Assembly: GCA_010909165.1 (NCBI GenBank)
Contig: MU008155.1
Span: forward strand, 1,674,001-1,738,000
DNA length: 64,000 nt
Direction: 5' to 3'
Source: Anthoceros angustus
Taxonomy: Eukaryota > Plantae > Anthocerotophyta
Positions 1 through 64,000 of this stretch are shown piece after piece; within the stretch, counting starts at the first letter, position 1; each line of letters starts with the position of its first letter. The position numbers and the translations under genes are program-made. The notes under the pieces were generated by a model. That model had not been told where the DNA came from. It saw only the letters and a list, made by a program, of their open reading frames with translations, and did no database searches.

Positions 1-2694
1 AAAATGAAGTCAATGCTCAAGAGATTACTAGAATAGGAACCCCCGAAGAGAATGCAGTTCCACATAACATTCAGCTCACTGGATCAGACCATCCCTGGTA
101 CCTGCAACATGAAGAGAAAACCTCGAAAAAATAGCACTTCCACATAACATCCAGTTCCAAGGTCAGTCCATCCCGGTTACCTGCCACATACTCTTGTCGC
201 AAACTTGCTTAGCCTGCCTGGTTCACCTCTGATCATACGACGAACGTCATTGCGAAATTGGAAGTTCCACTCACACCACCTTCTCCAATGAGGGAATTTG
301 GTATCCTAAGCCATAATCACCCAGTTGGCGTGTTGAAACACAATTACAGGAGGCATTCTTACACAACATCAATAAGGAAGCTCTTACCTTACAGGCACCT
401 GAAATTGGTGAGCATGTGTCAGCAATAAGCTTGCTACCACCAAGCAGAGGCTCAAATGAGATAGCTTCCACCAACGGTGGCCTACTCAGCTCCTGTCCAT
501 GAGGTCCTGTGACGAGTGCAGAGGCATTCACAAAACTGAAGCCATCCACATGGTACTCGTCAACCCAATGCCTGAGGCTGTCCAGTATCTAGAGTTCCAA
601 AGTGCAAAAGGTACCCATATCAGCTTGCAAAAAAACTCTACCATACTCCACAAATCATTTAAACTTGCTGCATTGCAAACAGGTTTGATCCCATCAGGTA
701 CCCTAAGCATAAGCAGATTAGAATACCATTCTTGTGACAATAGGATGATTACAATTTAAGCAGTTCTCTGCACCTGTGTCTGGAGTCGAAACCCTACAAG
801 AGATAACATGCCACTCAGGAGAGGTTCAACAGAGGATGAGGATGACAAAACCAAAAGAGTACAAGAAAAATGCAAAACACCAGATACCTGCCAAATTGAT
901 CAACGATATAATAAGTTGCATTGTCAATACCACGGAGAGAAATTCTCTTAGGTTTGTCATCGCCATTCTCTGCTGTGTGACTGTACACAACTTCAAGAAT
1001 CACCTGGCAGGGCCGAATCTAAACCTCAGCCACAGGCAGCTTACAGATGCAGCAATAAGTAGATATAAAAGCAACTCTAAGCAACAGGCGAAAGATTATT
1101 GACACCTCAATTCCCCTTCTGTGTAATTCCTTCACCATCTGCTTGAAGGACGTACTTGCTGACAGGCTGTCTCCACCAGGCCCATACAAGGGGGATGGTG
1201 CAAAAAAGCTGCGAGGACATTAACAGAGAGGAATACAGTTTTATCTCAAACTGCATATGTAGTTCTGCTGGGCAATTTTGCTCACAAGAGCTGAACCAAT
1301 AACGTGCCAAGCATCCAAAACGGTTCCCAGTAAGTGCAACAAACTGACACCTGATTGGATAGTAACTCCCTTGGCTCTCATCAAATGCAAAGATGGGCTG
1401 CAGAATCACGGCATTTGCTCCTGCACTTCCACATCATATTGCAGGACTAGTAAGAAAATGCTGCATTAACTTCATCCTGAAGCTCATGAGAGCTGAGCTC
1501 AACTACCTAGATGCACAAGGTGATCTGCCTTCTGGATCACTCCCATGAATGTCCCCCTTATATCATCCTCGACCTTGCTGGAAATATCAGACGTGTACCC
1601 ATGGACATTGATTTTGTGCACAACAAGCTCGTGTGGAGGTAGACTGTTTTCAACAGCAGGACAGTGTTAGACCTTCAATCTAGCTGGCAGAACATCCGTG
1701 AGTCTCTTCAGAGTCATGCAATCACTTTCAACCCACCGGGGACTAACGTCATCCTCCCAGTCAAAAGGAACAGGATGTCTGCTCAGCAGACCGAGGGCAA
1801 GAGCCGGAGAAGGCAAATTTTCTGCACAGAGCACGCGATTTGACCAATCATACCGCTGTTCTGGAACAAAAAGTGCATAGAGATTAAGACCTGCAAGAAG
1901 AGTACCTTGTCCGGGCTCAAAAGGAGCAATGTGCTTAGCGTAAGGGTCCAACAAGACGCAACGTCCATGAAAGCGATTTCCATTCTCCCAACTAGTGTCC
2001 CCCTGCAAAAAGCTCTCAACACTGGCGATCAGAATATACAGTCCAGACTAGCGAAGGTCTCATCAGCACATTCCTGTTGGAACCATCTTACCAAACACCT
2101 GTAGCCATAGCGGGTGTAATTGTTCAGGCTTTCCAATCGTATATGCCAGATATCGCCCGTTCGATGCATTGATGGCTTCAAGTCAATCTCCAACTGCCGA
2201 CGACAAGCCCACTTGGGGTGTTACTCGAAGTGGGCTGTGACACCACGTCAGGTGCAATGACTGCCCTACACGGAATGACTCACCGAGGGCTCAACACTGC
2301 CTGGCTCGTAGAGGCACAGCACAACCTTCTCAGCATTCTTCGAAAACAGAGCAAAATTGACGGATCCATCCCTCTCGTCTTGAACACCCAGCGGTTCTGG
2401 GCGACCCTTGGTTGTACCAGGTGACAAACGCTGCTCCATCTGCATAGTTCCGGCCGCAGAAGTGGTCGAGCACCTGGCACCAATGTCTGCCATACGTCGG
2501 CAGGAATTTCTCGGGGGCAGACATGGTGCACGGAACAGCCTGCAGTGGATGGTGACAAAGCCTGGCACACCATTCGCCCGCACAGCCATTTTGGGCCAGT
2601 CCTGCTGAAAACATCGGCCGCCTGCTATAGCTGGGAACGCCAGCGGCACTCCTGCCATGGCTGCACACGAAATGGTCGGAGGTGGAGCACTCAT
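1..2694 (-). CDS. ISA2: Isoamylase 2 (non-catalytic GH13 debranching-enzyme subunit), multi-exon, 3' end beyond the window
   Basis: ATG at 2694 opens a transit-peptide-like stretch, then CBM48 (GRPEPLGVQDERDGSVNFALFSKNAEKVVLCLY). Later exons: LEIDLKPSMHRTGDIWHI, VLLDPYAKH, FDWEDDVSP, LVVHKINVHGYT, NAVILQPIFAFDESQGSYYP, DGFSFVNASAL...RPPLVEAISFEPLL...LIAD. At least six GT-AG introns were traced. The start could lie further upstream. Confidence 0.9.
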
Positions 2695-3039
2695 CTCCAC
2701 ATCTTGTTCAAGTACTTCCTCCCATCTTCACGTTTGCGTTAAGCTTCAATCTGACATCTATCATGCCGGACCCTGTTTCTTATTTGGATAGGCCCATGGA
2801 TTGAGGGGGAAGCTGCTACGTTTCTGGGTGTCACGGCACTTCTTACAGATGTGGCCTTCGGCTTGGCGGCTCCGCGGAGCATGAGCCTGCGACGCGCTCT
2901 CCTGACAGGAATCACAGGAGCGTAAGGAGAAGTAAATGGGCTCAGATTGGAGGTTGGCCAAGGTGTAGACCTGAAGCTTGGCAGTTGCTCCTGAGGGCTG
3001 TTGCTCCTCGCAAAGACCTTGGTCGCGCAGCCAAACAGC

Positions 3040-4112
3040 ATGGGGGCCGCGGACTCCAAGCAGCAGCTTGCAACTCAGGTTTCACCCTACACCCTGGGCT
3101 GAAGAATTTGGCCTGTTGTTTGCTTTTCTGTTCCTAGCTAATCGGATTTGCGTGTGAGCAAGAGCAATTCAGAGCAATTCAATTCAGGGCTCACTGTCGG
3201 AAGTCACCACAGTGCACGGAGGGAGCGAGTTAGCTAGGGATCCTTGTCTGACCAAGCTGGAAGCTCTGGAAGTTGTAAGTCTCAAATGCAGCAGATGTGT
3301 TCACGTCTGTTTGCGATACCGAGAGGGATACCCTTTACCTTAACCCCCGGTGGAGATGGCAGACCCGACCTCTTCTGAACCCGCAGTCGTCGGATCCGGG
3401 TTTGAGGGAACTTCTTCTGCGCAGGACGGCTTCCTTCTCGGCCAGCACGGACTATGGTTCATCTTCTCTCCCATGTCCAAGCGTCTTTAGGCTACTTGCA
3501 ATGAGAAGGTGGTTGTGTGGTTGTGACAAGATGCTCTTGCTGATGGCTTCCATTACCAACTGTATCAGGCGCCCTTGATGCAACTACCACTCTGCAGTTG
3601 TATGAGCTGTACGAGGATTGGCAGAAGACCACTGCTGCAACATTAAGCAGACGCCAGGTACTGTCCTGATTTTGTCTTGACTGCAATCTTCAGGAGACGT
3701 ACTCGAGGTCTACCAACGGCGCTTGAAAGCTGGCCTTGGTTGACTCGTGTGTGGCAGGAGGAATTAGGCAACAAAATTGAAGGGGTAGAAGCACTCGAGT
3801 TGAAGCTCTTGCAGCGGCTAAATTTCACCACGTCAGTGATTAAATCAACTGCTGCACACCTTGAGGATGGTAATTGCTGAGCATTTGGTTGTTAGGGTGC
3901 CTGCAGTCATTTACTGTACTGTGAGGTCTGCAGCAAGACCCAGCTTCAGGCTCTCACGTCACTTTCATTACCTTGCAGTTCATCCACTCAGACTGGAGGT
4001 AGCACAAATGAAGCGAAATTTACGAGCCACCATAGAAAGTTACAATTCGCTATGTTCCAAAATTGAAGAGCTTGGACCTCCTTGGTTGAAGGAAACGCCA
4101 AAGCGGATATAG
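3040..4112 (+). CDS. BORCS5/LOH12CR1-like small N-myristoylated coiled-coil protein, multi-exon
   Basis: Exons read MGAADSKQQLATQ | GSLSEVTTVHGGSELARDPCLTKLEALEV | TRPLLNPQSSDPGLRELLLRR... | ALDATTTLQLYELYEDWQKTTAATLSRRQ | EELGNKIEGVEALELKLLQRLNFTTSVIKSTAAHLED | VHPLRLEVAQMKRNL...TAG, with GT-AG boundaries. It resembles a conserved plant family beginning MGASES. The BORCS5 label is from recall. Confidence 0.7.
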
Positions 4113-4169
4113 GGGATCACAATAGGATGTGTGCAACCCATGTTATTTGCAGGATCAAAGTGATACAGG

Positions 4170-4710
4170 ATCTGCCTCGTGTTCTTCAGAATTTTTTTGG
4201 CTCGGTTGGGAAAGAATTGGGTTCCCTTGTAGCTCTAGCAGTAGGCACCTGTAAAACTTGGAAAACGACGTTCACTGCTAGTATGCTTATGCGTGGATAT
4301 TCTCGTTTGCCTACAGAGGCTCGGAGAGTTCCCCTCTGGCTTCGAACCTTCGAACACAACTGAATTCTGAAGGCGTCAGCCCGCCCTTCGTGTCATAAAC
4401 GTTGTCCACTGTGTAATCTGGTGTCAGCATCCATACATCCATGCATCCATGAGAACGTTGTCCTCTCATCTTGACGAGTTGCGTGTACAGTTACCTATCT
4501 TAGAAACATCGGTAGCCGAATCCAGATCGATCTGTAGATATGGACGCACCAGGCACAGCCTCTTCAAAGTCCTTCAGCTTCAGTTCTAACTGATCAATGC
4601 TCTGGATGGCTTGGAGTTGCATGTGGCGGCGGACGCTGCCCGTCACGGTGGCCGCATTGCTTGTGTGCTATCGTGTAACTGGCGCATGCGCAGATGCACA
4701 TGATTAAGAA
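4170..4710 (+). pseudogene. Truncated tandem duplicate of the lectin promoter and signal-peptide region
   Basis: 4170-4320 resembles 5120-5240 and 4320-4690 resembles 5395-5715. ATG at 4606 gives MAWSCMWRRTLPVTVAALLVCYRVTG, which parallels the 5633 signal peptide but stops after about 33 codons. Confidence 0.6.
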
Positions 4711-5259
4711 GGGCTTCACAACATCAGCCCTTCTTGCGGGTGAGGTAATACACATCATTTTATCAGGCGGGCTCAAAGGGCTTCACAATAGCCCTTCGTG
4801 CTTGCGGGCCAGACAACAGAGATCGTTTATCAGGCGGTCCTCAAAGGCTTCACAGAGCACAGGGCCAATTGTAATTGGGGATGGGTGGTGCCCATCCCGG
4901 TAGTGATTCAACCAGAGGCTAGGCTACCTTAAGCACGCAGTTCCAATGAACTCTTGGGTACCATGTTACTCCTCAAACGAGGACGTGCGGCGTTGTAATT
5001 TAGAAGCATTATTTCTCTACGTCTCTACGAATTCATGGGCCCATGACAGTCCTTTGTCCCAGCTCAGGTGGCTCACGTGAGACAAAAGTAAATGCAGTTC
5101 GTGGAGAGGGCGGCAACCAGTCTCGTGTTCTCAAGAAGGATTTTGGCCTGGTTGGGAAAGAATGAAGTTCAAGTAATCCCGATCCCCTTGTAGCCCTTCC
5201 AGAAACAGCTGTAAAACTTGGAAGCCCACGTCTACTACTAGTACAGTGATGGGTACCGG

Positions 5260-5400
5260 ACATATGCTACCTTTTGCTGCAGTCCGATTGCAACCTTGTC
5301 CTATACGCTGGTATTCTCTATGACAAAAGATTTCCCATGTGGACTTCCCAAAGTGACGGGTCGAGTAGTGACTGCACTCTCAATATTCGAACCAATGGTG
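5260..5400 (+). pseudogene. Isolated bulb-type lectin subdomain fragment
   Basis: CYLLLQSDCNLVLYAGILYDKRFPMWTSQSDG parallels CYLTLQSDCNLVVYVGIPFDKSYSMWAS of the downstream gene. It has no signal peptide and no first subdomain. Confidence 0.65.
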
Positions 5401-5632
5401 TTCCCCTCTGGCTTACAACACGACTGCCTTCCGTCGGCAAGTCGTCGTGTCATAAATGTTGTCCACAGTGTAATCTGGTGTCAGCATCCATGCGAACTTT
5501 GCCCTCTCATCTGGAAGGGCTACATATGCTATCTTGGCTAGCCCAATCCAGATCGAATCTGTGGATATAGAGTCACCAGGCACAGCCTCTGCAAAGTCCT
5601 TTGGTTTGATCCTAAACTGATCGACGCTCTGG

Positions 5633-6089
5633 ATGGCTGGCAGTTGCATCAGGCGGCTCATGCTGTCCCTCGTGGTGGCCGCATTGACTATGTGCTATGC
5701 TGTAGCTGGTTATGTTCCTGTTTACTGGTTGTATCAGACTCACATTATGCTTCAGGGAGACATGTTAACGCAACCAGGCGCAACTGACCTGGTGTTGCAG
5801 GACGACTGCAACCTGGCCGTCTACCCTCATGGTACCAATCAGTCGCACGCGCTATGTGATAGCGAAACTTCCCATAAGGCAGACCAGTGCTACCTTACCC
5901 TGCAGTCCGATTGCAACCTTGTCGTGTACGTTGGTATTCCTTTTGACAAAAGCTATTCCATGTGGGCTTCCAAAAACTGTCAGGCAGAGTTCTAGCTGCG
6001 TTTTCTTGATTCGAGACGATGGTGATGCGGCCCTATTTGGTTTTGATGGAATAGCCCACTGGCACACTGGCACGGGAAGTGGATCATGA
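5633..6089 (+). CDS. Secreted GNA-related (bulb-type, mannose-binding) lectin with one apparent frameshift near 5972
   Basis: Signal peptide MAGSCIRRLMLSLVVAALTMCYAVAG, then QDDCNLAVY and QSDCNLVVY (QxDxNxVxY-type). The third subdomain (CVFLIRDDGDAALF...HWHTGT*) is in another frame after an A5 run. Confidence 0.75.
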
Positions 6090-7176
6090 AAGCCCTGGAG
6101 GGGCATTAAAGCTTCAATCCATTCAAGCTTGTCTTCAATCTCAAAAAGTGAAACACGGAGTTTGCAGCTGAGGTCCTTTCATATCTAAGCAGTGCTTGCT
6201 TCTTTTTACTCGCTGCTGGTGCATATATGCGCCAGCTGTGGGCCATGGCCGGGTTCTTCTTTGAACAAATTTGATTAGCTAGCTGCTTTGAATCTACACA
6301 CATGTAGCAAGTACATTGCTTGTCCTGCAGAAGAGGTCCGCAGTCGAAATCAGTCAGTTGTACTGTAAGTCCATTGCTTGCTCAAGGTGGGGTCGTTCCT
6401 TTGATCCGGGCTGTACAATTAGCACCCATCAGGCTTAATGTTGCTTGAGTTCTAGGCTAGAAGGCTTACAGCACTCTAGCAGTGCAAACGGGAATGACCT
6501 AAATTATTACACCAATCAATCACCCGATCAAGGGAGCATGCCATGCAGAAGGGAATCAACATTGTCACAGAGTTGCGCATTTAGCCAGGGAAGGGGCTAT
6601 TGGAAGAGTTACTTTAAACCCCACGCGGTTTAAAGTAAATCTTCCAGAAGCCCCTCCCTGGCTACAAACAAAATCGAGAGAGACCAGTTGTAAACCATTC
6701 ATGAGACTTTGAACTCGTCCTTGCAAGCTGAGCAGCACAAGTACACTTCAGTTGGACACCTCTGTGCTTAGAACTCAGGCGGGTTGTTTCCCATTTCGTG
6801 TGTATGTCCACCGTCTGTAATTGGAAGAAACATACGCGTCCTGATCGAGGACTGTGTTAGCAATCTAAACCTGTTTCCCAGAGTTAGAGATTCGTGTACT
6901 CGTGACTGGATGACGCGTCCCTCAACAAGCTGAAATCTTGCTGCCAGGAAGCCATCACTAGGACGAGCCACCTTGTAGGAACGGATAATTTCATCCTACG
7001 AAAAGTGTTGACAACATACTTGACCGAATGCCAAATAATCCTGCTTAAGTTCCTCCATGCTGTGACCGTGGTGGTGCAGCATGAGCACCTCAAGCCCCAC
7101 GTATTCCCGTGACCTATCGTACTTAAACCACTTAAACTCAGTCGTCGAGGTGCGCGTGGTAGCAACCCTGGAGCTA

Positions 7177-7983
<807 letters not shown>

Positions 7984-8465
7984 CGCAGTTGTCGCGGTAA
8001 CCTCTGTGCGAACGTTGGCTGAAAGAACCACCGGGGAAATGAAAGATGAGAAGAGGCGACTCGCAGAATATGGGACCCCCGTGCTACAGCACTAAAAGCC
8101 TCTCAGAGTATCCCGCCGTCCCCGACCGATCCCGATCCACGGTTCGCACAAGGAATCGCATCACCAAACAAATAAAATTGAAAGAACATAATGCCACTTT
8201 CCGACGTATCTTGCTATTAGGTGAGTAATTACGGATAAGAGATCACCTAATAAGTAATATGTATAACTATATGTATTTGAAAGGCAAATGCACCTTCCAA
8301 CCCGACGAGGCTGCGGGGACAGGGCGCTGTAGTGCGCAAAATAAACAAAATTGGAATTAACCCATTCCTTTCAACCCAACAAAGCAAGCAGAAGAATCCA
8401 AGGATTCGGGCTTGGGCGTTTATTTGTGCTCAAGCGCTCGAAGTTACACTAACGCACCAAAGCGG

Positions 8466-11400
8466 TCAGGGAACTGGGCATTCTTTGATTTGCCAGATCT
8501 CATTGGCATATTGTGAGATAGTACGGTCACTGCTGAATTTGCCTGAACCAGCCGTGCTCAGAATAGACATCCGAATCCATCGCGATTGATCCCTACACAT
8601 AGCAACGGACCATCTCAGAAGTCATTTACGGGAACTTTTCCTGTCACAACTTCCAGTAACTTGTGAAAGGTTACTCACTTGTATGCTTCATCAACAGCTG
8701 CTTGAGCCTCCAAATACCCTGGGAAATCCACTCCCACCAAGAAGTAGTCGCCCCGGCCGTACCCGCTATCGCCTTCCAGAGAATCCAGAAGAGGTCCGTA
8801 GTCGAAATCGCCAAAGACACCACTCCGCACAAAGTCCTTGGCCTCCTCAAAACGTGGGTCCGGAACAAACTGCACAGAAGCGGAAACTTGAGCAGCCACC
8901 CCTTTCCGGAACAACCCATCATACCACTAGGAACAGGTCTACGAGTTTCACCTTGCCCGCTTCCCTCTCCTTGCGTAGCCTTGGTACGTCGTTTGCTCTG
9001 GCACCAAATAGAAAAAAGTTCTCCTCACCAATTTCTTCCCGGATCTCCACGTTTGCACCGTCGAGAGTGCCGATAATGAGACAGCCGTTGAGTGCAAACT
9101 TCATGTTGCTCGTTCCACTGGCCTCCATTCCTGCCGTGCTGATGTGCTGCGACAGCTCACTTGCGGGGATTGCAAGCTCAGCTACGGTAACGTTGTAATT
9201 TGGGATGAAAACAACCTGCAAGTGCCACAGAGTTCAATAGCTACCAACCTATCGCAAGCTGGTTCTGCAGACAGTGCAAGTACAATAAGCTACCAGAAGG
9301 GCATTTCAATGGACCTTGAGCAGATGAGAGACGTCCGGATCATTGTTGACGACAGATCCGACGTCCGTGACAAGCTTTACGATGCGCTTAGCTTGTTCAT
9401 AGGTTGCAAACGCCTTGCCCCCCACCATGACCGTTCGTGGGACTACGTTCTTCCTCTCTTCCGGAGTCAGTTCCTGCATTGCACATAGAATTGCCGATCA
9501 GAGTTGTGCACTGATGGGTCCCAACCTGGAGATATCCGAAGTTTGGCAAATGACGATGAGTATCTCATCAACGAACGAGATCATGCTGACCCACCTTGAT
9601 TTTCTTGTATCGGTAGATGACTCCAAGAATATTTAAGAGCTGCCGCTTGTATTCGTGGATTCGCTTGATTTGCACATCAAACAGACTATGAGGATCTACT
9701 TTAACACCTGTCTTGCTTTCCAGATAACCTGCAAACCGAATTTTATTTGCAGTTTTTGCGGCAGCCCACTCGCTTTGCAGCTGTTTGTCATCTGCAAACT
9801 GTCAACAGAAAACGGTCAACAAGGAAGGATTCTTGCTGAACCAGCATAACTCCGTACTTTTATCAATTAATTTATTTATAATGTACAGTAACTGTACCTG
9901 GCGCAGGCCGGAGAGGAGATCCAGTTTTGTCACCCATTTGTCGGTCCTCAGCCATTTCGTAATTATAGCACTCAGTTCAGGACTACAGAATCGGAGCCAG
10001 CGCCTAGGTGTTACGCCATTTGTTTTGTTCTGAAACTTCTGAGGCCACAGCGAACAGAAATCCGCAAATAGCTCATTCTTCAAGATGTCGCTGTGGAGCT
10101 CAGCAACACCATTCACCTGATAAAACACACACCAGGGTGTTACAACACCAGCAGAGGGAATGACGAAAAAAGTCTTTACATGATAAGCAAAGTGGACAGG
10201 ACTCACCTTGTGTGCAGATACCACACAAAGATGTGCCATTCGCACAAGAGGTTTGGCAGGGTTGGAATCATCCAGAGGTGTCAAATCAGCAAGCTTCTCC
10301 ACCAGGTCAGGCCGGTTGGCTTGGACAAGGGAACGGAACTGAAAGCAAGGAGATCAGCAGCTTTCAGTTTCTCCTTGCTAGAGCTCAGAATAAGAGTGTC
10401 AAGCAATTCTGAGATAAAGCCGTGAGCATCAACCTCGTGGTGTGAACGCTCTCAAACCAAATGGTAGGACATACTACCTGCTTGTCAATTTCAGCAATGA
10501 TTTCGAAATGACGAGGAAGTAACTTGGCAATGACAGCCTGCGGCCATTTCTCAAGAGCTTCTGGCAGCACTGTGTGATTTGTGTATGCTACTGTACTGCA
10601 CGGCAACCAGATGCACAGCATGGACATTAGGGCTATGCAAGGGACATGTGGTGGTATGCTTCATGCAGTACAGTAGCATATACAAAACACACAGTGCTCC
10701 TGGCAGCACTGTGTGATTTGTATATGCTACTGTACTGCATGAAGGCCTGTTCAGCCCATGAGCTACCCGTTCATGAACGTCTACCTGCTTGTGACGGCCC
10801 AAGCTTCTTCCCAGCCCAGCCCTTCTTCATCCATCAGCAGCCTCATAAGTTCCGGAATAGCTAGAGTAGGATGAGTGTCATTCATCTGTACTGCAACCTT
10901 CTTGGAAAACTCTGCCCAAGCAATGGCAGAGCCCTTCGGCCTCCTTTCCTTAAACCTTGCAATGATATCCTGCACATGCAGACTTGCATTTACAAACATG
11001 ACCCCGAATTATGTCTTGCAGAGCCACGCCTCCATTGAACCTTTACCCCTGGAGACTGCTGCCCACCTGCAATGAAGCGCTACACAGAAGGTATTGCTGT
11101 TTCAGCCGAAGGAGTTTCCCATCTTCCGTTGCATCTCCTGGGTACAGAACAGCACAAACCTGTCACCCAGCCCCCATCAGTTGGTCAGCTTCTCCTTGAG
11201 TAACAGATGAAAAAGATGAATCCATAACTCTGTGCTATATCCCAGCATTGCCCAGAGAGTACCTGGTGTGCCTTCGAGTGAAGGATTGCAGCCTTTTCAT
11301 GCTCTCCAGCGTTGAAGTCATAAAGATTGAAGTCTCGAGGAGGGGCACGGGCTTCCCAAAGTCGAAGACTGATTGTGTTCTTTGTTTTATAGCCAGGGAT

Positions 11401-12551
11401 GGGCACATCATAAGCCAATGCTTGCATCTCTTCACCTCCAACCCATTTGCGCCTGGGTGGACAAACGAAAGAAGTACGAGTAGTGAACAAAATTCTCACA
11501 GAATAAGACAACCAGTTCTCAAGGCACACAGACATTTAAAAGGGCCAGGAATACTTACGATCCATCTGGGCCCGATTGAACTTCACCAAAAAAGCGCACA
11601 GTGTAGACTACATCATGCCTTACAATCTCCCACGGACTAAATTTCTGCAACAAATGGACAATGACTCGTAAAAAGGTGAACAGGGACGACCATGTGAGTT
11701 GTTAAAGGAAGAATCATGGAAACATATCCTCCCGAAATGTAAGCTCCAAGTACAGCCAACCAACCTCAAGCCAATCCTCAGCAGCTTCTTCCTGCCCACG
11801 TTTGGAAATCCTTTGACTGAAGAGGCCGTACTTGTAACGCAGCCCATAACCCCATGCGGGAAGGTTAAGAGTAGCCATGGAATCTAGGAAGCAGGAGGCA
11901 AGCCTTCCCAATCCTCCGTTCCCAAGGGCTGCATCCCGCTCCTGCAAAAGCACGATTCAAACAGCACCCGGTGAGGTCACTGACGTGACAATAGCCAAGA
12001 ATGTTTCAGCTGGAGCTAGGACAAACTTCCACCTGCTCGACAATATTCTCCAGGTCATATCCCAGCTTGTTGAGAGCAGCAGCGTACGCGTCAGTGAGAC
12101 CTAGATTGCCAACGGCATTTGTCAACGCTCGGCCCTGCAAATATTCCATCGACAAGTAGTACGTCTGCTTCGGGTCCGTCTTGTGGAAGTGTTCATAAGT
12201 TTCATTCCACCTCTGCAGATGGAACCCGCAGTGTCAGAGTACAACGACACAATGCAAATGCAGAATTGGGTGGCAACCAATTTGAGGCAAACTGACGTGG
12301 ATAAGCGTATCCCGGACGCTCTCGCCAGTTGCATAGAAGGCCTGCTCGGGCTCGAACTTGTATGGAGAAAAGTGTGGGGTATACTGCGCGTGGTACTTGA
12401 TGTTGGCGGCAATGCCGAAGGCGTCGTCCGGAGTAGGATGCGCAATGGGCGGCACTGCGTCAAGGGACGAAGACTTGCTCCTGGCCTCCAACACGGCGTT
12501 TCCTTTCGTCGCCTCAGCGTGCACCCCGTTCTGCACCGCACCGGGGGCCAT
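8466..12551 (-). CDS. PHS2: Alpha-1,4-glucan phosphorylase, cytosolic H-type, multi-exon
   Basis: N-terminus [29 protein letters not shown] with no transit peptide. Motifs [60 protein letters not shown], and C-terminus [26 protein letters not shown]...P*. Confidence 0.95.
10659..10744. repeat. Near-perfect inverted repeat (40-bp arms, 6-nt loop) inside a PHS2 intron, copied from the next exon
   Basis: Arms 10659-10698 and 10705-10744 match at 39/40 positions. The right arm repeats the acceptor and exon sequence at about 10565-10600. Confidence 0.95.
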
Positions 12552-13258
12552 TTCGCGCTACGGCAGCAGCTGGAGGACGCTCAACCTGACATGACAGATA
12601 CCGCGAGCAGTGAGAAGCGTGCAAACAAAACGCGCAGCGCAGCGCAGCTCAAAGCAGCGAGCAATGGAGCCCTAGTGCAAGGACAGGGGCGATTCCGATT
12701 ACGCAATGCAGCTAGCTGCCCACGACCTGAGTACATAGTCATCCCGCACACCAATTGGCTCAAATTCCGGACTAGACTGCGCTACGGGAAGGGGAAGAGG
12801 AAGCTGCCGGCGAGGCTAGCCGGCACACCAGCTCATGCAATGCAACAGCACACCAAAACGGGCGATCCGGTTTGAGGCAGGGGACGGAGATTGCAGGCCC
12901 GGAGCTGGTTGGCAGCTCGGCGAGCTCCACAGGGCGGGGTCCAGGACAGCAATTGAGGCAGGGGCCTGGACAGAAAGGAAGGAGGCGATCGACTCACCGT
13001 GGAGACGCATGAAACGCAGGTGGGGCGAGAAGCGCGATGCACTGGAGACTCCCTGGAGCAGGCTCTAAGGCAAAGACAACGCCGAGATACTTACCTGACA
13101 GCATGCAAAAGGGAAAGGGCAAATGGCTGAAAGAAACAGAGGACGGCCCGGTGAAAGAAGGGAGATGAAAACGTCAGCCTTTTCCACCGAAATCCAGTTT
13201 GGATTACATCACCAGTGACCAGCTCCTGGTTACAGGCATCGATGCGCTCGACAGGCTT

Positions 13259-13315
13259 GAGACGCTCGAGACGCTCGAGACGCCCGAGACGCCCGAGACG
13301 CCCGAGACGCCCGAG
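13259..13315. repeat. 9-bp tandem repeat (GAGACGCYC) x about 6
   Basis: Read directly from the sequence. Confidence 0.9.
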
Positions 13316-13380
13316 GGGGAGCTAAGCTCGAAGCTCGAAGAGCGTGCCCTGCCGCGTGCACCCACGATCATATTATTATC

Positions 13381-13500
13381 GTGGCCGGGAAGAAAAGGTA
13401 TTGTGCTGGCCGGAAAGAAACAGACACTACGGTGGCCGGAAAGAAACAGACGCTGTGGTGGCCGGAAAGAAACAGACACATGTGGTGGCCGGAAAGAAAG
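13381..13500. repeat. About 26-bp tandem repeat (GTGGCCGGAAAGAAACAGAC core) x4-5
   Basis: Read directly from the sequence. Confidence 0.85.
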
Positions 13501-14266
13501 AGAAAGGGTAAAAGGCAGCTCGGCCCACGTGTTGAGGCCTACACGGCCCGCGACGGATATTTGTGATGCTGTGACGACACTTGTCTCTCCGGCTCCACAT
13601 CGTTTCTTCTATCTATTGGCTCGAGGACAGGAAAATTGGTTCAACCGCAGAGGCCAAGCGACGGCGACGGGCATCGGAATGGAATCTGGGCAGCTACACT
13701 GGCGAATCTGTCCCTGCCACACACAGGGCATGGCGGGATTGCAGGGGCCCTTTTCGACGTAGCTGGACACGCCATTATTGTGCATCTGTCCTTCAAAGTT
13801 ATGTCAGGCAATTCTGTTCATGACAGCCACCGAGAATCATACCCATCTTTGTTCACAGGCTCTCCACATGACAAGCTGACAAGGGAGCAACTGCCCTTCG
13901 GTGCTTCTCACGGACACCTCGGACAGATAATGTAAAACGTCAGACTCATGACATAAAAGGCATAGGTTCCGAGCTCATGACAACAGGACTCGTCCTCACA
14001 CATTCCGCACAGAGGACTCAAGGCAGCCATCCTTCTAAAAAGGTGCCCACAGATACTTCAGGCAGCCGCCATCCTTTCCAAAAGTTGCCACAGTAACGCC
14101 TTGTGCCTAGAAGTTGAGGACTTCCGGCTCCAACGTCCACCGGAGTGACACTTCAAGAGGAGTCCCTTGCACTTGTGCTTGATTCCCAGATTAGGCATGG
14201 AAAACTGACCACGACAGACAGAATGCCATACTTCCAACACCAAGTTTGCTGGCTTGCCTGCTTCCC

Positions 14267-16447
14267 TCACCGGTAGTAGTATGGAGACATGGAACGAGAC
14301 CTGGAGCGTGAGTACGATCGGGAGCGGTGCCCAGTCCCCTCTCGTACTGGGCTGTGGTCGGGGGATAGAGATCGGTCCCTGTCCCTCCTGTAAACAGCAG
14401 GTGAGTGATCTCGTCCACCACCACCACGATAAGGAGAATAATCACGCCCACCCCGGTAAGGGGAATAATCCCGCCCACCACGGTAAGGCGAGTACCTTGG
14501 AGAGTAGTCCCGACCACCTCGATAGGGGGAGTATCTTGGAGAGCGCCGCGAACTGTCACGCATGGAGTCATAACCTCTCCGACGAAAGCCATCGTGTGAG
14601 GCGGCTGCCATGCAATGGGCAATAGTAAGTTTTTCGGGGAAGAATTGGAGACATGAAAGAGAAACAGCACATACTATACTTACAAACTTCCCTTGAACTT
14701 CTCACTCCCAGGTATTTTCCGGGAGTTGGTGTGCGTGCCCTCTTCCGCTTGGCCTGTCAATGGCAAGAAGTATGTCAAGACACCGCCAGGGAAAGATACA
14801 ATAGGATCAGTCCCAGACAACACACAAATGCAAACAGGAGGAGTTACAACAAGGCACTTCTACAGAGCAAGAGCGTGCAGACACCAGACAGCGTGTCCAA
14901 TGCCAAGCCTCTCAAATCCATGCTTTCTGAAGCAGCAACCTCTTTGGCAGCTGATGCAGTTAATTAGATTGATGGCGCCTGACACACAAAACTCGGCTTG
15001 ATCACTTTGCGCAAACAAAGCCGATGCCGAAAGTTGATGAAGGATATCTAAGGTTGTGCAGCAACAGTTCCAAAGGTTGCCTGTTCAGGGGTACTGACAG
15101 CCGAAACGCCCACAACCAATACTACAAACATGCACACCCCTCAAAGAACACCACTATGACTACACAACATGCAACATTCATCTGCCAAAATTCAGCACCA
15201 AGACACTACACTAACCAAATCCCCTGCGTTTAGGGGCATCTGAGCTGTTCCACTGCAGAGTACTTGGACTGTGGCATGGAGGTTCAATGCGGCTTTGTTG
15301 CGCAAGTTGAGGGTGCCACAGTCGGAGGTCAGACTGATTAAAGTTGGAAGCATAACCAAGCTGGGTAGGTTCGAGACTGCTCAAGCTGGTTAGGTTGGAA
15401 TAGTTGATTAAGCTTGACTGCTCAAGCTGATTTAAGTGGACTGAATAGGTGCTGATGCTGAGACTAGACAGTTGCCTTGCTGCCAGCATAGTTGAGGCCA
15501 TAATCTCTGAATAACGAGGACCAACAACATGAATGAGTACTATCAGCATGTGCTAAGCAAAAGCTCGTCGGCAACCTTGGGACATTTTTCTACACAGGTA
15601 CTGAGCGGAAAACCTGACCGAAACGGCAGTCTCACAAACTACCTCACAACCAACTGCCATATTACCTTCTCAACCGTAATCACACGGCCTTCCAGTATGG
15701 ACCGGTTCAAGTACTTAATACACCGTTCCGCGTCCTCCAAAGTACCCATAGTTACAAAACCAAAACCACGAGATTCCCTTGTCCGTGGGTCCACAACCAA
15801 GCGACATTCAACAACCTGCGACCACCGACACGGAAACACCTTAGCACCTGAAGAGGAGGAAAGCTTTCTCCACACTTCAGTAGACCCCATGGCATAACGC
15901 CGTGAGAACCCACACCTTTCCTTCTTGAGAGAAGTGCTCCTCCAAGTCTTTCTCTGACACACGAGTAGACAAGCCAGTCACATAGAGGTTGTTTCCCGGA
16001 TTGATTGCCTCCCTTTGCTCTTCTCGTCCCCCTCCATATCCACCCCTGCCCGCAGAAGAATATCGCTTGTCACAAGCGAGCCTAATACCAGCTCGAAAAC
16101 AAACACAGGCCCTCTGTCCCCATCAACTCCCATACCTAGCAGGGCTCCGTGGAGACCTGGACCTCGAAGTGTACCGCCTCGGTGAAGGTGAAGCATACCT
16201 GCCAAGACAACTCCACGTTGACAAAAAGAAGCGACACAAAACCCTGCAACAAAACCCACAACACCTCCTTTCCTGCTTACCTTCGCTTGGGAGACTCAGC
16301 CTGCGACACAAACAGCAGACAAACTGTGAGCAACCTGGATAACCTCGCCAACCCTACAATCCATTAAGGCCGGCTCCAAGCTGCTAATTGCAACTCCAAC
16401 GGCACGATCGCCAGGACCTACAGCAGGGGGGCAAACGAGCTCACCAT
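14267..16447 (-). CDS. SR45a: SR45a / Tra2-like RS-RRM-RS splicing factor, multi-exon
   Basis: ATG|GT at 16447, then AESPKR, YASPSPRRYTSRSRSPRSP, RRM NPGNNLYVTGLSTRVSEKDLEEHFSQEGK | VVECRLVVDPRTRESRGFGFVTM...GRVITVEK | AKRKRARTPTPGKYLG, and an RS tail with YSPYRGGRD repeats. The exact 3' end is uncertain. Confidence 0.88.
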
Positions 16448-16802
16448 GGGCGCGTGACAGCAGATTTCTCTTAAATAAGTTCACAAACGCGCTGCGCGAG
16501 AACACCAATCTGCCAGCTCCTACGAGGACGAACAAACATCAGGCTAACCCGCGCAGCTCCGCTCCAGCTCAACAGCGCACCCAACACCACAGAGAACAAA
16601 GCTCCCAAACCCTAGACTGATGGCAGCGTCCACGATGCACCCAGGTACATGTCAGCTGCTCACAGCCCGGTACTCGCTGAGGAAAGGCCTCGGGGCTGGG
16701 CAGCTTCCTGGACACGTTAGGTCTTGTTGATTCCGGTATGTAATTACACATTCGTGTATAAATACACTGCACGTGTACCGTACCCTATCGGGTGCTTCGG
16801 TG

Positions 16803-16990
16803 GAAATAAGAAATAGGGAAAAAGGAAATCATAAATTAAAAATTGGGAAATAAGAAAATAAAAATAGAGAAATAAGGAAATAGGAAATAAGGAAATAAGA
16901 AATAAGAAAATGCAGAAATAAGAAATAAAGAAATAGAGAAATAGAAAATAAGGAAATTAAGAAATAGGAGATAGGAGATAGAATAGGTAT
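16803..16990. repeat. Purine-rich low-complexity tract (AAATAAGR / AAATAGG variants)
   Basis: Read directly from the sequence. It abuts the left MULE TIR. Confidence 0.85.
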
Positions 16991-17328
16991 AGGATCTACT
17001 GCAGGCGCTACTGGTTCATGTGCTCTTAATGCGAGTACGGAAACTAAAGCGCCAACTCACCATGGTGAGCATGTCACATCGCAGCGGTCATGCCATCGCT
17101 ATCATCCACTCTCCCGTTCGGCGCGACGGCATTTCGTGCGCCCGTCGCCACTTCACTAACCCTAATGTAACGTATAATATAGCTATACCATATGTACTCT
17201 GTGTTGTACTCATATGTCTACGTATTTCTGAACCCGTCTTTAGTTTGAAGAAAGGCAAACTCTGAAAGTGCCCTATCCCGCTCGCTCACGAGGCCAGGCT
17301 CCAGAGCTGGCCGTGACCGAACTTGCAG

Positions 17329-17550
17329 AATGAAGCTCGACTTAACACGGTGGTCGCTCAGTTGGAGGAGGACGAGCCTACCCAGCTCAGCTTTGTGCCT
17401 CTGCGCATCACTATACAGGATTACGATAGAGGCTCACATGTCTATAGAGGTTGCGTCAAATGTTTCACTGGTATCTCGCCGGGAGGGTAGTGTAAAAAAT
17501 GTAAGGCTGTTGTGAATGGGCAAATGCAATACCGTCTTCGACTTAATTGA
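17329..17550 (+). pseudogene. RPA1 DBD-C-like OB-fold / C4 zinc-ribbon remnant inside the MULE
   Basis: The frame from 17341 reads LNTVVAQLEEDEPTQLSFVPLRITIQDYDRGSHVYRGCVKCFTGISPGG*CKKCKAVVNGQMQYRLRLN*. A candidate acceptor TTGCAG ends at 17328. Confidence 0.55.
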
Positions 17551-17621
17551 TGTCTTATATGCCCATGTACCACAAGTAAGCTTGCATTCCCTACCACATA
17601 TTACGGAACAATGGTGTCCAC

Positions 17622-20091
17622 TCATCCAGCAAGCTCCACGAAAGTGGGCTGTTTCTTCTTAGATGGTGCCAGTTTCCAAGTACTACTTCTTTCCCAAAAA
17701 GCAAGCTTCCTTTTCAAGCTGTTATCTGAATAGCTATTATCAGCTAGCACTGGTAGTGTTGGAAGCATGGTGTTACCTACTACACCAGCTCCCATGCCCT
17801 CTAGTTGTCTGATCATTTGCTGGAATAAGCCCTTCGCATGCTGCTCAAGAAAAGGCCACTTTTCCAAAACGAGTGTCAACTGCTGGCACAAAGCTCCCAA
17901 ACTTGGAGACGTCTCCAATCTACCTACTGTGCACACGGTTGCTTGCTCAAGAACGGGAATACCAGTCTCACCTTGGCTACTTGTCCCCAAGCAAGCCACC
18001 GTCATGTGGGAGGAAATTCTCCCACATGAAGTGTCCTCTTGATCTTGGCGAAGTCGTGTTGGAACTCGGTTTGAGCAACTGCAACCTCGGAATACCTAAC
18101 AACCAGCTTTTGAGTGGGGACTACCTTGTCCATGAGCAGCATAACCTTGAGCTGGTGTTTGCACATGAAACCTCGCGTCCCTTGCTTACATGTACAATAA
18201 CGCCAAGGGGTTCCAGCACCACTCACAATATCTACGTGCTTTCTCATTGTCCTAACTGTTGACATAAGCAATATTTGGAGAGTCTGGAGTTGGTAAGACC
18301 ACATGGCTGTCTAATATGGCTGTTGCTTTTTGGAGAGCACTCTGCACAATGTCCTATTGCTTAGAATTTTGAAGCATGCCAACTGCCTTACACTGGGCTA
18401 CATACCAAAAGTGCCTGTTAACCTCTTCGAACAAAATATGCAGCAACCAATCTAATCGCCGATTACGAAGGGTTTTCTTGGAGAGCAAACATCTGTACTT
18501 CAGATGTTTGTGATATGCTTCTATGGGCGAGTTGCAGTCTTGTCCGGCATGTGGAATTGTCCTAACTGCTTTAATCCACTGTAGCATGTTAGAACCCCAC
18601 TGGTCTTTAAAATACTTCACAAAGCTGCTACCAGACTCCTGGAAGGTAGCCTAAAACAGTTCAAGTCTTTGAACGCATGCTTGGTTTACCTCTACCCCGA
18701 CATCAATGTCCATATGCATGATGTCACCTAAGGATTTCATAATTGCATGCCTGGTGTCGGGTGCCTTCACCTTTTTTAGCAATTGCCGCAGCCAAGCCCT
18801 CCGAACATGCCATAGGCACAAGAAAACCAGTGCGTTACTTCCAAACACAGCCTTGATGCCATTAATTTCCGCCATACAATCGTCTACCACAAAAGCGGTC
18901 GGTTGTCAATCTGCCCTATGTAGCAGCATCCTTGCTCGTAAGCATTCCAGCCACTGTGAAATATTGGCTGACGTAGCCTTGCTGTTAATCACCCAAGCGA
19001 CATGGATACCGTTAAAATGATCGTCAAAAACCAACAGAGTGAATAGCTGGAACTTCCACTTATTGGTGCCAAATGTGACATCCATAGATATCAACGACTT
19101 GTGACTAGCAACATGGATCAGAATCGAAAACTGCTTGGATGCCTAACATAAAATCCTTGGCATGCTGTTCTTCTCCCAGCAAAGGAAAAAACACCTCCTC
19201 TCTATGGACATCCATCCACAGCTTGACACTCACCTCATCGTTTACATGGAATTGCCACACCTTGGAGTCCAACTCTGCCTGCAAATTCCTTATGTCTCTA
19301 GGCAACAAAAAATCATCCCGCTCAAGGACTGCTTGCACATCACGATGCTTCCTTAAAAACACCTTAGACTCATGGTCAATTAGGATCAAAAAGCTGCCTT
19401 ACGTAGCAACTTATACTTCACCCACTCTTCTTAGCCGTGGAGCAAGGGTACAATTTGAAGCTGAATCACTCGCTAGCAAACCATGACAATACTCTCCCGT
19501 TGAATCAATGTGCTCCCTTTGATGTAGTCTCAGTTCAGCAACCTCAGGAAACATCTCCAGCTATGTTACAAACAATAAAAACTAGCACCCGCGTTTCTTG
19601 CTTTCTCCACAAGCAATCTTGGAGCGCCTGCTCCCTTTGCCTAACTTCGGCTTGTTAGTGATGTCCGCACAAACTGCAGAATCCAGAGGAGTTTGCTTTC
19701 GGTAGCCATAAGCACAGGCAAACTTGATGTAGTGCCGAGGAGTGGTAGATGAAATTCCTCTTTGCCTCACACCAGATCTGGTCGAAACATTGGCCCTTAT
19801 CAATTTGGTGGGGAAGAATGTCGACTTCTCTTCGCCAGCAATGAAATCTGGGTACCTCGTCCAGGGGATGTAGCAACGTTTCACACGAGTCACCGTCTGC
19901 CGGACAAGATGCTCACCATCCTGCCAGTTCAATGTCTCCTTACAGAAAGGACTGGAACCCGGATTTTGCACTTCAAAAGGGCAAGGTTGAGGTAGGATGG
20001 GGCACCCACCTTCTCGAATACATCCATGAGATGCGAGGTCGAGTGAAGGCGTATGGTCACGCTCTTTGTAGGCATCCTTCACCCGCCTCAA
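17622..20091 (-). pseudogene. MULE transposase pseudogene (DDE + SWIM zinc finger)
   Basis: ISMDVTFGTNK, VVDDC, CLWHVRRAW (CxxH), YFKDQW, NSPIEAYH and SWIM CTCKQGTRGFMCKH are spread over several ORFs broken by stops and frameshifts. Confidence 0.88.
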
Positions 20092-20798
20092 AGTGATAGG
20101 GCACTTTCAGAGTTTGCACTTCTTCAAACTAAAGACAGGCTCAAGAATGCGTAGACATGTGGGTACAATATAAAGTACATATGGTATAGCTATATTATAC
20201 GGTTACATTAGGGTTAGTGAAGCGGCGACGGGTGCGCGAAAAGCCGTCGCGCCGAACGAGAGAGTGGATGAGAGCGATGGCATGACCGCTGCGGTGTGAC
20301 ATGTTCACCATGGTGAGTTGGCGCTTTGGTTTCCGTGCTTGCATTAAGAGCACAGTGACCATTACCTGCGGGGATCTACAAGCGCGGAAATGTTTTAAGA
20401 ATTATTATTATTATTATTATTTAATATTAAATATTAAATTGAAATTAATGATTTAATTATTAATTTATATTATTTTCAAAATAATTATTTCGACACTACC
20501 TGTGGAACCACCCCGTGGGGTACGGTCGTAGGTAGTCCAGATGAAATTTTCGATGTATACTTTGAGTCCAAATTCACTAAAACGGTACCTAGTAGGTAGT
20601 CCTATATAGGAAATTAGGATATTTGCATATTTGCCGGGAGAAGTTTTGGCATGGATCGAGGAACGTGGGACCTCGAGTCTCGGGCTAGTCGGCCCATCGG
20701 GGCGCCAAGCCCAGCCTCCAGGCTTGAAGTGCACGTATCTTTATAACCTCGCGGATGCCATTTGGAGGGAGTCACTGCGAGCTACAGGTCTGGCCAGA

Positions 20799-21708
20799 AT
20801 GGCTCGATCGGCGTGCCTGCATCTCCATCTGCGTCTAGCGCTGTTGCTCTCGCTCTCCCTTGTCTGCACATTCACTGCAGGTTGATCTGCACGTTTTCGA
20901 GATAGTCAATGTGCGTTCGTGATGCATTGGACAGTAGATGGATCGATCTGAAGGAGCTGTAAGCTTAGCTGCAATGCAAAGCCCGCTGGCGATGACGGTG
21001 GCACGAGTGGCTCACCGCACCTCTGATTTGTGCTTCCCGCAGCTTCCCCGAGACTTGCGATCAGCATGTTGGCGTGTGAAGATCTGCTGCCAGAGGACTG
21101 CGCGTTCTCTGTCTCCTCCTCCGGAGCGCGCTGCGTGCTGGAGAAGATTTACTCTACAAATGGCAAGTTCAAGGCTCAGTGCCAGGTATTTGTCACTCAG
21201 ATCTGCCTCATTCACGGTTGTATGCGATTTCCGCCTGCTAGTGCTGAGCACTCATCCTTGGTAATTGTTGACGTGAATCAACCTCAATGGCTGGATGGTG
21301 CAGACTGCTCTCATTGCGGCTGAAAAGGCCGCGGAATGGATCGAGAGCGATGAGTGCATCGAGGCCTGCGGGCTCACCCGCATGACCTACGGGTTGTCCA
21401 CCGATCTGCTACTGGAGCCCGACCGTCTGGACTGGCTCTGCTCACCGCGCTGCTTGGATTCTTGCCCCAACATCGTGGATCTCTACACTAATCTGGCTGC
21501 CGGCGAAGGTAGCACCGCAGAAATTCGTCCTACTTACTTCTTCAGTCTGCATTTGCATTATTACATCTGGCTGCTTGCTCCATGAGCCTCAACTATTGCA
21601 CCGTGGTTTGCAGGCATCTATTTGCCGCAGCTTTGCCTTGTGACAGACCATCAAGGAAGGCGCTCTTTGGCGTCCATAGCGCCAGAAGCTCCTCCGTCAG
21701 GGTTTTGA
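20799..21708 (+). CDS. PAR1 (photoassimilate-responsive) family secreted Cys-rich protein, 4 exons
   Basis: Signal peptide MARSACLHLHLRLALLLSLSLVCTFTA, then ACEDLLPEDCAFSVSSSGARCVLEK, ESDECIEACGLTR...LCSPRCLDSCPNIVDLYTNLAAGEG | IYLPQLC. Confidence 0.85.
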
Positions 21709-23066
21709 GACCCGAACACCTCACCTCACGTGGGTAACGTGCTCGATCTTCGAGGTTTGTTTCGTTCTGGAACGGGTTTTATGACTTGCATAAATCGCAC
21801 TGTTTAGTGCACATTTCCTTCGTTTAGGCCTTAGGTAGTATTTTACGACTGTAAGTAATGTATAAATTTTTGCAACCACACTTGCTTGCGTTTTGGGGGT
21901 GATAATGATCATGATAGCAGCTTGTTCTTGTCAGATCCATTAGTACTGATATGCTCTTTGCCGTCTCGTCGAATGCCGAATTCTGGCTGGTTCTCACACT
22001 GTGAGGCATATTTCGATAACCTACACCTAGTATCCAAAGCAGATAACTCAAGATCTATCTTAAAATGAAGGAAGACCCGGAAGCCGTATGCATAGCTTCC
22101 AACTTTCAAGTTTCGCCCACTTATCAGTTGTGAAACCCGGAACGCATAACCACTTCCTTGCCCTTGACCGCGTTGAGCTTGTTCTTGTGGCGCCGGTTCG
22201 GGCGTGACAAGCTGCATTATGGAGTGGTTTGCAAAGTAGGTTCCCCAATAAGAAAACTTTGGGGTTGTGGTAAACCGGGCCTATGGCTTGGCACAAAATT
22301 GACTTGGTTATTGTATAGCTAAGCGGTTAGGCAGTTGAAGTTCAAGGTCACCGAAGGCTCAAGCCGCTGTTGGACAGGTTCAGACATTGGAGGCAAGGTA
22401 ATCTGGAAGCTCTCGGAATTGTGTTGCCTGACAAATCAAAGAAGGAGGGTTATTTCAAGTACGTGTAGAATTTGCTGCTTGCAAGGCGAAGTTATCCAGC
22501 CTGGACCTCACCTTTCAACTAGCTAAGTGCCACCTGAGGAAGACCGCAGGTGACGACTGCAGATGGATTCCTGCTATCTAGAAAATTCGAATGGTTTCCA
22601 TATCCAGCGAACTCGACAGTCTCGTCCATCGGATTCTTACGTCGTTCACACCCGCCTGCACAATTGCCAACGTGATAGCGAAAGAAACCAGGCCAATCGC
22701 TGCGCGTGCGCGTCAGCGAGAAGGAAGACTTCAGACTGTCTACACATCTTCGCAGCAGCAAGGAAAATACATTTGTGAGGACATGGCGTTGTCCTCACAG
22801 TGCAATTGGAGAAAATTATCACCCTTGAGGTTTTCTAAGGGTGCACGACACACAAGCTCTCCGAGCATAGCCATAGGTGCTCCTGTGACAACCAGGAGTT
22901 CTAGATTACAGGCTTTGACTGGGATCAAAGGTCATGCCAAGTTCGGCTACAGCCAAAGTCAGCTGCCGAGTGCCGTGTGCATACTATCAGCCTATCAGGT
23001 GCAGGAAGATGGAAGTTTGATGAGCTGCTGTGTGGTCTAAGCTGATGGTACTTGGTTTCTTCCTTC

Positions 23067-25936
23067 TCACTCTGGTTGGTAAGAAGGATGCTGTTGGAAA
23101 GACAACTGCTGCTGCAGGTGCTGCAACATATTAGGCTGGTGCATTGGTTGCCACAGGGGCTGCTGGTGATGCTGTTGAGCCGCAGCAGTCATGGATTGCA
23201 GGCTTGCATACGGTTTTGAATCGAGATTGACTGGAGAATCTAAAGGTGCTGTGTCCCCGCTCAGTTTGACCTCCAGCTTTTTGCCCCGAGGTGTTACGAC
23301 CTGTCTTCGTTTAGACGTATCCAACTGTTGCTGTAGGTTCTGCTTATTCAGCTGACCTAACATTGAAGTGGAGAGCTGACGCTGTAGCTGCTGTGGATAG
23401 CCCTGTACACCATTCAAAGACGAAGCAAACTCAGTCAAAGGGAGACGAACCGGCAGGGGAATTACTGCGCTGTTTTGTCATGATTCTGCAGCAAACGAGG
23501 TCCGTCGAAATCTACCTGATGAACTTGCAGTGGAGGGAGTACTTGTTGCACTTGTTTTCTCCTCTGCAGGAGCTGCTGCTGCTGCTGATGTTGCTGTTGC
23601 AGTTGTTGCTGTTGTTGGTGCTGCTGCTGCTGCTGTGGATGCTGTGGATGCTGTGGATGCTGCTGCTGCTGTTGTGGATGCTGCTGCTGCTGCTGTGGAT
23701 GCTGCTGCTGCTGCTGCTGTGGATGCTGCTGCTGGCTATGATGATCCTGAGGACCAACACCGGATGAAGTCTTCATGTACTCCAATAGCTCCTGGATGGA
23801 CCTGCATGATTGTACAGCATGCAAAGGATGATCAGCCGCAGAATGTTCGCACAAGGTAAGAAGGCGTAGGAGGGTTTTGAGATCAAAGAAATCAACAAGC
23901 AAATTTTAGAGCCACATACCCACCCCCGGCAATTTGCATGTACATCCTTAACAGTTCCATTTGTGAACATTCGTTGCCATATCTATCTACCAACATCCTC
24001 AGGTTGCTTCCGAGTTTCTTCACAAAAACGCAGACGAGCTCACAAAGGGTGTCCAGAGACCCTTCCTTCAAGCCCTCGTACCCACTAGTAGCCACAATCT
24101 TTACTATTGTCTGCTTCATCATGGCCTGTGCCCCCCGCTCAGACAAACCCGTCTTCTTCACAGCCCCTTTGGCATCGCCTGAAACTGGCAAGGATTCGCA
24201 ATTGGCAGTAGACACATCAGCACCAGGACCAAGAATCAGACGACTCTTTAAACCAAAGCTTGCCTCGCCATCGGACAGCCTGCGTGTCTGCTTCAAGCTT
24301 GCCCACGGGGCCTTGTCATTGACATTGTCCATGACACTGTTAGCTGGAACAGGATTATCTGGGACACAATTAGCAGGGAACATGAATTCTGGGAAAAAGA
24401 CTTCAGCTTCCTCAGCATCAGAGTCCATCTCCAACTTCACAGCTGAGCCAAAAGCATCGATCCGTTGCACAGGATTGAAGAGCGTGCTTCCTGATCCTCC
24501 AGTTCTCTGTGTATCAGCTTTCCGCTTGTTGGTCACTTTTGAATAATATTCCACATACTTGGCCATTCCTTTAGGTGTCCGGACTAAAGCCTTCTGATCT
24601 TCAAAAGGAAGTTTCTGCTCAGCAATTCGGTTTGCCAACCTACCCATTCTCTCCATTAACTGCGATTTTTGCCATTTGTCATACCACAGTTCAGCACCAT
24701 CCTCGTTGTCAGCAAGCCTGGTCCCAGAACTCATCCCTGTCAAATCAAGTACGATAGATAATAAAACCGTAGGTGACACACTAGTTGATAAGGCAGGCTT
24801 GAGTACCGCAATCCAAGATACTCTAACTTTCAAGGAAAGTAAGCTATCATATATTCAACAAACATAGATTTAAACCAAAAACCTAAGAAAACGTGCATAG
24901 GCAGATCATAGAAGGAGAACCAAACTGAAATTCACCATCTGCAGGATTCCAAGTGATCTCCTTCACTTTCGCAAGCGATACCTCTGTAGTGTTCTGCAGA
25001 AACCCCTTATATCTGGTCAGAAAACAATGCCAGATGTGGCATATCTAACCTATGGTCAAGGCAGATCTCACAGGCCTCACTGCCTACAGTAATTCGTACA
25101 GCATCAATATTTGAAGGATAGTTAAGCCTGCTCCTTGCATTGTCAGTCGGCCACCTTTGCCTCTCACTCCCATACCTGAAGCCAACCAGTAGAGATTTCT
25201 CAGCATCAACGTTACATACAGCAACCGCAAGTGCAAAGAGATAATTCCGAAGAATGATCACATATTCACACCTTGCGCTATCGTGAATAGGGTCAAGCCC
25301 ATGCTGTCAAAGGAGACCTCCACATTACTTCCACGGATTGCCAGCGAGCCGAACAAGGCCACTAAGAACACACTAAAAGCAAAGAAAAAATAATAATCTT
25401 TACACCAATTACGGTACACAAACCTGTGCTTGCAAAGCAGCCAAGGCAGCTGATCCTCCGGCTTGAAGTCGACACCAATCCTCCGCATCCTGCTCCAAAG
25501 TAAAGTAGATGCTATCGGGATGCAAGTGAAAATCTGTGCACCGAACCACCTCAGATTAGCGTAACCACCCTATGACACCCCGACGAGGTACTCGATCATC
25601 AAAAGAATAATGCCGAGCTTCCGTCAGGAATCTGAGAAGGGGAGCCAATTAACTTCATAACTGCGGGATTCAAGGCGGTAGCTGGTCACCTGGAGACTGC
25701 ACGAACAGGGCTGACGATGCTTTATCAAACAACAGGGCTCGCACGCGTAATTGCAGCCTCAAGCTATCCTGGGAGCTGGATTTGGAAGCCATGAATGCAA
25801 GCCAAGCCGGAAGAGAAGCCATGTGAGGCTTGAGCAGACCATAATCTGTATCTCCCAGCCATGTTCGCCATGCCGCAGACGCCTCGAGCTTCTGTGCCAG
25901 CTCATACCCGCTTCCGTCCTCGCCCAGCATAGCCAT
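23067..25936 (-). CDS. At5g65540-like protein with bromodomain-associated (BTP) histone-fold domain and Gln-rich C-terminus, multi-exon
   Basis: N-terminus MAMLGEDGSGYELAQKLEASAAWRTWLGD...LRLQLRVRALLFDKAS. Histone-fold-like QAMMKQTIVKIVATSGYEGLKEGSLDTLCELV...KLGSNLRMLVDRY. Poly-Q/QQHP tail. The 3' end is uncertain. Confidence 0.75.
23565..23740. repeat. Coding CAG-rich microsatellite (poly-Q with QQHP units)
   Basis: (GCT)n runs interrupted by GTGGAT on the + strand. Confidence 0.9.
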
Positions 25937-27720
25937 AACCAGACACGAAAATTGTTAGGTTAAATGGGAAAAAAGGGCTAGGAACGTCTATGTATCTTCA
26001 CAGAGCCCTGTTCGTTACACAGGTCTCCAGGGCTGAGCCTCCAGGCGATAAGCGTATGGCATACCCATCGGGACAAGGAACCGGAAGAGCCTCCCCTAAG
26101 ACTTTCCGAAGTTTTCGGAAGGAGCATTGCCACGTGGCTGATGCCTTGGCTGGGCTGGGTGGGCTGCCGCGGTCGGATCGTGCCCCGGCCCTGCCGTCAC
26201 ACCCACTTTGTATTCTGCAGTCTGCAGTCTGCAATCCAACCACTGCAAGGATCATCCGGCGACGTTTGTATATAGAGCAGCCACAGATACTCCCTGACTC
26301 ATCCTTGTGGGTGACATGCACAGGCCCCTGACTTTGGCAAGATTGCAGGAAGCTGGTTAAGTCCATGGGAGCAGGACACATCCATGACAAACTCTGACTG
26401 TCTGATGCTGGCATGGCTTACAATGTAATGTCTGTAGTGAGCCTCCATCATTTCGGAAAAACCACAGCACATACACCTGCAGTGCACTAGTCCTCATCCA
26501 CCCGCCCTCAATGACCAGGACTCCGAACGCAGTATCCAGACTGAGTATCCTATTACCCCCGCTGCGCATAAAAAAGCACGAGCCTACCCCAGACCTCCCA
26601 CACAGTTGACGCCTTGCGCTTTTCTAAGTAGCGAGATGACGGGATGTGGCAAGTGCAGCGGCAAGGAGGTAGTGTCTCGCTCAGTCAAGGCAGGGCTGCA
26701 ATTCCATTTAGGCAGAATTTCATTCTATCTCGCAGCTGTCCTGGAATATCATGCAGCTGAGGTGTGCAGGAAGCCATTGGAGGGTACCTGCTGAAGACTT
26801 TTGCGGGCAACATCATGCCGTGCATTTCCCCAGATTTCAATTTTTCCATACACAACAAGCGCATAATGTCTGGGCACTATGGCATCCCTGTCACCACAGT
26901 CACAGACAAAATGTCACGGAATGCCAAGTGACAATACATAGCAGTATGGCAAGTATCAAGGCATTTACTGTAACCGCATGGGTTTTGGCCATTCTGCCAG
27001 AACTTGACGGCCACCTCACAGTTCACCATACATTTTCAATGCGTGGCACCAGGCAGCCCAGAAGCAGCACCCATAGTGGAATGAAGGGGTGCTGCCCTCG
27101 CACGTTTTGGGGAAGCTATGATCCTCAATCTTGCCAAATACAGGTAGGGGCAGGGATCACCTAGGTCAATATGCCTACAACTATACACGCTGCGATGTAG
27201 CAACAATCAGAACAGTGAGGTCACATGATGGCAAAATGTTGCAAGACACAGGGGCGGATAATCTAAATCTCTTGTCTATATGACAGAGCCGTTGCCAAAG
27301 GTGACACGAAATAGGGGCAGAGACTATCTGCAGATTTCTTCACACCACATGCTTTGTCTGCATGTTGTCAAACACATGCGTGCACTTTTCAGTTCAACAA
27401 ATGTTGCATATGGTCAAGGTCAGCACGTTGTGAAAACAGAGACGGGGAGTCTGCAGAGTGTGTGTGTGTGTTTCTCTAGTGGAGAGCTTTGAAGGCCGGG
27501 TAGAGAGCTAAGCACCTAGCGCAAGCAAAGATGGGGAGCTCGCTCCGAATGACCTCTCTTATAAACACTCTTTGTTGACTCGTATCATCAGTAAAGAGCA
27601 GCAGTAGAGTAAGATTGAGCGAGTTGTGAGATTGTGCATGCTTTTGGGTCAGGAGTGAATTGGCGAGATCCTAGGCCGTTGGGAAGCCAACAGTTGTGGC
27701 TTTTTTACCATATACTGAAT

Positions 27721-28973
27721 ATGGCTATCATGACGAATCATGCACCCTCACAAGAGGAGCTTTCTCCTAAAGCAAAAGGAGGAAGACTACGATGTTGTAT
27801 ATTGACGATAAAAAGCAACGAAGATGACATTTTCAAAACGAAACCAGGACTCCTAAAGAAGGCACAAGAGCTTTCCCAAATGTGTGGTGTGGAACTTGCC
27901 GTATGGTGCAATCGTAATGCCGATAAAGAGTTTAGAAGAATATGACGTGAGCTTTCAATGGAGTAGTACGACCTAGACAATGAAGAAAAGACGAGAACGG
28001 AAGGAAGAACGATAAAACGATAATGGAAAGATATGCGTGAGTCAAGAGACAAAAGAGAAAAAATTGAATGTTCTTTCACTCACGCAACAACTTATGAAAA
28101 AGAGGCAAGAGAACTCGAAAATGCAAGGTAAGGACTCTTATTGTTAAATATGCCCATGATTTTCTTTATGTTTTACTTTTCAAAAGAAAGTTTTCATAAA
28201 TGGCTTTAATAATCATTCTAATCAAAATACGAAACGTCCTCGAAATAATAACAAAATGTTGAAGAAAAGTATAATGAACGGATGGAAGCACACATCCAAA
28301 ATTTGAGACGAACGTCTGCGCTTTGAATTAGCGCCACGACGGCAACCGATGCAACCATTCGAGAACGCCAATACAATGGAAATGAGAATAGCATGAATTG
28401 GGGCAAAGTGGTGTGCCGTGCAATGTCAAGAACCCTTCAAAACTATGTTGGCCAATACAATGCAAATGACATTGACAATAATAGCATGAATTGGGCGCAA
28501 AGTGGTGTGCCAATGCAATGTCAAGAACCCTCTAAAACTATGTTGGCGATATAATGCAAATGACATTGACAACAATAGCATGAATTGGGGCAAAGTGGTG
28601 TGCCAATGCAATGTCAAGCACCCTCTAAAACTATGTTGGCCAATACAATGGCAATGAGAATCAAAATAACGACATGAATCGATCCCTAGACAATTTGCGG
28701 TGGTCGAATCGATCCCCGCACAATTTGCAAAACGAGTTGTATAATATCAATGAGGTTCCAAATCACAACACAACCACAATATTTGAAAGGGGTGTAAGGT
28801 TTGATGAGTTAGAGGAACCGTTATCTAGATGGAGTCATATGGAACACAACTTTCAAGGAGAAGAACTCGCATCTAGAAAAGATAGTTCAATCTTCACCCA
28901 ATGAAAATACACGGAGTGAGGATTTTGGTTATAATGATGAAGAATTTCAACTCATGGGACAGATTCGCCTTAA
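27721..28973 (+). CDS. Type-I-like MADS-box gene, copy 1 (three 96-bp repeats; frameshifted as assembled)
   Basis: Cross-copy reconstruction: KRRKTTMLYIDDKKQRKMTFSKRKTGLLKKAQELSQMCGVELAVWC, then KTIMERYATVSQETKEKK, a GTAAGG donor, repeats, and ...EDFGYNDEEFQLMGLYSP*. Confidence 0.75.
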
Positions 28974-29871
28974 GATTAAGTTGGTCTCACCCATGATTAT
29001 TTAATTTACAGCAAATATAGAAATATCGGTTGAAGAAGCCATGATAAAACTAGATTTTACCATGAAATTTGATTCAATATTTTGATATAATAAAAAATTA
29101 TATGGTTCATCATCATATTTTCTTATTTTGAGTAGTTTATGAAACTCGCACAAGAAAAGAAAAAAAGATGAGTAGTTACCTAAGCCCCGAGTACTAGGGG
29201 GCAATACAACGCTTTGGTGATGCAACATTGAGTGCAAAAGAGAGGGCACGAAATCACCAGATGGGATGTTAGATCCACATTGGGTGACATTGGAAGGTGG
29301 ATATCCATAAAGGATGATATCCTACATGTTCTCTCGATATGTTGGCTATCACCGAGGACAATGATCTTCTTCCCGTGGGAGAGAATTTGTGAGGGCTAGC
29401 CATGCATCAAAGGCATGCAAGCCACGGATCTAGTTTAGTAAGTTATGTGGTTAGTGGTAGTGAGGCTTTGCTTAGAGCTTAATTAAGCTAGTCTACCGTA
29501 GGCGCTACTTAATTGGGGATGAAGTAAGCCTCCTATTTAAGGGATGTGGCTAGCTCTAGAGAACAAAATTCCTAGCACTGTGCCACGTGGGACTGGGAAG
29601 CCTAGAGGCTGGGGAGCCTAGAGTGTGTGTGTGTGTTTCTAGTGGAGAGCTTTGAAGGCCGGGTAGAGAGCTAAGCACCTAGCGCAAGCAAAGATGGGGA
29701 GCTCGCTCGAATGACCTCTCTTATAAACACTCTTTGTTGACTCGTATCAGAAGAGCAGCAGAGAGTAAGATTGAGCGAGTTGTGAGATTGTGCATGCTTT
29801 TGGGTCGGAGTGAATTGGCGAGATCCTAGGCCGTTGGGAAGCCAGCCAGGCTTTTTTACCATATAACGAAT

Positions 29872-31317
29872 ATGGCTATCATGACGAATCATGCACCCTC
29901 ACAAGAGGAGCTTTCTCCTAAAGCAAAAAGGAGGAAGACTACGATGTTGTATATTGACGATAAAAGCAACGAAAGATGACATTTTCAAAGCGAAAACGGA
30001 CTCCTAAAGAAGGCACAAGAGCTTTCCCAAATGTGTGGTGTGGAACTTGCCGTATGGTGCACGGTAATGCCGATAAAGAGTTTACAAGAATATGACGTGA
30101 GCTTTCAATGGAGTAGTATCTTGACCTAGACAATGAAGAAAGACGAGAACGGAAGGAAGAACGATAAAACGATAATGGAAAGATATGCGGTCATGAGTCA
30201 AGAGACAAAAGAGAAAAAAATTGAATGTTCTTTCACTCACGCAACAACTTATGAAAAAAGAGGCAAGAGAACTCGAAATGCAAGGTAAGGACTCTTATTG
30301 TTAAATATGCCCGTGATTTTCTTTATGTTTTACTTTTCAAAAGAAAGTTTTCATAAATGGCTTTAATAATCATTCTAATCAAAATACGAAACGTCCTCGA
30401 AATAATAACAAAATGTTGAAGAAAAGTATAATGAACGGATGGAAGCACACATCCAAAATTTGAGACGGAACGCGCTTTGAATTAGCGCCACGACGGCAAC
30501 CGATGCAACCATTCGAGAACGGCCAATACAATGGAAATGAGAATAGCAGCATGAATTGGGGCAAAGTGGTGTGCAGCAATGTCAAGAACCCTTCAAAACT
30601 ATGTTGGCCAATACAATGCAAATGACATTGACAATAATAGCATGAATTGGGGCAAAGTGGTGTGCCAATGCAATGTCAAGAACCCTCTAAAACTATGTTG
30701 GCCGATATAATGCAAATGACATTGACAACAATAGCATGAATTGGGGCAAAGTGGTGTGCCAATGCAATGTCAAGAACCCTCTAAAAACTATGTTGGCCAA
30801 TACATTGCAAATGACATTGACAATAATAGCATGAATTGGGGCAAAGTGGTGTGCCAATGCAATGTCAAGAACCCTCTAAAAACTATGTTGGCCAATATAA
30901 TGCAAATGACATTGACAATAACAGATGAATTGGGGCAAAGTGGTGTGCCAATGCAATGTCAAGCACCCTCTAAAACTATGTGGGCCAATACAATGGCAAT
31001 GAGAATCAAAATAACGACATGAATCGATCCCTAGACAATTTGCAGGTCGAATCGATCCCCGCACAATTTGCAAAACGAAGTTGTATAATATCAATGAGGT
31101 TCCAAATCAACACAACCACAATATTTGAAAGGGGTGTAAGGTTTGATGAGTTAGAGGAACCGTTATCTAGATGGAGTCATATGGAACACAACTTTCAAGG
31201 AGAAGAACTCCGCATCTAGAAAAGATAGTTCAATCTTCACCCAATGAAAATACACGGAGTGAGGATTTTGGTTATAATGATGAAGAATTTCAACTCATGG
31301 AATTGTATTCGCCTTAA
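29872..31317 (+). CDS. Type-I-like MADS-box gene, copy 2 (five repeats; frameshifted as assembled)
   Basis: Same structure as copy 1, with different indels. Confidence 0.75.
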
Positions 31318-32214
31318 GATTAAGTTGCTGGTCTCACCCATGATTATTTAATTTACAGCAAATATAGAAATATCGGTTGAAGAAGCCATGATAAAACTAG
31401 ATTTTACCATGAAATTTGATTCAATATTTTGATATAATAAAAATTATATGTTTCATCATCATATTTTCTTATTTTGAGTAGTTTATGAAACTCGCACAAA
31501 AAGAAAAGATGAGTAGTTACCTAAGCCCAGTACTAGGGGCAATACAACGCTTTGGTGATGCAACATTGAGTGCAAAAAGAGAGGCACGAATCATGTGGTG
31601 GGATGTTAGATCCACATTGGGTGACATTGGAAGGTGGATATCCATAAAGGATGATATCCTACATGTTCTCTCGATATGTTGGCTATCACCGAGGACAATG
31701 ATCTTCTTCACGGTGGGAGAGAATTTGTGAGGGCTAGCCATGCATCAAAGGCATGCAAGCCCCGGATCTAGTTTAGTAAGTTATGTGGTTAGTGGTTGTG
31801 AGGCTTTGCTTAGAGCTTAATTAAGCTAGTCTACCGAGGCGCTACTTAATTGGGGATGAAGTAAGCCTCCTATTTAAGGGATGTGGCTAGCTCTAGAGAA
31901 CAAAAATTCCTAGCACTGTGCCACGAGGACTGGAAGCCTAGAGGCTGGGGAGCCTAGAGTGTGTGTGTGTTTCTCTAGTGGAGAGCTTTGAAGGCCGGGT
32001 AGAGAGCTAAGCACCCAGCGCAAGCAAAGATGGGGAGCTCGCCCGAATGACCTCTCTTATAAACACTCTTTGTTGACTCGTATCATCGATGAAAGAGCAG
32101 CAGAGAGTAAGATTGAGCGAGTTGTGAGATTGTGCATGCTTTTGGGTCGAGTGAATTGGCGAGATCCTAGGCTGCTGGGAAGCCAACAGCAGGCTTTTTA
32201 CCATATAATCGAAT

Positions 32215-33653
32215 ATGGCTATCATGACGAATCATGCACCCTCACAAGAGGAGCTTTCTCCTAAAGCAAAAGGAGGAAGACTACGATGTTGTATATTGAC
32301 GATAAAAGCAACGAAGATGACATTTTCAAAACGAAACCGGACTCCTAAAGAAGGCACAAGAGCTTTCCCAAATGTGTGGTGTGGAACTTGCCGTATGGTG
32401 CACCGGTAATGCCGATAAAGAGTTTACGTAAGAATATGACGTGAGCTTTCAATGGAGTAATCGACCTAGACAATGAAGAAAGACGTGAGAACGGAAGGAA
32501 GAACGATAAAACGATAATGGAAAGATATGCGTGAGTCAAGAGACAAAAGAGAAAAAATTGAATGTTCTTTCACTCACGCAACAACTTATGAAAAAGAGGC
32601 AAGAGAACTCGAAAATGCAAGGTAAGGACTCTTATTGTTAAATATGCCCAGTGATTTTCTTTATGTTTTACTTTTCAAAAGAAAGTTTTCATAAATGGCT
32701 TTAATAATCATTCTAATCAAAATACGAAACGTCCTCGAAATAATAACAAAATGTTGAAGAAAAGTATAATGAACCGATGGAAGCACACATCCAAAATTTG
32801 AGACGGAACGTCTGCGCTTTGAATTAGCGCCACGACGAACCGATGCAACCATTCGAGAACGCCAATACAATGGAAATGAGAATAGCATGAATTGGGGCAA
32901 AGTGGTGCCAATGCAATGTCAAGAACCCTTCAAAACTATGTTGGCTAATACAATGCAAATGACATTGACAATAATAGCATGAATTGGGGCAAAGTGGTGT
33001 GCCAATGCAATGTCAAGAACCCTCTAAAACTATGTTGGCCGATATAATGCAAATGACATTGACAACAATAGCATGAATTGGGGCAAAGTGAAAGCAATGC
33101 AATGTCAAGAACCCTCTAAAACTATGTTGGCCAATACATTGCAAATGACATTGACAATAATAGCATGAATTGGGGCAAAGTGGTGCCAATGCAATGTCAA
33201 GAACCCTCTAAAACTATGTTGGCCAATATAATGCAAATGACATTGACAACAATAGCATGAATTGGGGCAAAGTGGTGTGCCAATGCAATGTCAAGCACCC
33301 TCTAAAAACTATGTTGGCCAATACAATGGCAATGAGAATCAAAATAACGACATGAATCGATCCCTAGACAATATGCGAGGTCAGAATCGATCCCCGCACA
33401 ATTTGCAAAACGAGTTGTATAATATCAATGAGGTTCCAAATCACAACACAACCACAATATTTGAAAGGGGTGTAAGGTTTGATGAGTTAGAGGAACCGTT
33501 ATCTAGATGGAGTCATATGGAACACAACTTTCAAGGAGAAGAACTCCCGATCTAGAAAAGATAGTTCAATCTTCACCCAATGAAAATACACGGAGTGAGG
33601 ATTTTGGTTATAATGATGAAGAATTTCAACTCATGGGACTGTATTCGCCTTAA
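32215..33653 (+). CDS. Type-I-like MADS-box gene, copy 3 (five repeats; frameshifted as assembled)
   Basis: Same structure. KMTFSKR is visible in ORF 32215..32409. Confidence 0.75.
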
Positions 33654-34531
33654 GATTAAGTTGCTGGTCTCACCCATGATTATTTAATTTACAGCAAATA
33701 TAGAAATATCGGTTGAAGAAGCCATGATAAAACTAGATTTTACCATGAAATTTGATTCAATATTTTGATATAATAAAAATTATATGTTTCATCATCATAT
33801 TTTCTTATTTTGAGTAGTTTATGAAACTCGCACAAAAAGAAAAGATGAGTAGTTACCTAAGCCCCAGTACTAGGGGCAATACAACGCTTTGGTGATGCAA
33901 CATTGAGTGCAAAAAGAGAGGGCACGAAATCACCGAGTGCGGTGGGATGTTAGATCCACATTGGGTGACATTGGAAGGTGGATATCCATAAAGGATGATA
34001 TCCTACATGTTCTCTCGATATGTTGGCTATCATCGAGGACAATGATCTTCTTCGTGGGAGAGAAATTTGTGAGGGCTAGCCATGCATCAAAGGCATGCAA
34101 GCCTGGATCTAGTTTAGTGTTATGTGGTTAGTGGTTGTGAGGCTTTGCTTAGAGCTTAATTGCTAGTCTACCGTAGGCGCTACTTAATTGGGGATGAAGT
34201 AAGCCTCCTATTTAAGGGATGTGGCTAGCTCTAGAGAACAAAATTCCTAGCACTGCCACGAGGACTGGAAGCCTAGAGGCTGGGGAGCCTAGAGTGTGTG
34301 TGTTTCTCTAGTGGAGAGCTTTGAAGGCCGGGTAGAGAGCTAAGCACCTAGCGCAAGCAAAGATGGGGAGCTCCGAATGACCTCTCTTATAAACACTCTT
34401 TGTTGACTCATCAAGAAGAGCAGCAGAGTAAGATTGAGCGAGTTGTGAGATTGTGCATGCTTTTGGGTCGGAGTGAATTGGCGAGATCCTAGGCGTTGGG
34501 AAGCCAACAGGCTTTTTTACCATATCTGAAT

Positions 34532-35978
34532 ATGGCTATCATGACGAATCATGCACCCTCACAAGAGGAGCTTTCTCCTAAAGCAAAAGGAGGAAGACTA
34601 CGATGTTGTATATTGACGATAAAAGCAACGAAAGATGACATTTTCAAACGAAAACCGGACTCCTAAAGAAGGCACAAGAGCTTTCCCAAATGTGTGGTGG
34701 AACTTGCCGTATGGTGCAATCGGTAATGCCGATAAAGAGTTTATGTAAGAATATGACGTGAGCTTTCAATGGAGTAATCGACCTAGACAATGAAGAAAGA
34801 CGAGAACGGAAGGAAGAACGATAAAACGATAATGGAAAGATATGCTACCGTGAGTCAAGAGACAAAAGAGAAAAAAATTGAATGTTCTTTCACTCACGCA
34901 ACAACTTATGAAAAAGAGGCAAGAGAACTCGAAAATGCAAGGTAAGGACTCTTATTGTTAAATATGCCCATTGATTTTCTTTATGTTTTACTTTTCAAAA
35001 GAAAGTTTTCATAAATGGCTTTAATAATCATTCTAATCAAAATAAAACGTCTCGTAAATAATAACAAAATGTTGAAGAAAAGTATAATGAACCGGATGGA
35101 AGCACATCCAAAATTTGAGACGGAACGTCTGCGCTTTTGAATTAGCGCCACGACGAACCGATGCAACCATTCGAGAACGGCCAATACAATGGAAATGAGA
35201 ATAGCAAAGATGAATTGGGGCAAAGTGGTGTGCCAATGCAATGTCAAGAACCCTTCAAAACTATGTTGGCCAATACAATGCAAATGACATTGACAATAAT
35301 AGCATGAATTGGGGCAAAGTGGTGTGCCAATGCAATGTCAAGAACCCTCTAAAAACTATGTTGGCGATATAATGCAAATGACATTGACAACAATAGCATG
35401 AATTGGGGCAAAGTGGTGTGCCAATGCAATGTCAAGAACCCTCTAAAAACTATGTTGGCCAATACATTGCAAATGACATTGACAATAATAGCATGAATTG
35501 GGGCAAAGTGGTGTGCCAATGCAATGTCAAGAACCCTCTAAAAACTATGTTGGCCAATATAATGCAAATGACATTGACAATAACAAAGATGAATTGGGGC
35601 AAAGTGGTGTGCCAATGCAATGTCAAGCACCTCTAAAAACTATGTGGGCCAATACAATGGCAATGAGAATCAAAATAACGACATGAATCGATCCTAGACA
35701 ATTTATAGGTCGAATCGATCCCCGCACAATTTGCAAAACGAGTTGTATAATATCAATGAGGTTCCAAATCACAACACAACCACAATATTTGAAAGGGTGT
35801 AAGGTTTGATGAGTTAGAGGAACCGTTATCTAGATGGAGTCATATGGAACACAACTTTCAAGGAGAAGAACTCCCGCATCTAGAAAAGATAGTTCAATCT
35901 TCACCCAATGAAAATACACGAGTGAGGATTTTGGTTATAATGATGAAGAATTTCAACTCATGGACCGATTCGCTTTAA
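34532..35978 (+). CDS. Type-I-like MADS-box gene, copy 4 (five repeats; frameshifted as assembled)
   Basis: Same structure as the other copies. Confidence 0.75.
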
Positions 35979-36284
35979 GATTAAGTTCTGGTCTCACCCA
36001 TGATTATTTAATTTACAGCAAATATAGAAATATCGGTTGAAGAAGCCATGATAAAACTAGATTTTACCATGAAATTTGATTCAATATTTTGATATAATAA
36101 AAAATTATATGTTTCATCATCATATTTTTCTTATTTTGAGTAATGTATGAAACTCGCACAACAAAAAAGAAAAAAGATGAATAGTTACCTAAGCCCCGAG
36201 TACTAGGGGGCAATACAACGCTTTGGTGATACAACATTGAGTGTAAAAAGAGAGGACAAAAGGATGATATCCTAGAAGATCTCT

Positions 36285-36750
36285 TTTTCATAAATAAATT
36301 TAGTAATCATTCTAATCAAATATGAATCGTCCTCATAAATAATAATAAAATGTTGAAGAAAAGTTTAATGGATAAGGACACATCCAAAGTTTGAGACGGA
36401 AACGTATGCACAAGAATGTCTGCGCTTTTGAATTAGCCCTACGATGGCAAGGAATGCAACTAATCGAGAACTGGCCAATACAATGGGGATGAGAATTCGA
36501 TAACGGCCAATACAATGGGGATGAGAATTCCAGAACGGCCAATACAATGGGAATGAGAATTGGAAAAGGCTAATACAATGAAAACGAGAATTTGAGAACG
36601 GCCAATACAATGGGAGTGAGAATTCGAAAACGGCCAATACAATGGGAATGAGAATTGGCATGAATTGGGGGGAGAGTCTGGTGTGCCAATGCAATGTCAA
36701 AATTCCTTTAAAAACTATGTTGGCCAATAGAATGAGAATAACCACATGAT
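36285..36750 (+). pseudogene. Diverged 5'-truncated fifth copy (no MADS exon) with an expanded about 30-bp repeat
   Basis: Homologous to the intron and exon-2 part of the units. About five copies of AACGGCCAATACAATGGGRATGAGAATT are followed by one diverged copy of the 96-bp repeat. Confidence 0.8.
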
Positions 36751-38746
36751 CGGGAGCAGAGGTGGGCAGGGGGTAAGAAGGCTAGGGCTGAGGGAAGGCT
36801 GACAGGAGCAGGAAACACGGGAGAAAGTGGAAGAGAGGACTGACCATCAGAAGGTACATTGACCATATATCCCCATCCTCAGGGAAAGGGAAAGGGAAAG
36901 GGAAAGATGTAGGAATCGCAGCAACCTCCGTCATCTGTAGATGCTGCCCAACACAGGCAGCCGAGGCCTTGCTCCCTTTCGTGGGTGAGACCCTCAGCCA
37001 TGGTCCGGAGCCAGCAGAGTCCTTTACGGTTCCACTTTCGTGGTCAGCAGAGGGCTGGGACGGCATGGTCTGCAGGATCGGGCCTGCCCGTGACCCAGCC
37101 CCCCCAACTGTCACGGGCCTGTCCAACGAACATAAGATGCCTGGGGAGGGGCATTCCAAGTTGCTGAGATTGATAATCCAATACATGGGAGAAAGCAGTA
37201 CAGATAGCACGCGTGCCCTTTCCAAAACTGCACAAGGCACTGAGAAAGCTAGATTCCTCCACCCAACCTGACTCTAGCATGGCCAGCTGGGAGTGGACAG
37301 GAGCTATCAACCTCCATAAAAACCACAAAGTGCACATGGACAACAGCCGGGGAGATACCATGATAGATAGCCTTCTTCACCCCTGACGCCAACAAGTCAA
37401 AAGCATGGTGCTTAGGCATGTCTGGGAAATCATGCAAGAACATAGTCAGTGCTTTCTGCTGAGCAAGGCCCCAGAGCTCATTGGCCGTGGGAACAGAGGT
37501 GGAAGTAGGGCAACATGCTGACCAGCGGTAGGGGCCCATACCTTGACCTGATACCCCCCCTCCATCGTCTTCCGGAGAAAGGTTCCAGCAAGCACAAGCG
37601 TGGAAGATTATACCCACAGGGTTCGCGGAAAAACCCAACAGCGGCAGTCGAGACTGAGTAAGCTGTGTATGAACCGGTGCAGAACCAGGAAAACCTCTAG
37701 TACCCGAGGCCATCAGCATACTGCGACACGGCGAATGCTGACAGCAATTCCGCTGAAGGTGTTTGGCCGGAATACTGGGGTAGTCGTGAATCTGGTGGTG
37801 AACGACACCTTGGTCTTCCGGGTCATCATGATCCGACGGTTTAACTTCAAAACAATGATCAGGATAATGTAGATGAATGCCGGATCAGACCCAACAACCT
37901 GATTGATGTAAGTAACGAGATCTCTCTCCGAGGGGGAGGCCCCGATGATCTTTCCCCAACACTGTGGATGAGGCGAGGTTCATCCGTTCATCCTGAACCA
38001 GCTTGTCTTTAATCCTGCGCTCCAGATCCGGGCGTAGCGCCACCGGGGGCGCGCCCAACCGAGATGACCGTGTACCGACGTACGAGCCTCGGCCAATGCC
38101 TTCCCCAGACGTGCCCGCACCGCCCACTGCAGCACGCAAGTGCCCAGCCGACGGAGATCCTTACCTGCTTCATCGAAATCAGAATCCTCGTCCGCCCAGC
38201 TGGCACCACCTTGAGTCCTCTCAGGGGATGTAGCCACCGCAGAAAAGGCCATAGAGACCAGGACAGGCGAGGACACCTGGGCCCTGCGCCATCGTTCAGA
38301 GCCCACATCGCCCGTAGTACGTCTCAACGACCGCTGAAACGCGTGCACCCACCCGCCTTTCGCGGACATCCCCTAGGCTTGCAGGTTGCAGGGGGTGCTG
38401 CTTCCTTCCCCGTTCCGTCGGCACCATTTTGTGTTCTCTGTTGGCTTTGGGGTGCTGCAGCTCCCTTTCTATCATGTCTTCAGCCCCTGCCCATTTTTTT
38501 TCGTAAATGTATAATTTAATGTCAACAATAAATGTTTATCTCACCGACGGATTTTATCTTGCATCATAATTTATGAAACTTATAGAAAACAAAAAAAACT
38601 CGATTAGGTTGACCGGTCTCGACCATTACCATTGGAGGGCAACACAGCGCAAGCTTGCTCTTCAACCATACAAACGAGAGCAAAATGAGGGGACACAAGA
38701 CTAGCGCTTTAGCAACACAACATCAAGAGCGAAATGAGGGGACACC

Positions 38747-38810
38747 AGACTAGCAGACTAGCAGACTAGCAGACCAGCAGACTAGCAGACTAGCAGACTA
38801 GCAGACTAGC
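38747..38810. repeat. 8-bp tandem repeat (AGACTAGC)n
   Basis: Read directly from the sequence. Confidence 0.9.
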
Positions 38811-39472
38811 TATAGCAGAGCCCACCGCTGCCGAAGCACACACAAGAGGACACACACCCAAGTGAGAGTGACTCTTCCAACTAGACCTTAGGTTGTGTGA
38901 AGTGCAGAGCTGATGTCATTGGCACCGTGGCAATCGAGCAGCTTCATCGTGGATGTGGATCTATAAATGAGAGCTCATGCACGATGCCGTTGCCAGCAGC
39001 CGGTACTCACGCCTGGTGTGCATCCTCAGTCCCGTTCAGGATCCAGCTACAGTCTTCATCAACATCTGGAGCTGATTGTCTGGAGGCACGACAGTGGGAG
39101 AAGTCTTTACAAGACCTGTTTTGAAGAAGAGGATAACCGTGATCAGTACCCAGGTTACTTGTTATCAGTTCAAATGTTTTGAGGAAAGTCCAGGTGTGGA
39201 GTATTCAAGTATTACCACATCTGTCTTCCCACATCTGTGCGGTCAGGTCCGAGTGAGAGAGAAAGAGTATCGATAACCCATTCGTTTTACAGCAGCCCCT
39301 GTTGCACCCCGGGCCCGTGAGGACGAACACCGTCTCACAGTCCCAACGCCCAACACGACAATCCATGAGCTACAATGTACCCTAAATTGTTGCCTTTCAG
39401 AGTGAGCTGCTTATACGTGAATTGGTGTTGCGGGTTGGAGCTTTGCCCACCCCAGTACATTACAGGTACAGG

Positions 39473-41531
39473 CTACAGCTCCGTGATGAGTAGTTGCAAG
39501 CCGTACTGTGGCCGGATGCTCTGGACTTGGCCTGGGGCATGCCTGTAAGTTGGGGAGATGGCAAATTGGAAGTGGGTGAGGAGGGTGGCCAACATGGTGA
39601 ACGTTTCCATCAACGCAAACTCCTTTCCTAGGCAGTGGCGCGGACCACCGCCGAAAGTGCAGTACGCCATGAGGTCCTTGCTATAGGCAAATTTCTTCTC
39701 CCATCTTTCTGGCCGAAACTGGTCGTAGTCGTCACCCCATTGCTCTTTGCTCTGATGCAGCAGTGCGATGGGGACCAGAACGCACGTTCCCGGAGCCATA
39801 TCGATGTCCCCGATCTTGTGGGCTGTATGGCACTGGCGGAACACGTTGGACACTGGTGGGTACAGTCGATACACTTCCTTCATGAACATGTCCATCTGTT
39901 GACGACCGGCACAATCCATCCCACTCGTCGTTCAGTCGGGATTGGTCAAGGAGAAAAGACTAACTAAGGTCTGGAGACCTGTCCAGAATGGATGTTTCAG
40001 TACGCTGACCTGAGTCATTTGTCGGAAGGTGTCCATGGTGAGCCCGCTTCCATGGCACACATGAAGCACCTCTTGCCTCAGGCGTTCCTGCCACTCCGGA
40101 TGCTTTGACATGAGGAAAAGAGCCCAGGTGAGGCCCAGCGCTGTGGTTGAGTGGCCGGCCACGAAGATGGTTTTGCACTCGGACAGGAGCTGCTTCCGGG
40201 ACATGGTCGGGCTGCCACTCTTCCAGGCCTGTATCATCATCCCTAGGAGGTCATGGCCGTAGGGATGCTCCTCGTCGAAGCCGTTCAATGCATGTGCTTC
40301 CCCTGCGGCCCGAAGCCGCGCTTCCAAAATCTCCTCCAGCAGGCCGTTGATGTAGTTCTCGCGCTTCCAGTCCTTGGCGTTGCCAGGAGTGGGCAGGAAT
40401 CTGCAATTCAGGGGCCGGAGTACGCCAGTGGGATGAGAATTAAGCAGCCAGCCAGTGAAGATCGAAGCAGGATCATTCCCAGTACCACAGTCGATTGCAC
40501 ACTAGGATGTCTATTGCAGTGGTGATGATTTCAACCAACCTGTATCCTGGAATGAGGGGAACGATTGTGAAGAGCTTCTTCAGATTTCCTACGAAGAGCG
40601 GAGTGATGCTCTCGAAGGCCAGGACTCCCTTGCTCGTGGGTGCGCTGCCGGGCATGATGGCACCGAAGGCGGACCTGGCGATGATGTCCAGAGTTGTGGT
40701 GGACATCTCCATGCTCACCTCCACTTCTGCTGTCCCCCCGCCTTGCGCAATGCGCGCTCTCCATCGGCTGGCGACGCCATCGCTGCAGTCCTTGAAGTGA
40801 TGCAGAAGACCCTGCGATCACGTAATTTGCAATGGCCGGGGCCGGTACGGTCAGCGCCTTTGACGCCAAGAAAGGACCTGATCAGACAGGTCGTCTGTGT
40901 CACCAGTGGTATTCACCTTAAGATACGTCTTCTGGAAGGCGGGGTTGTGAATTTTGCGCTGCTGCTTCCACAAATCGCCATCGGAGAATACCAGGCCGTT
41001 GCCCAGCAGGCTCATCACCAGGTTGCGGATGACAGGCGCTTTGCGGTAATAGGCAGCCTTGGCCACCAGCACCTCCCTCACCAGCGCTGGCTCCGCTACG
41101 GTGAGCATGGTGGTCCATAGAATTTCGTGAACAAACACATTCCCTGCGGCCATTCATCACCGCTACCGGTTTCGAATTCAGACATCGGACCCCCCAGCAC
41201 TGGCGATAATGTACATAGAGACAGACAGGCTGTAGCTGGCTGAGACGATGGTCTTACCGTACTGCTTGGAGAAGGCGCAGGAATCGGGGAGAGTGATTTC
41301 GGATGTGAGCTGGTTCATGGGCACCGGGTTCTTCTGCATCGACTTGGCCAAGGCAGCCGTCATCTCCTGGTTATTGCCGACGATGGGGTGGAAGGTGGGT
41401 CCCCGAATTCCCTGCGCTTCGTACCACCTTCGCCTCTGCCTGGGGACGAACCAGATAGCGTGCAGGATGGTAGCCACCGGGAGGATGACGGCGCCCAGCA
41501 GGATGCAGCATGCGAGCAGAGCGGCCGCCAT
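39473..41531 (-). CDS. Cytochrome P450, CYP72 clan, 5 exons, apparently intact
   Basis: Membrane anchor, QGIRGPTFHPIVGN, GNGLVFSDGDLWKQQRKIHNPAF, TLDIIARSAFG, ECKTIFVAGHSTT, HPEWQERLRQEV, EVYRLYPP, FRPERW, and heme motif FGGGPRHCLG. Confidence 0.93.
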
Positions 41532-41889
41532 TGGGCTGGCACTCTCCTCTACTTGGGGAGCAGAGTGCAGTCAGCAGACCTCGTCTACTGTGCAAAGCCA
41601 GTCGGAGGTGCACGAGATACTGTAACCTGTAGCTCGGTTGCCTGCCTTTCAAGCGCAACTTGAGAAAGAAGTGTTCGCCCTTGAGGCTTCAAGCACACTC
41701 TGCGCTGCACTTATTTGGAACCTGTCAAACTACACGACCACAAAGCCTGCTTGTGGAAATCAGGCAGGAGTTGTGGCAAAGTCTGGCTCGAGTCTGAATT
41801 TGAAGCCAGTGTGCGCAAGCAAGGAAACTCACTCAAGTCCCCCATCGCACAATTTCCTCGTATGTACATGGGAATTCAATGAGCCTGAC

Positions 41890-42073
41890 GTGCAGAGTGC
41901 AGAGTGCCGGGTGCAGAGTGCAGAGTGCAGAGTGCGGACAAGAGCATGCAGCCGGGCCAGGCCTGGCCCAGCATCCGGCCATCCGACCATCCCTCCATCC
42001 CTCCATCCCTCCATCCCTCCATCCCTCCATCCCTCCATCCCTCCATCCCTCCATCCGACCATCCCTCCATCCC
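41890..42073. repeat. Microsatellites (GTGCAGA)n and (CCATCCCT)n upstream of the P450
   Basis: Read directly from the sequence. Confidence 0.9.
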
Positions 42074-42433
42074 TGTGGATGGCGCCGTCTGCCGCCCACA
42101 ACAGACATCCGCACATCCAAACGACGGCTCATGCGAACCCGCACTGAGATGGCGCCGCCGGCATCCATAACATGCCTCCCACGGAAATGGTGTGACCAAA
42201 TCAATGACTTTTATAAACACAAGAGACACGAACACAGGCACATATCGCCAGGGAGACGGCGCGATGGGGCATTACCGGGTACAGACCTATCCAACCCACG
42301 TGCGCTATTCCGCAACACAAACGCGGACGCTATCGGATTCTGGACGCGGACTCTATCAGATTCTGGACGCGGGAATGAACAGTACCTACGGAGGTAGGTT
42401 TGTTGGTACATGCAAGAATGAAGAAGACTATAA

Positions 42434-42517
42434 GGACGGACGGACGGACGGAGGAACGGACGGACGGACGGACGGACGGACGGACGGACGGACGGACGGA
42501 CGGACGGACGGACGGAC
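42434..42517. repeat. (GACG)n tetranucleotide microsatellite, about 20 units
   Basis: Read directly from the sequence. Confidence 0.95.
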
Positions 42518-43163
42518 ATATGTACCGGATTTCCCACTAACCTTCTTCCACCTACTGTATGTACATATGCATTTTCAGAACTCACGTGGGCGACTGTAGC
42601 GCAGGTCGCCAGGTCGTCGTCGTTCCGTTGGCATGGTCTACGCTCTACATATGTACCAAGTCTACACACATGTATGTACGTAGGTCCTTCTCCCGAGTCG
42701 GGTCTGCAGAGCTGGTTACGGTGAAGACGGTGCAGAATTTGTTGCGACTTTGCGACCAGACCGGACTTTTGAGCTCCTTGACTCCTTGTTTCATCCATTC
42801 ACCGGTGAAAGTGGATCGACCATTGGTCAGACGCCAACTCCTTCACGCAATTAGTCAGGACGCGGTTGGGTTACAAGTTGGCTTGGCTCGCCACAACTGT
42901 CTACATATATGGGTCATCTGACAGCGCACACGTTACATCACAGCGGCCGATCAACTCATCACAAAAAGGTACACACATAAAGTAGGGCGCACACAACACA
43001 AAAGAAACGCGGCACGCTCCATAGTTGCAGCCTCCAGTTTTAAGGCCCTGACTCGCCTAAAACTGTGCACAACATGTCTACATGACACAAAACGATCAAG
43101 CATAGGTGCTGATGCCACTTGGACGGGATTTCCAGCGATCGTGACTTTTTATCTGGTTTGCGC

Positions 43164-45055
43164 TTAGCCAGGAACATAGTAGTCCATCTTGTCCACGGGC
43201 AGGTTTAAGATTGACGTCTCCACCTGAGAACGGTATAGTTATGAGAACAGCAACTAGAAAGTACAAATGCTACCTCACTCGATGCAACGACTCCGTACCT
43301 CGTCAAATGGAACAAAGACACAAGGAGCGAGGCCACGTCGATGAGAAATTGCAGGCACATCAGGATCATGGGTTTCATCGTCTTGCCAGTCATCAGCAAA
43401 CTCCAGCACACTTTCCTGATCTACATCCTCGCCCGTGCCAGTTGTCGTGATCCGCAACATATCAAGTCGGTTGTTGGCACCTGGAACTGTCCCACGCACT
43501 CTGCTCGACATCAAACACACTTGTTAACATTAATGCACACTTGTCAACATCAACCTACAAGGACCCTTCCAGGCCGGACTTACCTCAGTCGAAACCTCAG
43601 CATAGTGGGTTTCCGCCCTGAATACATGATGGCTGCATCAACCTGTTTGAACAAAACGGTAAGGAGGAAAACACGGACTGCCTGTGTATTCTGCTTGACG
43701 CTCAAATGCTCAGCCACCACAAAGAATTCAATGAATATGTAAGCACAGCTGTACCTGGTTGCTTGTGAGAGTGAATTGCCCCAAATAGACCGCATCAACT
43801 TTTGAAGGCCGGCCATGCATCACATTTGCCACCTCTTTTACACGTAGGGGAGAAGTCTGCCAACGAGGAGGTAAACATTGCTTACAGACAGAAGGTTTTG
43901 CCAACAATGTCCCCACATGAGCAAACAGCGAATCCCTTGATCCTACTAGGCATTCATCAAGGCATCGTACAAACCATTTCACACGAGCAAGAAATCTCAC
44001 CTTGTACACGAATTTGCCCCCAGGGAAGAACCGAAGGTACCGATAGTAACACACCTGAAACCAGTTTTCCTGACTACTGTCAGACAACGAGCCCCAGGAT
44101 AGACATGCTTTACGGGGACCACATTCACAAACGGGCAGGGCCACCAGCCAACAAAGCTTCAACCAAATACCAGATGAGCGGGACTGATGTTTCTCCACTC
44201 AGTAACTCCGGCCCTGATATATGTGTTCCGACTCACGTAAAGCCCTATACATGTACGACAAAACTTCAGCAACAACAGTTCCGGAGCGCCCCACAGAAAC
44301 AACCAGGAAAAGCCAGCAAATTCTTGGTCTCACAGGTAAACACAGACCATCAAATCGCAGCCTGGGTCGCTGAACCCACATTCTCCGCCAGGAACCTCCA
44401 TAACTCTGTTGAACAATTTTTTCATTCTCTCGAGTCCCGGTTATCTAGAAATCAGACGATGTGTGAATGAATCGACACGAATGGGTTAAATTGTTAAAAT
44501 CCTCTTCCGATTCAATCAGCAGCCCTAAACAAAACACGAAAAAACGTGGGAAGCAGAAAATTTTGGGTGCTTCCAAGCAAACAACATACCTGCCAAGCTT
44601 TTAGGCAAGTAGCACGCCAGAACTCAGGGTTCCTAAGAGCAAAATGCCATTTTCGACAGACACAAGCTGCTCGACCTAACGTATACGAAGACATCCGCGC
44701 GAAGACCTGGACGCCTTGAAAGGCAGGGACAAGCAGTGAGCACCAGGTCGACACAATTCTACAGAGCATCGTATCAATCCAACAATTAAATTAACCGGTT
44801 TACCTCATGGAGAAGTTCATCTGGAAGAATCCGATGGAGCAGGGCTGAATCCTGCGGAAGTTGGCTACTCGTGCTTGGCCTCACTCGCATGCCATACAAG
44901 CCTGTCGAGACGACAGCACTTAGTTCGCTAGAATCCAGCTGTTGCTAAGAGCCCAAACCCTTGCGCTGCATACAGAGAGACTTAAAGCGTCCGAGAAACG
45001 TACTCAGCCAAGGCCTGTTTGTTTCCAAATACTGCTTACTCCTGCTCCCAGCCAT
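43164..45055 (-). CDS. FBP7: F-box protein 7 (FBXO9-like), multi-exon
   Basis: [10 protein letters not shown] | LYGMRVRP...[13 protein letters not shown] | [20 protein letters not shown]...[43 protein letters not shown] | [19 protein letters not shown]. The start codon could lie upstream. Confidence 0.88.
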
Positions 45056-45778
45056 GCTGCGTTGTCAAACTGGAATGGCGAAGCCCGCAGCAGGTTCACT
45101 GTGACAAAGGTGACACCAGCGTTCAGACATGGACAAACGCACCTCCAACGAACAATCACGGAGCGGCAACAAATCACTGTATCCACGGACTCACCACGAC
45201 ACTATATTTCCTCCTGCATCTTCTGCGCCGCGCGCCGCATCTCGACAATTTTCACGCCCTCCGCTTCCGTGCAGCAGACCGCTCAGCTGCAGTGGTGCAC
45301 GTTACCCCATTTCGTGCGACAGCTCTAGCCAGGAGCCGGTGAAAGCATAAACGCAGGCGACGGGAAGTGAATTCAGAGCTACCATAGGCCAGACATCCAA
45401 GTGAACATAAGTTCTCCCAGGCGCACGCCACATAGGATAGCGAAAACACATGCCACACAAACAACCGCGGATTGGGAAAAGACGGGTACAGAAAACACAA
45501 AACCATATTCACAATCCAGCGTGAGGAACGCTCGAAATGTGGAAAAGCCACCCCCCAAGCTCCGGATTCATTACATCGTGATAAAATGTTAAAGCACTGG
45601 CCCTCGATAAACCTAAATCCTAGGCCTCGAACCCAACCGTCTACATACTGAAGGTGGACTGCCTAATTGACCTGTGCTCTTCCAAGCATGCTACACGGAA
45701 TCATTCATAGTGAAAGATAACTACCACAAATCAATAACAAAATTGACTTTTAGGCGGTGCTACTATTCCGAGACCCGC

Positions 45779-48700
45779 TCAATCTATCTGCTCAAAGCCG
45801 TACGCGATCACCTCCTCCTCAATGTGGATTATCTCTTCTACTTCGACCTCTTCGGCTTCGTAGTCATCTTCGTCGTCACTGGGCTCACCACCTCGGAGCT
45901 CCTGACGCATATGCTTTTCTTCGTCGTTGTAGTCCCTCCATTTTGCTATCCAGCTCTTCCACTCATCAATCATTTTCTTTCGGTTCTCCATGTCCTGAGC
46001 ACTCAGTGCACTTAATGACTCAGCATCTTCAACATCATACTTCTTACTGTACCTCCGCAGGTTCTTGCTTATCTCTGCTTCGTCTTCCGGGGTAAGCAGA
46101 GAAGGTGGCCTTGGGCGCCACAAAAACTGTGCACGAAAGAATATAGTCAGCACACACCACTCAAGCGCCAGGCTGTTTTCTCCAAGGTTCATAACCAAAG
46201 CAGTAGGTCACATACCTGGTAAAATCGATCCCTTGGAAGCCGATAAAGCAGTTTTCCGTTGAAAGCCCAGATGTTAAACCCATTCTCCATTTGGTGTACT
46301 GAAGTCACAGAGGTAGCCACATACCTGTAGGGCAGCACAAAAGGTTGACCGCCAGAAATCAAAAGGCACTCCGCAGACATGCATAAGGCACAAAGTTATA
46401 CCTGCCGGTGGGGTCCCAGTCCACATCTGTTGCCATGAAATGTTCTGCTGTGGCCATCGACTCCAACTCATCGACGTTATAGAACTCAAGCTGACCATTA
46501 TATGCTTTCAAGCCCGCAAGCACAATGAATCGGCCAATAGGTGACCAATAAAGCACATTGGCCTGTTTTCCCTTCAAAGTGGTCAGCTTGGTCACGCGAC
46601 CCACATTGTTTGGACTCCTCATAGAATAAAATGTAACATCTGGACGTGGTCCATCCCCATGGATTATGGCAAAACGATGCCCTTTGGGCTCCCAGGCAAA
46701 TGCAACAATCTTGTCATTTTTGTTCTCCAGCTCCAAGACCTCAATGGGGATATCCCTCTCCTTGATTCGAAAAAGCTCAAAACCTGTATACGTGCTCTTC
46801 TTGGTCTTGGTATATCGGTCAACTTTAACCGCCAAGTAATCACCATTACTTTGCCAATACATCTTACAGTCGCTGACACTAAACAGATTTTTCTGCCTCA
46901 ACTCTTCTCTGCTTGGTATCTGGATCAAACTTACCTGTTGCAATCCAGACGCTTGCCAGGTTACTATCCAAAATTAAAACAGGAAGTCCTGAAAACGACA
47001 CACCTGCAATGAAGAACTTACTCTAGCAGGTTGGTTGCCTCCACCTCCTTCAGGCACAAAAAGTGAGAGTAATGGATCTGTAGGAGACCAGCTAAAATCC
47101 ATGACATTGTCAACCTTAATTGACTTCTTGTCCAGCAGCACCATTGTTTCTGTCTCATACACACTAATAGCATTTTTCCCAATCCGAGCAAAGTACTTGT
47201 CATCCCTTCCTCCAGCCCATCTGCAGGGATAAGAGGGAAATCAGACTAATCCACAGCTACGGAGATTCAAACCTGTAATCTTTTCACACGTTTTTTAAAA
47301 CACCTGAGAGCTGCTACCTTCTCTTACAATACACTAACTAAATTGCAATGCAGGTCTTCACCTCCCTACTACCATCACCCACTTTACCTAAATACAGGCC
47401 ACGACACTCCAGCAACACCACCCGTTCCGCCTGTAGCAAAATCATCTGCACTGCCCTTGAATTCTCTTAGAAGCTTGCCGGATCTCACGTCAAAGATCAT
47501 CAAGGTGACACGCTGCAGGAAAATCACAAAATGAGTCAAGGCAAGCTGCAGCTGTAGCAGCCGGAAACGCCACCTTGCTACAACACGGCTACAGAGAGGA
47601 CAAAGGTTGAAACTCCACGCACATGAGTATCTCGTGGATTGCTGGGTTCATGGCTGCTATAAGTCACCAAGTACTTTTCACCAGGTGAAAAGTCAATAAA
47701 TCTGACCTGTTCGGCACAATAGAGGAATCAACACAGCGTCACAAACTGACTGCAAAAAAAGAATCCAAAGCATAAACAGGTCACCTAACATGGGAGAATT
47801 TGAACCTGAGGGTGAATATAGCGAATAAGTCTGTTGAATGTCTGGGCACCTCCCCAGACTGCTGCTCCTTGCCTATGAATTGTTGCTAAGTATGTGCCCA
47901 AAGGTGACCATTGGACAAAACTTTCTGTCCAATACTGATCCCAAACAACAAGTTAACGAGACCAACGCTTGACTAGAGCTGACAATCAACACCAGCAAGC
48001 TGACAAGAAGGTGTGGACACAAGGAACTCACTGTGGCCAAGGGTCACCATTGGACAAAACTTTCTGTCCCATACTGATCCCAAACAACAAGCTAACGAGA
48101 CCTACACTAGAGTAGAGCTGACAATTACCACCTAACTGCAAAGCTGAAAAGATGGTGTGGACACAAGGAACTCACTGAGCGCTGATAGACTGGTTCAGGC
48201 TTTCCCTGCCTTGCATCATTCCAATACGCCTCAGTCTCAGATCCATAGCGGATCACAAATTGGTCTCGTCCACGCTCGTCAGTCAGCCAGGCCAGCAGAT
48301 TTTCCTGCATGCCACCAGACAAGGTCAAACATGCCTTCTGAAGACATTAGGTAACCCTAGGCAGAAGGGACATACTGGCACTGCATCAACTTAGACGAGC
48401 ACTTACTCCAGGAGCGTAGGGCCTGCTTTCCGGTGGCACCCATTTGTCTGCGACTTTCAAAAACTTGTCAAAATCGTCGAACATGTTCACCGCAAAGACA
48501 TGTGACTTGTCCAATTTGTAGCCATTCGTCTGCTCTCGCGCAGTTTGAGCCTCCTGAATCCACCAATTTTCGCTCATAAAAAGCACCGTCACCCAGCATC
48601 TAAGCCAAAACAGCAAGCTTCAGGACTCATCCCCCGAACCCTACCTGCGGAGTCGCATACTCAATGAAGGCATAACCCTTCGTCTTCCTATTCTCAAGGT

Positions 48701-49193
48701 CAGTGGGCATCCACAGCCCTCCATCCCGGATTTGACCAATCTGTCCAAAGATCTTCTTGATCACACCCTCCAGCTTATCAAACTTCTCAGGCGCAACAAC
48801 CGGCAAGTTATCGACCACGATGACATTCCCAAACCCAGTCTCCGTCTCCAGCACCTCCTCCTCCTCCTCTTCCTCGTCACTGCAAAGCATCGAAACAACA
48901 ATGAAGACGTTCACCAATCCCCACCGCCACCCACCAAAAGCCCAACAACGAGGACCAATTTCGCATCATGCCGTACAAAGACGAGCTGCACACTTCGATC
49001 ACTTGCAGCAAGGCACATAATCCCAGCTCACGAACATCCCACACCTCTTGATACCGAAGTCCTCATCTGGTGGCAGAATGATGGAGTCAAGGTCCACCTG
49101 CGACCAGTCGATGTTCACGGCAATCCGGGGCGCCTCCTGCGGCTCCGCTGCCAGCCGGTGCGGAGGGACCGGCAGCTCTTCCACTTCCGCCAT
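45779..49193 (-). CDS. eIF3b: Eukaryotic translation initiation factor 3 subunit B, multi-exon
   Basis: RRM VIVVDNLPVVAPEKFDKL...TKGYAFIEY, YKLDKSH.FAVNMFDDF, YWTESFVQWSPLGTYLATIHRQGAAVW, WQSNGDYLAVKVDR, FAWEPKG, and C-terminal NLRRYSKKY...EEVIAYGFEQID*. Confidence 0.96.
47900..48177. repeat. About 140-bp tandem duplication in eIF3b that creates a 42-nt pseudo-exon (48032-48073)
   Basis: Both the acceptor context (GTTTGGGATCAG|TAT) and the donor context (GTGAGTTCCTTGTGTCCACACC) occur twice. Confidence 0.9.
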
Positions 49194-49549
49194 GGCTGTG
49201 CAGGATATGGCGTAGACAAGCAGCAGACGCCTTTAATTTCTCATGTCACTGGCCTTTCTAGGGCAGCCGTTTTGCCGGATTGAAGAGTGGAGAGGAGACT
49301 ATGGCGGGGGCCGGCGGTAAAGGTTGTGGAGACGGGAAGTAGACTGATCACCTGCACCTATACTTATAAAAACTTCCTAGATACCTAGGTATGTATATGT
49401 AGCAAAAGTTGTTATTTTGGTGAAAAATGATGGGAAGGGCCCATCCAAGAGGGGACATCCAAATGGGACCGGGGTCGAAGTGGAGAGGAGCAACTAAGCT
49501 CCCTACCTGAAGTCACCGACTGCACCCACAATGTCATATGCAGGAAGAA

Positions 49550-52500
49550 TAAACAGTCTGCAAACCACGGAGGTAGGGGAAGATGCATTACCTACTGTCG
49601 CCGCCTTGTGGAGGATCGCCATTGAGAGCGCCCGTTGAAGGTCAATTGAAACCCACTCTCGTAAGTATGCTGTGAAGTACGAGAGGGATAGCCTCACACC
49701 GTGCCTGCGCGCAGGGTAAGCTTTGGCACATGACTTGACTCAGCCATTGCCCTATTTGTTTCCAATGCAAGCGGAATAAAGAGGTGGCCCGCTTGCATCC
49801 TGCTATATTTGCAGACCTTGAGAGCCACTGCTCTGGCAGTAGCCCAACCTAGACGGTTGTAATGACCTGAGCGGAGAAGGTGTCACGTGCAGGATTAGTA
49901 ACCACTACATCCACCACCGAAACCTGGTCGCCACGGAAAACGTACAAGTCAGCCCTGATTAAACGACTTGTACGAAGAGTATACCCCCGCTCCCTCCAGG
50001 CCATGTAACCGCTTTCGCGAGCGATGGCGAACATAACATCGCGGATAGCGTCATGAGTGGCAATGCGATGACCCCCATGGGGACAATGAGCAAGGTGTAC
50101 CCCAAAATCATCGAGGGCAAAGCCGCACTCGCAAGTAAGGAGCGAAGAAGCCACAGGCTGGAGCACGCCAAGATGGAATCACATTGCAGCAGTGAAGGTG
50201 GTTGGTGCGATGTGAAAACCCCATATGGATGGGCGGGCCAGTAGCCAAGCACTGCGCCCTTCCCAGGACAATTTGAGCGGAGCCGCGCTCTTGTGGACAT
50301 GGGGATGGAGGGGTCATGGAAGACAGATTGGAAAGCCTGGCTGAGCTGCTTCTCGAGCAGAGATGCCTGCAACCCCCTGAAACCATCAGTAATAAATGTC
50401 GAGAAAGGAGGGAAGTCCTTAGAGCATCTCATCGATAACATGTCACGGCGCCTCAAGGGCGTTTGGAGAGAAGGTTCCTCCCTACACATCGTCGAGATCC
50501 TCTAGAAAGGGCCAGTTATTGAGGATGAAGCGAGAAGCCAAAGCAAGGGCAGAGAGGGCCCAACTGCCCAAGAAAGTCGCCGGGGAAGAGACCTCCAACG
50601 AGAGCAAAATTTTGCCTCCAAATTGCACAAGTAGGGATGTTTGTCAAAGGGCCAGATCGCCCACAGGGCACTCAAAAGCCCTTAAGCAGGAAACTGAAAA
50701 GTAGGATCCATCTCTGGATTATGTCATGTTGACAGATTGTAGGGAACCCTCTTCTTACAAAGAGGCCATGTCAATGAGTAACAAACAGAAGTGGGAGAAG
50801 GCCATGCAGTCAGAAATGAATTCGCTGCATAAGAACCAAACTTGGGAGTTGGTTCGGTTGCCTAGGGATAAGAAGGCACTACCGTGCAAATGGGTGTACA
50901 AGATGAAGGTCATACCCCATGATGGCAAACCAAAGTACAAGGCACGACAGAGATGAGACGCGGCACTTGGACAGCTTGACCTTCAAGCCCACTAAAGAAA
51001 GCTCATGAGAGAAGATCTCAAAGGCCTCCTTGACTTTGTCCCCAGGCCCAAGGATGTGAGAATCGTCTGGCAACGAAGGAAAGACACAGTCGTGCGCTGA
51101 GAAGGCGGTCCTGGATATGGCTTTATAGTGAGCAATTGCGAAGAGAGCACCGCCTAGGGGGTCGCCTTGCCTGGTACCTGTGGCCGATTCCTAGACAGAG
51201 ACGGCAAATCTTGAAGAGACATTCTTGTGCTGGTAGTAGAGGTTGGAGGACCTCCCATAGAAGCACCGGACAAAAGGTATAAGGCTCCCCTAGACGCCGC
51301 CAGCATCCCTAAGCTCCTCAAAGATGACGCTCCTGGAAATGGTATTGAAGGCGTTCTCGACATCCACTTGTAAGACCACCCACTCCGGATGAGTATCAAG
51401 GCATGCCTTCACTCCAAGCACCACAGACTCGTAGCCCCCCGAAGTGGCAATGCCAAATTGAAGGGGGTTGAACTGCTACTCAAAGAAGGGAGTGGCACTG
51501 AAGGGCAATAGTGCGGCTGAGAAGCCGCATGAAGGCTTCCCCAACCGTGAGTGGGTACACGCCCGAGCCTGGGGCAGGCTTGTCCATAGCGACAAGCGAC
51601 AAGCCTGCTGGCTGCAAGAACAAGGGAAATCCAGCGAGGCGTCTCTCCTTGAGCCACCACAGCGGCCAGAGAAAAGAGCTCTGGGAAGCCACTAAATGGA
51701 TCTTCGGGAAGAAAAAGGTCCCTTAGGTGTTTGAACACCATTCCTAACAACCTGGCTAATGAAAGACATGGGGTCGTAGAAAGTGCCAAAGCAAAAGCTG
51801 CCCAATGCAGGGAGAAGGGATCCTCCGGGACATAGTCGGATATGTCCGGGGGGATGGCATCCTTGGGTGCCGGATGGAGGGCATAGAGGGCAATAATGGT
51901 CTCTTCAGAAGCGGGGGCCAGGGGGAGGGTCGAAGAGCCCTGGCAGCGCGGGCATATTCATCCGCCTGGCCAAGCAATTGCAACGGCGCAAGTTTGTTGC
52001 ATTACCCGGGACCTGTTCCAACTGCTGTGCGGATTTCGCCCAAGCCTTAGTAAACGCAGAGCCTCCTCTTGGAGGGATGCCCAGTCACCAACCCGAAAGC
52101 GCCAAAGGCGGCTAGCAACTTCCCGATGCCCGGAAGTACACCGAAGAGACCACCGGGGGAGAAGTAGGAGAAGGCACCAAGCTAACTTGTCCTTGGGATA
52201 GAGCGCAAGGCGATCCAAGGGAAGACGGAATGCCAAACGGGCATCACCATGAAGGTGGCGGGAAAGCTACGGAAGATGCACCGGCATGGAAAGTGGGTTT
52301 CAAATATCCCAAGGATATGAAACTGGACGCCGGAGCTTGCATTGCGGAATTGCAGGAGGTCACAAGGTGCACTTGGGTAGCCCAAGTAGTCTTGTCGAAA
52401 TCTTTATGCATGTGGCCGATGTGGGTTTTCACCCCCTTGACACCGCAGCAGAGTTGAGCACAGACAGGACAAGGAGTGTCCATGACAGTCATAGAAGGTG

Positions 52501-52750
52501 TGGACCGCCCCATTGGGTGGGGTACTAAAAGAGCCTGCAACTCATTACCAAAAGCTAGGGGCAGGAAATCCCCCAACTGCCAGAAAGGAACCCAACAAAA
52601 TCCAGGAAAAATAAATTCCCACCACCACCGCAACAACACCTTGCATTTGCCCATGACACACCCAGCCCATGACCACGGGCCCCGCCTCTGTAGCCCTTGG
52701 AGCAACTAGGAGCCCTGCCTTTGCAGTCTCCGTGGGGTGGCCCACTACCC
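49550..52750 (-). mobile_element. RLE-type (CRE-like) non-LTR retrotransposon, copy A, degenerate and near full length
   Basis: In order: C2H2 finger CPVCAQLCCGVKGVKTHIGHMH; RT motifs PLTVGEAFMRL, QFGIATSGG, VDVENAFN, TRQGDPLGGALF, FPSLPDD; CCHC CECG...GVHLAHC; RLE HDAIRD...RADL...VVDVVV...KVCKY...FIPLALET; and SIDLQRA. Many stops and frameshifts. Confidence 0.85.
50700..50950 (+). mobile_element. Ty1/copia pol fragment (integrase-RT linker and RT start) within copy A
   Basis: LTDCREPSSYKEAM...WEKAMQSEMNSLHKNQTWELVRLP...LPCKWVYK.K...KYKAR. No LTRs. Confidence 0.9.
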
Positions 52751-52929
52751 TAATTATATTACATATTATATTCAATCAAGAAAGAAGTAAGTAAGTAATG
52801 AATGAATAGACAACTTAACTCAAATGAAAAGGTATGACTATTCATCTAGGGGTGTAACCCTAACGAACAGGTATGACTATTAAACAATAGCTACCCCTAT
52901 TATCTCATATAACCTATGGTTATGACCCT

Positions 52930-54850
52930 AAGCCGTAAATGGTCAACACACACCTAACTTCACTTCAACAGATAGGTCGCCGACGTAGGCCAAGTCCTCC
53001 TTCAAAGCCTCATCCACAAAACCCTGAATAAAGGCCGGAGGTCCCATGAGGACCCTTAAGACGCGAAGTCCCTACGAAGGAACTATGTCTCCCCTGGGAA
53101 ATTGAAGAGAGGGAGTGATGCCAGATGGGGACCAAACCTTGCACTTGAGAATCTTGACCCTCAAACTTAGGCGGAAGACCTTTGAGGAGAAGAGTGCAAA
53201 AGGTTCCCTGACCTTGCCCCCGGGTCCTAAGATACGAGTGTCATCTGCCACGGACGGAAAGAGACACTTCCCGACCGAGCCGGTAGAAATAGCCAGAGCC
53301 TTGAAGTGCGCAATGGCAAAGAGGGCACCCCCTAAGAGATCCCCTTGCCTTGTGCCAGTCGTCGAGTCCAACACAGTAACCCCTTCCTTAAATGGTCCGT
53401 GCTGAAAGTAGAGGGTAGACGGGGAACTATAGAAAGAGCGGACGAAAGCAATAAGGTGCCCGCCTGCATCCTTGTGCTTTGTAAAAATTGTTGACATAGA
53501 GACCGTGTTAAAAGCGTTCTCGATGTCCACCTACAGGGCGACCCAATCGTTATCTTTGACTCCATAACTGCTACGATACCAAACGCGGCCGACTCACAAC
53601 CCCCCAGAGTGACAATCCCAAATTGGTGGGGGCGAAGATGCGACTGGAACTACTCCCGAAGTTAGATAGCAATGCTGTGACCTATGAGGCATAAGAATGT
53701 CTCCCCAACAATGATAGGGCACACCCTAGGCGTGGGCTTCTCCATAGCTAGTAACCTGCTGGCTCGTAACACCTGAGAGATCCGGTGGGGAGTCTCACCT
53801 CTGGCCACTGCCGCTGCCAGAATGAAGAGCTCCAAGAAACCACTTGAAGGATCCTTGGGAGCAAAGTAATCCCGAAGGTGATCATAGACTGTCCCAGACA
53901 AACCACCCGAGGAAAGTCGCGGGGCAATAGTAAGAGCCCTACCAAAGACCGCCCTGTCGAGACAAAAAGGTTCCTCCACGTAATCCAGGATATCATGTGG
54001 AATGACGTCATTTGGGGCTAAATGAAGAGCACGAGGCGTAGAGATGGTGTCCTCGGAGTTTTACACCACCGGCTCCGGGCGAAGTGCCAAGGTAGCCCTA
54101 GCGTATTCCCCAGCACGGCCTACCAAGAGATACCTCTTGAGCCGCGCCTTGGCAGGGTCCTGATAGACTTGATCCACCTTAGCAGCCTCCAGCCTGGATC
54201 TCGCTGCATGCCCCCGTCCCCACCTCCCTGCTCCACCCTCCTGCAGAGCTTTCCAATCCCCGGGCCGGAATCAACGAAGACGAGAAGCCACCTCCCTATG
54301 GCCGGATGAACCACCCCTTAAGCGACGAAGACACCACCGGGGGAGAAAAAGGAATAGAGTCCAAGCTGCCTCGTCCCATAGTCCAGCGCAAGGCAATCCA
54401 GAGGAAGCCAGTAGGCAAGGCAAATGTCATCATGCAGGCGCCTCGGGTGACCCCGAAAAAGGCGGGGTCCCAAAAAGTACGGTTCGAACAGCATGAGCAG
54501 ATGATTCAATTGCATTCGCAGTCACTGCCAGAACTATGGGGGCGAGCCGAGGAGGGATTCAAACTCGGAGCCCCACTGGAAGAAGTAAGCCTCACTTGAG
54601 CCTCCTAAGTGGTTCGGTCAAAGTCCTTGTGTTGGTGCCCAATGTGACATTTCATCCCCTTGCACGCAGTTGAACGCAGAGAGGGGCGGTGTCCATGGCC
54701 GCTTGAAGGAGTGGGCATATGGGAGGCCAGAACAAACAAGTACGGCATGATTCAGAGAACAACATGTGGACGACTACCCGAGAATGTCATGGTAGGCACG
54801 CCAAGAGGACAAAGCGTCCCGACATTTATTTGGCGAAGACCCACGCCAAA
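52930..54850 (-). mobile_element. CRE-like non-LTR retrotransposon, copy B, 3'-truncated and degenerate
   Basis: KCHIGHQHKDFDRTT (parallel to copy A), DIENAFN, GTRQGDLLGGALFAIAH, FPSVADD, LKCKVWSP. It ends shortly after the RT core. Confidence 0.82.
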
Positions 54851-54904
54851 GAACTAACCCGCCAAAACACCTGACAACCCACCGCATAGACCCCCGCTTC
54901 TGAG

Positions 54905-55650
54905 ATCCTAAACATAAACCCTAAAAGCCCGCGGCCGGCCAAAACATGACGGCCCCGCCGAAGCGAGCTAAAACTGAAAAGTCGGGCCCCACCACTGCAA
55001 AATTCCACCCCTTGCCTGAAAACCCTAAAGTTGCCGCCACAAATCCCTAAAATTGTGAAACCCTAAACTTGCCGCAAAACCCTAAACCTATGAAACCCTT
55101 AACCTGGAAGACCCATAACCGTAAAACCCTAAACTTAGAAGACCCACAACTGTAAAACCGTACATCTGGAAGACCCACAACCATAAAATCCTAAATCTGG
55201 AAGACCCGCAACCACAAAACCCTAAACCTATAAAACCCTAAACCTGGAAGCTGGCTCACTGCAAGGCCCCACCGCCACGACCTCCCGGGCCCCGTTGTCG
55301 CGCCACCCCTTACCCGCGCCCAACCCGCCGCACCCCTACTCACAATGGCCCCTAAGTTGCGCCTCTAACCCGCCGCACCTCCTACGTGCCATGCCCCCTA
55401 CCCGCCGTGCCCCCTACTCGCTGTGCCTCTAACTCGCCTAAACCTGGAAGACGGCTCACTATCGGGGCCTGCCACTACAAAACTCCACTCCCTGCCTGGA
55501 AACCCTGAAGTTGCCGCTACAGATCCCTAAACCTGTGTAACCCTAAACTTGGAAGATCAGCTGGCGCAAAATCCTAAACCTGGAAGCCGGCTCACCGCCG
55601 GGCCCTGCCGCCACGACCTCTCGGGCCCTGCTGCCGTGCCACCCCCAACA
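54905..55650. repeat. Telomere-motif (AAACCCTAAA) minisatellite with higher-order duplication
   Basis: About a dozen CCCTAAA/CCTAAA motifs, and 4-5 units of an about 31-bp repeat near 55100-55250. 55000-55080 resembles 55470-55550, and 55240-55310 resembles 55576-55650. Confidence 0.85.
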
Positions 55651-55799
55651 ACGCGGCATGGAAGACATGATGATGATGATGAGAAAAAATAGACCATAGA
55701 AAATGGAAAGAGCATGGCCACATTTTCTCCCAAGCGTTACTGAACTTCCAAACTTCCACTTCCATCTTTTTATCCGGATGCACCCATATCCTAGGCTTG

Positions 55800-55931
55800 A
55801 TCACTCATATTTTGGCACCAACAATATTATTTGACCACTCATATTTTGGCACCAAATATATTACTCGATCAGTCATATTTTGGCACCAAATATATTACTC
55901 GATCACTCATATTTTGGCACCAATATTACTC
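55800..55931. repeat. About 34-bp tandem repeat (CACTCATATTTTGGCACCAA core) x4
   Basis: Read directly. It begins an AT-rich block (to about 56330) that may be an LTR remnant; this was not demonstrated. Confidence 0.85.
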
Positions 55932-56399
55932 ATCTACTTGTGCATCTACCATTGCTCCCTCCAACATCCTGCTACCTCGTCTCATATCCTCCTACATCTT
56001 CCCCTTACTAGAAACGCTTGCTTAAGTTACACTTTATAATAAGATTTGGACCCCTGGATATAACACTCATGTTGCAATGTTGGGGCTATGTAACACTTTT
56101 TGGGCCCCTTGTTACACTTTGGCTTGGAAACCAAACCAAAGCTTTTGTTGCAATTATATTGCAAGGGTGTTGCAATCATGTTGCAAGGGTGTTGCAATTA
56201 TATTGAGATGAAGTGAGAGGTGCTTTTGTCCTCTCTCTCAAGATTGCAACAAGATTGCAACATCTAGAGTATTACAAGAAAAGTCTTGTAACACTTTTGT
56301 AGGCTTGGTACCGAACCTCTTCCACATCTACCATTGCCCTTTTACTTTTGCCCTATGGAATACCATATTTTACTTAGTAGTTTGAGCTTGAGCAAGCGT

Positions 56400-57900
56400 A
56401 TGTCTTTAAACTCCTTCTCTCCCTTAGCATTTTGGACTAGCAAGTCTGCCGCTAGGAACCCCATATGGTTTCATAAGTCTAGGATCCATAAGCCTCCAAC
56501 GGTTAGAGTGCCCCTCAATTTGATCAGAAGGGCTAGGATGCATCAGATCCAGCTGTTCCGTTTCATCACAAGTTGTTCCGTGCAGGCTCAAAGACCGTCT
56601 CACGATATGGAATTCAGCGAGTTGAAGTCATGCCCGTTCCCACGCACTGTGTACCTCATTCATATTGTCCCCCCCTCTCCAATTTTTCTTTCTCAACTTG
56701 GAGATTTCAACAAGCTGGTTATGTAGTCTCTGGGAGACATTGTCGGCGCAGGTTCCTTCGAATGTGCGGCTGGGGACCTGGCACGGCGACATGTGTCCCT
56801 CCCTGTCGGTTTTGGTGGTGCAAATCTTTTGGCCATGGAGGCCTCAGCGCCAGTGGCTTTTCTAGGAAGTAGGGTCCTCTCGACCCTGAGTTTGGCCTCT
56901 CGCTTCCTTATCCCAAATAGCAACATTTTGAAGAATTTCGTCGCAGGAGTTGAGGAGGGGTGCTTCCCCCTCCAAGTGTCCCTAAAGGTTGGCTAGGGAC
57001 CTCTTACCCCCTCTGGCCAAGGAGGCCATGCCTTCTTTTTCCTCGTTTCTCGCAGACGGGCTTCGGGGGTTGCAGGCCTCTCTCTAGGAGAAGCACTATG
57101 GGCAAGTGCTACAGGGTCTTCTTCTGGAATCATCTATTATGCATCCCACTAGAGCTCGCCTTCGCTCTTGCTCAGGGAAGGGTGTAGGTGTCTGGCTTCT
57201 GGCCCACCCTTGCATCCAAGCGTTCCGAATCGCACTAGCTTCTTTTTCTACTGCGATGAGGTTTTGCCTGGGTCTAGCTGGTCCAACCACTAGCCTGTTC
57301 TATTTCAGCCTGCCGCTGTGGGGCCTCTATCGACGACCCTGGGGCCCACTTAGCGCGTTGTCCAATGGGTGGACAATGTGTTGCTACACATGACGCCGTT
57401 TGAGGCGTTATGTTCTCAATGGCCAAGGAGAGCGGTTTCTTCCCTTTCAAGAAGCGGCAATATACTCTGCTCAATGGCGTCTCTATCAGAGTTTATCTTT
57501 TCTTGACGCGGGGGGACAAGGTCTCGGTTGCGGATGTGGTTGTCACTGACCCAACCAGAGATTATGTTAGCGATCATGTCATCATCAACCCTCCACATTG
57601 GGCGGCGGAAGGGAATTACAAGTTCAGAGAATTATAAGCGCAACTAAGAAAATTTACAAGTACAGGCCCATGTAGCAAGGTCACATTTTCATCCCCTTGC
57701 AATTGAAAACCATGGGGTCTTGGGTAAGGTTTTTTCTCGTTTCATCAAGGAGTGCGCAAAAGCCTACTACAACGACAGGGGTGGGGTTGACCTCCCCTTT
57801 CCAATGTTATGGCTTATTTCAGGCAACAGTTTCCATCGTCTTACAAAGGGTGTTGGCCAATGCCACCATCGTCTTACAAAGGGTGTTGGCCAATGCCATC
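56400..57900 (+). mobile_element. CRE-like non-LTR retrotransposon, copy C, 5'-truncated and degenerate
   Basis: VYLIHIVPPSPIFLSQL, SLPVGFGG...APVAFLGS, RARLRSCSGKGVGVWLLAHP, CRCG...GAHLARCPMGG...THDAV, VADVVVTDP, FIPLAIENHG. The 5' limit is approximate. Confidence 0.8.
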
Positions 57901-58054
57901 TTTAGGACGATCACCAATGTTGGAGACGTGGCATCAGCCGTCCGTACTAGTGGTAACATCTTTACACGGTCACCAGTGTTGGAGACGTGGCATCAGCCGT
58001 ACTAGTGGTAACATCTTTAGACGATCACCAGTGTTGGAGACGTGGCATCAGCCG
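57834..58054. repeat. Tandem repeats at the 3' end of copy C (33 bp x2; about 47-58 bp x3)
   Basis: CCATCGTCTTACAAAGGGTGTTGGCCAATGCCA twice, and TGTTGGAGACGTGGCATCAGCCGT three times. Confidence 0.85.
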
Positions 58055-59674
58055 TGGTAAGTAGGCCCTTCTTATCTCATACGGGTACATCTTCGGGGCG
58101 GTTGGGGGTTATGGGGTAGATTAGTGCAGGGGCACGCCCCCTGGCTTGGGGTTTTCCCGTTAGCCCTTGGGAAAAGAACGCCATGACGTTCTTTTTGTAA
58201 GGACCCCGCGGGCACGCCCGCCTCTGAATTTCAACAAAGAGACTTGTATCGGCACACGCGCACGCAGTCTTTGCTGTACCAGACTCTTTCGAGCGGGCTC
58301 GCTTGGCTTCAGCTGGACAGCAGCGCTCAGATTGAAATTCTTGCTGCTCGATTTAAAGCCAGACAGTTGCACTATCCTTCCTTCTCTAACTCGCGCTGTT
58401 CCGTCTTGATGCCCTTCTCCAAATTCGGCGAATGCCGGACGCTTGTATTGTGCAGCCTTCCTTCTCCAACTCGCGCTGCTCAGCAAACCTGCCCTGAAAC
58501 TCAGCGAACCCACGCTCCCCCTCCCCTCCCCTGTTCCCCCCCCACGCAACTCCCCAACTTGGCTTCCGCTGAACTCCTGCCGGATTATGTCGCGTATCGC
58601 TCCTTTGCTATCTCACCGCCGCAGCCTGCAGCTTGGACGTTCTGTGCGCGTGCAGGTTTCCTTTTCATGACTTCGATGGGATATGGCCGCCCATGCCCAA
58701 GAGTTCTGGAGCAACGTACACCAGCCTTTTTGCACCAGGGTATCCTAACTCTCCTAACCAGATTTTTTTCAACGGTAGCCTTCAGGCAGTCTAGACTATC
58801 ATCGATCCCAATATTCTCAACTACTCCGTCACTGTGAGTGTCTACGACACGCCTTCTCCTCGAGTCTATGCTTCTTGTTCTTTCCCGACGTCAACAACAC
58901 TGTAAAGACTTCTGACTTCAGCTCGGACCATGGCCTCCTTCTGTTTCTTGTGCACCTCACCATTGCTAGCTGCCCATGCCTGGTGTGGGTTTTGCAGTCG
59001 GGTGCTACATTGCAGTCACTGCGCTGGCTGCTGTAAAGCTAGCTCTCAGCTACAGTCGGTGGACTGGGGATCCGTGTAGTCCTGTGCCATGTGATGGAAT
59101 CAACTGTACCAAGAATGTAGTCACAGCCTTGTAAAGTTCTACCCACCACATTCTGGTATCCAGGCATGTAATATTTTGCACAAGACAGCAACTGACTGTG
59201 TATTGTTGCCACTATTTATGTGCAGGTATCTTTCGGGCAAGAGTCTCCGCGGCCCGGTTCCCTTAGCCATTTCAGGCCTGACAGGTCTTAGGAGCCTGTC
59301 TTCCATGCCCCGTGACTCTGGCGAGTCTGTTTGTATGACAACAGGTAAAGGGAACTGCTGCAACACGGAGCACACCACCACAACCAGCTACAAACGACAT
59401 CAGGAGGCAACGGGAGCGGCACCACTTCAAAGACCAAAAGTTCCCTTGGGCCGGCCATTGGTGGCGTAATGGGAGTGGCGTTCTGGAGCCCTTACGGCAT
59501 TTGCTGAAGCTGTACTTGATGTGTTTGCGTCATCTGACCTGATAGACCTGTTTGATGCGACAGGGTCTGCTTCTGAGTTCGAATTAGTCAACCTACTTTT
59601 GTCTCTACCAGCTTGAATAGACTCTCACTGACCACAATCTGCCTGTGAGAGTCTCATTTCCTTTAGCACACTGT

Positions 59675-60574
59675 TTATTGGCACATTTTTTTTAGTAGGG
59701 GAGCATTCGTTGGACTTCTTCTTTGGATTGGCGACCCTTGGACGAGAGCAGTTCTGGCGGCATTACCTAACATATCTGCCAACCCATGCATCAGGACCCC
59801 ATGACAAATGCTTGCACAATTTGCATGTCTCCAACGGGGAGGGACAAAGGACAGGGGAAGGGAGCGAGGGAAGAGGAGGGAAGGGGAGGCGAGGGGTAGA
59901 GAGGGAAGAGGAGGGAAGGAGAGGTAGGAGGAGGGAATGGGAGCGAAGGGAGAGGGGAGAGAGGGAGGGGAGAGCGAGGGAGAGGGGAGAGAGGGGTGAG
60001 GGAGGGAGGGGGACTGGAGTGAGGGTCCGACTGACCTGCCTGATTGTTGATGCCCAGCTGACTGTTGAATTCGCTGCTGCGGCTGGCTACTTACTGCTGG
60101 ACGCATCTCTGATTGTTGCTGTGACTGACTTTGTAAAGCGATTGGCTGTTGGGACTGTTGCTGCTGTATCTATATCTGTAACTGCTGCTGCTGCTGTGCA
60201 TCCTGCTGTAGCTGTAACTGCTGATGTAGCTGCTGATGTTCCTGCTGCTGTTGCCGCTGTAGCTGCTGCTGCTGCTGTGCATCCTGCTATAGCTGTAACT
60301 GCTGATGTAGCTGCTGCTGCTGCTGTGCATCCTGCTATAGCTGTAACTGCTGATGTTCCTGCTGCTGCTGCTGCTGCTGCTGCTGTAGCTGCAGCTGGTG
60401 GAGCTGCTGCTGCTGCTGTAGCTGCCCCTCCTGGAGGCGATGCCTCTGATCTAGCTGTTGCTGGTCCTGCTGCTGCCGCTGCTGGAGCCGATGCCGCTGC
60501 TGGAGCCGATGCCGCTGCTGGAGCCGATGCCACTCCTCAACCTGCCCCTGCTGTTGCTGTCGTTGATGCTGCAT
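59675..60574 (-). pseudogene. Low-complexity Gln-rich then Pro/Ser-rich reading frame with three in-frame TAG codons; function unknown
   Basis: MQHQRQQQQGQVEEWHRLQQRHRLQQ... continues to ...LLKKMCQ* if the TAGs at 60335, 60287 and 60170 are ignored. Other frames are also open because of the (GCT)n repeat. Confidence 0.3.
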
Positions 60575-61634
60575 AACATGTTGCCTCTGAGCAAGAGTAT
60601 TAGGGTTTAGGGCTCCAGTGTTTGCATCCGCAGGGGAGTGGCCTGTGCAATCACAGCACAAAACCTGGTTAGCCAACAAGAAAACCTCAACGAGGAGATC
60701 GCCAGGTGTGACGGACGCCGCCACAATTTGGAACACCAGTGGTCTCAGGCGCACCAGAAGCGATGGCCCAGGGCGTGGCCTGAAGTACAGCCTGCAGATT
60801 CCCATTCCCCACACGACCAGGCCCATAACGGGCTTCCGCAGCGTCCGCGGCCACACTTTCGCCATTAATATCTCTGTTCAGCCCTGCAGCATAAGCATCT
60901 ACAACAGCACCCGATATGGGCAGAGACGTTCGCTCCTGTACCACGAGAACACCTCTTCCTCAGTACTGCCATGCATTTTTGCGCACAGTCTCCGCAGAGC
61001 CTGAGAGCCCCTGTCTGCGGCACGAAACTCTAGAACACACTCTGTACCTCATTTACCTGTGCCATCAGCTCAGGATCCATAAGCCTCCAGCGGCCAGTGT
61101 AACCCTCAATCTGGCAACCGTGCCACACAATATTCCACGAGAGTCGTCCTGCTGCATGAGAATTGCGCCGGCGCACAAGTGGACCGCGACACCCTGCTGG
61201 GCATGACATATATTTGGGCACCCGCGCAGAGATTTGGTAGGAGCCTCACTTGCAGGACCAAGCGCTTTGTCAGTCTCCCTTCGAAAATTGAAGGCGACTG
61301 GCGACAATCCAAAGCCCTAATGACAGGACGCTGCATTTTCTATAAAACCTTCAGGGTCGATTCACGATTCACACAGACAGTGGAACCTTCAGTCTTGTTT
61401 TTTTTTGTCGGTCGCGATCATTCTGGACAAATCTAGGCAGGCAATGGGAAGGCAGTTCGGATAATGTTGAAGCTGCTGCTGGACTTAAGGAGCTCGACCA
61501 GCAAGGGGCTCTCTGTGCTGGTAGTGAGTGAACCCCGGAGCTCTTGCCATGCTGCCTGTTATCCCAGCAGAGTGTGTGGCCCAGAAGGAACTCGCGCTGG
61601 ACGCTGTTTTCCCGGCCAGACTTTCTCTCGGACG

Positions 61635-62066
61635 TGCCGAATTCCTCCCGAATCCATTGTTTTCGGTGATGCACTCCTCGGTTACACCACTTCCGAATGT
61701 GACACGTTCCCTGGACTGAAAGAGGGCTTTTTATCGATTGAAATCGACAATCTGAAGCGTGTCGTTCTTTTCTTTCTCTCACGACCTATCTGTTCACATT
61801 CCTGCTGGAAGCCAACTTCTAGCTGCCTAGAGAGAGGTTGCGAATTAGGCTGCCGAATTCCTCCCGAATCCATTGTTTTCGGTGATGCACTCCTCGGTTA
61901 CACCACTTCCGAATGTGACACGTTCCCTGGACTGAAAGAGGGCTTTTCATCGATTGAAATCGACAATCTGAAGCGTGTCGTTCTTTTCTTTCTCTCACGA
62001 CCTATCTGTTCACATTCCTGCTGGAAGCCAACTTCTAGCTGCCTAGAGAGAGGTTGCGAATTAGGC
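61635..62066. repeat. 216-bp direct tandem duplication (one mismatch seen) just upstream of COQ5
   Basis: Copies start at 61635 and 61851. Confidence 0.95.
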
Positions 62067-62091
62067 TTCGGTTTAACAAAGGTCGACCGTT

Positions 62092-63721
<1,630 letters not shown>

Positions 63722-64000
63722 GAGAAGACCGATCATGAGGACCTGTACATACATTCGGAAATAGGTAGACAAGATGTGGTTCTACATTTGATAGTAGACA
63801 TTTGCCTACCAGCATGCATCTACCAACCAGTGTGCTTAAGTGTCTTCACCACATTCTTTCAATAACACGCCACAGAAATACGTAACGGTGGGCTGGTAAC
63901 AGACCTACCACAGTGCATCTCTGTCTCCCAATACATAACATTCTGTCAAGAACAGGTTTCTTCCTGCGAAACGTTTGATCCCGTTTCCAGTGGCCTTGTG

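Follow-up and report, generated by a model that had tools for sequence, protein, structure and literature searches.

A tandem array of near-identical MADS-box gene units in the hornwort Anthoceros angustus

How should one read a run of nearly identical transcription-factor genes that lie head to tail in a plant genome, none of them open from start to stop as assembled? The question is raised by contig MU008155.1 of Anthoceros angustus (assembly GCA_010909165.1), of which we analysed positions 1,674,001 to 1,738,000 of the forward strand, a stretch of 64,000 nucleotides called the window here. A sequence-only reading had described a row of type-I-like MADS-box genes in it and had offered two origins, an amplified transcription-factor locus or a mobile element multiplying a captured gene. 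We consider it probable that the array is a real and very young tandem duplication of a complete MADS-box gene unit, with frameshifts that are mainly assembly errors and with no part played by a transposon.

Layout and boundaries of the array

When one unit was searched against the window by BLAST, the head-to-tail arrangement was confirmed, at window positions 27458-36255. Of the four units of 2.2-2.3 kb counted earlier, the first three are full-length; the fourth is truncated and is followed by an older fragment. The features are as follows.

27440..27457, + strand: left junction, with one diverged copy of a 16-nt motif, G[GA]AGCCTAGAG-like (flank aligned with the three internal junctions)
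27458..29622, + strand: unit 1, 2165 nt, three internal tail modules
29623..31958, + strand: unit 2, 2336 nt, five tail modules at 30548-31002
31959..34293, + strand: unit 3, 2335 nt, five tail modules at 32881-33335
34294..36255, + strand: unit 4, 3′-truncated, five tail modules at 35205-35666
36285..36742, + strand: older partial copy, 69% identical, covering the beginning of exon 2 and a repeat of GQYNGNEN type (32 nt), and lacking a MADS box

Pairwise identity between units is ~95%. Unit 1 has two tail modules fewer than the others, and unit 4 breaks off at unit position ~1962 of 2328, its final ~150 nt showing divergence of the substitution type. The partial copy beyond it is a dead remnant. 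Unique flanks join the array cleanly on the left and on the right, and the 16-nt motif, single and diverged in the left flank, is doubled at all unit-to-unit junctions, as in the 16-nt tandem repeat at 29593-29623. What was duplicated would be one whole unit, comprising a promoter region, two likely exons and a 3′ region, and the duplication probably proceeded by unequal or microhomology-mediated recombination at this short motif, which lies beside a (TG)n run. The array differs from its flanks in GC content (0.40 versus ~0.50), a difference that the reading preferred here does not account for.

The gene carried by each unit

The MADS domain recognised earlier reached the Pfam SRF-TF (PF00319) gathering score of 26 bits on three stop-free, in-frame fragments even before any correction (26.0 bits at 27619-27942, 26.9 bits at 29980-30126 and 29.7 bits at 32321-32428), and these fragments align in register with the MADS domains of SEP3 and MEF2. 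When 120 plant MADS proteins were compared with the whole window by tblastn, matches fell in the four units only; in unit 2 they covered the whole domain (29929-30054; 44% identity over 43 aa). SRF-TF is the sole Pfam domain found in the unit. The absence of a K-box, also claimed before, was borne out by a scan of 60 stop-free pieces of units 2 and 3 on both strands, which as fragments offer limited sensitivity and gave no PF01486 match, and by the 52-aa piece that follows the MADS box, which gave none either. The ERY-containing helix that had been noticed corresponds to IMERYA in the 52-aa stop-free piece of units 2 and 4.

The likely parts of the units, as predicted from the DNA, are these.

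27560..27565, + strand: TATAAA of unit 1, a sequence motif and putative promoter element, 161 nt before the ATG
27721..28127, + strand: likely exon 1 of unit 1, from the ATG to AAG/GTAAGG, with the N-terminus, the MADS box (~27776-27933) and the IMERYA region
28128..28186, + strand: likely intron of unit 1, 59 nt, GT..AG, T-rich, with stops in three of three frames
28187..28904, + strand: likely exon 2 of unit 1, an N/Q/E-rich tail with three ~95-nt modules (28387-28657) and a 76-aa open end closed by TGA
Unit 2, + strand: likely exon 1 29872-30284, MADS box ~29917-30092, intron 30285-30343, exon 2 30344-31247
Unit 3, + strand: likely exon 1 32215-32621, MADS box ~32265-32428, intron 32622-32681, exon 2 32682-33583
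Unit 4, + strand: likely exon 1 34532-34941, intron 34942-35001, exon 2 35002-35911

Counterparts of the TATAAA lie at 29722, 32058 and 34388, so that the motif does precede the ATG in all four units, at a distance of 144-161 nt and not the ~170 nt first given. The single GT donor of the earlier description matches AAG/GTAAGG as the likely start of a GT-AG intron after ~136 codons; this putative intron, 59-60 nt long and closed in all three frames, would end at TTTTCAAAAG. Taken together, a detectable SRF-TF domain, no detectable K-box, and a MADS box and helix that appear to share one exon support the assignment of the units to a MADS-box gene of type I (M-type) architecture.

Downstream of the putative intron, each module of the tail measures 94-95 nt as assembled, and in none of the 14 modules scored is the length divisible by three. 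A single frame can nevertheless be traced through the unique upstream part, the modules and the stop, and the motif GQYN.N recurs in it at the protein level. Variants between modules match module for module across units 2, 3 and 4 and therefore point to one underlying sequence common to the units. If the tail is coding, it would be a long N/Q/E-rich extension of repeated ~32-residue modules, and a run of G would have to be under-called in every module. The array contains no CArG boxes of the forms CC(A/T)6GG and CTA(A/T)4TAG, and thus gives no sign of self-binding sites.

Frameshifts, copy number and the question of a mobile element

In the assembled sequence none of the copies is open throughout. 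Each requires at least 7-11 frame switches (in unit 1, at least three in exon 1 and at least four in exon 2), and the minimum number of switches is a modest gain over the shuffled mean (3-4 versus 6.2 for exon 1, 4-8 versus 13.5 for exon 2). The MADS domain is affected as well, with about three switches inside the box in every copy. The consensus of the four copies still needed three corrections there, and taking the longest run at each position mended one of the three breaks and left those at CG sites. Adding three bases gives the canonical 24-residue spacing and keeps both MTFSKRK, which though out of frame occupies the exact position of VTFSKRR, and GLLKKAQELS. For the first two corrections, one copy or more does show the longer A-run; the third, which falls at a CG/CCGG site, calls for a run exceeding that in any copy. 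The resulting domain of 57 residues, with X at one break, served for comparison with reference proteins only.

The pattern of differences between the copies bears directly on the origin of these breaks. Among 974 columns aligned across the four units, the variable ones comprise 90 gaps, 27 transitions and 21 other substitutions, and 98 of the 138 are singletons; the units do differ mostly by indels, as had been stated (90 gap versus 48 substitution columns). Variable positions are enriched at distances of up to 2 nt from CG or CWG sites (27% versus 5.4%; Fisher p 8e-18, odds ratio 6.5), and the enrichment extends to the 3′ part (odds ratio 3.1, p 4e-6). Within the MADS box, AAACGAAACCGG is read differently in all four copies, and the surrounding 30 nt are invariant. 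Sequences elsewhere in the window served as controls and are clean: 23892-24833 contains an open frame of 313 aa, 39476-40501 contains P450 exon pieces of 152 and 189 aa, one eIF3b exon extends over 194 aa, and a duplication of 216 nt (61635-62067) shows 99% matching positions without indels (0%).

The indel differences, like the breaks in the MADS box, have the look of sequencing errors; we take the indels to be long-read errors left uncorrected in base runs and at methylated cytosines. Long-read miscalls at methylated CG and CWG cytosines and in runs of A or G would create the frameshifts, and short reads, unable to polish the repeat, would leave them uncorrected. Read in this way, the differences imply that in reality the copies are probably all but identical and that the amplification was very recent. 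Of the earlier alternatives, very recent or homogenised, the first therefore stands; the second loses its footing, since the indels resemble assembly errors that occur in base runs and at CG/CWG sites. The array itself was probably DNA-methylated in the sequenced tissue, to judge only by the clustering of differences at CG and CWG sites.

The same observations can be arranged differently, as an amplified pseudogene: a dead MADS copy whose frameshifts are real and whose 94-95 nt tail repeat does not code for protein, spread in satellite-like fashion and silenced by methylation, with assembly noise added on top. We regard this as unlikely. The three frame corrections that even the four-copy consensus leaves to be made in the MADS box, the module length that is out of phase in 14 of 14 cases, and the number of frame switches per copy would all be expected of it, and error clustering of the methylation type suggests a silenced repeat. 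Against it, the breaks in the MADS box fall at CG/CCGG sites and A-runs, just where the four copies disagree; two of the three corrections are already present as the longer A-run in some copy; the corrected domain has canonical spacing with its two conserved blocks retained; and one tail frame, with its motif repeated in the protein, runs through the modules to the stop. A living gene with uncorrected sequencing errors remains the reading that we prefer, and its copies may be intact.

We are highly doubtful that the copy number is itself an artefact, in the sense that noisy long reads were mis-assembled and that the genome really contains one or two units or far more than four. The lack of polishing in the array is plain to see, as such an error would predict. 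Its differences in structure record a real history, however: the module loss in unit 1, the truncation and divergence at the 3′ end of unit 4 and the older 69% fragment next to it would not be made by sequencing errors, and the transition to unique flanking sequence is clean at either end. Single long reads can span a 9-kb array, which places the whole of this one within reach.

The proposal that a mobile element (a Pack-MULE, Helitron or similar) had captured a MADS gene and amplified it locally draws on the deviant GC content of the array and on the MADS fragments carried by maize transposons, and is very improbable: neither the unit nor the 13 kb on either side of it yielded a transposase, reverse transcriptase, integrase, helicase or other transposon protein domain, a search around the unit and the array for inverted or long terminal repeats was negative, BLAST and tblastn found no further copies elsewhere in the 64-kb window, and the head-to-tail junctions have a short motif in common instead. 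The lack of terminal repeats together with the repeated motif at the junctions fits plain tandem duplication. The likeness to the maize fragments lies in the presence of MADS-box sequence in several copies; those are dispersed fragments, whereas the units here are complete, in tandem and devoid of any transposon feature that we could find. The neighbouring genes are of ordinary plant type (Bromo_TP at 23.9-24.8 kb, P450 at 39.4-41 kb, F-box, eIF3b, PAR1 and RRM), the pieces adjoining the array (25.2-27.2 kb and 36.8-38.5 kb) contain no Pfam domains, and an Rfam scan of the window gave no match.

Relatives and biological meaning

What is known of type I MADS-box genes comes mostly from flowering plants, where they act in the development of the female gametophyte and endosperm. 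The array resembles members such as Arabidopsis AGL61 and AGL62 (M-alpha) and the tandem pair PHERES1 and PHERES2 (M-gamma) in its SRF-TF/MADS domain, in the lack of a K-box, in having one or two exons (given the putative intron) with the MADS box and the next helix in one, and in belonging to a family that expands through tandem duplication under rapid birth-and-death turnover. It departs from them in a tail built of tandem ~32-residue modules, in four near-identical copies in place of diverged paralogues, in its bryophyte-grade host, and in a very divergent domain. In a tree of 53 columns with 115 references (nearly all M-alpha; four of MIKC type, three of which match the Pfam K-box; neither MIKC* nor bryophyte sequences among them), the reconstructed domain formed a long branch (0.99, or about one change per site) outside all of them, and because of this very long branch the tree gave no assignment among M-alpha, M-beta, M-gamma, MIKC* and MIKCc. 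The best single-domain matches among the compared references were AGL29/61/62-like proteins, at ~40 bits.

Wider searches found no close relative, which says little, as the queries were short fragments only. An exhaustive HMMER search with a 74-aa exon-1 piece returned a single match, to an odd, repeated plant MADS model, and the in-frame part was too short to reach library-wide significance. A word search with a 108-aa exon-1 piece and a 99-aa C-terminal piece yielded no candidates among proteins of ~55-190 aa, a filter that leaves full-length kin outside. In the ESM Atlas, exon 1 matched weak SRF-TF look-alikes only and the tail nothing; an exact 35-nt pattern had no match in JGI metagenome contigs, nor had a protein scan of viral contigs. 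The assignment agrees with published accounts, in which one or two exons are typical of type I genes, the MADS and I-like regions falling in a single one (PMC10484287), type I MADS genes are retained in hornworts (PMC8075897), and extensive type I duplication is said to have occurred in mosses and hornworts (PMC13293092). The product would be a lineage-specific, fast-evolving type I MADS-box transcription factor, with no K-box and with one exon encoding both the N-terminal MADS domain, for DNA binding and dimerisation, and the short helix after it.

A further comparison suggests itself with human D4Z4, whose 3.3-kb units each hold the DUX4 transcription-factor gene in an array that is kept methylated. 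The two are alike in carrying a whole transcription-factor gene in each few-kb, head-to-tail unit and, apparently, in DNA methylation, which here is read from error patterns alone. They are unlike in that the hornwort array has about four units and in that gene family and kingdom are unrelated, and the hornwort array gave no sign of regulation that depends on repeat length. We speculate, with little confidence, that intact and identical copies might form a methylated, epigenetically switched locus of the hornwort, kept off while the gametophyte grows vegetatively and derepressed in the gametangia, the zygote or the sporophyte. Such a locus, with whatever expression or dosage effect it might have, would parallel, in a bryophyte, those type I MADS genes of the angiosperm endosperm that are sensitive to dosage and controlled by methylation, and would exemplify a class of gene-bearing macrosatellites spread across the genome of this plant.

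For this assembly, gene models within such arrays are unreliable, and apparent pseudogenes in them may be artefacts. Little is known of the roles of type I MADS-box genes in bryophytes, and the placement of the host among the non-seed land plants is supported. A fresh and probably methylated array of this kind offers a concrete locus at which to test whether type I MADS genes act in reproduction outside the seed plants, and whether the number of their copies matters.

Layout and gene content of the array

A head-to-tail tandem array of MADS-box units, as the sequence-only reading had described it, emerged from a BLAST comparison of one unit with the window, from Tandem Repeats Finder and from a four-way alignment. 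The copies are:

27458-29622: unit 1, head-to-tail
29623-31958: unit 2, head-to-tail
31959-34293: unit 3, head-to-tail
34294-36255: unit 4, head-to-tail, truncated near position 1962 of a 2328-nt unit
36285-36742: older partial copy, 69% identical, limited to the beginning of exon 2 plus a short repeat, without a MADS box

GC content is sharply lower in the array (0.40 over 27458-36750) than in both flanks (~0.50), with a step at both boundaries; CpG observed/expected ratios are alike (array 0.72, flanks 0.62-0.73).

Every unit contains a MADS box and an ATG preceded by TATAAA at 144-161 nt. A stretch of 59-60 nt, shut in all three frames and flanked by AAG|GTAAGG and TTTTCAAAAG|, is likely to be an intron separating the MADS-box exon (exon 1) from the tail exon (exon 2). 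The tail includes an N/Q/E-rich region of ~95-nt modules, three in unit 1 and five in each of units 2-4, and, C-terminally, 76-99 aa of open frame closed by TGA, with AATAAA ~185 nt 3′ of the stop codon. Module length is 94-95 nt in 14 of 14 scored modules, and the in-frame 96-nt reading, GQSGVPMQCQEPSKNYVGQYNANDIDNNSMNW, requires that a G-run be under-called in every one. In favour of a coding tail, this is the sole frame open through a module, it runs on into unique sequence on both sides, and the motif GQYN.N recurs at the protein level. Frame-switch counts are better than those of shuffled sequence only modestly.

Identity of the MADS domain

When the Pfam SRF-TF profile was run on stop-free fragments, these reached the gathering score (26.0, 26.9 and 29.7 bits against 26), and the MADS domains of the solved SEP3 and MEF2 structures align with them in register. 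Matches of 120 plant MADS proteins to the window by tblastn are confined to the four units. The unit 2 match covers the entire domain (44% identity over 43 aa) with its middle out of frame; that middle reads KQRKMTFSKRK, at the exact site of RQVTFSKRR, and three added bases bring RRK and GLLKK to the canonical spacing of 24 residues.

Among 60 stop-free pieces of units 2 and 3, taken from both strands, Pfam found SRF-TF alone, with neither a K-box, whose absence had already been remarked, nor a transposon domain. Since no K-box or other domain accompanies SRF-TF, the build appears to be that of type I (M-type) genes, which typically consist of one or two exons and encode their MADS and I-like parts together in one of them (PMC10484287). 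Short fragments found nothing close in word searches, an ESM Atlas search, or metagenome and viral scans, and an exhaustive HMMER search with a short fragment gave one odd match and nothing close. The 120 reference proteins were gathered through that single match and form a biased set. Against them, a 57-residue domain pieced together from the window sequence, in which X marks one break, gave top single-domain scores of ~40 bits to AGL29/61/62-like proteins; in a 53-column tree from the same biased set, it falls outside every reference on a branch 0.99 long. Architecture, and not phylogeny, supports the type I reading.

Broken frames and the underlying sequence

In the assembly, exon 1 requires a minimum of 3-4 frame switches per copy and exon 2 a minimum of 4-8. 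The 974 aligned columns include 90 gap, 27 transition and 21 other substitution columns, and 98 of these 138 variable columns are singletons, a gap-rich, singleton-rich pattern that is unlike natural divergence. Positions no more than 2 nt from CG or CWG vary in 27% of cases and other positions in 5.4% (odds ratio 6.5, p 8e-18); the enrichment is also seen in the 3′ part (odds ratio 3.1, p 4e-6). In the MADS box, AAACGAAACCGG has four readings in four copies amid invariant neighbouring sequence. Even the four-copy consensus requires three MADS-box corrections: for two, the longer A-run occurs in at least one copy, and for the third, at a CG/CCGG site, the run needed exceeds that in every copy.

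The flanks are clean. Upstream, 3 kb from the array, is an open frame of 313 aa; downstream are two cytochrome P450 exon pieces (152 and 189 aa), likewise 3 kb away, and an eIF3b exon of 194 aa. As a further control on assembly quality, the two 216-nt copies of a tandem duplication at 61635-62067 match at 99% and differ by no indels; the duplication sits within a 239-aa open frame (61464-62183) that has no Pfam match. Within the array, true variants that distinguish modules reappear module for module in units 2, 3 and 4. From the column pattern, the CG/CWG clustering, the clean flanks and these recurring variants, we conclude that the units probably share one underlying sequence and that most of their differences are probably long-read errors that went uncorrected at base runs and methylated cytosines, in a repeat beyond the reach of short-read polishing. 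The indels noted earlier (90 of 138 variable columns) appear to be mostly artefacts. Two published hornwort assemblies, neither tied to the window here, relied on R9 Nanopore reads together with racon and Pilon (PMC8075897).

Genomic setting and origin

The array occupies a 14.5-kb gap amid ordinary plant genes, whose neighbouring features are:

23892-24833, minus strand: Bromo_TP (histone-fold, TAF8-like) open frame, upstream
39.4-41 kb, minus strand: cytochrome P450 gene, 2.7 kb past the array, with two intact exon pieces at 39476-40501 (profile positions 200-439)
~43.7-44.2 kb: F-box and FBO_C matches, downstream
45-49 kb: eIF3b gene, downstream, exons 46362-46943

PAR1 and RRM matches also lie within the scanned flanks. 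Besides plant-type genes, the flanks hold, at 55.0-55.2 kb, degenerate repeats of CCCTAAA, the unit of plant-type telomeres; these interstitial AAACCCTAAA-type repeats, (TTTAGGG)n on the other strand, span 55011-55245, inside the contig. A short way downstream of the Bromo_TP frame, which runs on the minus strand, is a (GCT)n/21-nt repeat (23572-23734). Clustered microsatellites at 41879-42520 (GTGCAGA x 6.6, CCATCCCT x 12, GGAC x 21) make both strands appear to carry long open frames, which are spurious, and purine-rich (GAGGGA)n and (CTG)n-type low-complexity repeats at 59860-60530 give a 288-aa open frame with no Pfam match.

At every internal junction a doubled 16-nt motif lies beside a (TG)n run, and one diverged copy of the motif is present in the left flank, a pattern that fits an origin by unequal or microhomology-mediated tandem duplication. 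That the array has a real history rather than being an assembly echo is shown by the two tail modules missing from unit 1, by substitutions at the diverged 3′ end of unit 4 and by the older fragment beyond it. Capture of a MADS gene by a transposon, the other origin first proposed, is not supported: there are no transposon domains in the unit or within 13 kb either side of the array and no terminal repeats flanking unit or array, and the junctions carry the doubled motif instead.

Type I MADS genes have been kept in hornworts and lost in Marchantia (PMC8075897), they are extensively duplicated in mosses and hornworts (PMC13293092), and tandem clusters hold nearly 10% of Anthoceros angustus genes (PMC7027989). 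The locus is probably a tandem array of recent origin, built from a divergent MADS-box gene of the M-type.
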